Shown: one piece after another, positions 1 through 64,000 of the stretch
How the letters are laid out: every line of letters starts with the position of its first letter
Position numbering within the stretch: position 1 is the stretch's first letter
The notes under the pieces: model-generated
The model's input: the letters and a program-made list of their open reading frames with translations, nothing else
The model's database searches: none
Told to the model about the DNA's origin: nothing
Translations under genes and position numbers: made by a program
Assembly: GCF_001447785.1 (NCBI RefSeq)
Contig: NW_015165858.1
Span: 434,001 to 498,000, forward strand
Length of the DNA stretch: 64,000 nucleotides
Origin: Gekko japonicus
Lineage: Eukaryota
Reading direction: 5' to 3'

Positions 1-2623
1 GGATAAGCACGCATCTCATGCTTTACAAATCTCCTAAGCCGATTCTGCTGTGCCTTGGAACACAAAAAAGGGAAGGGGTTTTGCTCAGAAACGGTCTTGG
101 TTAGTTCACTGTATCTGACCTATACAGCAATAACACAGAGATCACTTAAAGCAGCACATACACAGAGACTTACTAAAGGCAAACAAAATAATCTTGCATG
201 CTGTATATATCCACAAAAGCCAGGCTTCTCCAAAACTGCAAGAAAAAAAAAATCCCCTCACAGATTTAACTCTCCAAGTCCAAAGCTACACTGCCAGCCA
301 ATGGCTGGATGAATGCTGTACGCAACAGCAATACTGCCATGTCTCAACTACCCCTAACATGGCTGCCCAGCATTACATAACACACGGAGTGCCACTGAAT
401 GAATGAACATTATTATTTTGTTAGACTGGTTACACACACACTGCCCATCTGCCACGCAAGAGTCGGTATGCCACTCCAGGCAGCGACGAGGTTGCTTAGC
501 AAAAGCAGCAGCAGGCTGAAGACCCAGCATCTTTGGAGGGAAGGCAGTCAAGCATGAAACCCTGGCTCTTTGCTCAGCTATTCCCTTGTTTTCAACATAA
601 TGGGCATTTTTACTGCGAGATTTCTAATTACAGCAAGAAGCTGCTACCCCTCTGGACTCTGCACTGCCCCCCTTGCAATTAAAGGATACCTTGGTAGAAC
701 TGTTTGCTATGGAAGGTAATTAACGCTGTTGTGCTCCTGCTGTTGCCTTTCCCGTTCCATCTGAATCCTATCTAATGGGATCACAGACTGCTAGACTTGG
801 GGCCGTTTCAAATGTGATGGCTTTCCTACATGAACAGAATGTCTGAAAAAAGGAAAGGGGGGGGGGAACCAACCAAAGCAATTTATTGCGAGAGATCCCT
901 GGTTTTGAAATCAATACAGCACATTCGTTTGGCGGCTCCAACTGCTACCTTCACAATAAGAAATAATTGCAAGACGAATTGGCTGTTACTCTACAAAAAG
1001 GAGGCTCACGTTCATTTTCTTAAGGAAAATGAAATCCAAGGGATATTAAGAAATGGAGCTAAAATACAAGTTGGTGCCAAACAAGTTATCCAGTTCAGTG
1101 AAAGAATAAACAAATCCAGCTGAGATCAGTTCCAAGATTCCTGTGTATTCTTTACACTCATCCCAGCTGGTGCAGAATCTCAGCAGTCAGAACACTCATT
1201 TCTACTAGACATATATGTATCGTAATTATATACAGAAAACTGGATCCAAAGAACAGAACTTTTTAGGTCCTGATGAAATCCTACCGCTGCCCCCTGGAAG
1301 AGGGAGTACAGATGGCCAAGTCACTGAAGGGGCTTTTGGTGGGATGAGAGAGACCTAGAACAGCTGGGGTTGACAGACTGCAAATGGGCAACAACAGGGG
1401 ATCGTTGCCAGTGGACCACCCTGTGACCCCGATGTCCTTCATTCTGACCCCTACTTGGAATGCTGGGGTGAGCATGTGACACTGGAGGACAGGTCCTCAT
1501 CCATAATAGGAAAAGGGTTCGAGATCAGCCAAGGCCAACAAAGCAGGAGAGAGTGAAGCCTGACTGGACATGGCAGAGGGAGTGGGAAGAAGACTATTCT
1601 GACAGCTCAGAGGGTCCTGGGCAAACCTGGAGCTCCTAGCAAGGACATGCAGTAATGGTGAGCCCTCTGGCAAGAAAAGCCCAAAAAATGGTAGGTAGAG
1701 AAAGAGGTGGACAGGAATACCAAGAACTGCTCACAGGGCAGGGGGAATTATCCCCCTCGGAGGGCTTCCTGGACAAAAGCCTGCAAGAGGGAAGGATAAG
1801 CAGCAGCAGCATGAGTGCCTGTTGCCACTGCAAACAAAAAGTCTGTTAACACTGTGGCAGGATCAGCACAGTCTGTAAGTTTATGATGGACACCTCCTGT
1901 CTCAGATGGGCCCGTAGAACATCACCAACGGAACACATCCTTCCTGTCTCCTCCTATCTTCTGCATACAGCCCCCCCCCCCAAGCCAACAAGAAAGGCTG
2001 CTAGTGAGGTTTCAGGGGACCACTGGGAACAGCATGGGCTGTAGCTTCAGGATAGAAAAATCCATCAAAGTTGTACAAGTCCAAGTGCCATGCGCTGCAG
2101 AGGGGCATCACGGGATCCAGTTCAAACTTCCCATGAACGCACTGTTGTGCAAAAAGGTACTTTCTGCTGAAGTCAATAGAAAAATTCCCACTGATTTTAA
2201 TGCCACTGGGTTGAGTGCCCGGGCACAGCTTGCACTTCTCAGGTCCTTTGTGTATATTGGAATCTAAAGCTGTCAAGCACGACTCTTCCTTAACTATACA
2301 GGTCTGTGCAATTACACAGCAACGTGGTAAACCATAGTAATGAATGGCAGTGTAATGACTAGAACAATGTCATCCAAACCCATCTATCTTTCCTCAGCAA
2401 ACAGAACGTTCTTTAAAGCAGCAAGCCAGAAGAATAGGGCTGTTCAAATGTGCCGGCATGTGTTTCATCCATCTTATATAAACTTCCTAGAATATTTTCT
2501 CAGGCATTTGGTTTTCATCAAGTGTTATTTAAAAATCAAGAGATGTCTCCCCACCCCCAACCCCCAACATTCAGTAACAGCTAAAGCTCTCTTACCTTTT
2601 GCACCCAAACAGCATGAACGGCA

Positions 2624-2838
2624 GATAGATTCAGGTGGGGCAGCCGTGTTGGTCTGAAGCAGCAGAACAAAGTTTGAGTCCAGTGGCACCTTTGAGATCC
2701 ACAGAGTTTTATTCAGAGGGTAGGCCTTCGTGTGCAAATACACACTTAACTGTGTTTTGTCTGGAGAAGTGTGTTTCACACACGAAAGTTTACACTTTGA
2801 ATAAACCTTTGTTGGTCTCAAAGGTGCCACTTGACTCA
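2624..2838. mobile_element. Penelope-like element (PLE) pseudo-LTR fold-back remnant with degenerate hammerhead
   Basis: Two inverted arms (GAGTCCAGTGGCACCTTT / AAAGGTGCCACTTGACTC); TSD-like AGCATGAACGGCA/AGCATTAACAGCA (11/13). Confidence 0.7.
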
Positions 2839-3029
2839 AGCATTAACAGCATTAAATCTACAGAATGGACGTTTTTAGCACCGCACCTGGACCTTGTGCC
2901 CCCTAAACTGAACAGGTACTGGAAGCAGTTTTACTTTACATCACCCACCCTCCGGAAAGGTCAAAGGGAAACTTATAAGAGGCAAAATACACTTCTGAGA
3001 GGTTTTAGGCAAACAAAAAAACACAACCA

Positions 3030-3542
3030 GGCCCCGGTCACATGGAGCATTAGGCACGCTAGAGAGATGGAAGATAGGCGGATTTTCCGGGCGCGATCTC
3101 ACCACCACATCTGGGAAGCGTAGAGCTCCCGTGGCGCACCCGAGGCTTCCCGCTGAAGATGCGAGGTAAAAAACCAGTAACTCGGAGGTACTAGTTTCCG
3201 GAAACCACGGGGCAAGGGCGGGCGTCTGATCCCGTTTCCGGTGGTAATTCCGGCGCCCGCCCATGTCCCCTCTCAAAAAGGTGTTTTTTTCCAAGTCTCC
3301 ACGGATGCGCACAAGCACCCAACGGAGCATGCGCACATTTCAGTTTTTTAAAAAAACACAACCTTGTTTGCCGCGCCGCTCCGCTTCTTTGCCGCGTCAT
3401 GTGATTGGCACCTCCCACCTAACCACGGGAGCTCGACGGGACCTCAACCCGACGCCTGATTGCGCAGTCGCGCGTTAGTTTGCTCCAGGTCAAATAGCCA
3501 TGCCTCCCCCCCCCCCATTTTCCTGCCCGTGTGGCCGAGGCC
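3030..3542. mobile_element. CpG-rich MITE, PIF/Harbinger-like
   Basis: TIR GGCCCCGGTCACA / TGTGGCCGAGGCC, 3-bp TSD CCA; second copy at 61718-62237. Confidence 0.7.
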
Positions 3543-3644
3543 CCAGTTGGATAGTACAGCATATGCTTTAACTTGGGAAGCCACTTTTGGAACAAGCAGC
3601 AAGGGGGCGAGAGGCAGCCACTGCGAAAACAGACGTGGAACTGT

Positions 3645-3927
3645 GAAGAAGAAGAAGAAGAGATTGGATTTATACCCCGCCCTTCACTTGGAGTCTCAGA
3701 GCGGCTTACAAACTCCTTTCCCTTCCCCTCCCCACAACAGACACCCTGTGAGGTGGGTGGGGCTGAGAGAACTCTGACACAAACTGCTCTTTTTCAAGGA
3801 CAGCTGTGCCAGAGCTTGTGACTGACCCAAGGTCACATCAGCAGCTGCGAGTGGAGGAGTGGGGAATCAAACCCGGTTCTCCCAGATTAGAGTCCGCGCA
3901 CTTCACCACTAAACCAAACTGGCTCTC
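3645..3927 (-). mobile_element. Young tRNA-derived SINE (Squam3-like, (CTT)n tail)
   Basis: A box / B box (GGTTTGATTCC) head, MIR/L2-like 3' part, near-identical to the 28445 and 34451 copies. Confidence 0.85.
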
Positions 3928-5984
3928 CCAGGAGCTCTCCCTCTCCTGTGGCTCGAGGCAGCAGTTCGAGGACCCTTTTCTAGCTGGGGTAGGAAATGCA
4001 AAGCCACACCCTCAGCACACCTTATTCTTGCACCATAAAACAACCACAATCACTTCCCACATGCCTGTTTCTACAGTTGAGAATTTCCTACCAACAGGCA
4101 TGACTCGATTCAAATTTCCACTTCCTCTTCCACCCCAAGTCTCTGCCCACAAACGTACACTGTTTGTGAATTACACATGCATTCACTGTAACGTGTGAAC
4201 CAGGCTAGCAAAAGGTGGCTACAAACTGGGCTGTGACCTGCAGTCTTTTCAGGATTTATTATTAAGTTAGTTTAGCTTTCCACATATCAGCAAGCAATTG
4301 TATTTCATTATACAGCAGAGAAACTTTTCTTCACAGGACTCAATAGATTACACCATATTTGGGAGAACAAAAGCTTTGCACAAGTGCAACTTTTAAAAAA
4401 AGTTTTAGTTGTTACAAAAGTAAAGGGGGGGGGATGATGTAGCCTAGTGAACGAAATCACTGCTGCACGTGCTACTTCCCAGACGAGATCCCCACAAAAA
4501 CAAAGTTTCTGGTTTGCTAATAAACCACCAGCAGGGAGCAGCACTGCTAGCCAGTCTAAAATGCTAACTCTCACTCAAAAGGTTACCAACCAGCCTGGAC
4601 AAACAGGCAGCTGGAGGTTTTCATGGGATGGGACATTATATCCCATTTAGCCTCTACTAAAGGGATAGGATATTCTCTCCAACCACACGCCTGCCCTAAG
4701 GGCAGCAGGCAATCCTAGTTAAGCACTGCAGGCATTTTGTGTTTTGAGTAACAAAAGCTCATGTAAGCGGATTGCTTAAAGTGGCACAATATTAGAGGAA
4801 AGTCCGAAAGACTATTTTCTATGGATAATATTTCATTTGATGAATATTCCCCTGTTCACAGAAGCAGATGCCATAGTCTTCCATGACCACTGAGTCTTCA
4901 TGCAAGCAAACCACTCATAGGAGTAGTTATCACCCCTCTAATGTCTGCATCAGTTCTGTTCCCCCCTCCATGGCTACATTCCAGAGGGCTATAGGTGTGG
5001 AGAAATTTCAGGCACCTGATGTGACTTGATCTAGCGCAGACTGAAAAATCCAGAAACACAGCTGGCAGTTCCTCTGGAGGGAAAAAAAACTTCCGTATTT
5101 ATCTGCATAAGTAAAGAAATATTTTCATTATGGAACAGACATCACTGGCTAAGGCATTTTAGAAAAGCTACATGAAAAGATAAAGTTTCCAGAACCAGTT
5201 CCTTGCTAGATTTCAATCTACTCTTTAAAAATGTGTCCCTTTTCACCTTTAAAAAAGCAGGAAGTCCAGTTTTGATTAGCAAAAACTATGTGGCAGGTGA
5301 AAGGTAAATCCCCCCCCCCTTCCCCGACATGGTATTGATGCAAAATGAGGCCGCATGTAAACCTAATTTGCATTTTATACACAAAGCTGCTTGCTCTTTG
5401 TTGTTTTCCCCCCTCCCACTCAAGGTGTGATGTGTTTGCCATTTGCCAGTGGCTGCTTCTCCGTTCTTAAACCTGCCTCTGTTAGCATATGAATTAATAT
5501 TTTGCTGTTGCAGCCAGATTATCATATCCCCATGTGCCATGCTGCCTGCATATCTAAAGCATAAATATTTCTTCCAGAACTGTACACAATTGTCATCTTT
5601 AAATGTGATGCTGGGGCCTAAATATTTGCAACACTTTTGCTATCATAAATCCTGGTCCCGTTTCCCTTGCAGAATATGGTATTTAGTCAAAAGGGGAGTT
5701 CTTTCATGATTTATTATCATCATCATCATTATTATTTATGATGAATCGCCCCACCCCTGCTAGATCTGGGCGATGTACAACCAGAGATAAAACAAGATAA
5801 AATTAATTAAAACATTAGTACGATATTAAAAAGGGGCAAAAACCTGTAACAGTGCTTTTATATAAATATTATGTACATACATATACATACATAAGTATTC
5901 CAGAACTACAGTTGACAACTGCCTGGACAAAAAATGTCCAGTCCCTTTAACAGAAGAATAATGGGATGTTATTTACTAGGTGAT

Positions 5985-6081
5985 TAAGCAAACTCCGGAG
6001 CATGACGGAAGACACAAGGGCTTGGCATGATGTGGTCCATGGGGTCGCGAAGAGTTGGACTCGACTGTGAGACTGAACAAC
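5985..6081 (+). mobile_element. Bov-B/RTE 3' fragment
   Basis: GTCCATGGGGTCGCGAAGAGTTGGAC...CTGAACAAC; perfect 14-bp TSD ATTTACTAGGTGAT. Confidence 0.85.
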
Positions 6082-6125
6082 ATTTACTAGGTGATATTAT
6101 TTGCCTCCAAGCTACAAAAAGCATC

Positions 6126-7725
6126 ATCTGCGTGGCCAGGCTGTTGATGGGACTCCCAATCCGGGAGCACATTCAGCCTGTGCTCAAGGCGGTGCACTGG
6201 CTGCCGATAGCATACCAAATTCGTTTCAAGGTGCTGGCTCTTACCTTTAAAGCCCTGTATGGTAAGGGACCTACATACCTGAGGGACCGCCTTTCCCCAC
6301 ATGTTCCCCAGAGAGCACTGCTGTCAGGGGCCCAGAACTGACTGGCCCTCCCGAGTCTTAAGGAGGCCAGGCTGATGGCAGCTCCATCCTGGTGGAATGA
6401 GCTCCCAGAGCCCTGTGGAACCTATTACAGTTCCACAGGGCCTCTAAAACGGAGCTCTTCCACCAGGCTTTTGGAGCCGCCGCCACCTCTAACAACTAGG
6501 ATGAGAGCCCTGTTGCCCTGGAACTTATATTAACAACCGCGCCAGCTGCCGGAGGAACACCTGAAAGATACCTATAGAAGATCTGTGCTGGCCACGGGAA
6601 GAGAGAGTTGATGGTAGCCATCACGAACTTTATAACAGCAAAATTAGTACTTATCATGAACTTGTAATCTTTTAAACTAGGAAAAAGGCCCATTGTGGAA
6701 ATAAATACAACGATCTCTAGAAAGAGGCTCTGGGCGGGTGCCCTGGCCTTGGACACTCAGTGTCATTTTGCTATGGCGACCTCAGCAGGGTATAATGACA
6801 CTGAGTCCACCATTTTCTCCAGAGGAACTGATCTCTGCTACCTAAAGAACAGTTGTAATTTTGAGTGATCTCCAGTCCTCACCTGGAGATTGGCAACGAT
6901 GGTTCCCCAGAAGGGAATAGTTGGTTTGGAGGGTGGAGTCTATGGCTTTGTACCTGTCTGAGGTCCCACGCCTCCTGAAACCTCACCCTCTCAGGCTCCA
7001 TCCCTCACATCTCCAGGAATTTCCCACCTGGAGTTGGCAATCCTATCTCCTTCCCAGCCAATCATCAACCTACCTTTATTTCCCCCTCACTCTTCAGCTT
7101 TCCACCCCCCACACACCTGCAGCCTCTCCCGTGCTCTGAAGCCCTGACTGCTACGTCACATTGGCTGTCATACGGGGGCCACGTCAGCAGCATATAAGGA
7201 TACAGAGCCCACCATTTTCTCCAGGGGAACTGATCTCTGCCGTCTGGAAAGCAGTTGTAATTCTGAGTGATCTCCAGCCCTCACCTGGAGATTGGACACA
7301 TTTTACCTCAGAAGAGCAAACTGTTTAGAATGTTAGAGGCAAAAGCCAATCAAGTCGCATATGCAAACGACCTCTGTGTTCCGAGGCAAAGGCCAATGAG
7401 GCTGCATAGGCAAATAACCTCTGTGTTCTGACTGGCTATGGGGGGGAGAGGAACAGCAAACTTTTCAGAATGTTGGAGGCGAGACTCAAGCAATGCAGCC
7501 AATAGATAGGGACAGATTCTGAGTGACACACCAGGGCGCCAACAAGTTCCGGAGCGTGTGGAATGTTCTAGAGAAGTGCCACCACCATTCGGCTTTTATA
7601 TATAAGGGAGATACTGTTTTAAATGTTTTATTACACTATTTAAATGTGTCTGTTGATTCTATGTAAGCTGCCCTGAGCCGGCCTTCACTGGGAGGTCATG
7701 GTATAAATTTAAATAAATAAATAAA
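6126..7725 (+). mobile_element. L2 LINE 3' fragment (split by the Helitron)
   Basis: ORF2 C-terminus ARLLMG..EHIQPVLKAVHWLPIAYQIRFKVLALTFKAL; tail TGTAAGCTGCCCTGAG..(TAAA)n. Confidence 0.85.
6677..7611 (-). mobile_element. Non-autonomous Helitron
   Basis: Minus strand A|TCTCCCTTATATATAAAAG ... imperfect hairpin ... CTAG|T, no TSD; splits an L2 3' UTR; ends homologous to 22076-22976. Confidence 0.75.
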
Positions 7726-8330
7726 TTTCCACACATTAAGGCTCTGTTTTAAAGGGACAGGACATTATTCTCCAGGGCTGCTGGCAAGTCTAATAGCAAT
7801 GTATTTGTGAATCAACCAGCAAGCTTATTTACTACTTTCCTGAACAATGCAGAGGCTGTGTCTTGTGAATCCCTTGACTTTTACAGGAGACCCATATTTT
7901 TTTCCAAGCAGCAGTCAGTAGTCTACTTCTCGCACGTGGAAGAACTTTTAAATGCATGCACAGCATTGATATTTTATGACATTCCTTATACAATACTCTG
8001 GGCAAGGAGCAGCCACGCCCAGCTATTAAGTCAGGTGAGGCAGCTGCCTCAAGTGGTGAGTTCTGGGAACTGCACAGCCATGGGGCACAAGGCACCTTGA
8101 AATTCTTGGGCACAACAAGCTCTACTGGTAGCACTTGGGACTTAGCTCCTGTTCATTTCAAGGAAGCCTGAACAGAATAGCTTGTTCCCCACGGTACTCA
8201 ACAAGGGAACTGGAAAAAATTGCCTGAGATTCCTAAAGGGCTCAAAAATATAATGTTGATGTACAAGTTGATGGTATATAGGTATCTCTGAGAAAAGAAA
8301 TACTACTCAAAGAAATATTTACACGGTGAT

Positions 8331-8505
8331 AGAAAAGAGTAAGAGTCCAGTAGCACCTTAAAGACTAACAAAATTTGTGACAGGGTATGAGCTTTCCTGA
8401 GTAACTCAAAACCTGCAACAAATTGTGCTAAATCTTTAAGGTACTACTAGACTCTTACTCTTTTCTACTGCTACAGACAGAGTAACGTGGCAACCTATCT
8501 TGATT
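8331..8505. mobile_element. PLE fold-back remnant (second subfamily)
   Basis: Inverted arms AGAAAAGAGTAAGAGTC / GACTCTTACTCTTTTCT; degenerate 13-bp TSD (10/13). Confidence 0.65.
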
Positions 8506-8999
8506 ATTATACGATGATGACAGCCATGTTGTTCTAGAATGAAAATTCACTCCTTCTGACTCTCTCTTTATCCCAGCAGTAATCCCTTGTCCCAAAAATA
8601 ATCTCTATTTAATTAAAACACAACTGTCCTCATAAATACATACAGTACAGGAGAAATTCCTGATTTAAAAAATACCATAGCATTAAAAAGCACACCTTCT
8701 GAGTGGCAGAGAGCTCACGAGCTCCTTCTGTTTAAAAATCAGTCTGGGGACAACAATGTTATGAAAATTATTATTTCTTTTCCTGGCACATAATAAGGTG
8801 ATAAACCAGAAGTCCAGTGCCCAGGTGCACGCTGTGTACTCACACACTTTCTCTTCCCACAAATTGTTTTAGTACATATAACCATGTTGTTCCTTTTACT
8901 TTCAGCCTCTGAACTTAGATATCTAATTTCCCATTCATGGTCTTTGCAATAAAAGCGAACAAATTCTCCCCCTCCCCCTTCTATCATTAAAGAGAAACA

Positions 9000-9358
9000 A
9001 GTTCCAGGGTAACTGGACGGAGTTCCTGTACCTGGGTTACGGGGGATTGAGATCGGGGATCAGGCTTCCAACCTTTGACGGGGCCTGTTGGTGCCGGCAC
9101 AGAAGGTGAAGAGTCTGGGGGTGTTCCTGGATGCCTCACTAACTATGGAGGCCCAGGTCTGCCTTTTTCCATCTGAGACAGATCAGGCAGATAGCCCCAT
9201 ATCTCTCTCACACACACACCCCAGGATCTGGCTACAGTGACCCATGCAATGGTCACTTCTAGATTGGTCATCCAGTCAGGTGCAAGTGGAGGAGTGGGGA
9301 ATCAAACCCGGTTCTCCCAGATTGGAGTCTGCGCACTTAACCACTACACCAAACTGGC
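9000..9358 (+). mobile_element. L2 ORF2 fragment fused to an inverted SINE head (9278-9358)
   Basis: VKSLGVFLDASLTMEAQV..FFHLRQIRQIAPYLS motif. Confidence 0.7.
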
Positions 9359-10337
9359 TTTCAAATAGAAAGTATATAAAAACTTTGCTTTCTGGTAACA
9401 GGATGTTCAATTATCGCAAACTCCAGGTGCCTGTAGCAGCAGCTATCAGAACCAACTAGCACTAGGTGGCCATACAAAGCCCTAGCCAGACTTCTCAAGA
9501 CCACTTGCCAGCAACCCCTTCCCCTCCAACTACTGCCTCAGTTCCTGTCATGAAAACTTCCATGTTCCTTCCTGCTATTAGAGGAAGCCACCACTATTTG
9601 TTTCTCTCCAATGTTATACGAAGCACAGCATTGCCACAGGATGCATGAACAACCAATGGCACCCAAAGGGCTGAAAGAGGACTCTCCATACTTACCTGCT
9701 CTGACAGCCGCTGCTAATGTCACCAGGAGCCTTCTGAACATGCAGTGACTAGTAGGCACACAGGCTGATTTGTGAATAGGATTCTTACAGCATAAAGAAA
9801 GCAAAAACCAATCTGGATTCACAAAACTGTGGTCCATTTGTGTGCCTTAGGGCTACTTCATGCAGGTCATTTTTTCCTACTATCCAGTCTGGGGGAATTT
9901 ACAATTTTATCAGGTGGACAACTACCAGAAATGTTGCCATACTGGTAGGTTTGACCCTAACTACTGCTGAAGCAGGGGGGGAAACCCCACCCCCCTGCCT
10001 TATTAACAAATAACGACAATGAAATAGAAAATTAAGCTGCTACCTTTACAGTGGCATTCTTAGCTTCTTAAGAGTATGAGAGTATGAGACTGCCGTCACA
10101 TAATAAGCAGTCAATTGAGAATATTTTACCAATCAACCGTTACATTACTATTCATATGTATTGATAGAAGTGCTGACATTTCACATTGCAGTGAATTTTG
10201 ATTCTACTTTTACAATCAAAAGACTAGCAAAATGTCACACTTTGATTATTTTTTTATGGTGTGGAAAGTGTATGGACAGTGGAAGCCATGGAAGTTGACG
10301 TGGGCTGCAAAACGCAATCTATACCAATCAGTAGGTT

Positions 10338-10741
10338 TGTTAAGTTCTGGAATTACCTGAATATCATATTAAAGGTGATGAAGATATTGATTATAACATT
10401 TTTACGATTTAAGTTTAGTACAGAAGTTTGTTCAATTGTTAAAGATATAATTTCCTCTACAATTAATAGATTATCGTTAACCTTAGGAAAGTTTTTGTCT
10501 ATTCTTTAAAGACACAATCTATCCCAAATTTTGTAATTCTGTAATATTCAAGTTTTACTGTTTGCTCTTTTATTTAAAATATGTAATACATTTGGTCATA
10601 TATCTGATTTTACTTGTTGTACGTAACAATTCATAATACTTTATAAATTTGATGAATCTATATTTCTCCCTTACCCCTTTTTCCCTTCCGTATCCCACCC
10701 TTTTAAGAGAAAATAATTTAAAAAAATTATTTCAAATAAAA
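10338..10741 (+). mobile_element. AT-rich non-LTR retrotransposon 3' fragment (L1/Tx1-like)
   Basis: Perfect 13-bp TSD CAATCAGTAGGTT (10325-37, 10742-54), A-rich tail with AATAAA. Confidence 0.65.
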
Positions 10742-12286
10742 CAATCAGTAGGTTCTCACTGTAGTATGAGGTTTGTTAAATGCAGGAGAAATGTAGTAAA
10801 ACAGAGATGAATTAACAGAACTGGAAGCCCTGAACAGCTAGAACACTGTTGAAAAGTATATGGAAATGTAATTGTTCAAGGCAGACAATAGCATGTCATT
10901 GACTTAGAATGAATTGGCTCCAAGAATAGACTTTCACTTTTGTTTAGACTTACAGTAGGGGCTGCCTGAATCCTGAAATGTAGGTCAAAAACAGAACATG
11001 TGATACAAAAGTATGTATGAAGTGTATTGGAGAGAGAGAAGGCCATACAATGGAGGTGAGCTCAATCTTTGTCCGGGCTGCTTCACTATCTTAAAACTCA
11101 CATAAATGCAGAGTTGCAATTATTTCATTTTATTTATTAATTTAATTTCTTTTTTGAATTTGGTAAGTGTAGGAAGACACTGGTATACTGTTTGGTGAAT
11201 CATTCACATTTTAAAATCACTGCCTGCCAAAAATTATAATAATTCATTACAATTTAATATTTACAATTTTAATTAATTTCATCTGTGATTAAAATCTCCT
11301 CTTCTGATGTTATAAATTTAACAAAAATACCTGACTCAGTCCTTTCTGAGCCGTCAAATGATAAACCCTAATACGGGTACTTACAATAAATGAAAGGGGA
11401 AAAGGGTTTTTTCCCCTCTCACTTGCTGACACTCAAGACTGTAATAAAAGAAAGAAGTAGGGGTCAAAATTCCCCTCTGTTTTTTATTCACAAGACAGTA
11501 GCTACTCACAGATTAAGATTTGTCCATACAAACTGGGCCCTGGGCAGGCCCAATGACTTCCAACAGCGCTATATGCATGTCTTTTGTTTTCAAGGACCCA
11601 GAGGTGATCTACAACTTGCTCAAAAGGGAAAATATGTCATCCCATATAAGCTTAGGTCAGGAAAAAACCTCCACTAATTAAAAATTATTAATAAACTATG
11701 ACAGCCAAATTTAAATTGACTTTGGATCATTTGGGAGATTATTCAAAAACTAGGCTGGGTCAGGAGAAGAAATACTGAGAGAAGAAGGAGCACAATTCCA
11801 AGAAATGCCGTCATCTAATGCCATGTGGGTTACAAATCCTCTGCACAGTTTACAGGCCTAAAACCAATTGATTCCCACGAGACTTCAGGCTACGCAGTGG
11901 ACTACAGCACTGAGGAAGGCTAACACCAGCCCTAGGTGTACAACTTTAAAATTAAACAAGAGGGACAGCTCTAGCTAAATAGTTCTGCCCTGGAAAACGC
12001 ATTTTAAATGTATCAGTGACCCAATTGCTTAATGTGTTTTAAAGAAGCTATTACACCTTTTGTGCTGTGCAAAGGAGGGGGGGGGAGTAGTAGGATTGGG
12101 TGAGAGCTCTCCTCTTAGGTTTCTTGACTTGTTGCTGTTGACAGACTTATCCTACCAGACTTTGCCTAATCCTTTAAAAACAATTTGTTCTAATTTGTCT
12201 ACAAGTTAATTATTGCTGTATGAACAAGTACTTCTTTTATTCCCTAAACCCAGCACTATTTCACTGGTTGATTCCAAGCCCTAATG

Positions 12287-12961
12287 CACAGGTCCTCAGC
12301 CTTTTTCAGCCCGCAGGCACCTATGGAATTCTGACAAAAATGGTGAGCACAGGACGTGGTGCCAAATAAAAAATGGCTGCAGCATGTTACCTTCAGTCAC
12401 ACTGCAAAGATTCTTGTGCTGTGGTGGCAGCTGCTGCTAAAGCAACACTTTTTTAAAAACCTGCACAGCCAATCAAATCTCCAGTGCCCAACAGGCTTGC
12501 CAGCCCCCAGGTCTGGGTGGGGGATCCCCCAATTTCTGGGGCTTCTCCCTGCCACAAACCAGCTGGCCAAAACAGGGATGTCGCACCCAACATGATGACG
12601 TCACCCAGAAGTAACATCATTGTGTCAGAGACGTCATGGGGGGTGGAACACTCTGGTATTCAGTTAAACTATGGTTTGAGGGCAAAAACAACGATAGGGT
12701 TTTGCCCAAATACCAGCGCGTCCCCGACACAATGATGTCACTTCCCAGTGACGTCCTTGCATCGGGGACATATGACGTTCCCGCCCATCCCCGGAACACC
12801 CCCCCAAATCCCCTCGCGAGAGCAACGAGGGGATCTGGCAACCCTAGTGCGAAATCAGAACCCATGCTTGGCAAAAACCTCACCTGACCCCACTTGGCAG
12901 ACACCAGGAAAGCTGTCAGTGGGTGCCATGGCGCCCATACACACCATGTTGGGGAACCCTG
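12287..12961. mobile_element. hAT (Charlie-like) MITE with a nested Blackjack-like hAT MITE (12492-12846)
   Basis: Outer TSD CCCTAATG/CTCTAATG; inner termini CAGGCTTGCCA / TGGCAACCCTA with TSD GTGCCCAA/GTGCGAAA. Confidence 0.7.
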
Positions 12962-13434
12962 CTCTAATGTGAGGCACAGAACAGCACTTCCAGAGTTCTG
13001 TTATCTCCCTGAGTGCCCTTTACCCAAGCTAAAAGACCATCCCTTTTCTACAAAGAATTATTTCTTCAAAGGGAGATTAAGAAATCCCTTCATTTTTATT
13101 TGTTCTTTACAGTATCTTATTTGGTTCTAGAGAATCACCAGAACAGGACACAATAAACCAGCAGTACTTACTCACTGGGTTGCAGAGAGCCACATATTCA
13201 ATTACCACCAACAAAAGGACCCACATTTACTACCGTCCTATGGCATGAGGCTTGCACCTCAGAGAGGCTCACTGTTTTCTGTTGCTCCAGCCACAGCTGT
13301 TCCAAGACTGAGCCCTACTGCCAAACACAGTCCTCCCCCCTCCCCTCGGGTAAGGGCTTTGTCCACTTTCATAGGGTGGATGCCACATTAGGGAATGCTG
13401 CTCAGAATTCAGAAAGCAGACACTGTATTTTTAT

Positions 13435-13563
13435 TCAGGTGGGCAGCCGTGTTGGCCTGAAGCAGCAGAACAAAGTTCTATTCAAGGTATAACCTTTCGT
13501 GTGCTACCATAAATAAAAACTTTGTTGGTCTTAAAGGTGCCACTGGACTCAAAGCTTTGTTCT
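13435..13563. mobile_element. PLE fold-back remnant
   Basis: Same arms as 2624; TSD ACTGTATTTTTAT/ACTGCATTTTTAT (12/13). Confidence 0.7.
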
Positions 13564-13877
13564 ACTGCATTTTTATATGAGCCTTTTTCAGTCATCCCGA
13601 TTGTTGCAGGCCATGCATGTTTTAGGGGAGATCATACGATCTTCCTTATGTTAAGCGTTCGTTATTTCATGTGAGCAGGGCAATGTGTATGTTCCTGCTT
13701 TGGTATGTGTGAAATGAAACCCCTATTTATCTGGGAACACATTCATGTGTACCAAAGCAGGAACATACATGCATTTTTTGCCTAATTCACATGAATGGCA
13801 ACCAAGCATACAGAGAGGATCATGCACAGTGAGACCAACCCAACATGCAAACAGCCCATAAAAATCATAATGAAAAC

Positions 13878-14086
13878 AGCCAGTGTGGTGTAGTGCTCAG
13901 AGCACAGGACTAGGATCTGGGAGACCTGGGTTCAAATCCACACTCTGCCCTGGTGGCTTGTTGGGACAGTCACACACTTTCAGCCTAACCTACCTCACAG
14001 GGTTGTTGGGAGGATAAAATGGAAGAATAAGTGTAAGCTGCTTTGGGTGCCCCATTGGAGAGAAAAGTGGGGTACTAGTAAATAAA
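13878..14086 (+). mobile_element. Older Squam3/MIR-like SINE (similar decayed copies ~49770-49980 + and ~59200-59430 -)
   Basis: tRNA head (GGTTCAAATCC), CCTCACAGGGTTGTTG..AGGATAAAATGG core, TAAA tail. Confidence 0.7.
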
Positions 14087-14439
14087 AGGGATAGTGAGAT
14101 TACAATACAGTTACTTACTGATCAAGTCAAATGCAGCCCTTCTCAACTGTAGACTCTCTTCCACTTCACTTTTGAATCCCTTGTGACAAATTATCCACCC
14201 CGCCTTGTGCTCAGCCCTGTTAGAACTGGTTCTAAACCAAGTTACACCCGTTTGCCAACAACTACCGACTTACCCAACCTGATTATCAGAGTCATGTACG
14301 TGAAGAAAGATTTCGCTGCTTTCTTGCATCGTCATCGAACAGAAGTATGTCACTATTCAGAAACACATCCAACGTCTGCCTGAGTCATATACTCTTCCAC
14401 ATTGGTGAGACTCAGTTTTTCAAATGGCTCAATTCTGAG

Positions 14440-14656
14440 TGGGGTTGCCAGCTCCGGATTGGGAAATACCTGGAGATGTTAGGGTGGAGCCTGAGGAGAG
14501 CGGTGTTTGGGGAGGGAGGGACTTCCACAGTGCATAATGCCATAGAGTCTACTTTCCAAAGCAGCCATTTTCTCCAGGTGAACTGATCTGTGTCATCTGG
14601 AGATCAGACATAATAGCAGGAGATCTCCAAAGAACACCTGGAGCTTGGCGACCCAA
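14440..14656. mobile_element. Blackjack-like hAT MITE
   Basis: TGGGGTTGCCA ... TGGCGACCCAA termini; internal segments also present inside both Helitrons. Confidence 0.65.
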
Positions 14657-15119
14657 GTTCTGGGGTATCAAATTTTTTAAGAAATAAAAAATAAAACAAG
14701 TTTGGCAACACAGCAATGTTTGGTCTGCAAACACTGTTGCGAAGCCCAATGTTCTGTTATCGAGAGAGAGAGAAAGGGAGAGACGCAGGTGCTTAATTAA
14801 TTCTCAACAGCTCGGCCCACCTAGGCAGGAAGCAGGCTTTGCACAATGGTTTAACTCAATGGTGTTCCAGAGAAGACCCGTTCATTTCCTCTTCTTACCA
14901 CATGAATGGTAATCATTCATTCCTCTGGGGAACAAGAAAACACTGCGCTTGGGGACACCGCAAACTTGCCCTTGCCCTTTCTGCTGTAATGCTGCAAGGC
15001 CCAGCTCTCACTCATAGGGATTCCCTAAATCACACACACACAAACACACACAATGTGTATCTGTGCACAGAGTACACCAAGATTGGTGGGGGGAGAACTG
15101 TGGAAAGATGGCTGCCTTG

Positions 15120-15416
15120 CCGTTTTAAGATTCAGGCTGAGCTTTCATCTCTCTCCTGCCGCAGGTACAAGCCGAAGGGCTTTGGGGGCTTAAAACTGTG
15201 AACATACAACAACAGTACAGCACACAGTAAAAAGTAGCAAAGAATAACCAAAAACAACAACAACTGTGAGGTACCGTTTAAGATTCAGGCTGAGCTTCCA
15301 TCTCTCTCCTGCTGCAGGTATAAGCCAAAGGGCTTTGGGGCCTTAAAACTGTGAACATACACAGCACACAGTAAAAAGTAGCAAAGAATAACCAAAAACA
15401 ACAACAACTGTGAGGT
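15120..15416. repeat. Tandem duplication, ~2 x 150 bp
   Basis: Units 15120-15272 and 15274-15416; ~10-bp indel and a few substitutions. Confidence 0.92.
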
Positions 15417-16675
15417 GAATTTCCCGCAAAATATTCACAAAGGAGACTTCATCAAAGTGAAATGCATCTATTGTCTGGAATAAATCTATCCATATAATCT
15501 ATCATAGGAAAATCAGAAGCCAAAAAGTCCAACACTTTTCCTAGGAAAACGCAGAAGCCAAAGAATAAATATACAAGATAAATACCCAAAAAGTCCAACA
15601 CTTTTCCTAGGTATTGTTCAGTGTTTTGGACTTCTGGTCCTTCCTCAGGAACAGAGAACAACTACTGAGAGTCTCATTCCATCTCCTTTTAAGATAATGT
15701 TTTTCTATTACTTCAACATTGGGAAAGGTCTCTTTAGCTCTAATAAGCACCCCTAAAGGCTGCTTCAATATATCAGGACCAAAACATGCCTTTAGGGGTA
15801 CGGGAAATTCAGCTCACAGTTGTTTTTTGTTATTCTTTGCCTTAAAACTGTGACCTTGACGGACCATCCTCATGGATACCAGACCAGGCTGTTCCATGTA
15901 CCTCCCCTCCCCCCTTTTAGTTACTTTATTTTGGTTCATTTAAATTATTTAAATCGTATGAGTATTTTTGGCAGCTGGGGGGGAAAGGGTGATAAATGCT
16001 CTAAAATAAATTCCTTGCAGGGGGTCTTGGCAATCCATATTCCTTCCCTCCCTAGACATGCCATTATCAAAATAACACACATTTCTGCTGGTTAACCACA
16101 CAGTCCGGATGTTTCAATCTATTTTCTCTCAAGGATTCTAATTTTAATTTTGCTGCCAGCCCCGGGGGGGCAGGGGGGAGTTGACCAGCTCCAAACCTTT
16201 TCTCAAAATAGACTATATAATTTACTTTGGAAGCCATATTGAGGACAATACAGGACGTGTGTCTAAATCTAAGTTTTATACTTCTCCCTAGTTTAGAAAC
16301 CAATTTAGTTTTCAGGAAGTTCTTCAAGGGCTTGAGGGAAGATGCACATTGCATGTATTTTTGCAAGAAACGCAAGCAATTGTGGTTAAGATTCAAAAGG
16401 AAACCAGTGCAACCTCAAAACAAAAAAGAAAAACAGTTAGCACTACCCTCTCCTTAACTTTACTTAGAAGCATATAATCAACTGGCCTCAGAGACACACC
16501 TGAACTTTGCATAAGTCAAGCATAATCTCCTTTAGACCACTTCCTATGAACAACAGAAGAAACCTTATAGGAAAATACTCTAGCGCCTATTCCAGGAATC
16601 TACAACCTCACTTTATAACTACATAAAATCAGGTAGAATTGGCCAGGCTAGCCAGCAGTATCTTTGATTACCCCC

Positions 16676-17408
16676 CAGCCCTGTAGCTGTCAACATTTTG
16701 CTCGGGGGGGGGGCAATTTTTTACTCAGGGGGCCAGTCATTGTATATCTGTGTGGAGCTATGCACATTCTCCCCCTCCCCCATTGGACTGTGCTGGTTTG
16801 GGTGGGGCTGTTCAGCTAACTGCAAGCCAATGTACTTTGGAGCTGTGGCGTGTATGGCTGGAATCGGGTGCCTTGTCCCGTACAATGACTTCCTTGTGAG
16901 GGCTGTGGAGAATAGCCTAGCCTTCCCCACACTTTTGCAACGTTGCCGTCTCAGGTGCCCCTGCCAGTGCCCGCTCCAGGCGGCTGCTTAGGAAGGTGCC
17001 CTTAGCAGCGCCTGTGGCACAGCCCTCTTTCAGGTGATCCTGCCTCCCTTCCCCCAGCCATCCCCATTAGTGGCTCAGGCTGGGAGGGGCTCCCTCGCTT
17101 GAGCTTCTCCTTCTCTCTCCCTCCACTCCCGGCATTGGGGAGGTCACTTGTCAATCACACAACACACACACGCCTCCCCCAGCACATAGGATTGTCCTTC
17201 TGCAAATACGGAGATTCATCCACCTCTCCCTGGTTGCAGGAGATGGTCTTGCAAGATTGGACCTGTGATCTTATGCAGCCCCTGTTTTGCCAACAGGCAC
17301 GCAGCTACTGTGGGGCTCAGGGAGAGGAGAAATCAAGGCTCAGGGTTGGGGCCCCAGAAGAAATGCTAGGGGACTGGGCCCCATGGGCCCGCGTTAGCTA
17401 CGGGCCTG
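16676..17408. mobile_element. Non-autonomous hAT element (~730 bp)
   Basis: TIR CAGCCCTGTAGCT / AGCTACGGGCCTG; TSD TTACCCCC/TTACCCCA. Confidence 0.65.
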
Positions 17409-17593
17409 TTACCCCAACACTGCATACTTTTATTCCTGTGCTTTTCTCACAATTTGGGAGCCCTACATATTATAACTGGTCACAGCAATTGACAGTATAG
17501 AAGTAAAAGCTGCAATCTAATCACTGCTGGAAAATAGGAGATTGTTGAAAGGGTAGAGACTTTAGAAGTCAGGAATGTCACCAGTGGCAAGAT

Positions 17594-17884
17594 AGAAGAA
17601 TAGAAGAGAAGAGACTGGATTTATACCCCGCCCTTCACCACCCAAGGGAATCTCAGAGCAGCTTACAAGCTCCTTTCCCTTCCCCTCCCCAGAACAGACA
17701 CCCTGTGAGGTAGGTGGGGCTGGGAGAGCTCTGACAGAAACTGCTCTTTTTTTCAAGAACAGCTGTGCCAGAACTATGGCTTGCCCAAGGTCATCCAGGA
17801 GGTGCCTGTGAAGGAGTGGTGAATCAAACCTGGTTCTCCCAGATTATAGTCCACGCACTTAACCACTACACCAAACTGGCTCTC
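17594..17884 (-). mobile_element. tRNA-derived SINE (Squam3-like)
   Basis: Full-length similarity to the 3645 copy. Confidence 0.85.
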
Positions 17885-18539
17885 TCTAGTGCTATCTCTT
17901 ACGATCTGTTACAGACAAAGTAAGTCAGAAAAGGCACCGTCCGGTGACATGCAGAAGAGGATAAATCTGACCAAATTCTAATAACTTTAAAATGTGGTAC
18001 AAGATGTTCATCATACTTATAAAAAGAGATTCTCATGCGTATTTATACTATTTCCGCATCATTCTGCATAGCCAGGGCCACTTAACAGGACAACTAAAGC
18101 TAACTTACAAAACAATGCAAGCATCTGAACTGACACATGTGGTAAAGTGTTTAAACATTACTCACGATTGCATGGATTTGCCAACAAGGGGGAAAGGCTT
18201 TCAGGAGCTACCCATCGGTGTTAAATACCACACAAACTGATTCTTGGTGGCCATAATTATATTTTGAACTGATTTGTTCACCAAATGAGCCTAAGCTTCT
18301 TGTATATTCCCTCTCCATGCTTTTAACGGTCTTTCTTCTGCCCCTGTACAATGCCTTGCCTCTTAACATAACAGCAACACCATCTGTCGCTATATTTAAG
18401 CAGTCATTAATGGATCCATCTCTTTTCTCAGGCTTTTGATTCTCTGAATCTCCACCAACCACCATCACCAGTGTGAGTTATGCTCCCCTGGCTGTGGGGG
18501 CAACATCTGTCTCTGGGGTGGGCACATGGGGTGCATGTA

Positions 18540-18676
18540 CCGTGTTTCCCCGAAAATAAGACACTGTCATATATTTATTTTTTCTCAAGAAGACACACTA
18601 GGGCTTATACCACAAATGCATAGAAATCCTGCTGGGGCTTATTTTTGGGGTAGGTCTTATTTTCGGGGAAACAGGG
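18540..18676. mobile_element. 137-bp Tc1/mariner-superfamily (Tc2/pogo-like) MITE
   Basis: 23-bp TIR CCGTGTTTCCCCGAAAATAAGAC, TA TSD; near-identical inverted copy at 53137-53273. Confidence 0.85.
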
Positions 18677-19519
18677 TATATGTGTCTCACCGATTTCCAA
18701 TGATGCTCCCTACCAGCTGCAGCTCTCCCTGTGCCACGCTGCAGGCTATTTTGAAGGATCTCTGAACCCCCAAGAGTTTTTCCCCCCCCAAAGGGAAATT
18801 GCTGTGGGCACACAGAAAGCGATGAGTGGTAGTTTGTTCCAAGCAGATCTGATCCTTCTTCACTGTACTACACATAAGGAGCTTGTGAAATCTCTTTAAA
18901 ATGAAAGTAGCATGACAAAAACCAGCAGGCTTTCCTCTGTCACACAGCAACACTCTACCATCATCTGAATCATTTTAAAAAGATATTTTCTTTAAAGGAT
19001 GGCTACCACTCATTGGTGGTGGGACTGTGGGGGGGGGGGTTTTGAGGGCAGCTGCAACAAGGACATATTTAATCAAACACAGAATTCGTTTTTCTGAAAT
19101 CTAGTTCACTGGTGGTGGGAATTCCCAGGGATTATATGTTGAAGTGGCAAAAACTATTTCTTCTCAGCAATCTCTTTAATCCATGACATGTGGATAGTGA
19201 AAGGATATTATCCCAGCAGAACAAGCCATGGATAGAAGTGGTAACTTTGCTAAATCAGTGGCTAGTGCGAGTATCGTTCTAAAGAGAAAGGGAGTGGGGA
19301 AGAAAGTCACCTCTAGTCCCAAGAAGTCTGAAGGCAAGCAGAGCAAGACTACTAGAAAAGTCAACAGATCTATATTCAAGCACTGCCTGGAACACAGGCT
19401 GCTGGGAAGCTAGAAGTAGGCCAATCCAAACTCTTCCAAGGAAGGGAAAGATGATCATCATTATCATCACAACTAACTTTTTTGCCTCAGTAAACCCTAA
19501 GTTGACAAACTATTAAAGG

Positions 19520-19748
19520 AGTAGAAAAGAGCAGGAGTCCAGTAGCAACTTAAAGACTAACAAAATTTGTGGCAGCGAACGAGCTTTCATGGGTCACTGT
19601 TCACTTCCTCAAATACTGAATATTCAGACACTGAATGTCAATTCATGAGTCACTGCTCTCTTCTTCAGATATTGAAGTCTTGCTCTTTTCTACTGCTCTT
19701 GCTATTTTCTACTGCTACAGACAGACTAACACGGCTACCCATCTTGAT
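19520..19748. mobile_element. PLE fold-back remnant (second subfamily) with two decayed hammerhead motifs (-)
   Basis: Homologous to the 8331 copy; ends ACAGACTAACACGGCTACCCATCTTGA. Confidence 0.65.
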
Positions 19749-19864
19749 CGATTCTCCTAGTGAAGGAGAAAAACCTAAATTTAAAATAAAGATTACAGTG
19801 CAGTTATGCTGGATAGAGAGGTGTTTTCCCCTATTATTAGATGGATGGTTAGGAGCTTTCCTCT

Positions 19865-19889
19865 CCCCCCCCCCCCCCCCCCCCCCCCC
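19865..19889. repeat. Poly-C run (25 nt); poly-G run (20 nt) at 49132-49151
   Basis: Direct reading. Confidence 0.9.
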
Positions 19890-21337
19890 GCCACTGCTGA
19901 AGTTAAATTCACTGTTTAATTTATTCACTTTACTTACACGATTGTGGATCAACATTTGCAACACTATCTTCTGTGAAAGATGCCCTATTCCTAGCTGGAA
20001 TGGTGGGATGCGGCAATTACTTCCCTTTGGCCCCTTCCCACCTTATCTAATGCAAACACACACATGTTTCTACCTACTCAGCACTGCTTATTTTAGAAAA
20101 AGTAACCACTGGAAAGTTTTTAGTTTATTTGCTTCTCTCAACGTGGTCTACCAAGTAGAAACAAGGCAGAAGACAAGGCCCAAATGAACCCCCCACCAAT
20201 GGATGATTTGAACTATTTGCCTCTTACAGAGTTTGAGATCTCAACAGTGGCAGATTATAGACACAAATGTAAGTATTTCTCCAAATTTGCCTGGGGACTA
20301 TAGCATTGTGGCTTAGCTTTCATATTGTACTGGTTCATCTTTTCAGAGGTTGAATGGCACAATAAGCATATATGCACCACATGAGGAAAAACAGCCACAT
20401 TTTGTGTCCATTTCAGGTCACAAAAAGTGCATTGAGGGAGTCCAACCTAATGCAACATTTCCAAACTGAATCAGAGGCTATGGGTGCCTACTGTTTAAAA
20501 GCTGGAAAACTCCATTCATGGAATATTCAGCATCATATGGCACTTGGGGGGGAGCTGCTGCTGCAGCCCTGATTTAGCTACCCCCCCCCCAACAAAGATG
20601 GTAAAAATCAGAGAGACAGGATTGCTACCTGCTCATAATCTATAGGAAGAAGAGCAGACCACTGAGGCTCTGGAGAATGACAAGGTGCCAGGAGCAATAT
20701 TTTCCCCAAGACTTCCATCGAGACACTTACCTGCAGGGGCAAGCTTCAGGTATTTTGTCACCTCAAATAAAGAACACCCATCACCTCCAGGGTCCATGTG
20801 GCCTCTAGCTTGGTCCAAACCAAGCCCTTGCAGCATTGCTAGTCGTCCCTTGTGCTGCCAGCAGCTAGCAGCTAGCAGCAAGAAGAACCCCCTGTGGTCC
20901 ATTGGCAGTCGCCTCCCTGTGCCAACCCCAAGCAGTTGCTTCAATGGTCTGGACAGAGAACCTGCTCATCAGTTATAAAATGTTCCAAGGGGGCATCCCC
21001 TTAACTTTCCTAGTGGCAATTTAATCTGCAGTTTTCAAACCAGTGATATAGCTTTTGACAGGACAGGCAGAGAGAGAGAGAGAAATTAAATGAATGGTGG
21101 TCATGCACTTACTTGGCAGAAATTAAGGAGCTGCTCTCAGAATGTGACCGGGATAGGAGCAAAGCTCGCTCAAAGGGATAGGCCTCTACAACTATGGACA
21201 CAATGGAGGAGGGTCCAAAACACACAAATGTATCACTTTCTTCCTCCAAATTTAAAATTATTTAAATTTATGCAAACCATACAATGACAGCACATTTTTT
21301 TAAAGATGTAAAAGCAAGAACAGCCCTATTAACCCAG

Positions 21338-21540
21338 ACTAGCCTGATCCCATCAGAGCCTGGAAGCTAAGCAAGGTCAGTACTTGGATGGGAGATCACT
21401 GAGGAAAACCAGAGCTGCTCTGCAGAGGAAGGAAATGGCAAACTGCCTCTGCCCAGCTCTTGCCCTTGGAAACCCCATAAGGTGGGACTTTGCGGGGTCA
21501 CCATGAGTAGTTTGTAACTCAACAGCATGCTTTACCTTCA
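21338..21540 (+). mobile_element. 5S rRNA-derived SINE (SINE3; 5S-Sauria-like)
   Basis: 5S internal promoter boxes AGCTAAGCAAGG and AGTACTTGGATGGGAGA, then an RTE/Sauria-like 3' part GAGGAAGGAAATGGCAAAC...GGGGTCACCATGAGT. Confidence 0.7.
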
Positions 21541-22075
21541 AAAGCAAGAAGTTAAGAATGCTCTAGAAAATTAACTACTGGTAATAAATCTTATGAAGAT
21601 TAAAAAGCCTGAATTAAAAGCCTTAAGAACAGCAAACACAGATTTGTAAATATGTCACAGAAACACACCTGTAAAGCAAGAGAGAACACCAATTATACAT
21701 TCTTGCTCCCACTGTTAGTGCCAGTCATCCATAAACTGTGTAATATTACATAAGTAAGTAGAAGAGACTAAAGAGAGAAAAGTATGCTAAAATGGAAAAG
21801 AAGCAATTAAGTATGATACTTAAACCCATTCACTCATTTTTCTTATTTTTTTTCCATTAAAGCAAACTATACCCATAACATTCAATCCAGTGGAAAGCAC
21901 CTCCTCTTTAGAAGGGGGCATGTGCCCAACCTGCCACAGAAAACTGTTCTTTGCCAAGCTTAACAAGGATTTAAAGGCAATCATCACAGTGGGGGGGGGA
22001 GAGCAGGTTTTTCTTTATTAACTTCTCTTGCTTCCCTGAATCCACCTCTCTGTTCAACCTTGCATGGAAAGAATA

Positions 22076-22976
22076 TCTCCTTATATATAATTCTGTTTTG
22101 GTCATGGACTCTCCTGAACATTCCACATGCTCCCAAATCAGTTCGCTTCCTGATCTGTCACTCAGAAGCTGCCCCTATCCACTGGCTGCGTTGCCTGAGT
22201 CTCGCCTCCAATATTCTAAACAGTTTGCTGTTCCTCTCCCCTCAATAGCCAGCCGGAACACAGAGGTCATTTGCATATGCGGCCTGATTGGCCTGTGCCT
22301 CTAACATGCTAAACAATTTGTTGTTGCGAGTCACTGAATGTGTCCTGAGGTAAAATACATATCCCAATTTTCCCTTAAACGGTCATTGAAGTTGCCAAAA
22401 TACATATCCCAATCTTCCCTTAAACTGTCACTGGAGTTGCCAATCTCCCTGTAGGGCCTGGATATCTCCCAGAAATCACCGTGTTCCCCAGCCACAACAT
22501 ATCAATTGGGCAATGGACTCTATGGAATTATACCCTGCTGAGGTCCATCCGCACCCCAAACCCTGCCCTCCCCAGGCTCTACCCCTCAAATCTACAGGTA
22601 TTTCCCAACCCAGAGTTGGCAATCCTGTAACTGGCTATGGAACCACTTTCCAGACCCTTGGAACCCAGAAGACATGGCATAGGAGGAGGTGCTTTTCTAC
22701 CTTAGCTGCCACTACATAACCCCAAATCAACGTAAGTCAGGGATGGAGGGAACCATACCTGTTACCATGAGGCTGTCCTCCCATGCTACCCACTTGGGGC
22801 AGCAAAATGACTTGAGACAGCCCTGCCTTATAGCTAAGCAGAAGGAAATAAACATGGCTTGCCTGCCTCTATTTTCCCCTTCCCTCTGCCACCCCACCAT
22901 CCACAGTCAGGACACTCACCTGGAGCTTCCTTCTAGAGCTCGTTGTATTTCTTCCTACAACGAACCTTACTCCTAG
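22076..22976 (+). mobile_element. Non-autonomous Helitron
   Basis: A|TCTCCTTATATATAA start; hairpin TCGTTGTA(22940-47)/TACAACGA(22956-63) 9 nt before CTAG|T. Confidence 0.8.
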
Positions 22977-23785
22977 TACATTAATATAACCAAACACATG
23001 TTTTCTATTTGGTGTATAAGTGTAATACACATACCACCATGGACTCCTTGGAGGAAAAGCAGAATAAAAATGTACTAGACGGTATGCACATGCCACTGTA
23101 TTTTCTCTTTATGTTTTATATCTCCTGGTGCAGGTCACTGTAATACTTGTCCACAAGGCCTGAAGCATGGATGTATCCAGCAATAAAGCCAGCACATTAG
23201 CCCCACTTAAGCTTCTGGTGTACGGGCTGGTCTCTTGTAATGTTAGAAACGGTTCACCAAGATTGTTAACAGCTGAAGAATGGTTAGGGAATTCAACTAC
23301 TGAGTCAGCACAGCTGCTTTGTAGGGAGGTAGCAAGTTGAGCTTGTCTTCTCTATCCAAAGCTCGGTTTTTAATTTTTTTTCTGTTCAAACCACACAGGA
23401 GGGGAAATGGATTTGGCAGGAAGGGGAGAGGCAAAGCTGCTGTAGTGGCGGAGGGACTCTCCTAGGTTCATCCCCAGCAACACAGAACATATTTGCTTTG
23501 CTTTCACTCTGTGGTCCCCATTTTAAAATGGCTCGTATTTGGTTTTGAAACTGAAATTTTAAATATTTAAAAATATTTTAGATCAGAAATCTTACATGTA
23601 TATATGTTCCTGGTGTTTCTGGTGGGATTCCAAGATCTCTAATTTCAACATCTTATTTTCTGGAACTTTAAGTTTGTTTGTTTCTATATAAGCCTGAATC
23701 TTTGCCCCACATATTAGTTGTGGGGAACATTTGCTGTGAATACCTTGAAATCAGGGAGAACTCAAATCACCAACTTTACTTCTTG

Positions 23786-24169
23786 CAAGGTAAAATATTA
23801 TCTGGAAGGATCTCAAGTCTCTTAACTTTGCCAAAACAGGCCAACAAGCCCAATACCTTTTTTTTGAGAACCTTAGCACCAAATAATTGAAATTATGAGT
23901 GCTCATCCATCAAAAAACACTTTGTGGAGGGGGGAATGATCACATCAAAAGCTGTCTGGGGATTTTAGTAATTAACCCAAGGTAAAATATTATCTGGAAG
24001 GATCTCAAGTCTCTTAACTTTGCCAAAACAGGCCAACAAGCCCAATACCTTTTTTTTGAGAACCTTAGCACCAAATAATTGAAATTATGAGTGCTCATCC
24101 ATCAAAAAACACTTTGTGGAGGGTGGAATGATCACATCAAAAGCTGTCTGTGGATTTTAGTAATTAACC
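23786..24169. repeat. Tandem duplication, 2 x 192 bp
   Basis: Units 23786-23977 and 23978-24169 differ at 2 positions. Confidence 0.95.
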
Positions 24170-26476
24170 GTTAATTGCTCTTTTACATACCATCCTCAAA
24201 TCCCTAAGCAATGTCTCACGCCTGCTTCCACCATCAACAATAAAACCATGTCTTCCAATTACAGCAGTATGGAAAATCTGTGAAGCAGGACTGTGATGGT
24301 ATAATCTTTTTAAACTGTAGTACCATTTTTAACAAATAAACTGAAGAATAGAACCAAAATGCAAGACTGTTAAACATTTCTGGGACTTCAAAACTTCCTA
24401 TGTAAGCTAATCTTCAAAGCCAAGCTTGATTCTGCTAAACAGACCAATAGAAGGTTTCTTGCCCAGAATAAACTACATCAGTCACCACTGGTACATCATA
24501 GTTTTATCCACACGTACTCCCAGTTTGTCCTGGATCAAAAAGGCTGCATTTAACGGTTTCACAGATTTACAACCATATTGAAAAGTCTGAGTACAGAACT
24601 CTGGCGACTGTACTTGTGCTTTTCCTCAATCCTGTATGTTGGTCCCCAAAGACCATATTCAGTCCAGCCCATTGTTCTAGCTTGTTCAATAACAAGGAAG
24701 AATGCAATAGAAGAATAGGATAACTGGGCAATAATTCCTTGTGTTACTTTTACAGAACACAGGAACTACAGTGTTCATTTCTCATACCTTATAAACCTTG
24801 CTAAAGCATTCATAGATGGGGGGTGAAGCAGAAACAGGCAAAACAGTTAATTCTTGAGCGGATATTCTTCAAAAAGATCTTGGGATATCTCCCCCAAGGG
24901 CCTTGTTACACTGAAACCACTGAACTGATCTTCAGACTCTGGAAACTGAATCTGATGACTATGGTGTACTGTACGGTCCAGGCCACTTCTGAAAACTTGT
25001 TCGAAACAGGCTTCCTATGCCTGTTTCCTATCTGAATTTCCAGCCCTGTTTTGTATGTGTAAGTACCATTAGCCAAATTTTTGTGTGGGATCTCTTTCCA
25101 ACTCTCAGCTAGCCACAACAATCTGAAATGCCAGAGTTTCTTCTGCTCTTCTTTTCTAATACACATTTATATTCGTGTTGTTATTATCTTATTATCTGAC
25201 TCAGTGTTTCTGGCCTGTCTACATAATTCTGGCATGAGTCAAGACCTGAATTCTCAAGCAAATTCTGAAAGTCTCATCTCAATTTCTTAATTTGAAGCCA
25301 GCCAGTCTGCTAATAAATAAACATATTGCAATCCTCAAATGCATAATGGTCAGTATAATTTCTGTAAATGAGCTTTTGTTCTATTTATAACTTACATCCA
25401 AACAAAATCAAGTTGCATTAAGCCTAATGAGTATAGATCCCCCCCCCAAGCTACAAATAACTTGGCTGAGTTAAAAAAGAACAGTCTTTGGCAACGCAGT
25501 CAGAGAAGGAGACTGAGCAGAGAACAATCATAAGGCATAACTTCATCTTTTAGTCATTGTGCATTTACACAAGTGAGCTTTTACCAAACATTTCAAAAAT
25601 CCCCCTTTAGCTTCAACTGAGGGCTCGGCAACAGCAGCGTGCTGTCTTCAGAGAAAACAGTTCAAGGGAGAATACCCAAAGGGTGGGATGGGGGCTCAGT
25701 GGGTGTTACCCAGCCAAACATTTCTGGTGATTTTCTCACCTGATCCCTCCTTCAACAGTCCCAAATGGCCACCTTCACGCTGTTCTCCTGAGGGATCCTG
25801 ATTCGCCAGGAACAGTATTTCATAAGGCGTTGCAGGCGGGGGGGGGGGGGGGGAGACAAGAAAGTGCTCTGCAGACAGAATGCTCAGTTGCATTCAAGAC
25901 ACTGATTTAGAAGCTCACATCCAGCCCAATACCTTGACCTCTTTCGGAATAGTACAACAGCCTGCCCAGTTTCATTCGCTTTCCTTCAATGAGGAACTAT
26001 TCCAATTCAGCCACGGGAAATACGTAGAGAGTAAACTCAGTTTCACAAAATAAGGCAGAAGCCTGCCCCTTTACTGAATATTTCAAAAGGCCTGTTCCTT
26101 CCCCACATGCCCAATGTTCCGTCTTTCCAATAACGATAATATGACTCTGACTGTGGCTCTGAAACCTATATTAACAATTTCAGATTGGATGGTACTTAGA
26201 TGCACAAGCCAGGGAGGACAAGCACATATTCCCTTCCATTTTATTTTAGGCATCAACACAAATTTTCATAACCGCTTCCCCATGCCACTACAGCCCACAC
26301 ATACAAAGGTGTGAGCGCTGTTTCCTTCCCTGTTAATACCACAAATATGTGGGTAGGGCTGACTGCACCCTCCTCTTCTGCTACCATGTGACAGTTCTCC
26401 CATGGATCCAGCGCTTGGAGGGAAAAACGGGAAGACAACTGTTCATGGCCTGCCTGGACTGACCCAACTGGTATTT

Positions 26477-26691
26477 CCAGGTGGGCAGCCATATTGGTCT
26501 GTAGTAATAGAAGAAAGTTAGAGTCCGGTGGCACCTTTAAGACCCACAAAGTTTGGTCAAGGTATGAGCTTTCAGGAGCACACACACTTCTTCAGACACA
26601 ATGAAATGAAATTATGTCTGAAGAAGTGTGCGGCACCTGAAAGCTTATACCTTGAATAAAACTTTGTGGGTCTTAAAGGTGCCACTGGACT
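26477..26691. mobile_element. PLE fold-back remnant with hammerhead cores on both strands
   Basis: Long inverted arms; perfect TSD CCAACTGGTATTT (26464-76, 26692-704). Confidence 0.75.
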
Positions 26692-27615
26692 CCAACTGGT
26701 ATTTGAATGACTTTGGGAGCACTATTTACAGATTTCACTCCTAATAAAGAAATGACAAGCAACAAAAGCAATAGGCCTGAAACACAGCTACCATAAAGAA
26801 ACAGGCTGAAGTCAGTCAAGAAACAGGTAAAGACTTCTAGTCTCTGAAAACGGGTGTTTCCCCAAGCAGCGGTAGCACCAAAACAAAGTGGAAGGGGACT
26901 GTAGAGGTATCAACCAAACTAGAATAGGGGTCTGGTGGTACCTAGCTTTATCATTGCCATAGTGGATGTGCCAGTCCTGGTGACCCTGCTAGTCCTTCCG
27001 CTGGTTCCCAAAGTGGGCAATACCACCCCCTGGGGGGTGCTGGAACGATCCAGGTGCAGATCCACAAACTGTATCTTTTTGTCCACTTCTTGAAGGTAGA
27101 TTTCCAGGGGGGTGCTGAGTAATTTTTTTTCTGAAAAGGGGGTGGTAGGCCGAATAAGTTTGGGAACCTCTGCCTAACCACAAATCATGTGAGGATTGTC
27201 ATGTGTGGACTGCAAATACTGGGCATACCAATTCAGCACACCCAGCACTCACAAAAGTCTCTGACTGGAAGAATACTTTAAAGGGGGCAAAACACAGGCT
27301 AGATCATCTTCAGAGATCTTGAAAGCATCAAACAGATTGTGTGGATTTCTCATTTGGAGAAATGATTAAGACCAGTTTTGCTTTTTAGCTTGGTTTCTCT
27401 ACATGAGTCAGGCAACAGTCAGACTCTTCTTGCATTTATACTGAGTCACTTTCCTAGAAGGGGGAGGGGGGGATTTCATGTAAATTTGATAGCTGGGAAA
27501 ATTAAGCCAGTTATTCATACAATAGAATGAACAAATAAGATGCCGGATTTCAGGCCAACATTTAAAACATACTAGATGGCATACTGCTTCCATGAACCCT
27601 CACTCTCAATTATTT

Positions 27616-27845
27616 CAGGTGGGTAGGCGTGTTGGTCTGAAGCAGCAGGACAAAGTTTGAGTCCAGTGGCACCTTTAAAACCAACAAAGCTTTATTCAAG
27701 GTATAAGCTTTTATGTGCAAGCTCCCCCCCCTTCCTATATGTAATTCTGTTTTACTGTATCTGAAGTGTTCTTGCACACAAAAGCTTATTCCTTGAATAA
27801 AATTTTATTGGTCTTAAAGGTGCCACTGGACTCAAACTTTGTTCT
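27616..27845. mobile_element. PLE fold-back remnant
   Basis: Inverted arms; TSD TCAATTATTT (27606-15, 27846-55). Confidence 0.72.
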
Positions 27846-27909
27846 TCAATTATTTAGTTACTTAGTTGTTTTATCCAATTTAACAGCTCCAGTACCTATT
27901 TTTATGCCT

Positions 27910-28290
27910 GTGAGAACATCCCCACCAGATCAGACCAAGGGTCCATCTAGTCCAACATTCCGTTTCCCACAGTAGGCAGCTGGACATACTGGGGATGACG
28001 GCCACAGCCTTCCCTTGCAGTTTGCCCTCTGCCAACATCTCTTCAGAGCAATACTCCCTCTGAAAAGGGAGGTTCTATTTAGCAGTCATGTTTAACAGTC
28101 ACTGATGAACCTATTCTCCCATGAATTTGCCTAAATCCCCTTTAAACCATCAAAGCCAGCCATAACTACATCTTGGCCAGAAAATTCCATATATCAATTG
28201 TATACTAAGCGAAGACATACTGCCTTTTATTTGTCCTACCAATTAATTTCTGTGACCCAAAGTTATCTTATATTATGAGAAGGGAAGGGA
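27910..28290 (-). mobile_element. Decayed CR1 3' fragment
   Basis: GATCAGACCAAGGGTCCATCTAGTCC terminus, similar to the 44262 copy. Confidence 0.6.
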
Positions 28291-28444
28291 ATCTGTTTGA
28301 GATCACATGGCAGAGCCACCCATGAATATGTGCAGATATGTAGTTTTTATGATTGCTCCATACCTTAACTTCAACAGCTTTTACTAATATGAAAACAAAG
28401 ATGCCATGCTTCAGTTTCTAGGATAGTTCTCCCACACAACCTAA

Positions 28445-28723
28445 AGAGCCAGTTTGGTGTAGTGGTTAGGTATGTGGACTCCAATCTGGGAGAACCGGGT
28501 TTGATTCCCCACTCCTCCACTTGCACCTGCTGATATGACCTTAGGTCAGTCACAAGCTCTGGCACAGCTGTTCCTGAAAGAGCTGTTTGTGTCAGAGCTC
28601 TCTCAGCCCCACCCACCTCACAGGGTGTCTGTTGTGGGGAGGGGAAGGGAAAGGAGTTTGTAAGCCGCTCTGAGACTCCAAGTGAAGGGCGGGGTATAAA
28701 TCCAATCTCTTCTTCTTCTCTTC
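28445..28723 (+). mobile_element. tRNA-derived SINE (Squam3-like)
   Basis: GAGCCAGTTTGGTGTAGTGG A box, GGTTTGATTCC B box, TCTTCTTCTTC tail. Confidence 0.88.
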
Positions 28724-28999
28724 TAAAATTGATTGTTTCCTCTTATATAAGAAATTCTGGGTCACTTAATTAAATTGGTTGGCACCAGATTCAGCAAGGC
28801 CAAAAGGAAGTACTACAAGATTTGGTGATGGCGACAGATGCTCCTGCAGAAGGATTTTTCATGGAGGACAGATTTATCAGCAGCTATTAGACAGGGGTAG
28901 AAGCATACAGCCAACAAATTAGCTTAGGATAATTCCACAGTAATGTGTTAAATTGCCTCGGGCAACATACACTGAAGGAATTGCAGTACCACATAAGTT

Positions 29000-29780
29000 C
29001 AAGGGTCCCCAACCTTTTTGAGCCTGTGGGTACCTTTGGAATTCTGACACAGAGTGGTGGGTACAACCACAAAATGGCTGTGGCAGGAGGTAGAGCCAAC
29101 CACAAGATGTCAGGGAGTGAGGTTATGCATAACTCTAACAGTAACTTCAACCCAGATCCAGGTGGGCAGCCGTGTCACAGTTTATTACTCTTAGAAGGAT
29201 ACTTCTACACATCTATCTCCTATTTTGACATATTTATTACTTCACTGTTCCCCCCAAAATCCAAATAAATGGTGACCATATGAACTTAGCTTATTATTGC
29301 TATTTAGTCTTTGCATATGTCAAAACATCTTCATTAAGTTGTATGCTAATTTGCTGTTCACCTATGTAGAACTGTTAATTTACATTTCAATGTGTCTGAG
29401 GAAGTGTGCATGCACACTAAAGCTCATACCTTGAATAAACTTTTGTTGGCCATAAAGGTGCCACTAGACTCAAAATTTGTTCAGTAACTTCAACATTTCA
29501 GGTAGAAGCTCTGCTTAATAGGATGCCTTTTTAAATAAACATATTTCAAAATATTTTCTTGCTTATCTTCAGTCACGCAGTAAAGATATTTCTGCTAGGG
29601 TGGCAACTGCTGCTAAAGATTTTTTTTAATCTGCATAGCCCATCGGAGCTTCCATGGTCAGTCAGAAGCCCTGCTTGGAAAAATCCCCACCCAACCCTAG
29701 CCACTCTCTAAAAGCAGTTGGCGGGCACCAGGAAAGATGTTGGCAAGTGTCACATTGCTCAGGGGTACCATGCTGATATA
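29000..29780. mobile_element. hAT (Charlie-like) MITE, same family as 12287, interrupted by a PLE
   Basis: Starts CAAGGGTCCCCAACCTTTTTGAGCC; internal similarity to 12287-12961; right end decayed. Confidence 0.6.
29152..29481 (+). mobile_element. PLE remnant nested inside a hAT MITE
   Basis: Perfect TSD CAGTAACTTCAAC (29139-51, 29482-94); hammerhead motif 29392-29429 with G12>T. Confidence 0.72.
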
Positions 29781-30551
29781 GTTTGTCTACCTCTCAAAGA
29801 TCTCTTCCCACTCCTCAAAATGGCACATAACGCTCCTCCTTCCTGTCCTTAGGGTACGTACAAGGTTTTAATTCCAGCCAAAAACTTTCCCTAACCTCAC
29901 AGGAGCTGGACTGCAAATGAACAGTTCTGCTTGCTGAAGAACTGGAGTAATTATTAACGTTCCATGCCATCCCATCAGCTCAGCCAAACTACACCTGAGG
30001 CTTTACCTCCTCAAAACACAATACTGTGCAGATAGCTAAAAGGCACCTCTGCCTTCAGGCACTGGGTTCTGAGAGACAAATGACAGGCACAGAGGATCCC
30101 CGTAAGACCCCGTTACATGAGCTTTCTATATGCTACTGGCTGGTAATTACTGGAACTATCTGCCAAATATCCAGCAAATGTATGATTTAAAAATAAACCT
30201 CATGCAGCTGTTTAAGACTACTGAAAAGTTTTTAAAAGCTTGTCCTCATCACTCTGTTGTTTGCCTTGGAGTTGTTTTGCTTTAGCCGCTTTACTCTTTT
30301 GCACTAAGTCTGGAAACAATGAGAAATGCATGCATGACAAAACAGGTTTTGGAAATTTTCTGAATATATCTCTGAAAATGATACTTCACACAAACCTCTA
30401 TTTTAACAACACGCATGATGCCCAATATAGCATTTTCCACTGAAAATGGGCAAACTTATTTTAGTATCAGTTTATTATAAATATTTGAACCATAACACTT
30501 AAAAAAATATATCTGCAAGCCAGTGAGCTACGTCAGCTTATTTCCATGGTG

Positions 30552-30716
30552 GGGAGAGGTTGTGGCTCAGTGGTCAAGCATCTACAGAAGGTCCCAGGCT
30601 CAAATCCAGGTATCAGATAGTAGGTGAAGTGCCTGAGAGCCTATACAGCCCATGTTGGTCACAGTAGACCACAGTGACCTTGACAGATCCGTAGTCTGAA
30701 TATAAGGCAGCTTTGC
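30552..30716 (+). mobile_element. Decayed tRNA-head SINE with CR1-like tail
   Basis: TGGCTCAGTGG A box, degenerate B box, 3' part resembling the CR1 tails at 44262 and 27910. Confidence 0.5.
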
Positions 30717-31789
30717 CTATTCCAGAAACATCATCATTTTACTTATAAAATGCCTATGGGTGACACGCTATAAAAGAGAAAAAAGGAAATCGTTAAGATC
30801 ACAGCCCACAAAAACAAAAATAGTTCTACCTGGCACCAGAATTCTGCTTTCTGTAATCATTCACGGAGATCATGAAAATAATTAAAATTTTAACATCTGA
30901 CTATCAGGCAGCCCTTATGACATAGAGCAGACTCATCCTACCAAATAATCAGGAAGTCATTCAACAGATTCCTTTCTCATCTAAAACAACCTAAGTACCC
31001 TTCTCTGCCCCTGTCTGTTATGAACTGTTCCAGGTTATCAGTGCTAACGATACATAGAAGGTTCACTGCTAAATTAGGACCTCCGCCACCATTTTACAGT
31101 CAACACTGATTAGTGAGATCAGGCAATACTGAAAACAGACATTCACATTGCTCGTGCTGTACAGGGAGCTGCAATAGCAAATTCACACATATGGGCGTTC
31201 ACTCCTAGCAATCCACAACCACCAGTTCTCTGAACACCAGAAAAAGAAGCATGTACATGAACAGTGTTAGGTAGGAAAAACTCACATCACACCATAAAAG
31301 ATCTATTTTGTAAAATGGTAGGAAGCCCAGTATTAAATACATCAATAATTCTCAAAATGTGTTCCAGAAACCTCTGGGGTCAGCAAGAAGTCTTATAACG
31401 GTGGAGATGGAGAAGCTACCCTCAAAGATGCCTTGCCTGACTGTTAACCTTCCTTTGAAATTTGCAGTTTCAGAGGAGCTTTATGCTGCACTCTAGGGTA
31501 CGCTAATTTCACATGAAGCGACAACAGCGACAGTGTACAGGCCTGATCCATAGCACTCTGAGTGTATACCGCAGGATCATGGTCTTCAACTTTTCTAAAC
31601 CTAAGAGCTACCTTTAGTTCTTGATGACTCTGCAAGCATGTGACATGGTCATGTGATGGGAAGAGGGAGGGCCACTGAGACCTTGACTGGCTGGGGTCAA
31701 GGCACCACAATTAGAAGCACAGGTTGCAGACCAAGAGATCCAGAGACAGAAAATACAAGCTGAGTATCACGAAGTATACCATGAGTAAA

Positions 31790-32072
31790 GAACAAAGAAT
31801 CACAATGGAAAGGTCCTCTTTGTCTGTCCCATCAATCAAAGAAAGCTCATCTGGTGAGTATATGAGAGAGGGCCTTTTCAGTGGCAGCCCCGTGATTATG
31901 GAATCACCTCCCCAGGGAAGTGCACCTGGCCTCCTCCATTCCTGATCCTTAGGAGGCAGCTGAAGAGTTTTATTCATAAGGTATTTGATCAGTTCTTCTT
32001 CCTACTGGCAGTTTTAAATTGCTGATTTTAATTAGTGGTTGTAATGTATTTTATGGTAAATAAATAAATAAA
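31790..32072 (+). mobile_element. Decayed L2 3' fragment
   Basis: RAFSVAAP*LWNHLP motif and (TAAA)n tail. Confidence 0.6.
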
Positions 32073-33812
32073 ATGGAGGTGGCCTCGCCCCCTCACATCC
32101 TGCTGCTCCTGCTTTCTGTGTGTGCCCAGAAAGGCAGGAAGTGTGATGATCTTGCTCTCCACGCATGTGTACTTGGCAGCATATCTTTCCATAAAGAAAG
32201 GGAGGGGGGAAGGCAGAACAACAGTGTCTTATGGCCCAGCATGGACTCTGTGACCCACAGGCTGAAGACTCTGTGACCCACAGACCTAGAACACTTCCTG
32301 GAACCATCTGTAAACACAGGGGCTCTACTGCAGAAATACAGGGATTTCTCAGCAGATGCTGTACTTTCAAACCTAGAAAGTTTGCAAGTCATTGTACTAT
32401 GTCTATAAATATCACCTTGTTTCTTATTCGCACAACAAAAAAATTCTCTGCACAAACAAAAAACCAGCACACCAAGGAGGAGGCTAGGCTAAACCTGTAT
32501 CTGCACGTTAGACTTTTATCTCACCCAGGTCTAATAAATCAAGTCTTCATGCAAAATAATTTCAACAAAGTACTTTGCCACATTAGGCACCGTCCATAAG
32601 CACATTGAGTCAAATGATTTATATCCTAGTTTCGAAGCATACATTAGCTCACACAATTCACATCATTGTGTGCTTCAGCAAAGGAACCCTGGCATTACAC
32701 TACACATCTTTGGATATATTCCACGTATACAGATTTCCACTTCCCATGGTGGCCACCTGTACATTCACACCACGTGATGAATGCAAACAGTGTATAGAAG
32801 GCCACGTTAGTGTACATCTTCATTCAAATGCACCTTTGGCGTACAACCTCTGACAAAAAAAAAAGCAGCATTACCCAAAGGCCAAGAAATGAAGTTGGGC
32901 CACACCTGCAATGTTGGAAAAACCCATTCCTATCAGTTGTTTCGGACTTCCATGACGGTGGCAGCACTTTTCAGACTCCACAGTCACACTGATTGCTGCT
33001 TACTGTATTCTCAGATTGCCCAGCACATACATTATACTCGACCAAGTGGTCCATATCTGAGCGTGGGAGGAGCTAATCTCTTGGACAAAAGAGGAGCCAT
33101 GTGTGAACAGCATTTCTTAATGTATCTTACTTGACATATCCTGATAGACAGCCAAGACACACATACTGTCATGTCTAATATTTACTTTGGATTTTTCAGC
33201 TAGGTTCACACTCTCAATATAGTCTGGTCTCGCACCTAATACTAAATAGATGTAAACAATATTCCAAACAAACATGCATTCTGCTTTCTTCGGAACATCT
33301 GTTAACATTTGAGCTCCTATACTCCTTTTCCCATAGCTTGCTTCTTCCAACTACAGCTACAGTTGTTAAATTATCTATTGGAGAGGGGACAACAGTATTC
33401 TACTCCTTCCCTTATTGGGCAACGTAGATGAGCTCTACTTAAAGGCCATGGGTATAATACACTGACGCTTTCATTATACACAAGGAAATAAAGAGTTTGC
33501 AATCCAGGAGCCAGTCAGTCAGCTGTAATTACACTATTGTCTCACACTATCATCTCAGCAATTAAAGAACACACACATTCATCAAAAGTCTTTTCAATAA
33601 AAGTGATTCACGTGTTTAGCTGAAAATCAGTGAAAGAGGAGACTGAATGATTTATTTGTACAATGAGTTAACAAGCTCCTTGACAAGGAGCTTTTTCCTA
33701 GCCACAGGTGATGGGAGGGCCAAAGGACCATTCCCATATGCTAAGTTGAACTAAGTGCAAAACAAAGTCTGAGGCCAGTGGCACCTTTAAGACTAACAAA
33801 GTTCTATTCAAG

Positions 33813-33850
33813 GGACAAGCTTTCGTGTCCATCCACACTTCTTCAGATAC
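33813..33850 (-). ncRNA. Minimal type I hammerhead ribozyme motif (PLE-type), core intact
   Basis: GUAU-CUGAAGA-A-GUGU(GGAUGG)ACAC-GAAA-GC-UU/GUCC: 4-bp stem II, palindromic AGCU stem III, imperfect stem I. Confidence 0.65.
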
Positions 33851-33919
33851 TGTATCTGAAGCAACAGAACAAAGTTAGAGTCCAGTGGCACCTTTAAGAC
33901 CAACAAAGTTATATTCAAG

Positions 33920-33957
33920 GTATAAGATTTCGAGTGCACGCACACTTCTTCAGATAC
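33920..33957 (-). ncRNA. Minimal type I hammerhead ribozyme motif (PLE-type), core intact
   Basis: GUAU-CUGAAGA-A-GUGUGC(GU)GCACUC-GAAA-UC-UU/AUAC: perfect 4-bp stem I, one mismatch in stem II. Confidence 0.6.
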
Positions 33958-34450
33958 AATGAAATGGAAGTTACCAGTCCATACATATAGGTAGAGGGTG
34001 AACAGTAAATTAGCATACAACATAATGAAGATGTTTAACAGATTCAAGGGCCAAACAGGAATAACAAGTTTAGTGTATATGGTTATCATTTGTTTGGGCT
34101 TAATTCCAGAGAAAAACATAGTTTAGGAAATAAATATATCAAAATTGGAGTTTGATGGGCTGATGCACTCTTCTCCTGTTTGGTCCTTGGTCTTAAAGGT
34201 ACCACTGAACTCAAACTTTGTTTTGCTGCTTCAGACCAACATGGCTACCCACCTGAATCTAGTAAGTGATAAGGCACATTCAAAACATTTCATCACTTAA
34301 ACTCAAGACATTTTAACACTATAATGAAAAGGGTGCATATGTTTCATCTGTATATTTGTTAGAAGAAAGAATCCATTGTTTGATATTTCTATAAAGCATT
34401 GCTAATATTAATTGCAACTCAAACAGCTGCACCAATTCGAAAGAGAGGTT

Positions 34451-34725
34451 AAGAAGAAGAAGAAGAGAAGAAGAGATTGGATTTATACCCCGCCCTTCAC
34501 TTGGAGTCTCAGAGCGGCTTACAAACTCCTTTCCCTTCCCCACAACAGACACCCTGTGAGGTGGGTGGGGCTGAGAGAACTCTGACACAAACTGCTCTTT
34601 TTCAAGGACAGCTGTGCTGGAGCTTGTGACTGACCCAAGGTCACATCAGCAGGTGCAAGTGGAGGAGTGGGGAATCAAACCCGGTTAGAGTCCGCACACT
34701 TAACCACTACACCAAACTGGCTCTC
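34451..34725 (-). mobile_element. tRNA-derived SINE (Squam3-like)
   Basis: Near-identical to the 3645 copy, with a ~10-bp deletion between the A and B boxes. Confidence 0.85.
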
Positions 34726-35559
34726 TTAAACAGCTACCATATGAGAAAGTACATTTTGCCACTGTGTCTGACAAGAAGCAACAACTGATCTCAGCTCCCT
34801 GGGGCCTGCAAAGTGGGAATGTGCTGCATACCCACATACATAGGTCAAAAAGTAATGTGTTAAGTACAACAAATTGTAAAGGTCATGGATAGCAGGCTTG
34901 GCCAAAGGAGACCCAGATTGTGGTCATACAGCTGATTTCAGTGGAGATTTATTTGCAAGTAAGTTTGCTTGTAACTCAGATAATGATGTTCTCAGCCTAC
35001 AGATATTGTGAGAAGGAATTACAAAGCAAATTGCAGACTAAATAAGGAGTCAACACTGTGGAAAAGGAAGACAAATATTAAATGACAGTAGTTATACATG
35101 CATCACAGGATGTTTTTAGACATAGATTTGTTGTACATTTTTAAAGCTTATCCTTCATCACTTAGTATATTTCTACACATGTTCCGGACAAAAACAATGG
35201 GCTTTCTCTTTATGGACAATGTTTCTAGAGCAATGTTTCTCCAAGCATGCACATGCACACCACTCTACAGAAAACAAGCAATTTTAAAAAGCATTGAACA
35301 AAAGCATCTTTCAGTATCATCACGAGACTCCTCCTGAAACCTTCCTGAAACAGCAAGGCCTGTTCAAAATGGATGAACATCTTACTGTCTTAACCTACAG
35401 CTAGTCGTAGTAGTAGTACATACACAATCTAGTTCGGGCGGAAAATGCAGCACACGATGACGATTCATTCCAACGACTGTTTGGGTTTGCGAGGACCACA
35501 GCAGCTAGCAGACCATCCAACCCTCCAAAAAACCCAAACCCCATAAGAGTCAGCTTGAT

Positions 35560-36515
35560 ACCCCTTCCCAGGCTCCTCCGACCTCGCTAAAAGCCGAGGG
35601 TTGCTCCTGTCCCTGAAAAACGGATGCCCTCAAGTTTCTGCATCGCACAAAAAAAAACAGCGCCTCGACAACACCGCGAGCAGAAAAGCCACCCTGTCAG
35701 AGACTCCCTCTTCTGTTGTCATCCGCGGCACCCGCGTTTCCAGCAAAGGCCGTCCTGATGACACCGCAGCACCTGGATCGCCCCTTTCCCCCACACGCAC
35801 AGAAATGGAGCCACCCGGACCCGAGGGAACCGAAGACGTGCCGTCGCCGCCGTCCCCAGCCTCCCGCGGGGACAGCTCCAGGCTAAACAGGAAAGGCCGC
35901 CTCTCCTGTCAGTCCCAGCCCAGGGTGGGAGACCTCTGCCGGTCACCTGCCCTCTCCCCCCGCCCCGGCCGCCGCTCGGGGTTCGCCTGCGGGTCTGCAT
36001 ACCGCAGAGAGCCGACACTTCCCCCGCCGCGGGCGGCAAGCCGGAGGGTTGCCTGGGACCCAGCGAGAGGGGGGGAGGAGGAGGAGGGGGGAGAGCCCTT
36101 TTGCAAGCGAGCTGGCTTACCTCGCGGCGGCTGTGGGGTCCAGGTGAGCCCCGCTCTGCTTCACCGAGCCCTGCAGACCATGCCGGGCAGAGGCCGACCT
36201 GCCCTCCCGCCTTCGGCCCGGGGAGCCACTGCAGCCCCTCCCTCCCGCTGCGGCTGCTGCTCCTGCTGCTCCCCACACCCCAAAGCAGCTCCCACAGCCG
36301 CCGCAGCCCCGGCACCCGAACGCGCAGCCACTCCGCCGGCTATGACGCCACAAACCGCTCCGGCTCCTCCTCCGGCTCCCGCGCTTCGGCGGCTCGGCCC
36401 CCTGCAGGACAGCTGCCGCCACTGCAGGCCCCTCCCCAGCCCCAATCGCGCCGATGGGACTTCGAGGGAAAGGTGCGTCCACGGGCCAGATGCAGAAGGG
36501 CGCGGCTCAGCCCTC
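35560..36515 (-). promoter_or_regulatory. CpG-island promoter with non-coding first exon (~36400 to 36121) of a leftward-transcribed gene, candidate INPP4A by synteny
   Basis: Very GC/CpG-rich; strong minus-strand donor CGAG|GTAAGC at 36121/36120; CRE-like TGACGCCA 36343-36350; no recognisable coding sequence. Confidence 0.7.
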
Positions 36516-36825
36516 CAAATGGGGACCATATATATCCAAGTTTGTTCCTGTTTGGTCCTTGAATCTGTTCAACATCTTCATTGTGCTGTATACTAACTTA
36601 GTGCTCACCTATAGGTATAGAATGGGAACTTCCATTTCGTTGTATCTGAAGAAGTAAGGGCGCGGCTCAGCCCTCCAAATGGGGACCATATATATCCAAG
36701 TTTGTTGTTCCTGTTTGGTCCTTGAATCTGTTCAACATCTTCATTGTGCTGTATGCTAATTTAGTGCTCACCCTCTACCTATAGGTATAGAATGGGAAAT
36801 TCCATTTCGTTGTATCTGAAGAAGT
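36496..36825. repeat. Tandem duplication, 160 + 170 bp
   Basis: Units start AAGGGCGCGGCTCAGCC at 36496 and 36656. Confidence 0.92.
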
Positions 36826-36938
36826 GTGCTTGGACAGGAACGCTTATATACCTTGAATACAACCTTGTTGGTCTTAAAGGTGTCACTGGACTCGGACTTC
36901 ATTCTGCTGCTTCAGACCAACACGGCTACCCACCTGAA
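36524..36938 (+). mobile_element. PLE pseudo-LTR fragment, partly tandem-duplicated, abutting the CpG island
   Basis: Homologous (reverse) to 33866-34085; ends CAGACCAACACGGCTACCCACCTGAA. Confidence 0.72.
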
Positions 36939-38085
36939 CAATAGTATCCCTATCGTCTTTCTTGCGCATCTTCCCTTAGATAGGGTGGGGAAATGATTTG
37001 TCACACTATACCTCACTTATTCAGGGTGGGCTCTGAATTCACAAGGAGTTCCTCAGCTCTGTTATTTCCTTGCACACATAGTTGCAAGCATTTTTATCAC
37101 TTCTTCCCCATCCTCTAGTTAGAAGGGCATTGAAAAATAGAAATCAAGTTTCAGATAAGAACTCTTCTTCACAAACGCAGTACTGTTAACACATGTCACA
37201 CTTGGCCTTCTCTTGGGATGAGTTAGCTTCTCCTTTACACCTAGGTGGGCGCAGGCAGATGATTTGGTGATTCTTTTTGTACTTACCTGTGAGTCTATGT
37301 TAAGGCCCGGAAAGAAACTGAAAGCCTTCTTCAGATTAAAAGATTGACAGTGAAATCCTAAACACAAGTACAGTCTAAAGCCATTGAAGTCAATGTACTT
37401 AGAAGGGTGTAACTTAGCTTTAAAAAGTTTCCAGCACTGATGCCATGAAACAGTAATACCTCATACTCCATTAAAAACAAACAAGCAGAAATTCTTAACA
37501 CGGATGTTCTGCAGTATCTGCCACCAAGAAAAACATTTTCAACTTTATTCCCTTCTTGCAAAGGTCAAAGGATCAAGGCTCCATCACAATCTCATGTATA
37601 GAATAGGAATGTGAGAAGTTGTTTGGCAAGGTACTTCCACTGAGACAATGCGTGTTAAGAATTACACATTTATAGATCCATCACTAACAAAATTGGCAAC
37701 CAATTTGTTTTGAAAGAATTATAATCCTTTTGTTTTTTATCATTTTGATCTCATTGAGCAAAGGCTTGCCTTCGGGGAAATCTTTAGGTAAATCAATGCA
37801 ATATGAACGATACTTCAGTCCAAGTAGGAGACTGGCCTATATAGATGCAAACAAAAAATCCTTAACAATTCTGTGCTGTTATTTTATTAAAACATACCCC
37901 TTTCTTATTTCTAATAAGTAAGAATACAAACCAGCCATGCAAGGCTGCAGTCTGGTACATTAATCTGGAAGCAAAGCTGTACTGAGCACAATGGAATTTA
38001 CAAGTAAAAAGGCATAAACATTTACAAGTAAACACATATTTACTGGAAGGAAGTCCAGTTGAACTCAATGTGAATTACATTTGAA

Positions 38086-38465
38086 CAGGGCTCTTTTTGT
38101 TGAAAAAGCCCAGCAGGAACTCATTAGCATAATAGGCCACACCCAACAGTAAAACTCATTAGCATATTAGGCCACACCCTGACCACACCACTCATTAGCA
38201 CATTAGGCCACACCCCCATGTTACCAGAAGTGTGGTCATCCAGCCACACCCACCTTTCCCTTCTTATTCTGTTTACCTTGTTTGTGGTCAAAACCCAGGG
38301 CTTTTTTTTGTAGCAGGGACTCCTTTGCATGTTAGGCCACACACCCCTAATGTAGCCAATCCTAATGAGTTCCTGCTGTTGGGTGTGGCCTATTATAATG
38401 AGTTCCTGCTGGGCGTGGCCAACTCAGGAGCCGTTTCTGTGCGTTCCTGCCCAAAAATAGCCCTG
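38086..38465. mobile_element. hAT MITE with repeated ATTAGCAT / GGCCACACCC subterminal motifs
   Basis: CAGGGCT...AGCCCTG termini, perfect 8-bp TSD CATTTGAA. Confidence 0.85.
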
Positions 38466-38827
38466 CATTTGAATAGTCATGCATTGGACCTGTCTGCACA
38501 TCACTACAGATCTGTTCTAGACTATACTTTTTCAAACCAAGAAATTGGAACTATGAACCTCCATGGAACTTTATCTTGGGTAATGATATAATTAGAAATC
38601 TTTTTAAAGAACACATTATGAAACCAAACTTAAAAAGACATACCTGGAGTAAATAGGTACTTGTGATTAAAAACATAGGCTAATGAATGGTTTAAACGAA
38701 TGCAAGCTGTAATAAAACACAACTACCTCTAAGTCAACTGGAAATAAAGGTAAGCTCAGACTGTACATGTTTATGTAGTGGAAAAACTATAATACCAGCT
38801 CTCTCTTTTACTGTCTTAAGTACAGAT

Positions 38828-38912
38828 GCAATCCTATGCAAATTTACCTGGGAGTAAATCCTATTGAATGAAGTGGATTTTATTCTTGAGTAACCACTCC
38901 TAAGATTGCACT
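38828..38912. repeat. ~90-bp palindromic MITE (other decayed members ~37348, 44205, 48085, 49328, 51590, 61635)
   Basis: TGCAATCCTA ... TAAGATTGCA termini with central ATTGAA/TTCAAT-type symmetry. Confidence 0.55.
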
Positions 38913-40387
38913 GAACGTCTCTTAACATTAGGGTACACAGGAGAGCTTCAGTTCTGCTGCCTGGCCTGTGAAATAACTTTGATGAAAAGTTTACATTTAC
39001 ACATACTATCCTAAATAAAATTCAGTCTCCAATAATTGCTACCAGTATATCCTTAGACCGCTATAAAACCCTTGCTTGTTACTGAGGCAGAGCTAACAAA
39101 TTCTCTTCGAACCACCACCAGACAGAATGAAAAATCACTACATCTAATAGCCAAAGTCTGTTCCTTAAGTACATAGCTAAACTTGTAGGGCAGGGACAGC
39201 CAAGGCTACCATGTAGGGCTCTACCAACTTGATGCTATCCCCAAGGTTCACAGAAAAATCTAAAATGGTCTTCAGTAAAGCACTATAGAACTTAATTCTA
39301 ATTCCTAACCCTCTTATTATCAATGGATTTGAGAATTTCACTCAGATTCCTAACTTTAACTATCACAACCGTATTCAAAAAGTCTGGGGTACTGCAAAAT
39401 TATAAGAATTTGTATGATTAAGAGATGGATTATTTAAAAAGCATACTTTTCTAACAGCTGGAAATCTTTTTATGAATTGTGGGGGGGCATGACATGACTT
39501 ATCCTATTATGTCTTAATTTTATATTAAATAGGACGATGGAGTTGAATAAATAGTTAAGACAGTGATTAGTTGGGAAACTGTTATACCAATAGACTTTAA
39601 ACATGCAGTTGTAATGCTTCAATTATTGTTTATTTTTAATCTTTCTTGAGGGTGAGTTGTCTTGTAATGAAGATAACATGATCAATATTGTATTCTAAAT
39701 TGCACATTTTTGTTTTGAAAATATTTTTAAAGGAATTTCACTGTGATGTCAAAAATAAAAAAAATACTGTGTCCAAAGATCAGCCAGCACCATGAACAGC
39801 TGTAGCAACCACAATGCCACCAGAAGGCGCAGGGCCTCAGAGGCAGAGACAACCAGGACAAAGAGCAATTGAGGGGGGACTAGGGGGCAAAATCAGATTC
39901 CTCATTCCAATGAGCTATTGCAGGCAGTAGTCCCCAAGGCTGTCAGCAAATAAGAAAGTCTAGATCAGAGATATCCAATTTCTGTATTCTATTGGGACTT
40001 ACTCTGTAGTCCCATCTGTGGACAGTATGACATGAAGGTCAGAATTCTGTTATCTTTGTCTTCAACAGAAACTATATGATCAGTGTTGTTGTTTTTTTGT
40101 TTTTTTTAAAGACAGATTCTTAAGACTAACAAATTATGACAAGAGCTGCATTTATATTAATTTCTGTTCCAAGCAAAAAATTACCTAAAAGGACTTACCA
40201 TAAAATTAAAAAATTAAAAACAATAGGAGGCCTGGGACTATTTCATTAGGTACGTGAACATAATGTTCAGGAAACTTACTTTGCCACGTTTTGAAAAACC
40301 CTAAATCCCTTTTTGCAAACTCTTGTTACTGCTCAATGAATAAACTGGACCCCACAAATGAGGGTTCAAACCTCAACTCAGTTGTCA

Positions 40388-41024
40388 TATTTATTTATTT
40401 AATTTATACTCCGCCCTCCCCACCAAGGCAGGCTCAGGGCAGCTTACAACAGCTCATAAAACACAGTTAAATAAAATTAAAAACCAATCATTGATATAAA
40501 TTACTTAAAATAACAATCATTTAAAACATAAACACATAAAATGCTGGCACATACTCAAGCAACAGGAGCGTCAGTTCTTATAACATAATTTAGGTGACTG
40601 TTGGATGTCAATATTTTCACACCAGCCCAGTTCTCATTTATTATGCAGCGAGCACAGGCTGGGAACCACGATGGTGGGACACACGTTACAGACTGGAAAG
40701 CCTGGGAAGCTAGGGCACAAGGACACTCCTCAATGTGTAGTACAGCTCCTTAATCAAACACATGGTGGAAGAGCTCCATCTTGCAGGCCCTGCGGAACTG
40801 TGGAAGATCCCACAGGGCCCTGATCTCTTCCGGAAGCTCATTCCACCAGGACAGAATTGCTACAAAGAAGGCCCTGGTTGCTGCCAGTCGGACGTCCCTA
40901 GGGCCTGGGAGGGCCAGCCGATGTTGTGCCCCAGAATGCAGTGCTCTCTGGGGAACATGTGGGGAAAGGCAGCCCCTCAGGTATGCCGGATCCTGACCAT
41001 ATAGGACTTTAAAGGTTAAAATCA
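40388..41024 (-). mobile_element. L2 LINE 3' fragment
   Basis: LTFKVLYGQDPAYLRGCLSPHVPQRAL..WWNELPEEIR; same family as 6126. Confidence 0.85.
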
Positions 41025-41478
41025 TATGGCCTTCAGTAGGCATTCTCTCTCAGCCTTAGTTCTCTGGGTTGTTGTGACCTACCTCATGAGTTAGATAAAG
41101 AATAAGCTAATGTATGAATTACAGTGAACATGAATATAGTTAATAGAATAAGGAAATAATGCCAGGGCACAAGAAGGGCATTTCACCTGTTCAAGATTGG
41201 ACAATGGCTACTCACTCTATCATAGCCACTGTACCTGAAGATAATTATTCCAGTCAAGCTGTAGTTGCGCACAACAGTTAGGGGCCTTGGATGAGCATGT
41301 GCATGCCCTTCTGTATAAGACACACACAGCCAGCTTAACAGGATCTGGTTAAGCACGGTAATTGAGTTGCCATACCAATCCCTTCCAGGATTGAAGTGCC
41401 TCTTTCAGGAGCACAAACTACCTCATAACTTCAGCATCCCAGCAGAAGACTGTTAAACAACTAGGGACTCCTAACACT

Positions 41479-42476
41479 TGTAGCCCCGAGGTGCTACCTT
41501 ACACTTGGGGTAGCCCCAACAGTGGGGCACCCCACTTCTGACCTGGACCCACAAACCCAGGCTAAAGAGGACACTCTTGACCTGTGTCAAAGAGCTAGCC
41601 AAAGCTCAGCAAAGGGTTTCTGTCAAAGGTTGCACAAGGTGTCCTCAAGGGCAATCTCCACTCTCGCCCTCCACCCAGCAAAGGTATGCATAGTAGGTAT
41701 CTGCATTTCTAAAGCCATTCAGTGGACATCTTGCGAACCTTCTGTGTCTCCATACCCTCATGTATCCCCCCTTACTGTAATACCTATACCTGTGTAGAAG
41801 CCTTTTGTCTCAACAAGTGGCCTTCCCGTCCCCTCCCACAGGTACCAAAACCAAAAATGATTAAATCATTAACAAATTCTTCCTGACAACTATCAGATAC
41901 CCATTTCCCCCTTTTGTCTAAGCCTGGGAACCCATTCAACCTACCTTGGCAGGACCATCAGTGGTCATCAAACTTATTCAATCTGCCCAGGTAGGACCAT
42001 CAACAGCCATTACACCCATCAAGTTCTAGCCTGGGAGACCGCCCCCCCCCCATTTCCTATAAAGAGAGCAAGCCCCACTGCAGTGTGCACTGTGAGAGCA
42101 TCCATTATTGAGTACACCCCCAAAGTCTCTTCTTTGGGCCTCCTTGTACTTAGTGTGGAATGCTGGCCATTTGCACTATCCTCTTCACAGCTGTCTACAC
42201 ATCTGGACAGGTAGTATAACCCCTATAACTAATCCTAAGCATCTCTATCATCACCTTTTAATTCTTAGTTCTGGATTGTGTGTACATTTTGATTGCTTAG
42301 AGTGATTGTATGTAGGGAGATTTTCTAATAAATCTATTGAAAACTCTATAAATCTGGAGTCTTCCTACTGAACTGGACCTTGGTATACAAAGACATGTGA
42401 TCCCTTGTACCCCTCTGACCTCCTCGGTCTCATAGCTAATTTCCCCCAACATCGAGACAGGTCATTTGTGGTAACA
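41479..42476 (+). mobile_element. Solo LTR (~1.0 kb; ERV1- or Gypsy-type)
   Basis: TG...CA termini, 4-bp TSD CACT (41475-78, 42477-80), TATAAA 42058-63, AATAAA 42327-32. Confidence 0.75.
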
Positions 42477-42588
42477 CACTGCATGACTGGAGTGGAAGAA
42501 CCCATCCAAACATCAAGCTCCAAAAAGAAAATAACTTCAGGACAATGCAATTCAACTGACGGCCATTATAGTACTCATGGAGAAATAT

Positions 42589-42594
42589 TTTATT
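42589..42594 (-). terminator. Candidate COA5 polyadenylation signal (AATAAA)
   Basis: TTTATT on + strand ~350 nt downstream of the COA5 stop. Confidence 0.5.
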
Positions 42595-42941
42595 AAGAAG
42601 TTATGACCACCACCACAAATTTGTATTGGTTAAAGCAGCTAACCAGTTATACTCTAGAATTTGCCCTCTAGCCAAGTCTAACTTAGACACTGTAGATGGA
42701 TAAGCTTGATTATTTGAACAAAAATGGGAACATTAAAACATCCATCACCATCACCAATAATATTGTGATTTTAGTGTTCCAGATAGTCAGCATGTTCAGT
42801 CATTCAGTGCTTAAACAGCAGTCGTTTGCATGGAAATGAAGCCATTTGGGAAAAGCTGATAACCTAATTGGTCAGTCTTTTAATGTTGAGGTATCAGTGC
42901 ATCCAAGGTTGTTCATGCTTGCTGTTTCTTAATGAGTGACT

Positions 42942-42983
42942 TCAGTATCCCTTTCTTCCTCTGAATCTTGCTCTGTTATCCAA
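42942..42983 (-). CDS. COA5: COA5 coding exon 3 (terminal)
   Basis: AG acceptor then LDNRARFRGRKGY-TGA, the COA5/Pet191-type C-terminus. Confidence 0.97.
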   Translation of the reverse strand: MDNRARFRGRKGY

Positions 42984-44261
42984 CTTTAAGAATAAATAAA
43001 TAATCAAGTTAGAATGACTGCATTCCTGTACAACAACTTCCAGTTTTTAAGTACAGGGGCCTTATAAAAAAATAACTTTATCTGTATTATGACAAATAGG
43101 GTAGTATCTAGATTAGATTTCTTGAAAGAATTCCAAAGAGGCTTTTACCTCCTTTCCCAAGCTCAAGACAGTTTACAAAACAGTAATAAAACATTAAAGT
43201 GTCATCAACATAAATAACATAACAGACCCATCACCCAGTAGCAATGATCTGGAGCACCCGGGTACAACTTGCTTTCAGTGGATCTGGCCAGTTAAAACCC
43301 TCATGTCTCCTCCCCTGCTTTATTTGCCAGCATGCAGGCATGTCCACAGGTAGATGCTGCATTACAAGGACCCAGGAAGAAGATCAGCAGACTCACAGGA
43401 CGTACATGTTGCTGAATGATTACTTCAGGTGGCAAGTGAGAAATCAAATGTTTAAGCGCTCTTCATAAAGGGTTCTTAGCTCAGAACATCGGGAATTTTT
43501 TCCTGTAGGATAGCATATTGTCAAAGGACCGGTCAACTGATTCCCCTATTATGTTGGTATGGAAGCCGCCCTGAGCCTGCTTTGCAGGGAGGGCGGGGTA
43601 TAAATCTGATAAATAAATAAATATGTGACCAGTCAAATATTCCACTAAACAAAAAATGCCACAGTGCAAGTTTAATCTTTGTTATTTCCTCATGATAGCA
43701 GTTGTTAGAACAGAGTGGAGTGAGGGCTGTTTGCCATGGAGCTTTGCAGAAGGCAAGAGCAGACCCAGCAGCATCGCAAAGCTTCTCCTACTGGCCACCT
43801 GCTGTAACTGTAAGCATCTCCAAACCATTCTTTTTGCTTTTCAGCAGGTGCCCCTACGTTGCTTTATTTCGGTTTCAATTTTTTTCTTTCTTTTTTTGAA
43901 TTTGTAACTGTGAGCTGCTTTTGATATTCCAGGATAAAAACCCAGAGAAACTTTATCCCACATTGTTAACAGTTGTAATAATTCATTAGGTTAATGTCAC
44001 AGTTTTACAATAACAGAACTTACTTTTGTTATTAAAATAAATATTAAGCTTGTTGGTGATTATACTCTCTTTGGCTGTTTTTAGTAATATTAATGCTTTA
44101 AAAATATTGGATTAGGTAATCGACAAAATATTTTTGACTGGTTAAATGTCAGGAGGAACTGTCAAATATTTGGTTCCTCCATCTGCAACATTAAGCGGTA
44201 CACAGCACAGCCCTAAGCAGTGTTACACCTTTCTAAACCCACTAAAGTCAATGGGCTTGGA

Positions 44262-45132
44262 ACATATGAAGAGCCCCGCTGGATCAGACCAGTGGTTCAA
44301 CTAGTCCAGTATTCGGTCTCACACACTGGCCAACCAGTTCCTCTGGAGGACCAACAACTGCGCACAGAGGCTGAGACTTTCCCCTAATGCTGCCTCCAGA
44401 CTCTGGGATTCAGAGGTTTAGTGCCTCTGAATGTGGAGGTTCCCCTCAGCCACCATGGCTAGTAGCCACTGATAGATCTAGCCTCCATGAATCTATCCAA
44501 TCCCCTTTTAAAGCTGTGTATTCTTGTGGCCATCACTCTAGCAGTGAATTTCACATTTTAATCACTCGCTGGGTAAAGAAGTATTTCCTTAGATCTGTCC
44601 TAAATCTACCGCTCATCAGTTTCACTGGATGCTCTCAAGTTCTTGTATTTTGGTAGAGGCAGAAAAAATTCTCTTGGTCAACTCTCTCCATCCCAAGCAT
44701 AATTTTATTGACCTCTATCATGTCCCCCCCCCTTAGTCATCTCTTTTCTAAACTGAAGAATCCCAGACTCTTCAGCCTTTCCTCATAAGGAAGGTGCCCC
44801 AAAACCCTAATCATATTGGTTGCCCTCCTCTGTACTTTTTCCACATCCGTGATGTCTTTTTTGAGATATGGTGACCAGAACTCTACGCAGTACTCCAAAT
44901 GAGGCCGAACCATCAATCTATACAGGGGCAGTATAATATTGACTATTTTCAATCCCTTTCCTAACACAGAGTTAGCATTTTTCCACTGCTGCAGCACACT
45001 GGGTTGACACTTCCATTACGCTATCCACTATGACCCCAAGATCTTTTTCTCTCTCTGTCTCAGCAAGTTCAGGCCCCATTTCGCCTATACTTGAAGTTGG
45101 GATTTTGTTATCCCAATGTGCATCATTTTACA
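44262..45132 (-). mobile_element. CR1 LINE 3' fragment in COA5 intron 2, inserted into a ~90-bp hairpin MITE
   Basis: [36 protein letters not shown]; host MITE halves at ~44205-44262 and ~45133-45165 with duplicated CTTGGAA/CTTAGAA. Confidence 0.88.
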
Positions 45133-45644
45133 CTTAGAAGCATGTAACTCTGTTTAGGATGGCCCTCTCAGTCTAGCAACAGCATGTAGCTCCACTGACA
45201 ATGCATTTCAGGGCCCATAATTAATTAGTTTATTTCTCTCCAGCAGCTACTGAATTACAACCAGTTACATCAGTGCAGATGATGCAAAGGTCATATAGAG
45301 AAAGAAATGGGTTCATGATGCACTGTGGATTGGTAAATATATTACATGTAAAGACGTAAATATAATCTAGATATCTTATATTGTTTTTATCCATTCTTTT
45401 GCCTGTATCCTATTTTTAAAAATAACACCTTCCTTGTCCCAGGTATCACAATGAACAAAGTTTATGGTAGCTCCTAAAGTACTATATTTTTAAAAACCTA
45501 CCACAAGTAACCCACAATTAGTACAGACAGAATATCAGCTTGACATAAAACAATTATAATAGCATGTAACATTAGCATGTAATTATAAAAGCATGTAACA
45601 CTAAGCCACACTGGCACCAAGCAGCCAGACCATTAGAAAGGATT

Positions 45645-46550
45645 CAAAGAAACATAGAGCTGGAAGGAACCCCAAGGCTCATCTAGCCCAACCCCCTGCA
45701 CAATGGTGGAAAATTCAGTTACCCACCCCTACTGATCCCTGCTCCATGACCAGAAGATTTTTAAAAACCTCCAGAATCCCTGGGCCAATCTAGCCTGGAG
45801 GAAAATTCCTTCCTTACCCCAAAGTGGTGATCAACATTACCATGGGCATATAAGAAAGGGCCACAAAAGCCAAGCACTGGCTTATCTCTTCTTGCCCTCC
45901 CACTCTAAATCTGCCTAAATTCATACTGAGTCATTGAATCAGCATTGTTGTCAGAAGGCCATCTAGCCTCTGCTGTAAAATCTTCAAAGAACAAGAGCAC
46001 ACCAACTCCCGAGGAAGCCTGTTCCACTGAGGAATCACGCTGTCAGGAAGTTCTTCCTAATGTTTAGCCAATTTTTAAAAGAAATTTCAACCTGTTGGTT
46101 CTGATCCAACCTTCTGGGGCAACAAAAAAACTCTGCTGCATTCTCTATATGACAGCCCCTCATTTATTTGAAGATGGCTATCATACCACCTCAAGGCTAA
46201 ACATACTCAGCTCTTCAACCTTTCCTCATAGGACTTGGTCTCCAGACCCCACACCATCTTTGTCGCCCTCCTCTGTCCATGTCCCATCTTGTCAACATCC
46301 TTCTTAAACTGTGGTACCCAAAACTGAACATCGTATTCCAAGTGAGGTCTAACCAGAAGACAGTGATACTATCACTTTGTGTTATCTGGACACTATACTT
46401 CTGCTGACACAGCTCAAAATCACATTTGCTTTTGTAGCTACTACATCACACTGCTGACTCATGCTCAATGTACAATCTACTAAGATCCTTAGATCCCTTT
46501 TGCATGTACTACTGCCAATACAAGTCTCCCTATCTTATAATTATGCATTC
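45645..46550 (-). mobile_element. CR1 LINE 3' fragment (second family) in COA5 intron 2
   Basis: Typical CR1 3' end CATAGAGCTGGAAGG..CATCTAGCCCAACCCCCT and RPHLEY-like ORF2 remnant. Confidence 0.8.
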
Positions 46551-47623
46551 AATTTGTCTATTATTTCAATACTACTGTGTAACTGTTAAGCTCTGTGCAC
46601 CTGTAGAATAAAACTGTTGCCAGGGCAGAATCTCAAGGAAGGCTCTTCAAAAGGACTCAGTACATCTTGATAACCAGCATTCTGTTTCCCTGTCATACTC
46701 TAATGAGATCAAAACAATTCCCCAGAAATGGAGCTGGCGCTGAATGGTTCCCATACAATATATCAGCTGAGATGGGAAGAATCCCCTTCATTGTTTAAAA
46801 GGGATCACCAATGTCTGGGACAGGAATGCTTGATATCCTCCCACAAGAATGGTTTACAATCTGGACCACCACTGGACATTAATGGAACAAAATGGCTGCC
46901 CCCAAGGTTTGCTCCCAGATCTTAGAATCTATTCCCAGCTCAAAGAGCCTGGATGGCCTCATTTCCATTGACAAGGGTGGCACAAATAACCCCCCAATCT
47001 CAAGGGTCCCTACAACATACAGGTCCTTCCGTTACCACTCCCACCCATCATGACAACACATACCTTCCTACAACATCTTCTTAATAATATATTCATTTTT
47101 AACAATTAAAACCATTCTATTCCAAAAATTCAGAAAAGCAATTACACTGTACAAATACCACAATGCTTCGTCTGAACATACTCAACTGAATATTATGGAT
47201 TCAAAAGGCAAAAAAGTTTAAGATCTTTCATTAATATTACATGCTCCTTTGATTCATTTTACATTATGAATAAACTTTCTTCATCTGAGTTGTATACATT
47301 TTGAGATTATGCCTATTTGTCACAGAAAGCTTTCTCCACCTTTTATGTAACTTTTGGTGCCCTGGAGGCAACAGGTTGGATTCAAAGCTACTTTTCCATG
47401 AACTGAAGGAGTCTTTCCATGGCTGAAAGTTGCCTGCCTATGAATGGAAAGACATCTTTAGATCCAAACCTGCAGTTTGCATTCATTAGTATTATTTATA
47501 CATACAACAAATATTTCTAAGATTTAACAAAACCAAAATACCATCTGTCCCATAATATTTCATTGGTTTGTTGTTGTTGTTGTTGTTAAAGGGAATAATT
47601 TACAGTAGAATCTTGCTACTCAC

Positions 47624-47707
47624 CATTGACCTTTTGCATTCAAAAAATGAAACCAGTAAACCACTGCAGTTTCCTTCCTTCAAACACTGCTTGATGCTTT
47701 TCTTTTC
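47624..47707 (-). CDS. COA5: COA5 coding exon 2
   Basis: AG..GTGAGT-bounded 84-nt exon, EKKSIKQCLKEGNCSGLLVSFFECKRSM; completes the twin CX9C (C15-C25, C48-C58). Confidence 0.97.
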
Positions 47708-48399
47708 CTGTCATAAAAATACAGTAAAGTAAGCAGCCAACATATTTATTCAGCAGGCAAGGAAATTATTTCACAAGCATGCTCTTTTCAGAAAGGCTGT
47801 ATTTGATACCATAGTCTCTGAAAGAAAAACAGTTTATAAATGCTACAGAGTAAGCACCAGGCAAACAGACAAGACAGAAAAGTATTTACTTCCAGTTGTA
47901 AAAAATAATTTCTAATGTCAACTCTTAATCACATCCCCTAGTGAAATAATATCTTATTATATGCATGCCAGAAAAGCATTTTAAGGTTGACCGTTTTGTT
48001 ACTCTAGTGTACGGTGAGAGCCTTCTTATTGCGATGTTGCAAAATGAAGACTTCATCCCGTGCTCTGCAATTAGCCCTCTTATAGCTTGCTCCCCATGTT
48101 CACTTACTCAGAATGAAGCTGCAATTGAACACACACTTGTTCGGGGGCAAGCCCTACTAGAGTCCATAGGAATTATATTTTAGCTCGCAATCAGGATATG
48201 GGCCTATAATCCTAAATGCAACTACCAATTATTAATTCCCAGGTAGTTTAACGTGAAAATTCTGAGTACACGACCATACCCAAAAACGTTCCACTGAGTT
48301 CAATGGGATTCACTCCCAAGTATCCTAACATCACAGGCACAGGAAACCTGCCACGGTCAAGATTTAGCACCCCCTCCCATAGGCGTGTTGTCTAAATGA

Positions 48400-49160
48400 C
48401 CTCTTAAATGTCATCTTCTCCGCCCGCTTCCCCCACCTGGACGACGCAGAAACTCTCGAGCAGGCAAAACCTCAGGTCTTCCCGAATGCCAGCGCAAGGG
48501 CGCTCGTCCTTCTCTTTATCTTCGTAATACTTGGGCATCGCGGCCGCTGACTTTCAACTTCCCTTCCTTCTGTATCGCTCAGCTACCCACTACCGCTCTA
48601 TGCAGCGTCGAGGATAGGCGATCCCCCCCACCTTCCCACAGCCAAGCCAGCTGCCATGTTCCAACAACCCCGGGACTAAACACCGTACACCGACGTCATC
48701 ATCACGCGCAGAGGGGCTTACCCACCATGCACCGCTCTGGCACAGTCCTGTCAATGCACCTGCGCAATGCTGCGCTTTTACCGGAAGTTGGGGGAAAGGG
48801 GAAACGCTGCTCAGCTGTTGTGAGCTGGCAACGGCGATCGGAGCGGCGCCGAGGAAAGGTCCCTCCTGTAGACGCGCCCCTTCCTCCTCTGAGCGAGGGA
48901 AGACCGGAGCCGAAGGGGCGGGGGACAGGGCGCCTCAGCGGTGCGTGGGTGGAAGTGGGCGGAACGTCCCGCGAGTTCTGTGCTCGGCGGTTCTAGAATG
49001 GTGAGAATCCTCTCGCAGCTCCGCCCCGAAACACCTCCTTACCCGGCCCGTGAATTGCACTTCTTCTCCCCCACGCCACCTGCGGGGTCACTACTGCTCT
49101 GCTTCCTCCGTGAGCAGGCGGTTTGTTGTTCGGGGGGGGGGGGGGGGGGGGTGTCGGCTT
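48400..49160. promoter_or_regulatory. Bidirectional CpG-island promoter COA5/UNC50, including the non-coding UNC50 exon 1
   Basis: High CpG density. CRE-like GACGTCA ~48693, ETS/GABP CCGGAAGT 48781-48788, GC box GGGGCGGGG ~48915, YY1-like AACATGGC (-) ~48653. Candidate + strand donors at 48941 (GCG|GTGCGT) and 49001 (ATG|GTGAGA). Confidence 0.85.
48437..48538 (-). CDS. COA5: COA5 coding exon 1 of 3 (cytochrome c oxidase assembly factor 5; join 48538-48437, 47707-47624, 42983-42942; 75 aa)
   Basis: Manual translation MPKYYEDKEKDERPCAGIREDLRFCLLESFCVVQ followed by GT donor; matches the recalled vertebrate COA5 N-terminus; head-to-head with UNC50 as in mammals. Confidence 0.97.
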
Positions 49161-49235
49161 GTGAGGCTTTATGATTTATTGAGAAAATCTGTATGGGGGC
49201 TCTCCAGTAAAACTGTAAACTGTAAAGCCATAAAA

Positions 49236-49281
49236 TGGGGTCGCGAAGAGTCGGACTCGACTGTGCGGCTGAGCAACAACG
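49236..49281 (+). mobile_element. 46-bp Bov-B/RTE tail in UNC50 intron 1
   Basis: TGGGGTCGCGAAGAGTCGGACTCGACTG..CAACAAC; TSD AAGCCATAAAA/AAGCCGTAAAA. Confidence 0.75.
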
Positions 49282-51720
49282 AAGCCGTAAAACCGCCAGC
49301 GTGAAAACAAGCTGTAACAACCGTGGGTTGCAATCCCATGTGCCGTGCTTTAGGAGTAAGCCTCCTTGAATCCGGTGGGGCTGACCTGTGCAAGAACGGG
49401 CTTAAGTTCAGCCCCCTCCTGTTGGCAATCAGCTTGGCTTTGCCAAAAAATTAAAAAAGGCCCTTGCTGGATATTTGCTCATGGTATGGATGAGTGGGCA
49501 TTTTCGCAAGGCAGGGTTTGTTAGGCCTCTCTTCACCTGTGCATTTTGAACGCTGTAGGTAAAACAGTTCTGCAAGATAAGAATCCATTTCTGCTTCTCA
49601 CTCCTCAGATTGCCTTTATTAATATGTTGTTTGCCTTTCACCATTTCCCTTTCACTGCAGCTTGCTAGTGTGATTCTACAACAGTCTATGTGGTTGGGCT
49701 TAGGCCTACCTTAGTGGCATTCTGTCCCTAGTGGTCTTGGAAAAGGAGCAGAGGATCACGAAATCCAGTGTTGAGTAGTGGTTAGACTGTTGGCCTAGAA
49801 TCTGAGAGATCCTAATGGAAGCTTGCTGGCTAACCTTGTGCTGGTCCCACACACTCAGCCTAACCTGCCTCCACTGGACTCAAACTTTGTTTTACAGAGT
49901 TGTTGTGAGGATAACATGGCAGAGAGGAGAATGGGTCTGCACTGGGGAGAAAGGCAGGGTAGAAATGAAGTTAAATAAATGTACGAGGGGACATTCTTTG
50001 CCTCTTAATTCTTCAGCATTTCATATTTTTATTCTTGGTTGCCTTTATGTGGTGGTGAATGTTGGCACTTTAGGACTGCACCAAGTCCTTACTTGTTCTA
50101 TCAAAGGCAGTAAATTTGTATCTCTAAAATCTTGTGTGGCTATGTTACCGCAGGTGCATAATTTATGAACAGCAGAGGATGGTGTTGCCATTCCTCATCA
50201 CTTCCACTTTAAAGGCAGAGGTCTGCCTAGTTAAGAAGCCAAAGTATATAAAAGAAAAGCAAACCTATGTTATATTAGTCAAACAAGCATCTGATATTGG
50301 CAGAAACTAGTGGGCACTTGTCATTTGGCAGCTGTTGCTAGTGGCATTTGAAATAGACTTGGCTACAGTAGAGCAAAGTTGACAGGTTGCAGTCCTAGGC
50401 ACTCTTACACTCCTGTCTTTAAACATAATTGTTGAGATATCTAGATTACAGTACCTTTTTATCCCAGGTATTCTTATATTTACAGCCTTAGCTGAAAGTT
50501 TTACTGCAACCCTAGAGGTCTTCATCCATGCCCTTTCTACTCACATGCGTCATCCCCTCCCTGCCATCCCACTGACTGCAGCCCTCCCTTGCTCTCTGTT
50601 GGCCTTTTGTAGCTAGAAGAGGGTGGTTTTAAGTCCAGTGTGCAGTCCATTCAGTACTATGTCAAGTTCTCATTTCTGTTGGCCTCCATCCCACTCCTGA
50701 TTATGAAAGATTAAGAACTCTCTGAGATGAGGCCGATAGCTATGGTGGGGCTACTTGGGGCTCTACCCCCTTCCTTAAAGGGCCAGCCCCACAAGACTTC
50801 CAGTGTTTGGCAGGGAGGGAAGAGAACTGAAGAAGGCTCTGCTCGGGCAAAAGCATCTTTGTACCTTCTTTCTTTCTCTCTCCGCTTTTCTTCTGCCGGA
50901 GCTACACAGGAGGCAGCAGGAAGAAAAGCAGTCTTGTGCCCCCGTCCCCTCCAAAGAAAAAACCAATGAGGGCAGTGGCTTGGGAAGGCTTGCTGGAGCG
51001 GGAGGTAAAGAGAGACACTTCCAATTCCCGGGGAGAGAAACTGAAGTGGGATTGGCAAATAATGGCAGCCCCACCAGGAAAAAAATTTGCCCCACAAGCC
51101 ACAAAATCCTGGCTCTAGGCCTTTCTGAGACTAGAGAAGTGATGAGCACAGGAATGGTTCTGTGCATGGTTCAGTTTTGTCTTCTCTAGGAGTGCAGGTG
51201 CTGCATGCCACTTGGATGTTCAGTTGGGTCACGAACTTTGTAGTGGCATCCCAAGCATATATGGTTAATGGCAGTTTTCAGTCATGAAGTCTTGGCTCAG
51301 AAGGTTAAGATAATTAGACCATACAATTACATTATATTGTTTTCAGGAGGGTTTTTAAAAAGAGGTGGCATCACATGGCAAAGTTCTATGATTTTATGCA
51401 TTGTTATTTGGTCACAAGCTCAACTAAATGAAATTACTTTAAAGTAAGCATGTTTAAGGCTGGGTTCTTCAAAGGGACCTCAGGTCTTCTCAGTTAGCTT
51501 CGTTGCACAGGTAATTAAACTGACACACATCTTGCTCCTTGCCAATTATAAACTTAATGGTTTAGTTCTGTACAGAATTACTTTGATCTAAGCACAGTGA
51601 AATCAGTGGGCTTAGACTGAAGATTGAACTGTACGTGTGATAGTTGCTCCTGTGCAGCTGGGGTTTTTTTTTAAGTCTCAACTTTAAAATTATATTTCTG
51701 TTCTCTTTTCATTTAGCAAA

Positions 51721-52000
51721 ATGTTGCCTACCACATCAGTTAATTCCCGAAGTCAAGGCAATGGAGCTTTAAACTCCAGGGATGCGGCTAGGCACTCAGC
51801 GGGGGCAAAACGCTACAAATACTTGAGAAGACTCTTCCACTTTCAACAGATGGATTTTGAGTTTGCTGTGTGGCAGATGCTGTATCTCTTCACTTCGCCA
51901 CAGAGGGTTTATAGGAACTTTCATTACAGGAAACAAACAAAAGACCAGTGGGCAAGAGATGACCCTGCTTTTCTTGTATTGCTAAGTATCTGGCTGTGTG
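51721..52000 (+). CDS. UNC50: UNC50 coding exon 1 of 5 (join 51721-52000, 53697-53817, 54811-54950, 55033-55134, 55928-56064; 259 aa)
   Basis: MLPTTSVNSR...QMDFEFAVWQM...KQTKDQWARDDPAF; acceptor AG at 51715-16, donor GT at 52001; exon phases join to 780 nt including stop. Confidence 0.98.
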
Positions 52001-53136
52001 GTAGGTATCTGGGAACTTAGTTCCATAAACTTTAACACTGTTGAACATCTGTATTAAGCCACTAAATGAAATCCTCTAGAGCTTTGGGAAGGGGTGCTAT
52101 CAGTGTGTTGATGACACTTAGGTATACATCTCTTTAACAAAGCATCCGGATGTGGCTTTGTACAAAATCAGTGCCTGGATCCTTAGGGTGGATAAGGGTA
52201 AATAACCTAAAGGTGAATGCAGACAAAGCAAAGCTTGATAGCGGTAGGGAAATCTGATTCTCTGGAAGGGACTGTCTTACTTGTCTTGGGTGATGACTGT
52301 TGTGTTCCCATCTGAGCATATGAAGTATTTTGGAGTGTTCCTGGAGCTGCCCTTGCTTTTACAGAAGCAAGTTGGTCCTGGCTGCAAGAAATACTTCCTT
52401 CTGTTTACATCTAACTACTCAGTTACCTGAGCCCTGGTAATCTAATGCTTCTTTAGCTTCCAGTTTGGCTTACTATCACACACTCTGTGCTTGGGTATGT
52501 TTTGCCAAAGGCAAGAGTGTTCTAAGGGGGTTGAATGGTCAAAGAAGCTCACAGAAACAAGTGATTTGCAGTATGAGTGGGCTTTTTTAAAAAACAGAAC
52601 AGTCTCTTATATCCTTTTTGGTTTCCGGGGGCTTCCTACAGTAGCAGCTGTGTCTCTGGTGGAGACTGCTTGCTACCCCTTCCTTTTTTAAACTGTTAGG
52701 TGCAGGCCCCCCCCCCCAAGCCTAGCAACACCTGATCTGCTGAGTCATGCCAGCTTGGGGCTAATGCCTGCACCTGGCGTTCCCTTAACCCATTATTGGG
52801 AGGGCTGAATGACTAGGAGGAATAATCCTGTGGCTACTTGCAGCTCTGGAACCAGTTGTCAGTATGCTGAAGCCAGAATAAGGTCACCTGACCCCACCAT
52901 TCCATAATCCTCCTCAGGCCTTCTTCCACATTGGCCCCACAGGGTGTCCTTGAAAACAACTTGGATGTTTCTGATGGTAAATCGTATAGCCACACACCTC
53001 TTGGTTGGGTTTCTTTTCTTCAGCACTATGCAACCATGACTTCCCTGGCTCACCTTTTTGAAATGAGAGTAAAGGTTCTTAACATGTTTTACACTTGCTC
53101 ACGTCTTACACAAAAACTCATTACGGGCCACAAATA

Positions 53137-53273
53137 CCCTGTTTCCCTGAAAATAAGACCTACCCAAAAAATAAGCCCTAGCAGGATTTCTATGCATTTG
53201 TGGTATAAGCCCTAGTGTGTCTTCTTGAGAAAAAATAAATATAAGACAGTGTCTTATTTTCGGGGAAACACGG
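53137..53273. mobile_element. 137-bp Tc1/mariner-superfamily MITE in a UNC50 intron
   Basis: Same TIRs, TA TSD, same length as the 18540 copy. Confidence 0.85.
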
Positions 53274-53696
53274 TAGCCCATTTCTTGCTATGTGTATATA
53301 TGTAGTGAATATGATCCACTTAAGTCAAGTCTCACATGACCAAAGTTTTACAGATTTAATGGGTTCTAGTAACAAAGTGAATCTTCAAAAACATGTGCAG
53401 ATTTGTCATGGTGCTCCATGAACCAATACATTATTAAAGGATTGCAAGGTACCAGTAGTGTGACTTCCTAGAAACTACACGCTATTGTACATTCAGGATC
53501 AATGGTGTGAGAGCAGAGCATTGACTGGAGTGTCTCTTAAGTACTGAACAAGGCAAAATAGTTTTTAGATGGTGAAAGCATATTATCAAGAACATGTCTT
53601 CCACTAATCTCTTAAAAAATTGAACAGCATTTGATGGTAGGGCACTATGTGTGCCAAGAACTAATCATGTATCTGTTTCTTGTCTTTCTCCTTCAG

Positions 53697-53817
53697 TATC
53701 CACGATAGGATTTGGCTTTGTATTGGACATGGGATTTGTTGAAATGATTAAACTACTGCTTTGGGTTGTGTTTATAGACTGTGTGGGAGTTGGCCTCCTA
53801 ATTGCAACTTTAATGTG
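53697..53817 (+). CDS. UNC50: UNC50 coding exon 2
   Basis: CAG|..|GTAAGT; (V)STIGFGFVLDMGFVEMIKLLLWVVFIDCVGVGLLIATLM(W). Confidence 0.97.
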
Positions 53818-54810
53818 GTAAGTCTCTCTGAATGAAAGGGATGTGGCATCTGTTTGGATTTTCTGGAATATGGTGTGATGGTTACAAGATAAGCAAGATT
53901 CTGGGGGCTGCAGCACTAAGCATGCACACTTATGAATATACACCATCGAAATCAGTGTATACATAGGGTTATGATGTGCAGAAGTTTTTTGCGGGGATAG
54001 GAAGCATATTTCAAGATGTGGATGAGAAAATTATACATTTCCCAGACACAGGCTGTTGGAAAAAACTATTTCCTGCATCCTGTTTCCAGTAATGGGACAG
54101 GAGAGTTTTCATTCTTGTCCTGTATTTGCTGTAATGTAACCTTGTGTGTACCACAGACTCCCAAGCCGTTTCTTCCTAACTGTTATGTTGTAATAGAAAC
54201 TTGCATGCTGTTTCTGTGATCTACAGACATGTTGGCAAATGTTTTAATTTAGGAAGTAATATTAGCAGCAAAAGTCTGGTTGTTGATAGAAGTTACTTTC
54301 CATCTTTGGCAGCTGCATTCAGAAGCCCATCCTGATACTTGAGCTGGTACCTATGATAACAGCGCTATGTGGGATAGATATCAGGCACCTCAGGCGTTCA
54401 GAATACTTGATTTACATTCTCAGTTATCCTCAGTTACATACAAGGTCTTTCATTGTGGATCTCTGAGCAAAAAAAATACATTTGACTTTGATACGAGTAC
54501 TGCAGACTTAAGGTGAATGGAAATTTAAAGATAACTTTCTATGTGTCACTCATGATGCAGCCAACATGTTTTTTGAGAATTTCTCAATTCTTGGAAGTGG
54601 GGGGGGGGGATAGTGGGTAGCATAGGGGCTGCAGAAGACAGGTGGAATTAGGTAGGATCTGTTCTGGTACTGGAATTTCATTTGTGCCTCTTAAGATCCA
54701 GCTGTCTGCATTCGGTACAAAAAAGAGTTATGCTGCATTATATTAAAATTGCCTAGGTTGTAGTATGTGGTTGTTGGTTTTTTATCCCCTTTTTTCCTTC
54801 TTTCTTACAG

Positions 54811-54950
54811 GTTTATCTCAAATAAGTATTTGGTAAAACACCAAAGCAGAGATTGTGATGTGGAGTGGGGATATGCCTTTGATGTTCATTTGAATGCTTT
54901 CTATCCTCTTCTAGTCATCTTGCATTTCATACAGCTGTTTTTCATTAATT
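54811..54950 (+). CDS. UNC50: UNC50 coding exon 3
   Basis: CAG|..|GTAAGT; FISNKYLVKHQSRDCDVEWGYAFDVHLNAFYPLLVILHFIQLFFIN. Confidence 0.97.
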
Positions 54951-55032
54951 GTAAGTAAATCTTGCCCACCCTTATCTGAAGCCGTTTTCATGCTAACTAC
55001 TGACAGGACTCAACTGTTGTTTTCTCTTGCAG

Positions 55033-55134
55033 ATGTAATTGTATTGAATTCATTTATTGGATATTTCGTTGGAAATACTTTGTGGCTGATTGCCATTGGC
55101 TATTACATCTATGTGACATTTCTAGGCTATAGTG
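55033..55134 (+). CDS. UNC50: UNC50 coding exon 4
   Basis: Follows an 82-nt intron; (Y)VIVLNSFIGYFVGNTLWLIAIGYYIYVTFLGYS; GTAAGT donor. Confidence 0.97.
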
Positions 55135-55363
55135 GTAAGTAACAATTAAAGCCTTCATCACTTTAGTAATATGAGGGACTGCTCATTTCAGGAGTCCCTC
55201 CTAATACTCCTCTTGGAGCTATTCAGTGTATGTAATTTAGAAGATGTGAAAATGCTGGGCAAAAGGCTGCATTTAGTAGTATGTAGTATAATTAGTGTAA
55301 TGTGCATAAAACATGACCACATATAATGCTAAAGATTTATGACTTTAGCTAAATGAGTGTAGT

Positions 55364-55676
55364 CAGGGGTCTTGTTGTAGAAAAAGAGCTGTCGGAGCTC
55401 ATTAGCATAACTCATTAGCATAACTTATTTGCATATGCCACGCCCCCTGACATCACTGGAAGTGACAGAAGGCCACACCCCCTGACATCACCGGAAGTGT
55501 GTCAGAAGGCCCGGCTACTTACCCTCCTGCTTCATCCTCATTCCCAAACGGAATGAGGATCGAAGCAGAGGGCGGGGTAAAGAAGGGGGCGGGGCTTCAC
55601 CACGTGACCGCCCCGCCCCCTAGAGATTCTCTTCCGGAGCTCCGTACCTGAGAGCTCCCCCCCGACTAGAGCCCTG
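55364..55676. mobile_element. hAT MITE (related to 38086) in the last UNC50 intron
   Basis: CAGGG...CCCTG termini, perfect 8-bp TSD AGTGTAGT. Confidence 0.85.
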
Positions 55677-55927
55677 AGTGTAGTTAATATCTGATTACGA
55701 TCTAGAAGCAGTTCAAGTTTCCACTCATTCATAGGAAGTTCACTGGGTTTAGGTCAGTTGTTCTCATCCATACCTACCTCACTGGATCGTTGGTGGGATA
55801 AAGGGGAAAGATACAAGCTGTAGAAGAAGCAAATGGATGGGTTTCCTCATCCGCCGTTTTTAGACATCAGCATCAGTGAAAATACAGGCTGCCTTGCATT
55901 CTGACCTTGAAGCTCTTCTTCTTTCAG

Positions 55928-56064
55928 CATTGCCATTCTTGAAGAATACTGTCATTCTCTTATATCCATTTGCACTTCTTCTGCTGCTCTACTTGGTTTC
56001 ATTAGCAATGGGATGGAACTTCACACAAGCACTTTGTTCTTTCTACAAGTATAGAGTGAAATAA
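55928..56064 (+). CDS. UNC50: UNC50 coding exon 5 (terminal)
   Basis: (A)LPFLKNTVILLYPFALLLLLYLVSLAMGWNFTQALCSFYKYRVK-TAA. Confidence 0.97.
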
Positions 56065-56292
56065 AAGTGGACTCTAACAAAATGGGTTGCTTGTTCTTGC
56101 CTTGTTGTGGCAGTCTCAGAATAGGTAAGAGTAAGACACTCTTGTAAATTTCTGTAAATACATACTCTTCACTGTAGATCAGTGTGTAAAGTTTTTGGTT
56201 TTCTAAAAATTTATTTACAGCTGCAGATTTATTGTAATTCTGTATTCTTCTGCAGTATCTTCCTAATGGAAAATTTCACTGTACATTTCTGT

Positions 56293-56298
56293 AATAAA
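56293..56298 (+). terminator. Candidate UNC50 polyadenylation signal (AATAAA)
   Basis: AATAAA ~230 nt after the stop, followed by U/GU-rich sequence. Confidence 0.65.
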
Positions 56299-56859
56299 GA
56301 TTTTTTTTAACTGAGTTGGGTGTTACTCTGAAAATCTAATGTCTGCCCCAGTAAATTGGTTTGAGTGCTTCCACAGTTTAAGATTTGAGTCCAGAAGTTG
56401 TTCTGGATGACTACATGCATCTAACCAGCAAACGACTTCTACCTTTCTTCACTCTTGCTGTGTGCTAGTGGCTTTAAAAGAAAAGTGTAATATGAGCAGA
56501 GGAAATACCTCATTGGTGTCTCTTCCCCTCCTGTATACAAGAGTAACTGAGAACGGGAATATATAATACAATGGTGAATTGCAAGTTTACAAGGAAAACA
56601 ATGCATTTATAAGTCTGAGAAGTTCACTGCTATGTAATGTGTTCTCTCATGTAATTTGGGTAGCTTGAGTTCAGAGGGTTAAAGTAAAATGCTAATTCTA
56701 AGAGAGATTGGTTTCAGTACTTGTAATTCTATTCTCTCACAGTGTACATACTTTTTCTGCTGCAGCAGTGTGTAAGGGCACTTCTAGTGAGCTGGAGGGT
56801 TATAAACTTAATTGCTCAGTGAAAAGTTTGTGCAGAAGGACAGAGTAAAAACAGGATGC

Positions 56860-59800
56860 AGGTTTTTTAAAATATTTATTTCAAATATTACGTGGGCAGC
56901 TGTGGCACATAGAACATTGATGAAAGGCACAGTTAACATGACCCAATTAGGTTTTCAAATATAGCAGCAAGGTTAACAAAAAAAAATCTCTAGCTCTTAA
57001 AAATAAATTTATAGCAAGTAAATTTGGAAATGGTTAATGGAAGTATGTGGAATGTCCTAGGAAAAGATGGCTGTAGGACCAAATTTGCAGATTCCACAAG
57101 GACAGGTACAAAGAGGGCATGAAGCAGACAGAATGAAAAAGGAAAAGTATCTTTCTAAAAAGAATATTATAGATTGTTGTATTATAACAACCCAGTTATT
57201 AAAATCTGAAAGCAGAAGCTATCGAACCTGCTTGCAGTCATCTTACTCTGTTGGCCACTGTTAAGGCTTAAAAACATTCAGAATAGCATATTCAAATCTT
57301 AGCAAACAGCCATACACCATAGTTCAAGTAAAGCACAAGTTGATCTTTCAGGGAAAGGGGTGGCTGAATTGGGAGGCCCATTGCATCTTGGCTTTATACA
57401 CAGCCTTGTATACTTGGCTTGGCCTACAAGCAATTCATGGATTAACACCTGCTGGGAGGAGAGGTGTGGGAGGGGATACAGAAGACCCTCCTTTCTAACT
57501 TGTAACTTTAGCACCAAAGGTTATCCAGCCACCACTGAACAGATTAGCAATTTAAAAGCTAAGTTTACTCCCTTCAAAAAGAGTTCATGGTTCCTGGATT
57601 TTAAATACTCAGTGACAGACCAGTGTGACTATTTGAGCCAGCAGTTAAACTGCACTTACGTTAAAATGTCAACAACTGAAAGCATTTGAACTGTCTAGGG
57701 ATTCCTTAATGCACCACAGTTTTGCCAGATTGCCATGGATCAGAAGTGGGAAGCAAGAGAGCATTGAGAGTTTTATACAACAAATTCAGGCTTTGATAAA
57801 CAGGATCTAACTTTCCTATAAGCCAAAGACTACAGCCAAAGACTACAGTCAAATACACATATACACATTCACATCCCCTGCATGTTTAACTTGTGAGAAC
57901 ACCCTATACTTGTTGACTAAAATTACTTTTGAGGAAATATATTCCATTCAGCCAAACTATGCTTGAAGTATGTTTTATTTACATACAAGAAAAAGCCTCC
58001 TAGAATCTGTCCCATGTTTTCATAAGCTAAAGCTTTGCCTTTCCTGAGCTATAACTGCAGAAAAACTCAATCTGAAAAATTGCCTTCATCATAAATTCTT
58101 TAGTACATCTGTAAATACTTAACAAAAAATACATTCAGAGTGCAGCCAGACCAATTATTCTCAATGAAGACAACACTAATACCAAGGCATGAGGGGAGCC
58201 CATGCACAGACTCTGGTCAATGTCCCAGCCAAGAAAAATATGGAAGTTTAACATGAGATTTTAAGTTTCGTGCTGTTCTATTGATCGATCCATCTAGACA
58301 TCTTGCCGGTAGGAGCTGTCCAGTCTGGGTGTCAGTGCCTGATCTAAGTCCAAGCAGTGTTCCCTATAAGCTGTGTGTGTGAGCGGCCACTCACTAACAC
58401 AGGAAGCCCTGCTCAGCAGCAATCTAGATCTGCACAGGATCTTACACTACCCATTGCCAATTTTAAGATTACAACAGTTACATTCTACTTAGGATGTGAA
58501 TTGAGGGAACATTGAGCCCAACCCCACAATCCTTTCTAAATCTAATGTGGACAACTGTTTATTACAACTTCATTGCACTGCGTATTTCTTATTTCCAAGT
58601 ATGCAATACAGAAGACTTCCATCTATGATCTTTGACAAATGGAGTATAAACTGTGTAAGTATTGGGAGGGGGGTGCAATTTTACCACTACAACTTTAAGT
58701 TGAGACATTTAGAAGGAAGCCATATTGACTCCATTTGATCAATTGGCTAGCAAACCAAGAGGCAAAAGGTAGTGCATTCTAAAAGGGTTCAGCTCTATCA
58801 GGTCTCTGAGACTTGGCAAGAGAAGTGTCAATTCAAGTCTAAATAACAATGCAGAAGATCAGATCAACTTAGAACTCACAGCACCAAAATGTTGACCAGT
58901 TTCCACAACCCCTATTGGAATGTGTGGTCTCAAGGTTCTCCTAACCCACTCTTAGAACAAATTGATTTGCTTCCAGCTTAGCTTCTTTTCACTATAACTT
59001 ACAAATGCAAATGGCTGGGCAAATTGGGTTTGGTTTATTTTGGACTTAGAACTCCTATTTGTAGGGAGGACACAAACACCCATTTGCTTAGCTGCTTGCA
59101 TTGGATGTCATGGTCCTTGTCAGTTATTCCCAAACATTCCTAAATCTGTAATTATCCCTCTCTCTGCTGTTCAGTGTACATTAAACTGGCAGATTTCATG
59201 AAAACCTGTAATACTTGAATGTTCAAAGCACTTCATGTACATTATCTCAGTAATCATTACAACAACCCTGAAAAGCAGTTCAGTATTATCATCATTCCTG
59301 TATTGCTGATGGACAACAGAGATGGTGGCTTACCTAAGGCCACTCAGTTATCTCATGGCAGAGAAAAGGTTTGAACCTCGGATTTCCTAGTTCAAAGCTC
59401 AGTGTCTTAACCACTAGGCTACACTACCTAGCAAATGTGTATGTTCCTAGCCAAATAAGAAGGAATCACAGAATTTCAGCGAAACAGTTCCATAAATCTA
59501 GAACAGACGTAATAAAAATGCAAAGAGTCATATTCTTTTGTGGAAACATCCTTGCAACTTAAATAAAATAGCTGTCATGTGATGATGATTTTTTAAAAGA
59601 AAAAATGAACAGGCTCACAACAGACTCAAAAAATAAAACAAAGCAAGCAGACAACCCAGTCACATCAATATAATACATCACATTCTTAAAAGAAGGCAAG
59701 ACAACAGTTTTTGGCAAAAGCTCATATCCAAGATACAGAAGTATCTAAGAATTAGCTCATGACACAAGCTACACCACTGAAGTAAACTTTGTTTACCTGC

Positions 59801-61298
59801 ATGAGTCACAGATGTGGAGTTGAGGTAAAAGCTCAGCTCATATCTTGGCTGGGGTATGATTAAGAAAAAAACTTTTTTTTAACGATAATATACTATTGCA
59901 TGTTTACTGTGCTGCAGAGCACAAAGTGCTTGAACTGCCTCTCTTCAAGGCTACTGACCAGGCAAGCATCTCTCATGTTCATCCTTGAAGTACAAAAGAC
60001 AACAAGCATTTAGATCTCACTTCAGTCAGCTGGAGTGCAATGCTTTGAGCAGGAGCTGGACCCTCTTAAGGAAAAAGGAAGCCACAACAACAATGAATTA
60101 AATATTCTGACAAAGTCACATTTTAAAAGCTCAGCTGAGGTTATTGTGTATCTATTATTAATCCTAATAAAATGGTAATCGGAGTCATTCCAAAAGACTG
60201 AACAGAGTTCATATAAAAGGAGATGCAAAAACAATTTTTTTAAAAAAATGCAGACATCAGAATGCTCTTTTGTCTTGAGAAACAACTTGGGTGTGTTCTG
60301 AAGTCTCTACAAAGGTTAAAAAGGAATAGCCTATTATCAAAATTTCCCTTTAAGGAGATGAATCACACCTCAGGTCATTGCAGATGTAACACCCCCTACT
60401 AAGTACAAAATTTCCTCAACATGCTTTCTAGGATTACATGTTGTGGACTGTGAATATGGGAAATGTTCTTCAAAATCATAGCATGTCATGATTTTGCTTT
60501 TGAACAACACTACCTTAGACTCTGGGCATAACCCAAGGGGAACTACTCTTGTACAAGTCCCTTTAATTTCAACAGGGCTCACACAAGAGAAGTTCCTCGG
60601 TAGATTTGGCCCATGGAATGCTACAAAAAGTGCTTCATTTGCAAACTCAGTTTAGCTTTCCTAACCATGGCAGTATATTACAAAACTATGTTTGCTTTAT
60701 ATATCAAAGCAAAATGCAGAGTTAACTCAAAGAAGTAAGGTGATTCATTTAAAAAAAACTGCATCAAGTTATTTCCTGCATAAAAATATGTACTTTTCAA
60801 ATCATTTTAATAAATTAAATATCCCTAATGCTTTTGAATATATATCCCTGATAATCTATAAAAGAGGGTTTGCATTAGCAAAATAAATGAACCTCCAAAA
60901 AGTACCCCCTTCACAAAATGTATTTTAACAACTATAGTTTTTCATCTTCAAGGAATGTAACAATATGTACAACTTTGATGTAGCATATCCTATCACCATT
61001 GACAGGTTAAAGAGATTACTATGATCCTTATGCAGCAAAGTCATGTTCAGATGGAGGAAATTGTGAATCTAGATAAATACCACCAGAATAGTATCAGTTT
61101 TAAGACTGTGATTAACCCTTATTGGGTCAGTCATTCCATCTACAGTAGACTTCACAGGAGGTAGCATTTCAGTGAGAAAGAAGAGTTGGAAATAAGGTGC
61201 ATGATCAGTGTCTTCATCTTCACTCCATGATCTGAAGATTTCATTAAAAAGTTTACAAAAAGACCAATCTTTTTTTCCCCTTCCTTCCTCTTGACTGA
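56860..61298 (-). other. Putative long MGAT4A 3' UTR
   Basis: AT-rich, relatively repeat-poor stretch after the stop. Minus-strand AATAAA at 57974-57979 and 56875-56880; Pumilio-type TGTANATA at 60964-60971 and 57976-57983. True end not determinable. Confidence 0.55.
58355..58514. mobile_element. hAT (Tip100-like) MITE in the putative MGAT4A 3' UTR
   Basis: TIR CAGTGTTCCCT / AGGGAACATTG; TSD AGTCCAAG/AGCCCAAC. Confidence 0.6.
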
Positions 61299-61325
61299 TC
61301 AGTTAGGGAGCTTTTTAATATGAAC
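61299..61325 (-). CDS. MGAT4A: MGAT4A terminal coding exon
   Basis: TTGCAG|VHIKKLPN-TGA, in frame with the preceding exon (human ends IHIKKATN, from memory). Confidence 0.92.
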   Translation of the reverse strand, partial: VHIKKLPN

Positions 61326-61717
61326 CTGCAATGCAGAATTGAAAAGTGGCTGATTAAAAACATAGCATGTATTGACAGGGACTTTCCACCCATAACAACA
61401 AAAGATGGTTTATTGTGTTTTTTAACTGAGTCAGCAACATTTTTTCCTGTAACATTCAACATGCCCTTTCAAGCACCAATCATTGTGACTTCTGACCAGC
61501 CACTTACTGCATATTCTTTAAAACAAAAATACTGTTTACAAGGAAATTATGTGTATCATAAATCAAAAGTGAAACTTCTGAATTAATCTAGCCTCAGGTT
61601 TTTCATACAAACTGATAAAGTAGTTAAATAGAGACTGCAATGTGATATAGTTACTCCAGTCTAAACCCACTGATTTCAATAGGCCTAGTTTCTAGTGAAT
61701 CTGAATAGGATCTCACT

Positions 61718-62237
61718 GGCTGCGGTCACACGTAACAGAAGCCACACAAGTGAGACGGAAAACAGCCGGAGTTTCCGGGCGCGATCTCACCAGCACATCT
61801 GGGAAGCGTAGCACTCCCGTGGCTCAACCGAGGCTTCCAGCTGAAACTGCGTGGCAAAAAACTAGTACCATGGAGGTACTAGTTTCCGGAAACTGCGGGG
61901 CAAGGGCGGGCGTCTGATCGCGTTTCCGGTGGCATCCGGCGCCCGCCCATGTCCCCTTGCAAATAAGGTGGGTTTTTTTGTCCAAGTCTCTGTGGATGCG
62001 CATGCGCACCCAACGGAGCATGCGCATTTGTCATGTACACAAAAATAAAAAACAGTTTGCCGCGGCGCACGCTTCTTCGTCGCGCGCCGGCTTGTCCTGT
62101 GATCGGCACCTCTCCCTTGCCATGGAACCTCCACGGTACCTCCACAGGAGGTCTGATCGCGTAACTGCGCAGTAGTTTGCCCCAGGGCAAACAGCCACGC
62201 TTCTCCTCTGCAGTTTCTTGCCCGTGTGACCGGGGCC
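61718..62237. mobile_element. CpG-rich MITE, PIF/Harbinger-like, in the last MGAT4A intron
   Basis: TIR GGCTGCGGTCACACG / CGTGTGACCGGGGCC, 3-bp TSD ACT; core closely similar to 3080-3340. Confidence 0.7.
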
Positions 62238-62561
62238 ACTGTTAGTTATTCTAAACTGTCTTCCAAACAGCATGAAAATATTCTGAGAGAGTTAACATAG
62301 CACTGGGATGTCACAGTTCAAAATTTGCAATGCATGCAAAAAAGGGCTTTTTTTCACATGGGAGCCACATTGACATGATCTCAGTGCATGGCACCCGCAA
62401 GCTGAGGCCACATACACTGACTAAAAAAAATCTGTGTCCATGCACAGCCAATATGTGTTGAAGAAATCTTAACAGGACATACAAAATTGTCTTATTCCAA
62501 GAAAGCTGGTCCACCTTGGAAAGTACAGCATATTCTGGCTGTACCCTTCCAAAGACTCAGG

Positions 62562-62830
62562 CAGAAGAAGGAGAGAAGAAGAAGGAGAGATTGGATTTAT
62601 ACCCTGCCCTTCACTCGGAGTCTCAGAGCAGCTTACAAACTCCTTTCCCTTCCCCTCCCCACAACAGACACCCTGCAAGGTAGGTGGGCTGAGAGAGCTC
62701 TTTCCAGAACTGTCCGAGAGAACAGCTGTGCCAGAACTATGGCTTGCCCAAGGTCATCCAGCAACTGCAAGTGGAGAAGTGGAGAATCAAACCCAGTTCT
62801 CCCAGATTAGACTCCACACACTTAACCACT
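62562..62830 (-). mobile_element. tRNA-derived SINE (Squam3-like), 5' slightly truncated
   Basis: Similarity to the 17594 copy. Confidence 0.82.
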
Positions 62831-63185
62831 GTTCCATCATGAGGACCTTTAGTTGGAGATGCAGGAGTTTGAAACTGAGATCTTCTGCATACATAAGTCT
62901 TGGATCCACTAGAATTACTTTCTTGCCTCTCCCTTTCTGCTGCAGTTCAAAATTGCTCCCCCTGATGCTGTTTCTGGGGGAACAGCCCCCCCGGAACAGC
63001 ATTAGAAAGGATTTGGTAAAATTCACCTCCCCCTTTTGTCCATGGAAACCCTCCACTGGCTCCAACCCAAGCCCCTATTCAAATAAGGGTCATGGGATAT
63101 CACACTACATTTCTGGTGCTTAAAGCAGAAATGTTTGTAAGCTCAACACTCCTAATAAGAGAAGGCTTTTCTGTTTACATCTTAC

Positions 63186-63298
63186 CTCATTTAGAATTGC
63201 CCAGACTGAAGAATTCTGTATTACCAGAAGTCGGACAGCTGCAATAGGATTTAGACTGGGATCAGCGGTTCCTTCTGCTATACCATTTTCAAATTTGC
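63186..63298 (-). CDS. MGAT4A: MGAT4A penultimate coding exon (alpha-1,3-mannosyl-glycoprotein 4-beta-GlcNAc transferase A, C-terminal lectin-like region)
   Basis: AG|(G)[37 protein letters not shown]|GTAAG; matches the recalled GnT-IVa C-terminus; tail-to-tail with UNC50 as in mammals. Confidence 0.95.
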
Positions 63299-64000
63299 CT
63301 TTAAAAACAACCACAACAACATATTCTAATCAGGCATAAGGAAACTGAAGTGCAATTGCTGACAGAAATTTCATGAGCCCCAAGTCTAATGTCATGCTGG
63401 CAAAACGAAGAGCTCAGCTGCATAACTTTGCATGAGCTCAGGGTCTTCTTTAAACTGTGCTGCAACCTATACAAAGTCGATATGTGTGCTCAGTTCATAC
63501 ATCAGCACTATCTGGAAAGGTTACAGATCTCTGTAGTACAAATTAAGCCAACATAAAACTGCTGTTTAACAAATTAGATTCCTGTACATCAAGGGAAATA
63601 AAGCAAATAGTGTAAAAAGCTTGTATGACAAAGCAACCTACACACAAGTCCTAAACATATTACTTTCAAATAACATATCACAGGTGTCAATGGAACTGCT
63701 AGAAAGGGGGAGATTTGTTTATCAAAGAAAATTAATACATTCTCAGTTCCAACTAAGAAAAGCAACATAACTGTATTCATTAAGAAAAATATATATTCTG
63801 GGACAAGGACACAACTAATTTAGGTACCTGAAAAGTGCTTTTACAGTATTTAGGGAAGTCTGGAATTTTTGTCAGCATATAAAGTTATTAAGATGCCATA
63901 ATGGGACTTTTCTTTCCTAATAAGACAACAGCTGCACTACTATCTGATCTATGACTGGCTCTTGTTTCTCTCGCCTCCACTTCCAAGGGCCTCTAATAGA

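Follow-up and report, generated by a model that had tools for sequence, protein, structure and literature searches.

A decayed pair of minimal hammerhead motifs in the end of a Neptune-type Penelope-like element, likely within INPP4A intron 1 of Gekko japonicus

Introduction

What becomes of a transposon-borne ribozyme when two copies of it come to lie head to tail in a host intron, on the transcribed strand? The question is raised by a 64,000-nucleotide stretch of Gekko japonicus DNA (henceforth the window), in which an initial annotation recognized two hammerhead motifs in a Penelope-like remnant and suggested that they might form an active intramolecular dimer, cleave the host pre-mRNA or release a retrozyme-like unit of ~107 nt. 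Minimal hammerhead ribozymes (min-HHRs) are described from the pseudo-LTRs (pLTRs) of metazoan Penelope-like elements (PLEs), turtle and snakes included (PMC4209133). Both the hammerheads of reptile PLEs and tandem units derived from such elements are already published, and a preprint supplement may list a gecko; the value of the pair considered here is as a record of a PLE insertion. We regard it as very probable that the two motifs belong to the decayed end of a Neptune-type PLE, an end likely duplicated by template switching in one insertion and likely situated in INPP4A intron 1. Cleavage is not predicted, since a hairpin at the junction would bury one core and mutations break the stems.

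Two minimal hammerheads with intact cores and damaged stems

The two full-core motifs were recovered ~107 nt apart on the minus strand, at 33957-33920 (copy 1) and 33850-33813 (copy 2), in agreement with the initial annotation (Table 1), and TRF assigns the pair a period of 107, with 1.8 copies and 86% matches. Copy 1 is laid out as GUAU CUGAAGA A (GUGUGC GU GCACUC) GAAA UC UU AUAC and copy 2 as GUAU CUGAAGA A (GUGUGG AU GGACAC) GAAA GC UU GUCC. Both possess the C3UGANGA9 / G12AAA / U16.1-H17 core, an extra base after A9 and the G10.1-C11.1 pair; the extra A, the one-pair stem III and an AGCU in one motif are as previously described, the AGCU being that of copy 2. The stem mismatches that had been remarked upon are likewise present in both: copy 1 has a U.U mismatch at 10.2/11.2 in stem II and a G15.2>U change giving AUCU, with loss of the AGCU palindrome, and in copy 2 stem I contains a U.C mismatch as well as a U.G wobble, and stem II two G.G mismatches. 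The pair does not combine a palindromic 15.1-16.1 in both partners with intact stems. Both copies retain G12, a CpG site that 6 of 25 family copies have lost.

Table 1. Features of the insertion and of the host transcript, in window coordinates
Feature	Position	Strand	Details
Minimal type I hammerhead, copy 1	33920..33957	-	core intact; C3 = 33953; predicted cut after 33924
Minimal type I hammerhead, copy 2	33813..33850	-	core and AGCU intact; C3 = 33846; predicted cut after 33817
First forward pseudo-LTR segment, family about -200 to +99, holding copy 1	33855..34165	-	90% identical to L003
Fold-back junction, 9-bp hairpin	33841..33861	-	sequence and pair probabilities
Second forward segment, family -4 to +89, holding copy 2	33758..33850	-	9/94 changes versus family majority
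Inverted 5'-truncated copy, family +51 to +125, with ~35-nt PLE tail	34187..34261	+	family comparison
15-nt inverted scrap of upstream pseudo-LTR at the inversion joint	34174..34188	+	by eye against family copies
Candidate 6-bp target-site duplication, left	33752..33757	.	hexamer repeated at 34263-34268
Candidate 6-bp target-site duplication, right	34263..34268	.	hexamer repeated at 33752-33757
Non-coding first exon, CpG island, ending at GT donor (36121/36120)	36121..36333	-	contig X1 record 8

The assignment of both motifs to the minimal type I hammerheads stands, given an architecture that is that of the published min-HHRs and stems that covary across sister families. With the min-HHRs described in PMC4209133, the gecko family shares the core, the extra nucleotide after A9, G10.1-C11.1, a short stem I and the palindromic 15.1-16.1, and it occurs, like them, as thousands of mostly single remnants per genome; it differs from those described there in having A at position 7, and the pair differs further in its mismatched stems and in one core that is predicted to be buried. 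An Rfam scan of 30000-38000 at E<=10 matched zero hammerhead models and gave 9 weak unrelated rows; the minimal form escapes these models.

At the level of the genome, a strict pattern for the U7 variant finds 1,880 exact matches and its reversed control 0, which places the motif beyond chance. Among the first 50 of these matches, stem II pair 2 (10.2) is U-A in 14, G-U in 14 and A-U in 11, stem II pair 4 (10.4) is A-U in 29 and U-A in 10, and stem I pair 3 is U-A in 27 and C-G in 9; 131 of 200 pairs are Watson-Crick, against 102+/-5 when shuffled and 33-68 when slid. These counts reveal covariation between families and are given no p-value, as the rows represent a few related families. As far as sequence comparison goes, the family-level motif is a real hammerhead, whose stems I and II appear to have been kept by compensatory change. 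The same first 50 matches (L232-L281) include at least four further U7 hammerhead families with different stems I and II.

The family is abundant. In 651 kb, made up of the window, 198 kb adjoining it and 389 kb of arbitrarily placed stretches, we found 53 family insertions and 31 hammerhead-spanning segments, 13 of the latter in the arbitrarily placed stretches, which by extrapolation gives the genome roughly 80,000-120,000 (about 10^5) remnants that contain a hammerhead. A strict intactness filter passed 2 of the 31. Other insertions of the same or sister PLEs in the window lie at 2621-2837, 13434-13568, 26478-26697, 27614-27845, 29195-29493, 8331-8499 and 19513-19616, several of them as head-to-head inverted pairs; the hammerhead at 26595 (-) keeps a full core and lies in sense in the same intron as the studied pair.

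Affinities with Neptune-type Penelope-like elements

When the family is extended upstream, its sequence runs into the end of a GIY-YIG frame, and 25 of the 29 loci picked by a query of the endonuclease end and pLTR alone continue through the hammerhead. Still further upstream of the pLTR are reverse transcriptase (RT) pieces and a CX4CxxC linker, contiguous with the pLTR in relatives. Nine pieces of such relatives, all broken, were compared with Pfam: five match RVT_1 or GIY-YIG and four match neither. RVT_1 (E 1.3e-8) and GIY-YIG (E 0.0013, below the cut-off) were detected upstream of L207, GIY-YIG in L201 (E 2e-5) and, below the cut-off, in L199, and RVT_1 in L212 (E 0.002); the CX4CxxC motif is present in translations of L199, L201, L202, L207 and L219. 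The arrangement of an RT followed by a C-terminal GIY-YIG upstream of the pLTR is present in relatives and absent from the window remnant itself. The Penelope-like origin first proposed for the repeat is thus upheld by pLTR relatives that carry the RT, linker and GIY-YIG. A CX2-5CxxC linker between the RT and endonuclease is described as a mark of Neptune and Nematis elements (PMC8557442), and, by its sequence affinities, the repeat is the pLTR end of a Neptune-type PLE, the Neptune label being taken from the Cys linker.

The shape of the insertion is also that of a PLE. These elements are described as inserting in tandem or inverted, 5'-truncated form, with only one end bearing a tail, of 30-40 bp (PMC8557442), and the window element is likewise 5'-truncated, tandem/inverted and tailed at one end. 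Counting C3 of the hammerhead as +1, with the stem I GUAU at -4 to -1, the 68 3' ends of the family fall at +84..100 (31), +113..131 (26) and +70..83 (11), with 0 at +101..112.

The Poseidon element PAc of Anolis carolinensis is, comparably, a lizard PLE with a pLTR hammerhead, a tail and two adjacent internal RT start sites (PMC11167929). Unlike PAc as described there, the gecko family has a Neptune/Nematis-type Cys linker, and what survives in the window is 504 bp of non-coding remnant, known from sequence only. The PAc ORF starts in stem II (PMC11167929); in the gecko family an in-frame ATG in loop II starts a reading frame that continues through the tail (L003:1541 onward; L004:1491-1781) and, by analogy with PAc, may be the Neptune ORF start. 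Searching by title and the start of the abstract, we found no literature on this gecko family; Dfam or Repbase may already catalogue it.

Anatomy of the insertion and a template-switch origin of the pair

On the minus strand, the remnant consists of the tail-bearing inverted arm, the 15-nt inverted scrap, the segment from -200 to +99, a TACA and the segment from -4 to +89. The first forward segment has 19/299 changes relative to the family majority; the second ends at the tail-less class of 3' ends and has no derived change in common with the first. The hexamer that recurs on the two flanks is suggestive, and only suggestive, of a target-site duplication.

The join between the two forward segments is a perfect fold-back. 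Its 25-nt junction has one exact match in the 2.49 Gb genome, namely this locus, and, with one mismatch allowed, nine rows at eight places. Among the seven other places, L022, L024, L027/028 and L029 are head-to-head fold-backs at -4/-5; at L015 the same join links units of two subtypes in direct tandem, and the join of L283 is similar. Of 40 scored candidates that were checked, two have a similar join, with different units. Across the family, a 5' boundary with perfect fold-back recurs at -4/-5, where hammerhead stem I begins. The cause of this boundary could be an RT stall, a transcription start or a splice acceptor; as to the last, an AG precedes the -4 boundary in two subfamilies only.

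We infer from these joins that template switching has recurred at the stem I start, aided by complementarity between the core UCUGAAG and CUUCAGA at +93..99. In such a scenario, cDNA synthesis would start at the two usual 3' ends of the family, +89 and about +124; one cDNA would reach the start of stem I, fold back on itself and jump to the +99 region of the template through the UCUGAAG/CUUCAGA match. The two classes of 3' ends agree both with a PLE tail on one side only and with the Anolis element, for which two adjacent RT start sites and priming of both DNA strands are described (PMC11167929). Given the two fixed 3' ends (+89 and about +124) and the recurrent fold-back boundary at stem I, tandems of 90-107 nt can arise without cleavage. 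Hence, tandem hammerheads should not all be called active retrozymes.

Tandem arrays and the retrozyme alternative

The 107-nt repeat could instead be the monomer of a non-LTR retrozyme that spreads via self-cleaved, circularised RNA, an origin that we consider highly improbable. Under a loose definition, two consecutive hammerhead-bearing units, the pair would qualify (bioRxiv 10.64898/2026.07.22.740005). Another 14 loci, chosen for examination on account of two or more same-strand units, each contain 2-6 units arranged head to tail; unit length there is about 90-107 nt, in most cases 90-97 nt, and most units belong to a sister subtype. Moreover, the described non-LTR retrozymes are likewise head-to-tail hammerhead units related to the PLE pLTR, with unit lengths averaging 176 bp in reptiles and ranging over 51-972 bp in all taxa (bioRxiv 10.64898/2026.07.22.740005; PMC7229834). 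They differ from the window pair in that the latter has 1.8 units, a junction that is not propagated and a minimal instead of a canonical hammerhead.

Several observations stand against a retrozyme. The exact junction occurs once in the genome, so the 107-nt unit of the window is not a propagating one and has not dispersed as a family; the two loci with a similar join are composed of different units; and the first unit extends 200 nt up into ordinary pLTR. Leaving aside the -5 kcal/mol filter of the preprint, what the window holds is 1.8 units with their cores present and their stems broken. The release of a ~107-nt retrozyme-like unit that had been envisaged is therefore not borne out, in view of the unique junction, the broken stems and the neutral decay. 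The other arrays point the same way: G12 is kept in 19 of 51 units over the 14 loci, and at L129 a dead core is common to all three units, which suggests that they were amplified without cleavage. Among the Xenopus dimers described, one of nine cleaved (bioRxiv 10.64898/2026.07.22.740005).

The arrays at L086, L110, L129, L133, L134, L135, L137, L139, L140, L154 and L158 (contigs C9041, C7347, C10138, C14162, C13990, C6849, C1728, C17515, C12460 and C4598) are retrozyme-like in their head-to-tail order, with units of about 90-97 nt, nearly all of the sister subtype, that run from hammerhead stem I (-4..-2) to an end at +88..92, and some of their linkers recur across contigs. The L110 array is interrupted by one copy of a ~270-bp dispersed repeat that is also present in the window (see below).

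Predicted folding and the prospect of cleavage

With the pair thus read as a template-switch duplication, there remains the question of what its RNA could do. ViennaRNA predicts that the GUAUCUGAAG of copy 2 is paired in the 9-bp junction hairpin (P 0.91-0.93 for eight pairs, 0.72 for the ninth), which joins the end of segment 1 to the 5' strand of stem I and the CUGAAG core of copy 2 and is worth -8.5 kcal/mol on its own. Core 2 is predicted to be unpaired with P=0.04 and the dimer helices to form with P=0.00; the site of copy 1 would be sequestered by the extended stem I of that copy (P about 0.8). When undecayed hammerheads are substituted as a control, core 2 is still buried (unpaired P 0.03); in natural array dimers the second core is unpaired at 0.20-0.81 in 14 of 16 and similarly buried in 2 of 16. 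Taken whole, the 186-nt RNA is no more stably folded than its shuffles (z = -0.46). A forced double hammerhead lies 33.5 kcal/mol above the best fold here and 18.6-39.9 kcal/mol above it in the 16 natural array dimers; this gap was dropped as a test of activity because the natural arrays cover the same range. All these values come from nearest-neighbour folding, which ignores the hammerhead core, tertiary contacts and protein chaperones.

An intramolecular dimer would have a U.C mismatch in its shared stem III and broken stems in each half, and, with its helices at P about 0.00, the active dimer proposed earlier is not predicted to form. Cleavage of the host pre-mRNA, the other outcome suggested for the pair, is similarly not expected under the model, with a predicted hairpin over the core of copy 2, broken stems and neutral decay.

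The pair may still have low residual cleavage activity. In the half-ribozyme made of core 2 and site 1, stem I pairs at all four positions, stem II has 4 bp and stem III has 2. A chaperone or the protein of the element might refold the RNA and let core 2 cut site 1 (33924) in a few pre-mRNAs, without function and with a small effect on INPP4A output. We judge this unlikely. It would accord with the Anolis PLE hammerhead, which is described as cleaving only once its protein was added, the same account finding no RNA-seq ends at the site (PMC11167929), and with the report that slow intronic hammerheads do not block splicing (PMC2995048). However, both the 9-bp junction hairpin and the stem I of copy 1 (P about 0.8) form earlier in transcription and would have to melt, and, since all the ORF-bearing relatives seen are broken, the protein of the element may no longer be made. 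Published PLE min-HHRs are poor cleavers even in intact form: in Schistosoma, the monomer is described as inactive and its dimers as weak (PMC4209133).

A more elaborate version, and in our estimate a very unlikely one, is a switchable ribozyme, wherein the fold-back hairpin would be the off state and a Penelope protein or host chaperone would refold the RNA for core 2 to cut the INPP4A pre-mRNA at 33924. If true, the output of the host gene would be tied to transposon activity, and the pair would be one of many latent intronic cut sites among about 10^5 hammerhead remnants; more generally, a demonstration of cleavage would mean that many latent cut sites exist in gecko introns. In the decayed-insertion reading that we prefer, the hammerhead formerly would have served the transposon RNA, and the pair would now be a passenger of the intron, with which it is transcribed, removed by splicing and degraded.

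Decay of the two copies

The three segments diverge from the family majority by 6.4%, 9.6% and 6.7%, against a family mean of 11% (range 7-24%), and copies 1 and 2 have no derived changes in common. Inside the hammerheads 7 of 76 sites are changed versus 26 of 392 outside (p=0.46, a comparison of low power with 76 sites). All 11 core bases are kept in 11 of 25 family copies, so that two intact cores at one locus are unremarkable. Family-wide, non-CpG core sites are changed in 5.7% versus 8.6% for the flanks (p = 0.13), and the G12 CpG site in 24%. Judged by these comparisons, both hammerhead copies appear to have decayed at the flank, that is, neutral, rate.

The host gene and the case for co-option

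The coding exons of INPP4A lie on the minus strand between window coordinates -27640 (ATG) and -95651, and an exon predicted 61 kb past the window start has 100% identity to a Gekko japonicus protein labelled type I inositol 3,4-bisphosphate 4-phosphatase. A 3,088-nt contig of run X1, which we presume to be RNA, spans 36333-36121 on the minus strand and departs from the window sequence at the GT donor. This exon is likely INPP4A exon 1, 63.8 kb above the ATG, its splicing to the INPP4A exons being inferred. The contig and the exon map together place the pair 2.2 kb downstream of the 36121 donor, in sense orientation, in a long 5'-UTR intron that is likely INPP4A intron 1. The sense orientation within a long first intron had been postulated earlier, and it holds, with the donor backed by the spliced contig and the downstream coding exons being those of INPP4A. 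Pfam and PDB searches with the host exons gave no match.

In three RNA runs and one contig set, depth is near zero over the unique sequence of 17001-35000, and on the repeat it derives mainly from other copies, with 70-78% of the reads there continuing into unlike sequence. None of the five listed pile-ups of read begins or ends falls at 33924 or 33817, in libraries of a type unable to show hammerhead ends.

The position of the pair, on the sense strand 2.2 kb past the first donor, invites comparison with the intronic hammerheads of RECK, CTCL and DTNB (PMC6155905) and the CPEB3 ribozyme (PMC10919898), which are likewise described as sense-strand ribozyme motifs in host introns; amniotes do have conserved intronic hammerheads (PMC6155905). 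That the host has co-opted the pair as a regulatory intronic ribozyme of INPP4A, in the manner of RECK or CPEB3, nevertheless strikes us as extremely improbable. Those ribozymes are described as canonical and as conserved between species, whereas the gecko pair decays like the surrounding repeat, no slower than its flanks, has broken stems and finds no Rfam hammerhead match; it shows neither the Rfam matching nor the purifying selection of a host-conserved hammerhead. Sense-strand remnants are also common in INPP4A: the span examined has four in sense versus five antisense, with no depletion of the sense strand. Our literature searches for INPP4A in combination with a ribozyme returned nothing.

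A few further features of the window may be recorded. A remnant of the same family at 36496-36939 (+), with a 163-bp tandem duplication and a broken hammerhead (C3 36816), immediately adjoins the CpG island and first exon on their upstream side. A second GC-rich stretch (GC 0.54) at 48000-49500, with several overlapping open frames, is possibly another promoter or a repeat. The near-perfect (98-99%) 192-bp tandem duplication at 23786-24169 is either recent or an assembly artefact. The ~270-bp dispersed repeat, which we take to resemble a Sauria SINE, is found at 3647-3928, 17604-17885, 28445-28724, 34460-34726 and 62574-62848 and is abundant in RNA reads.
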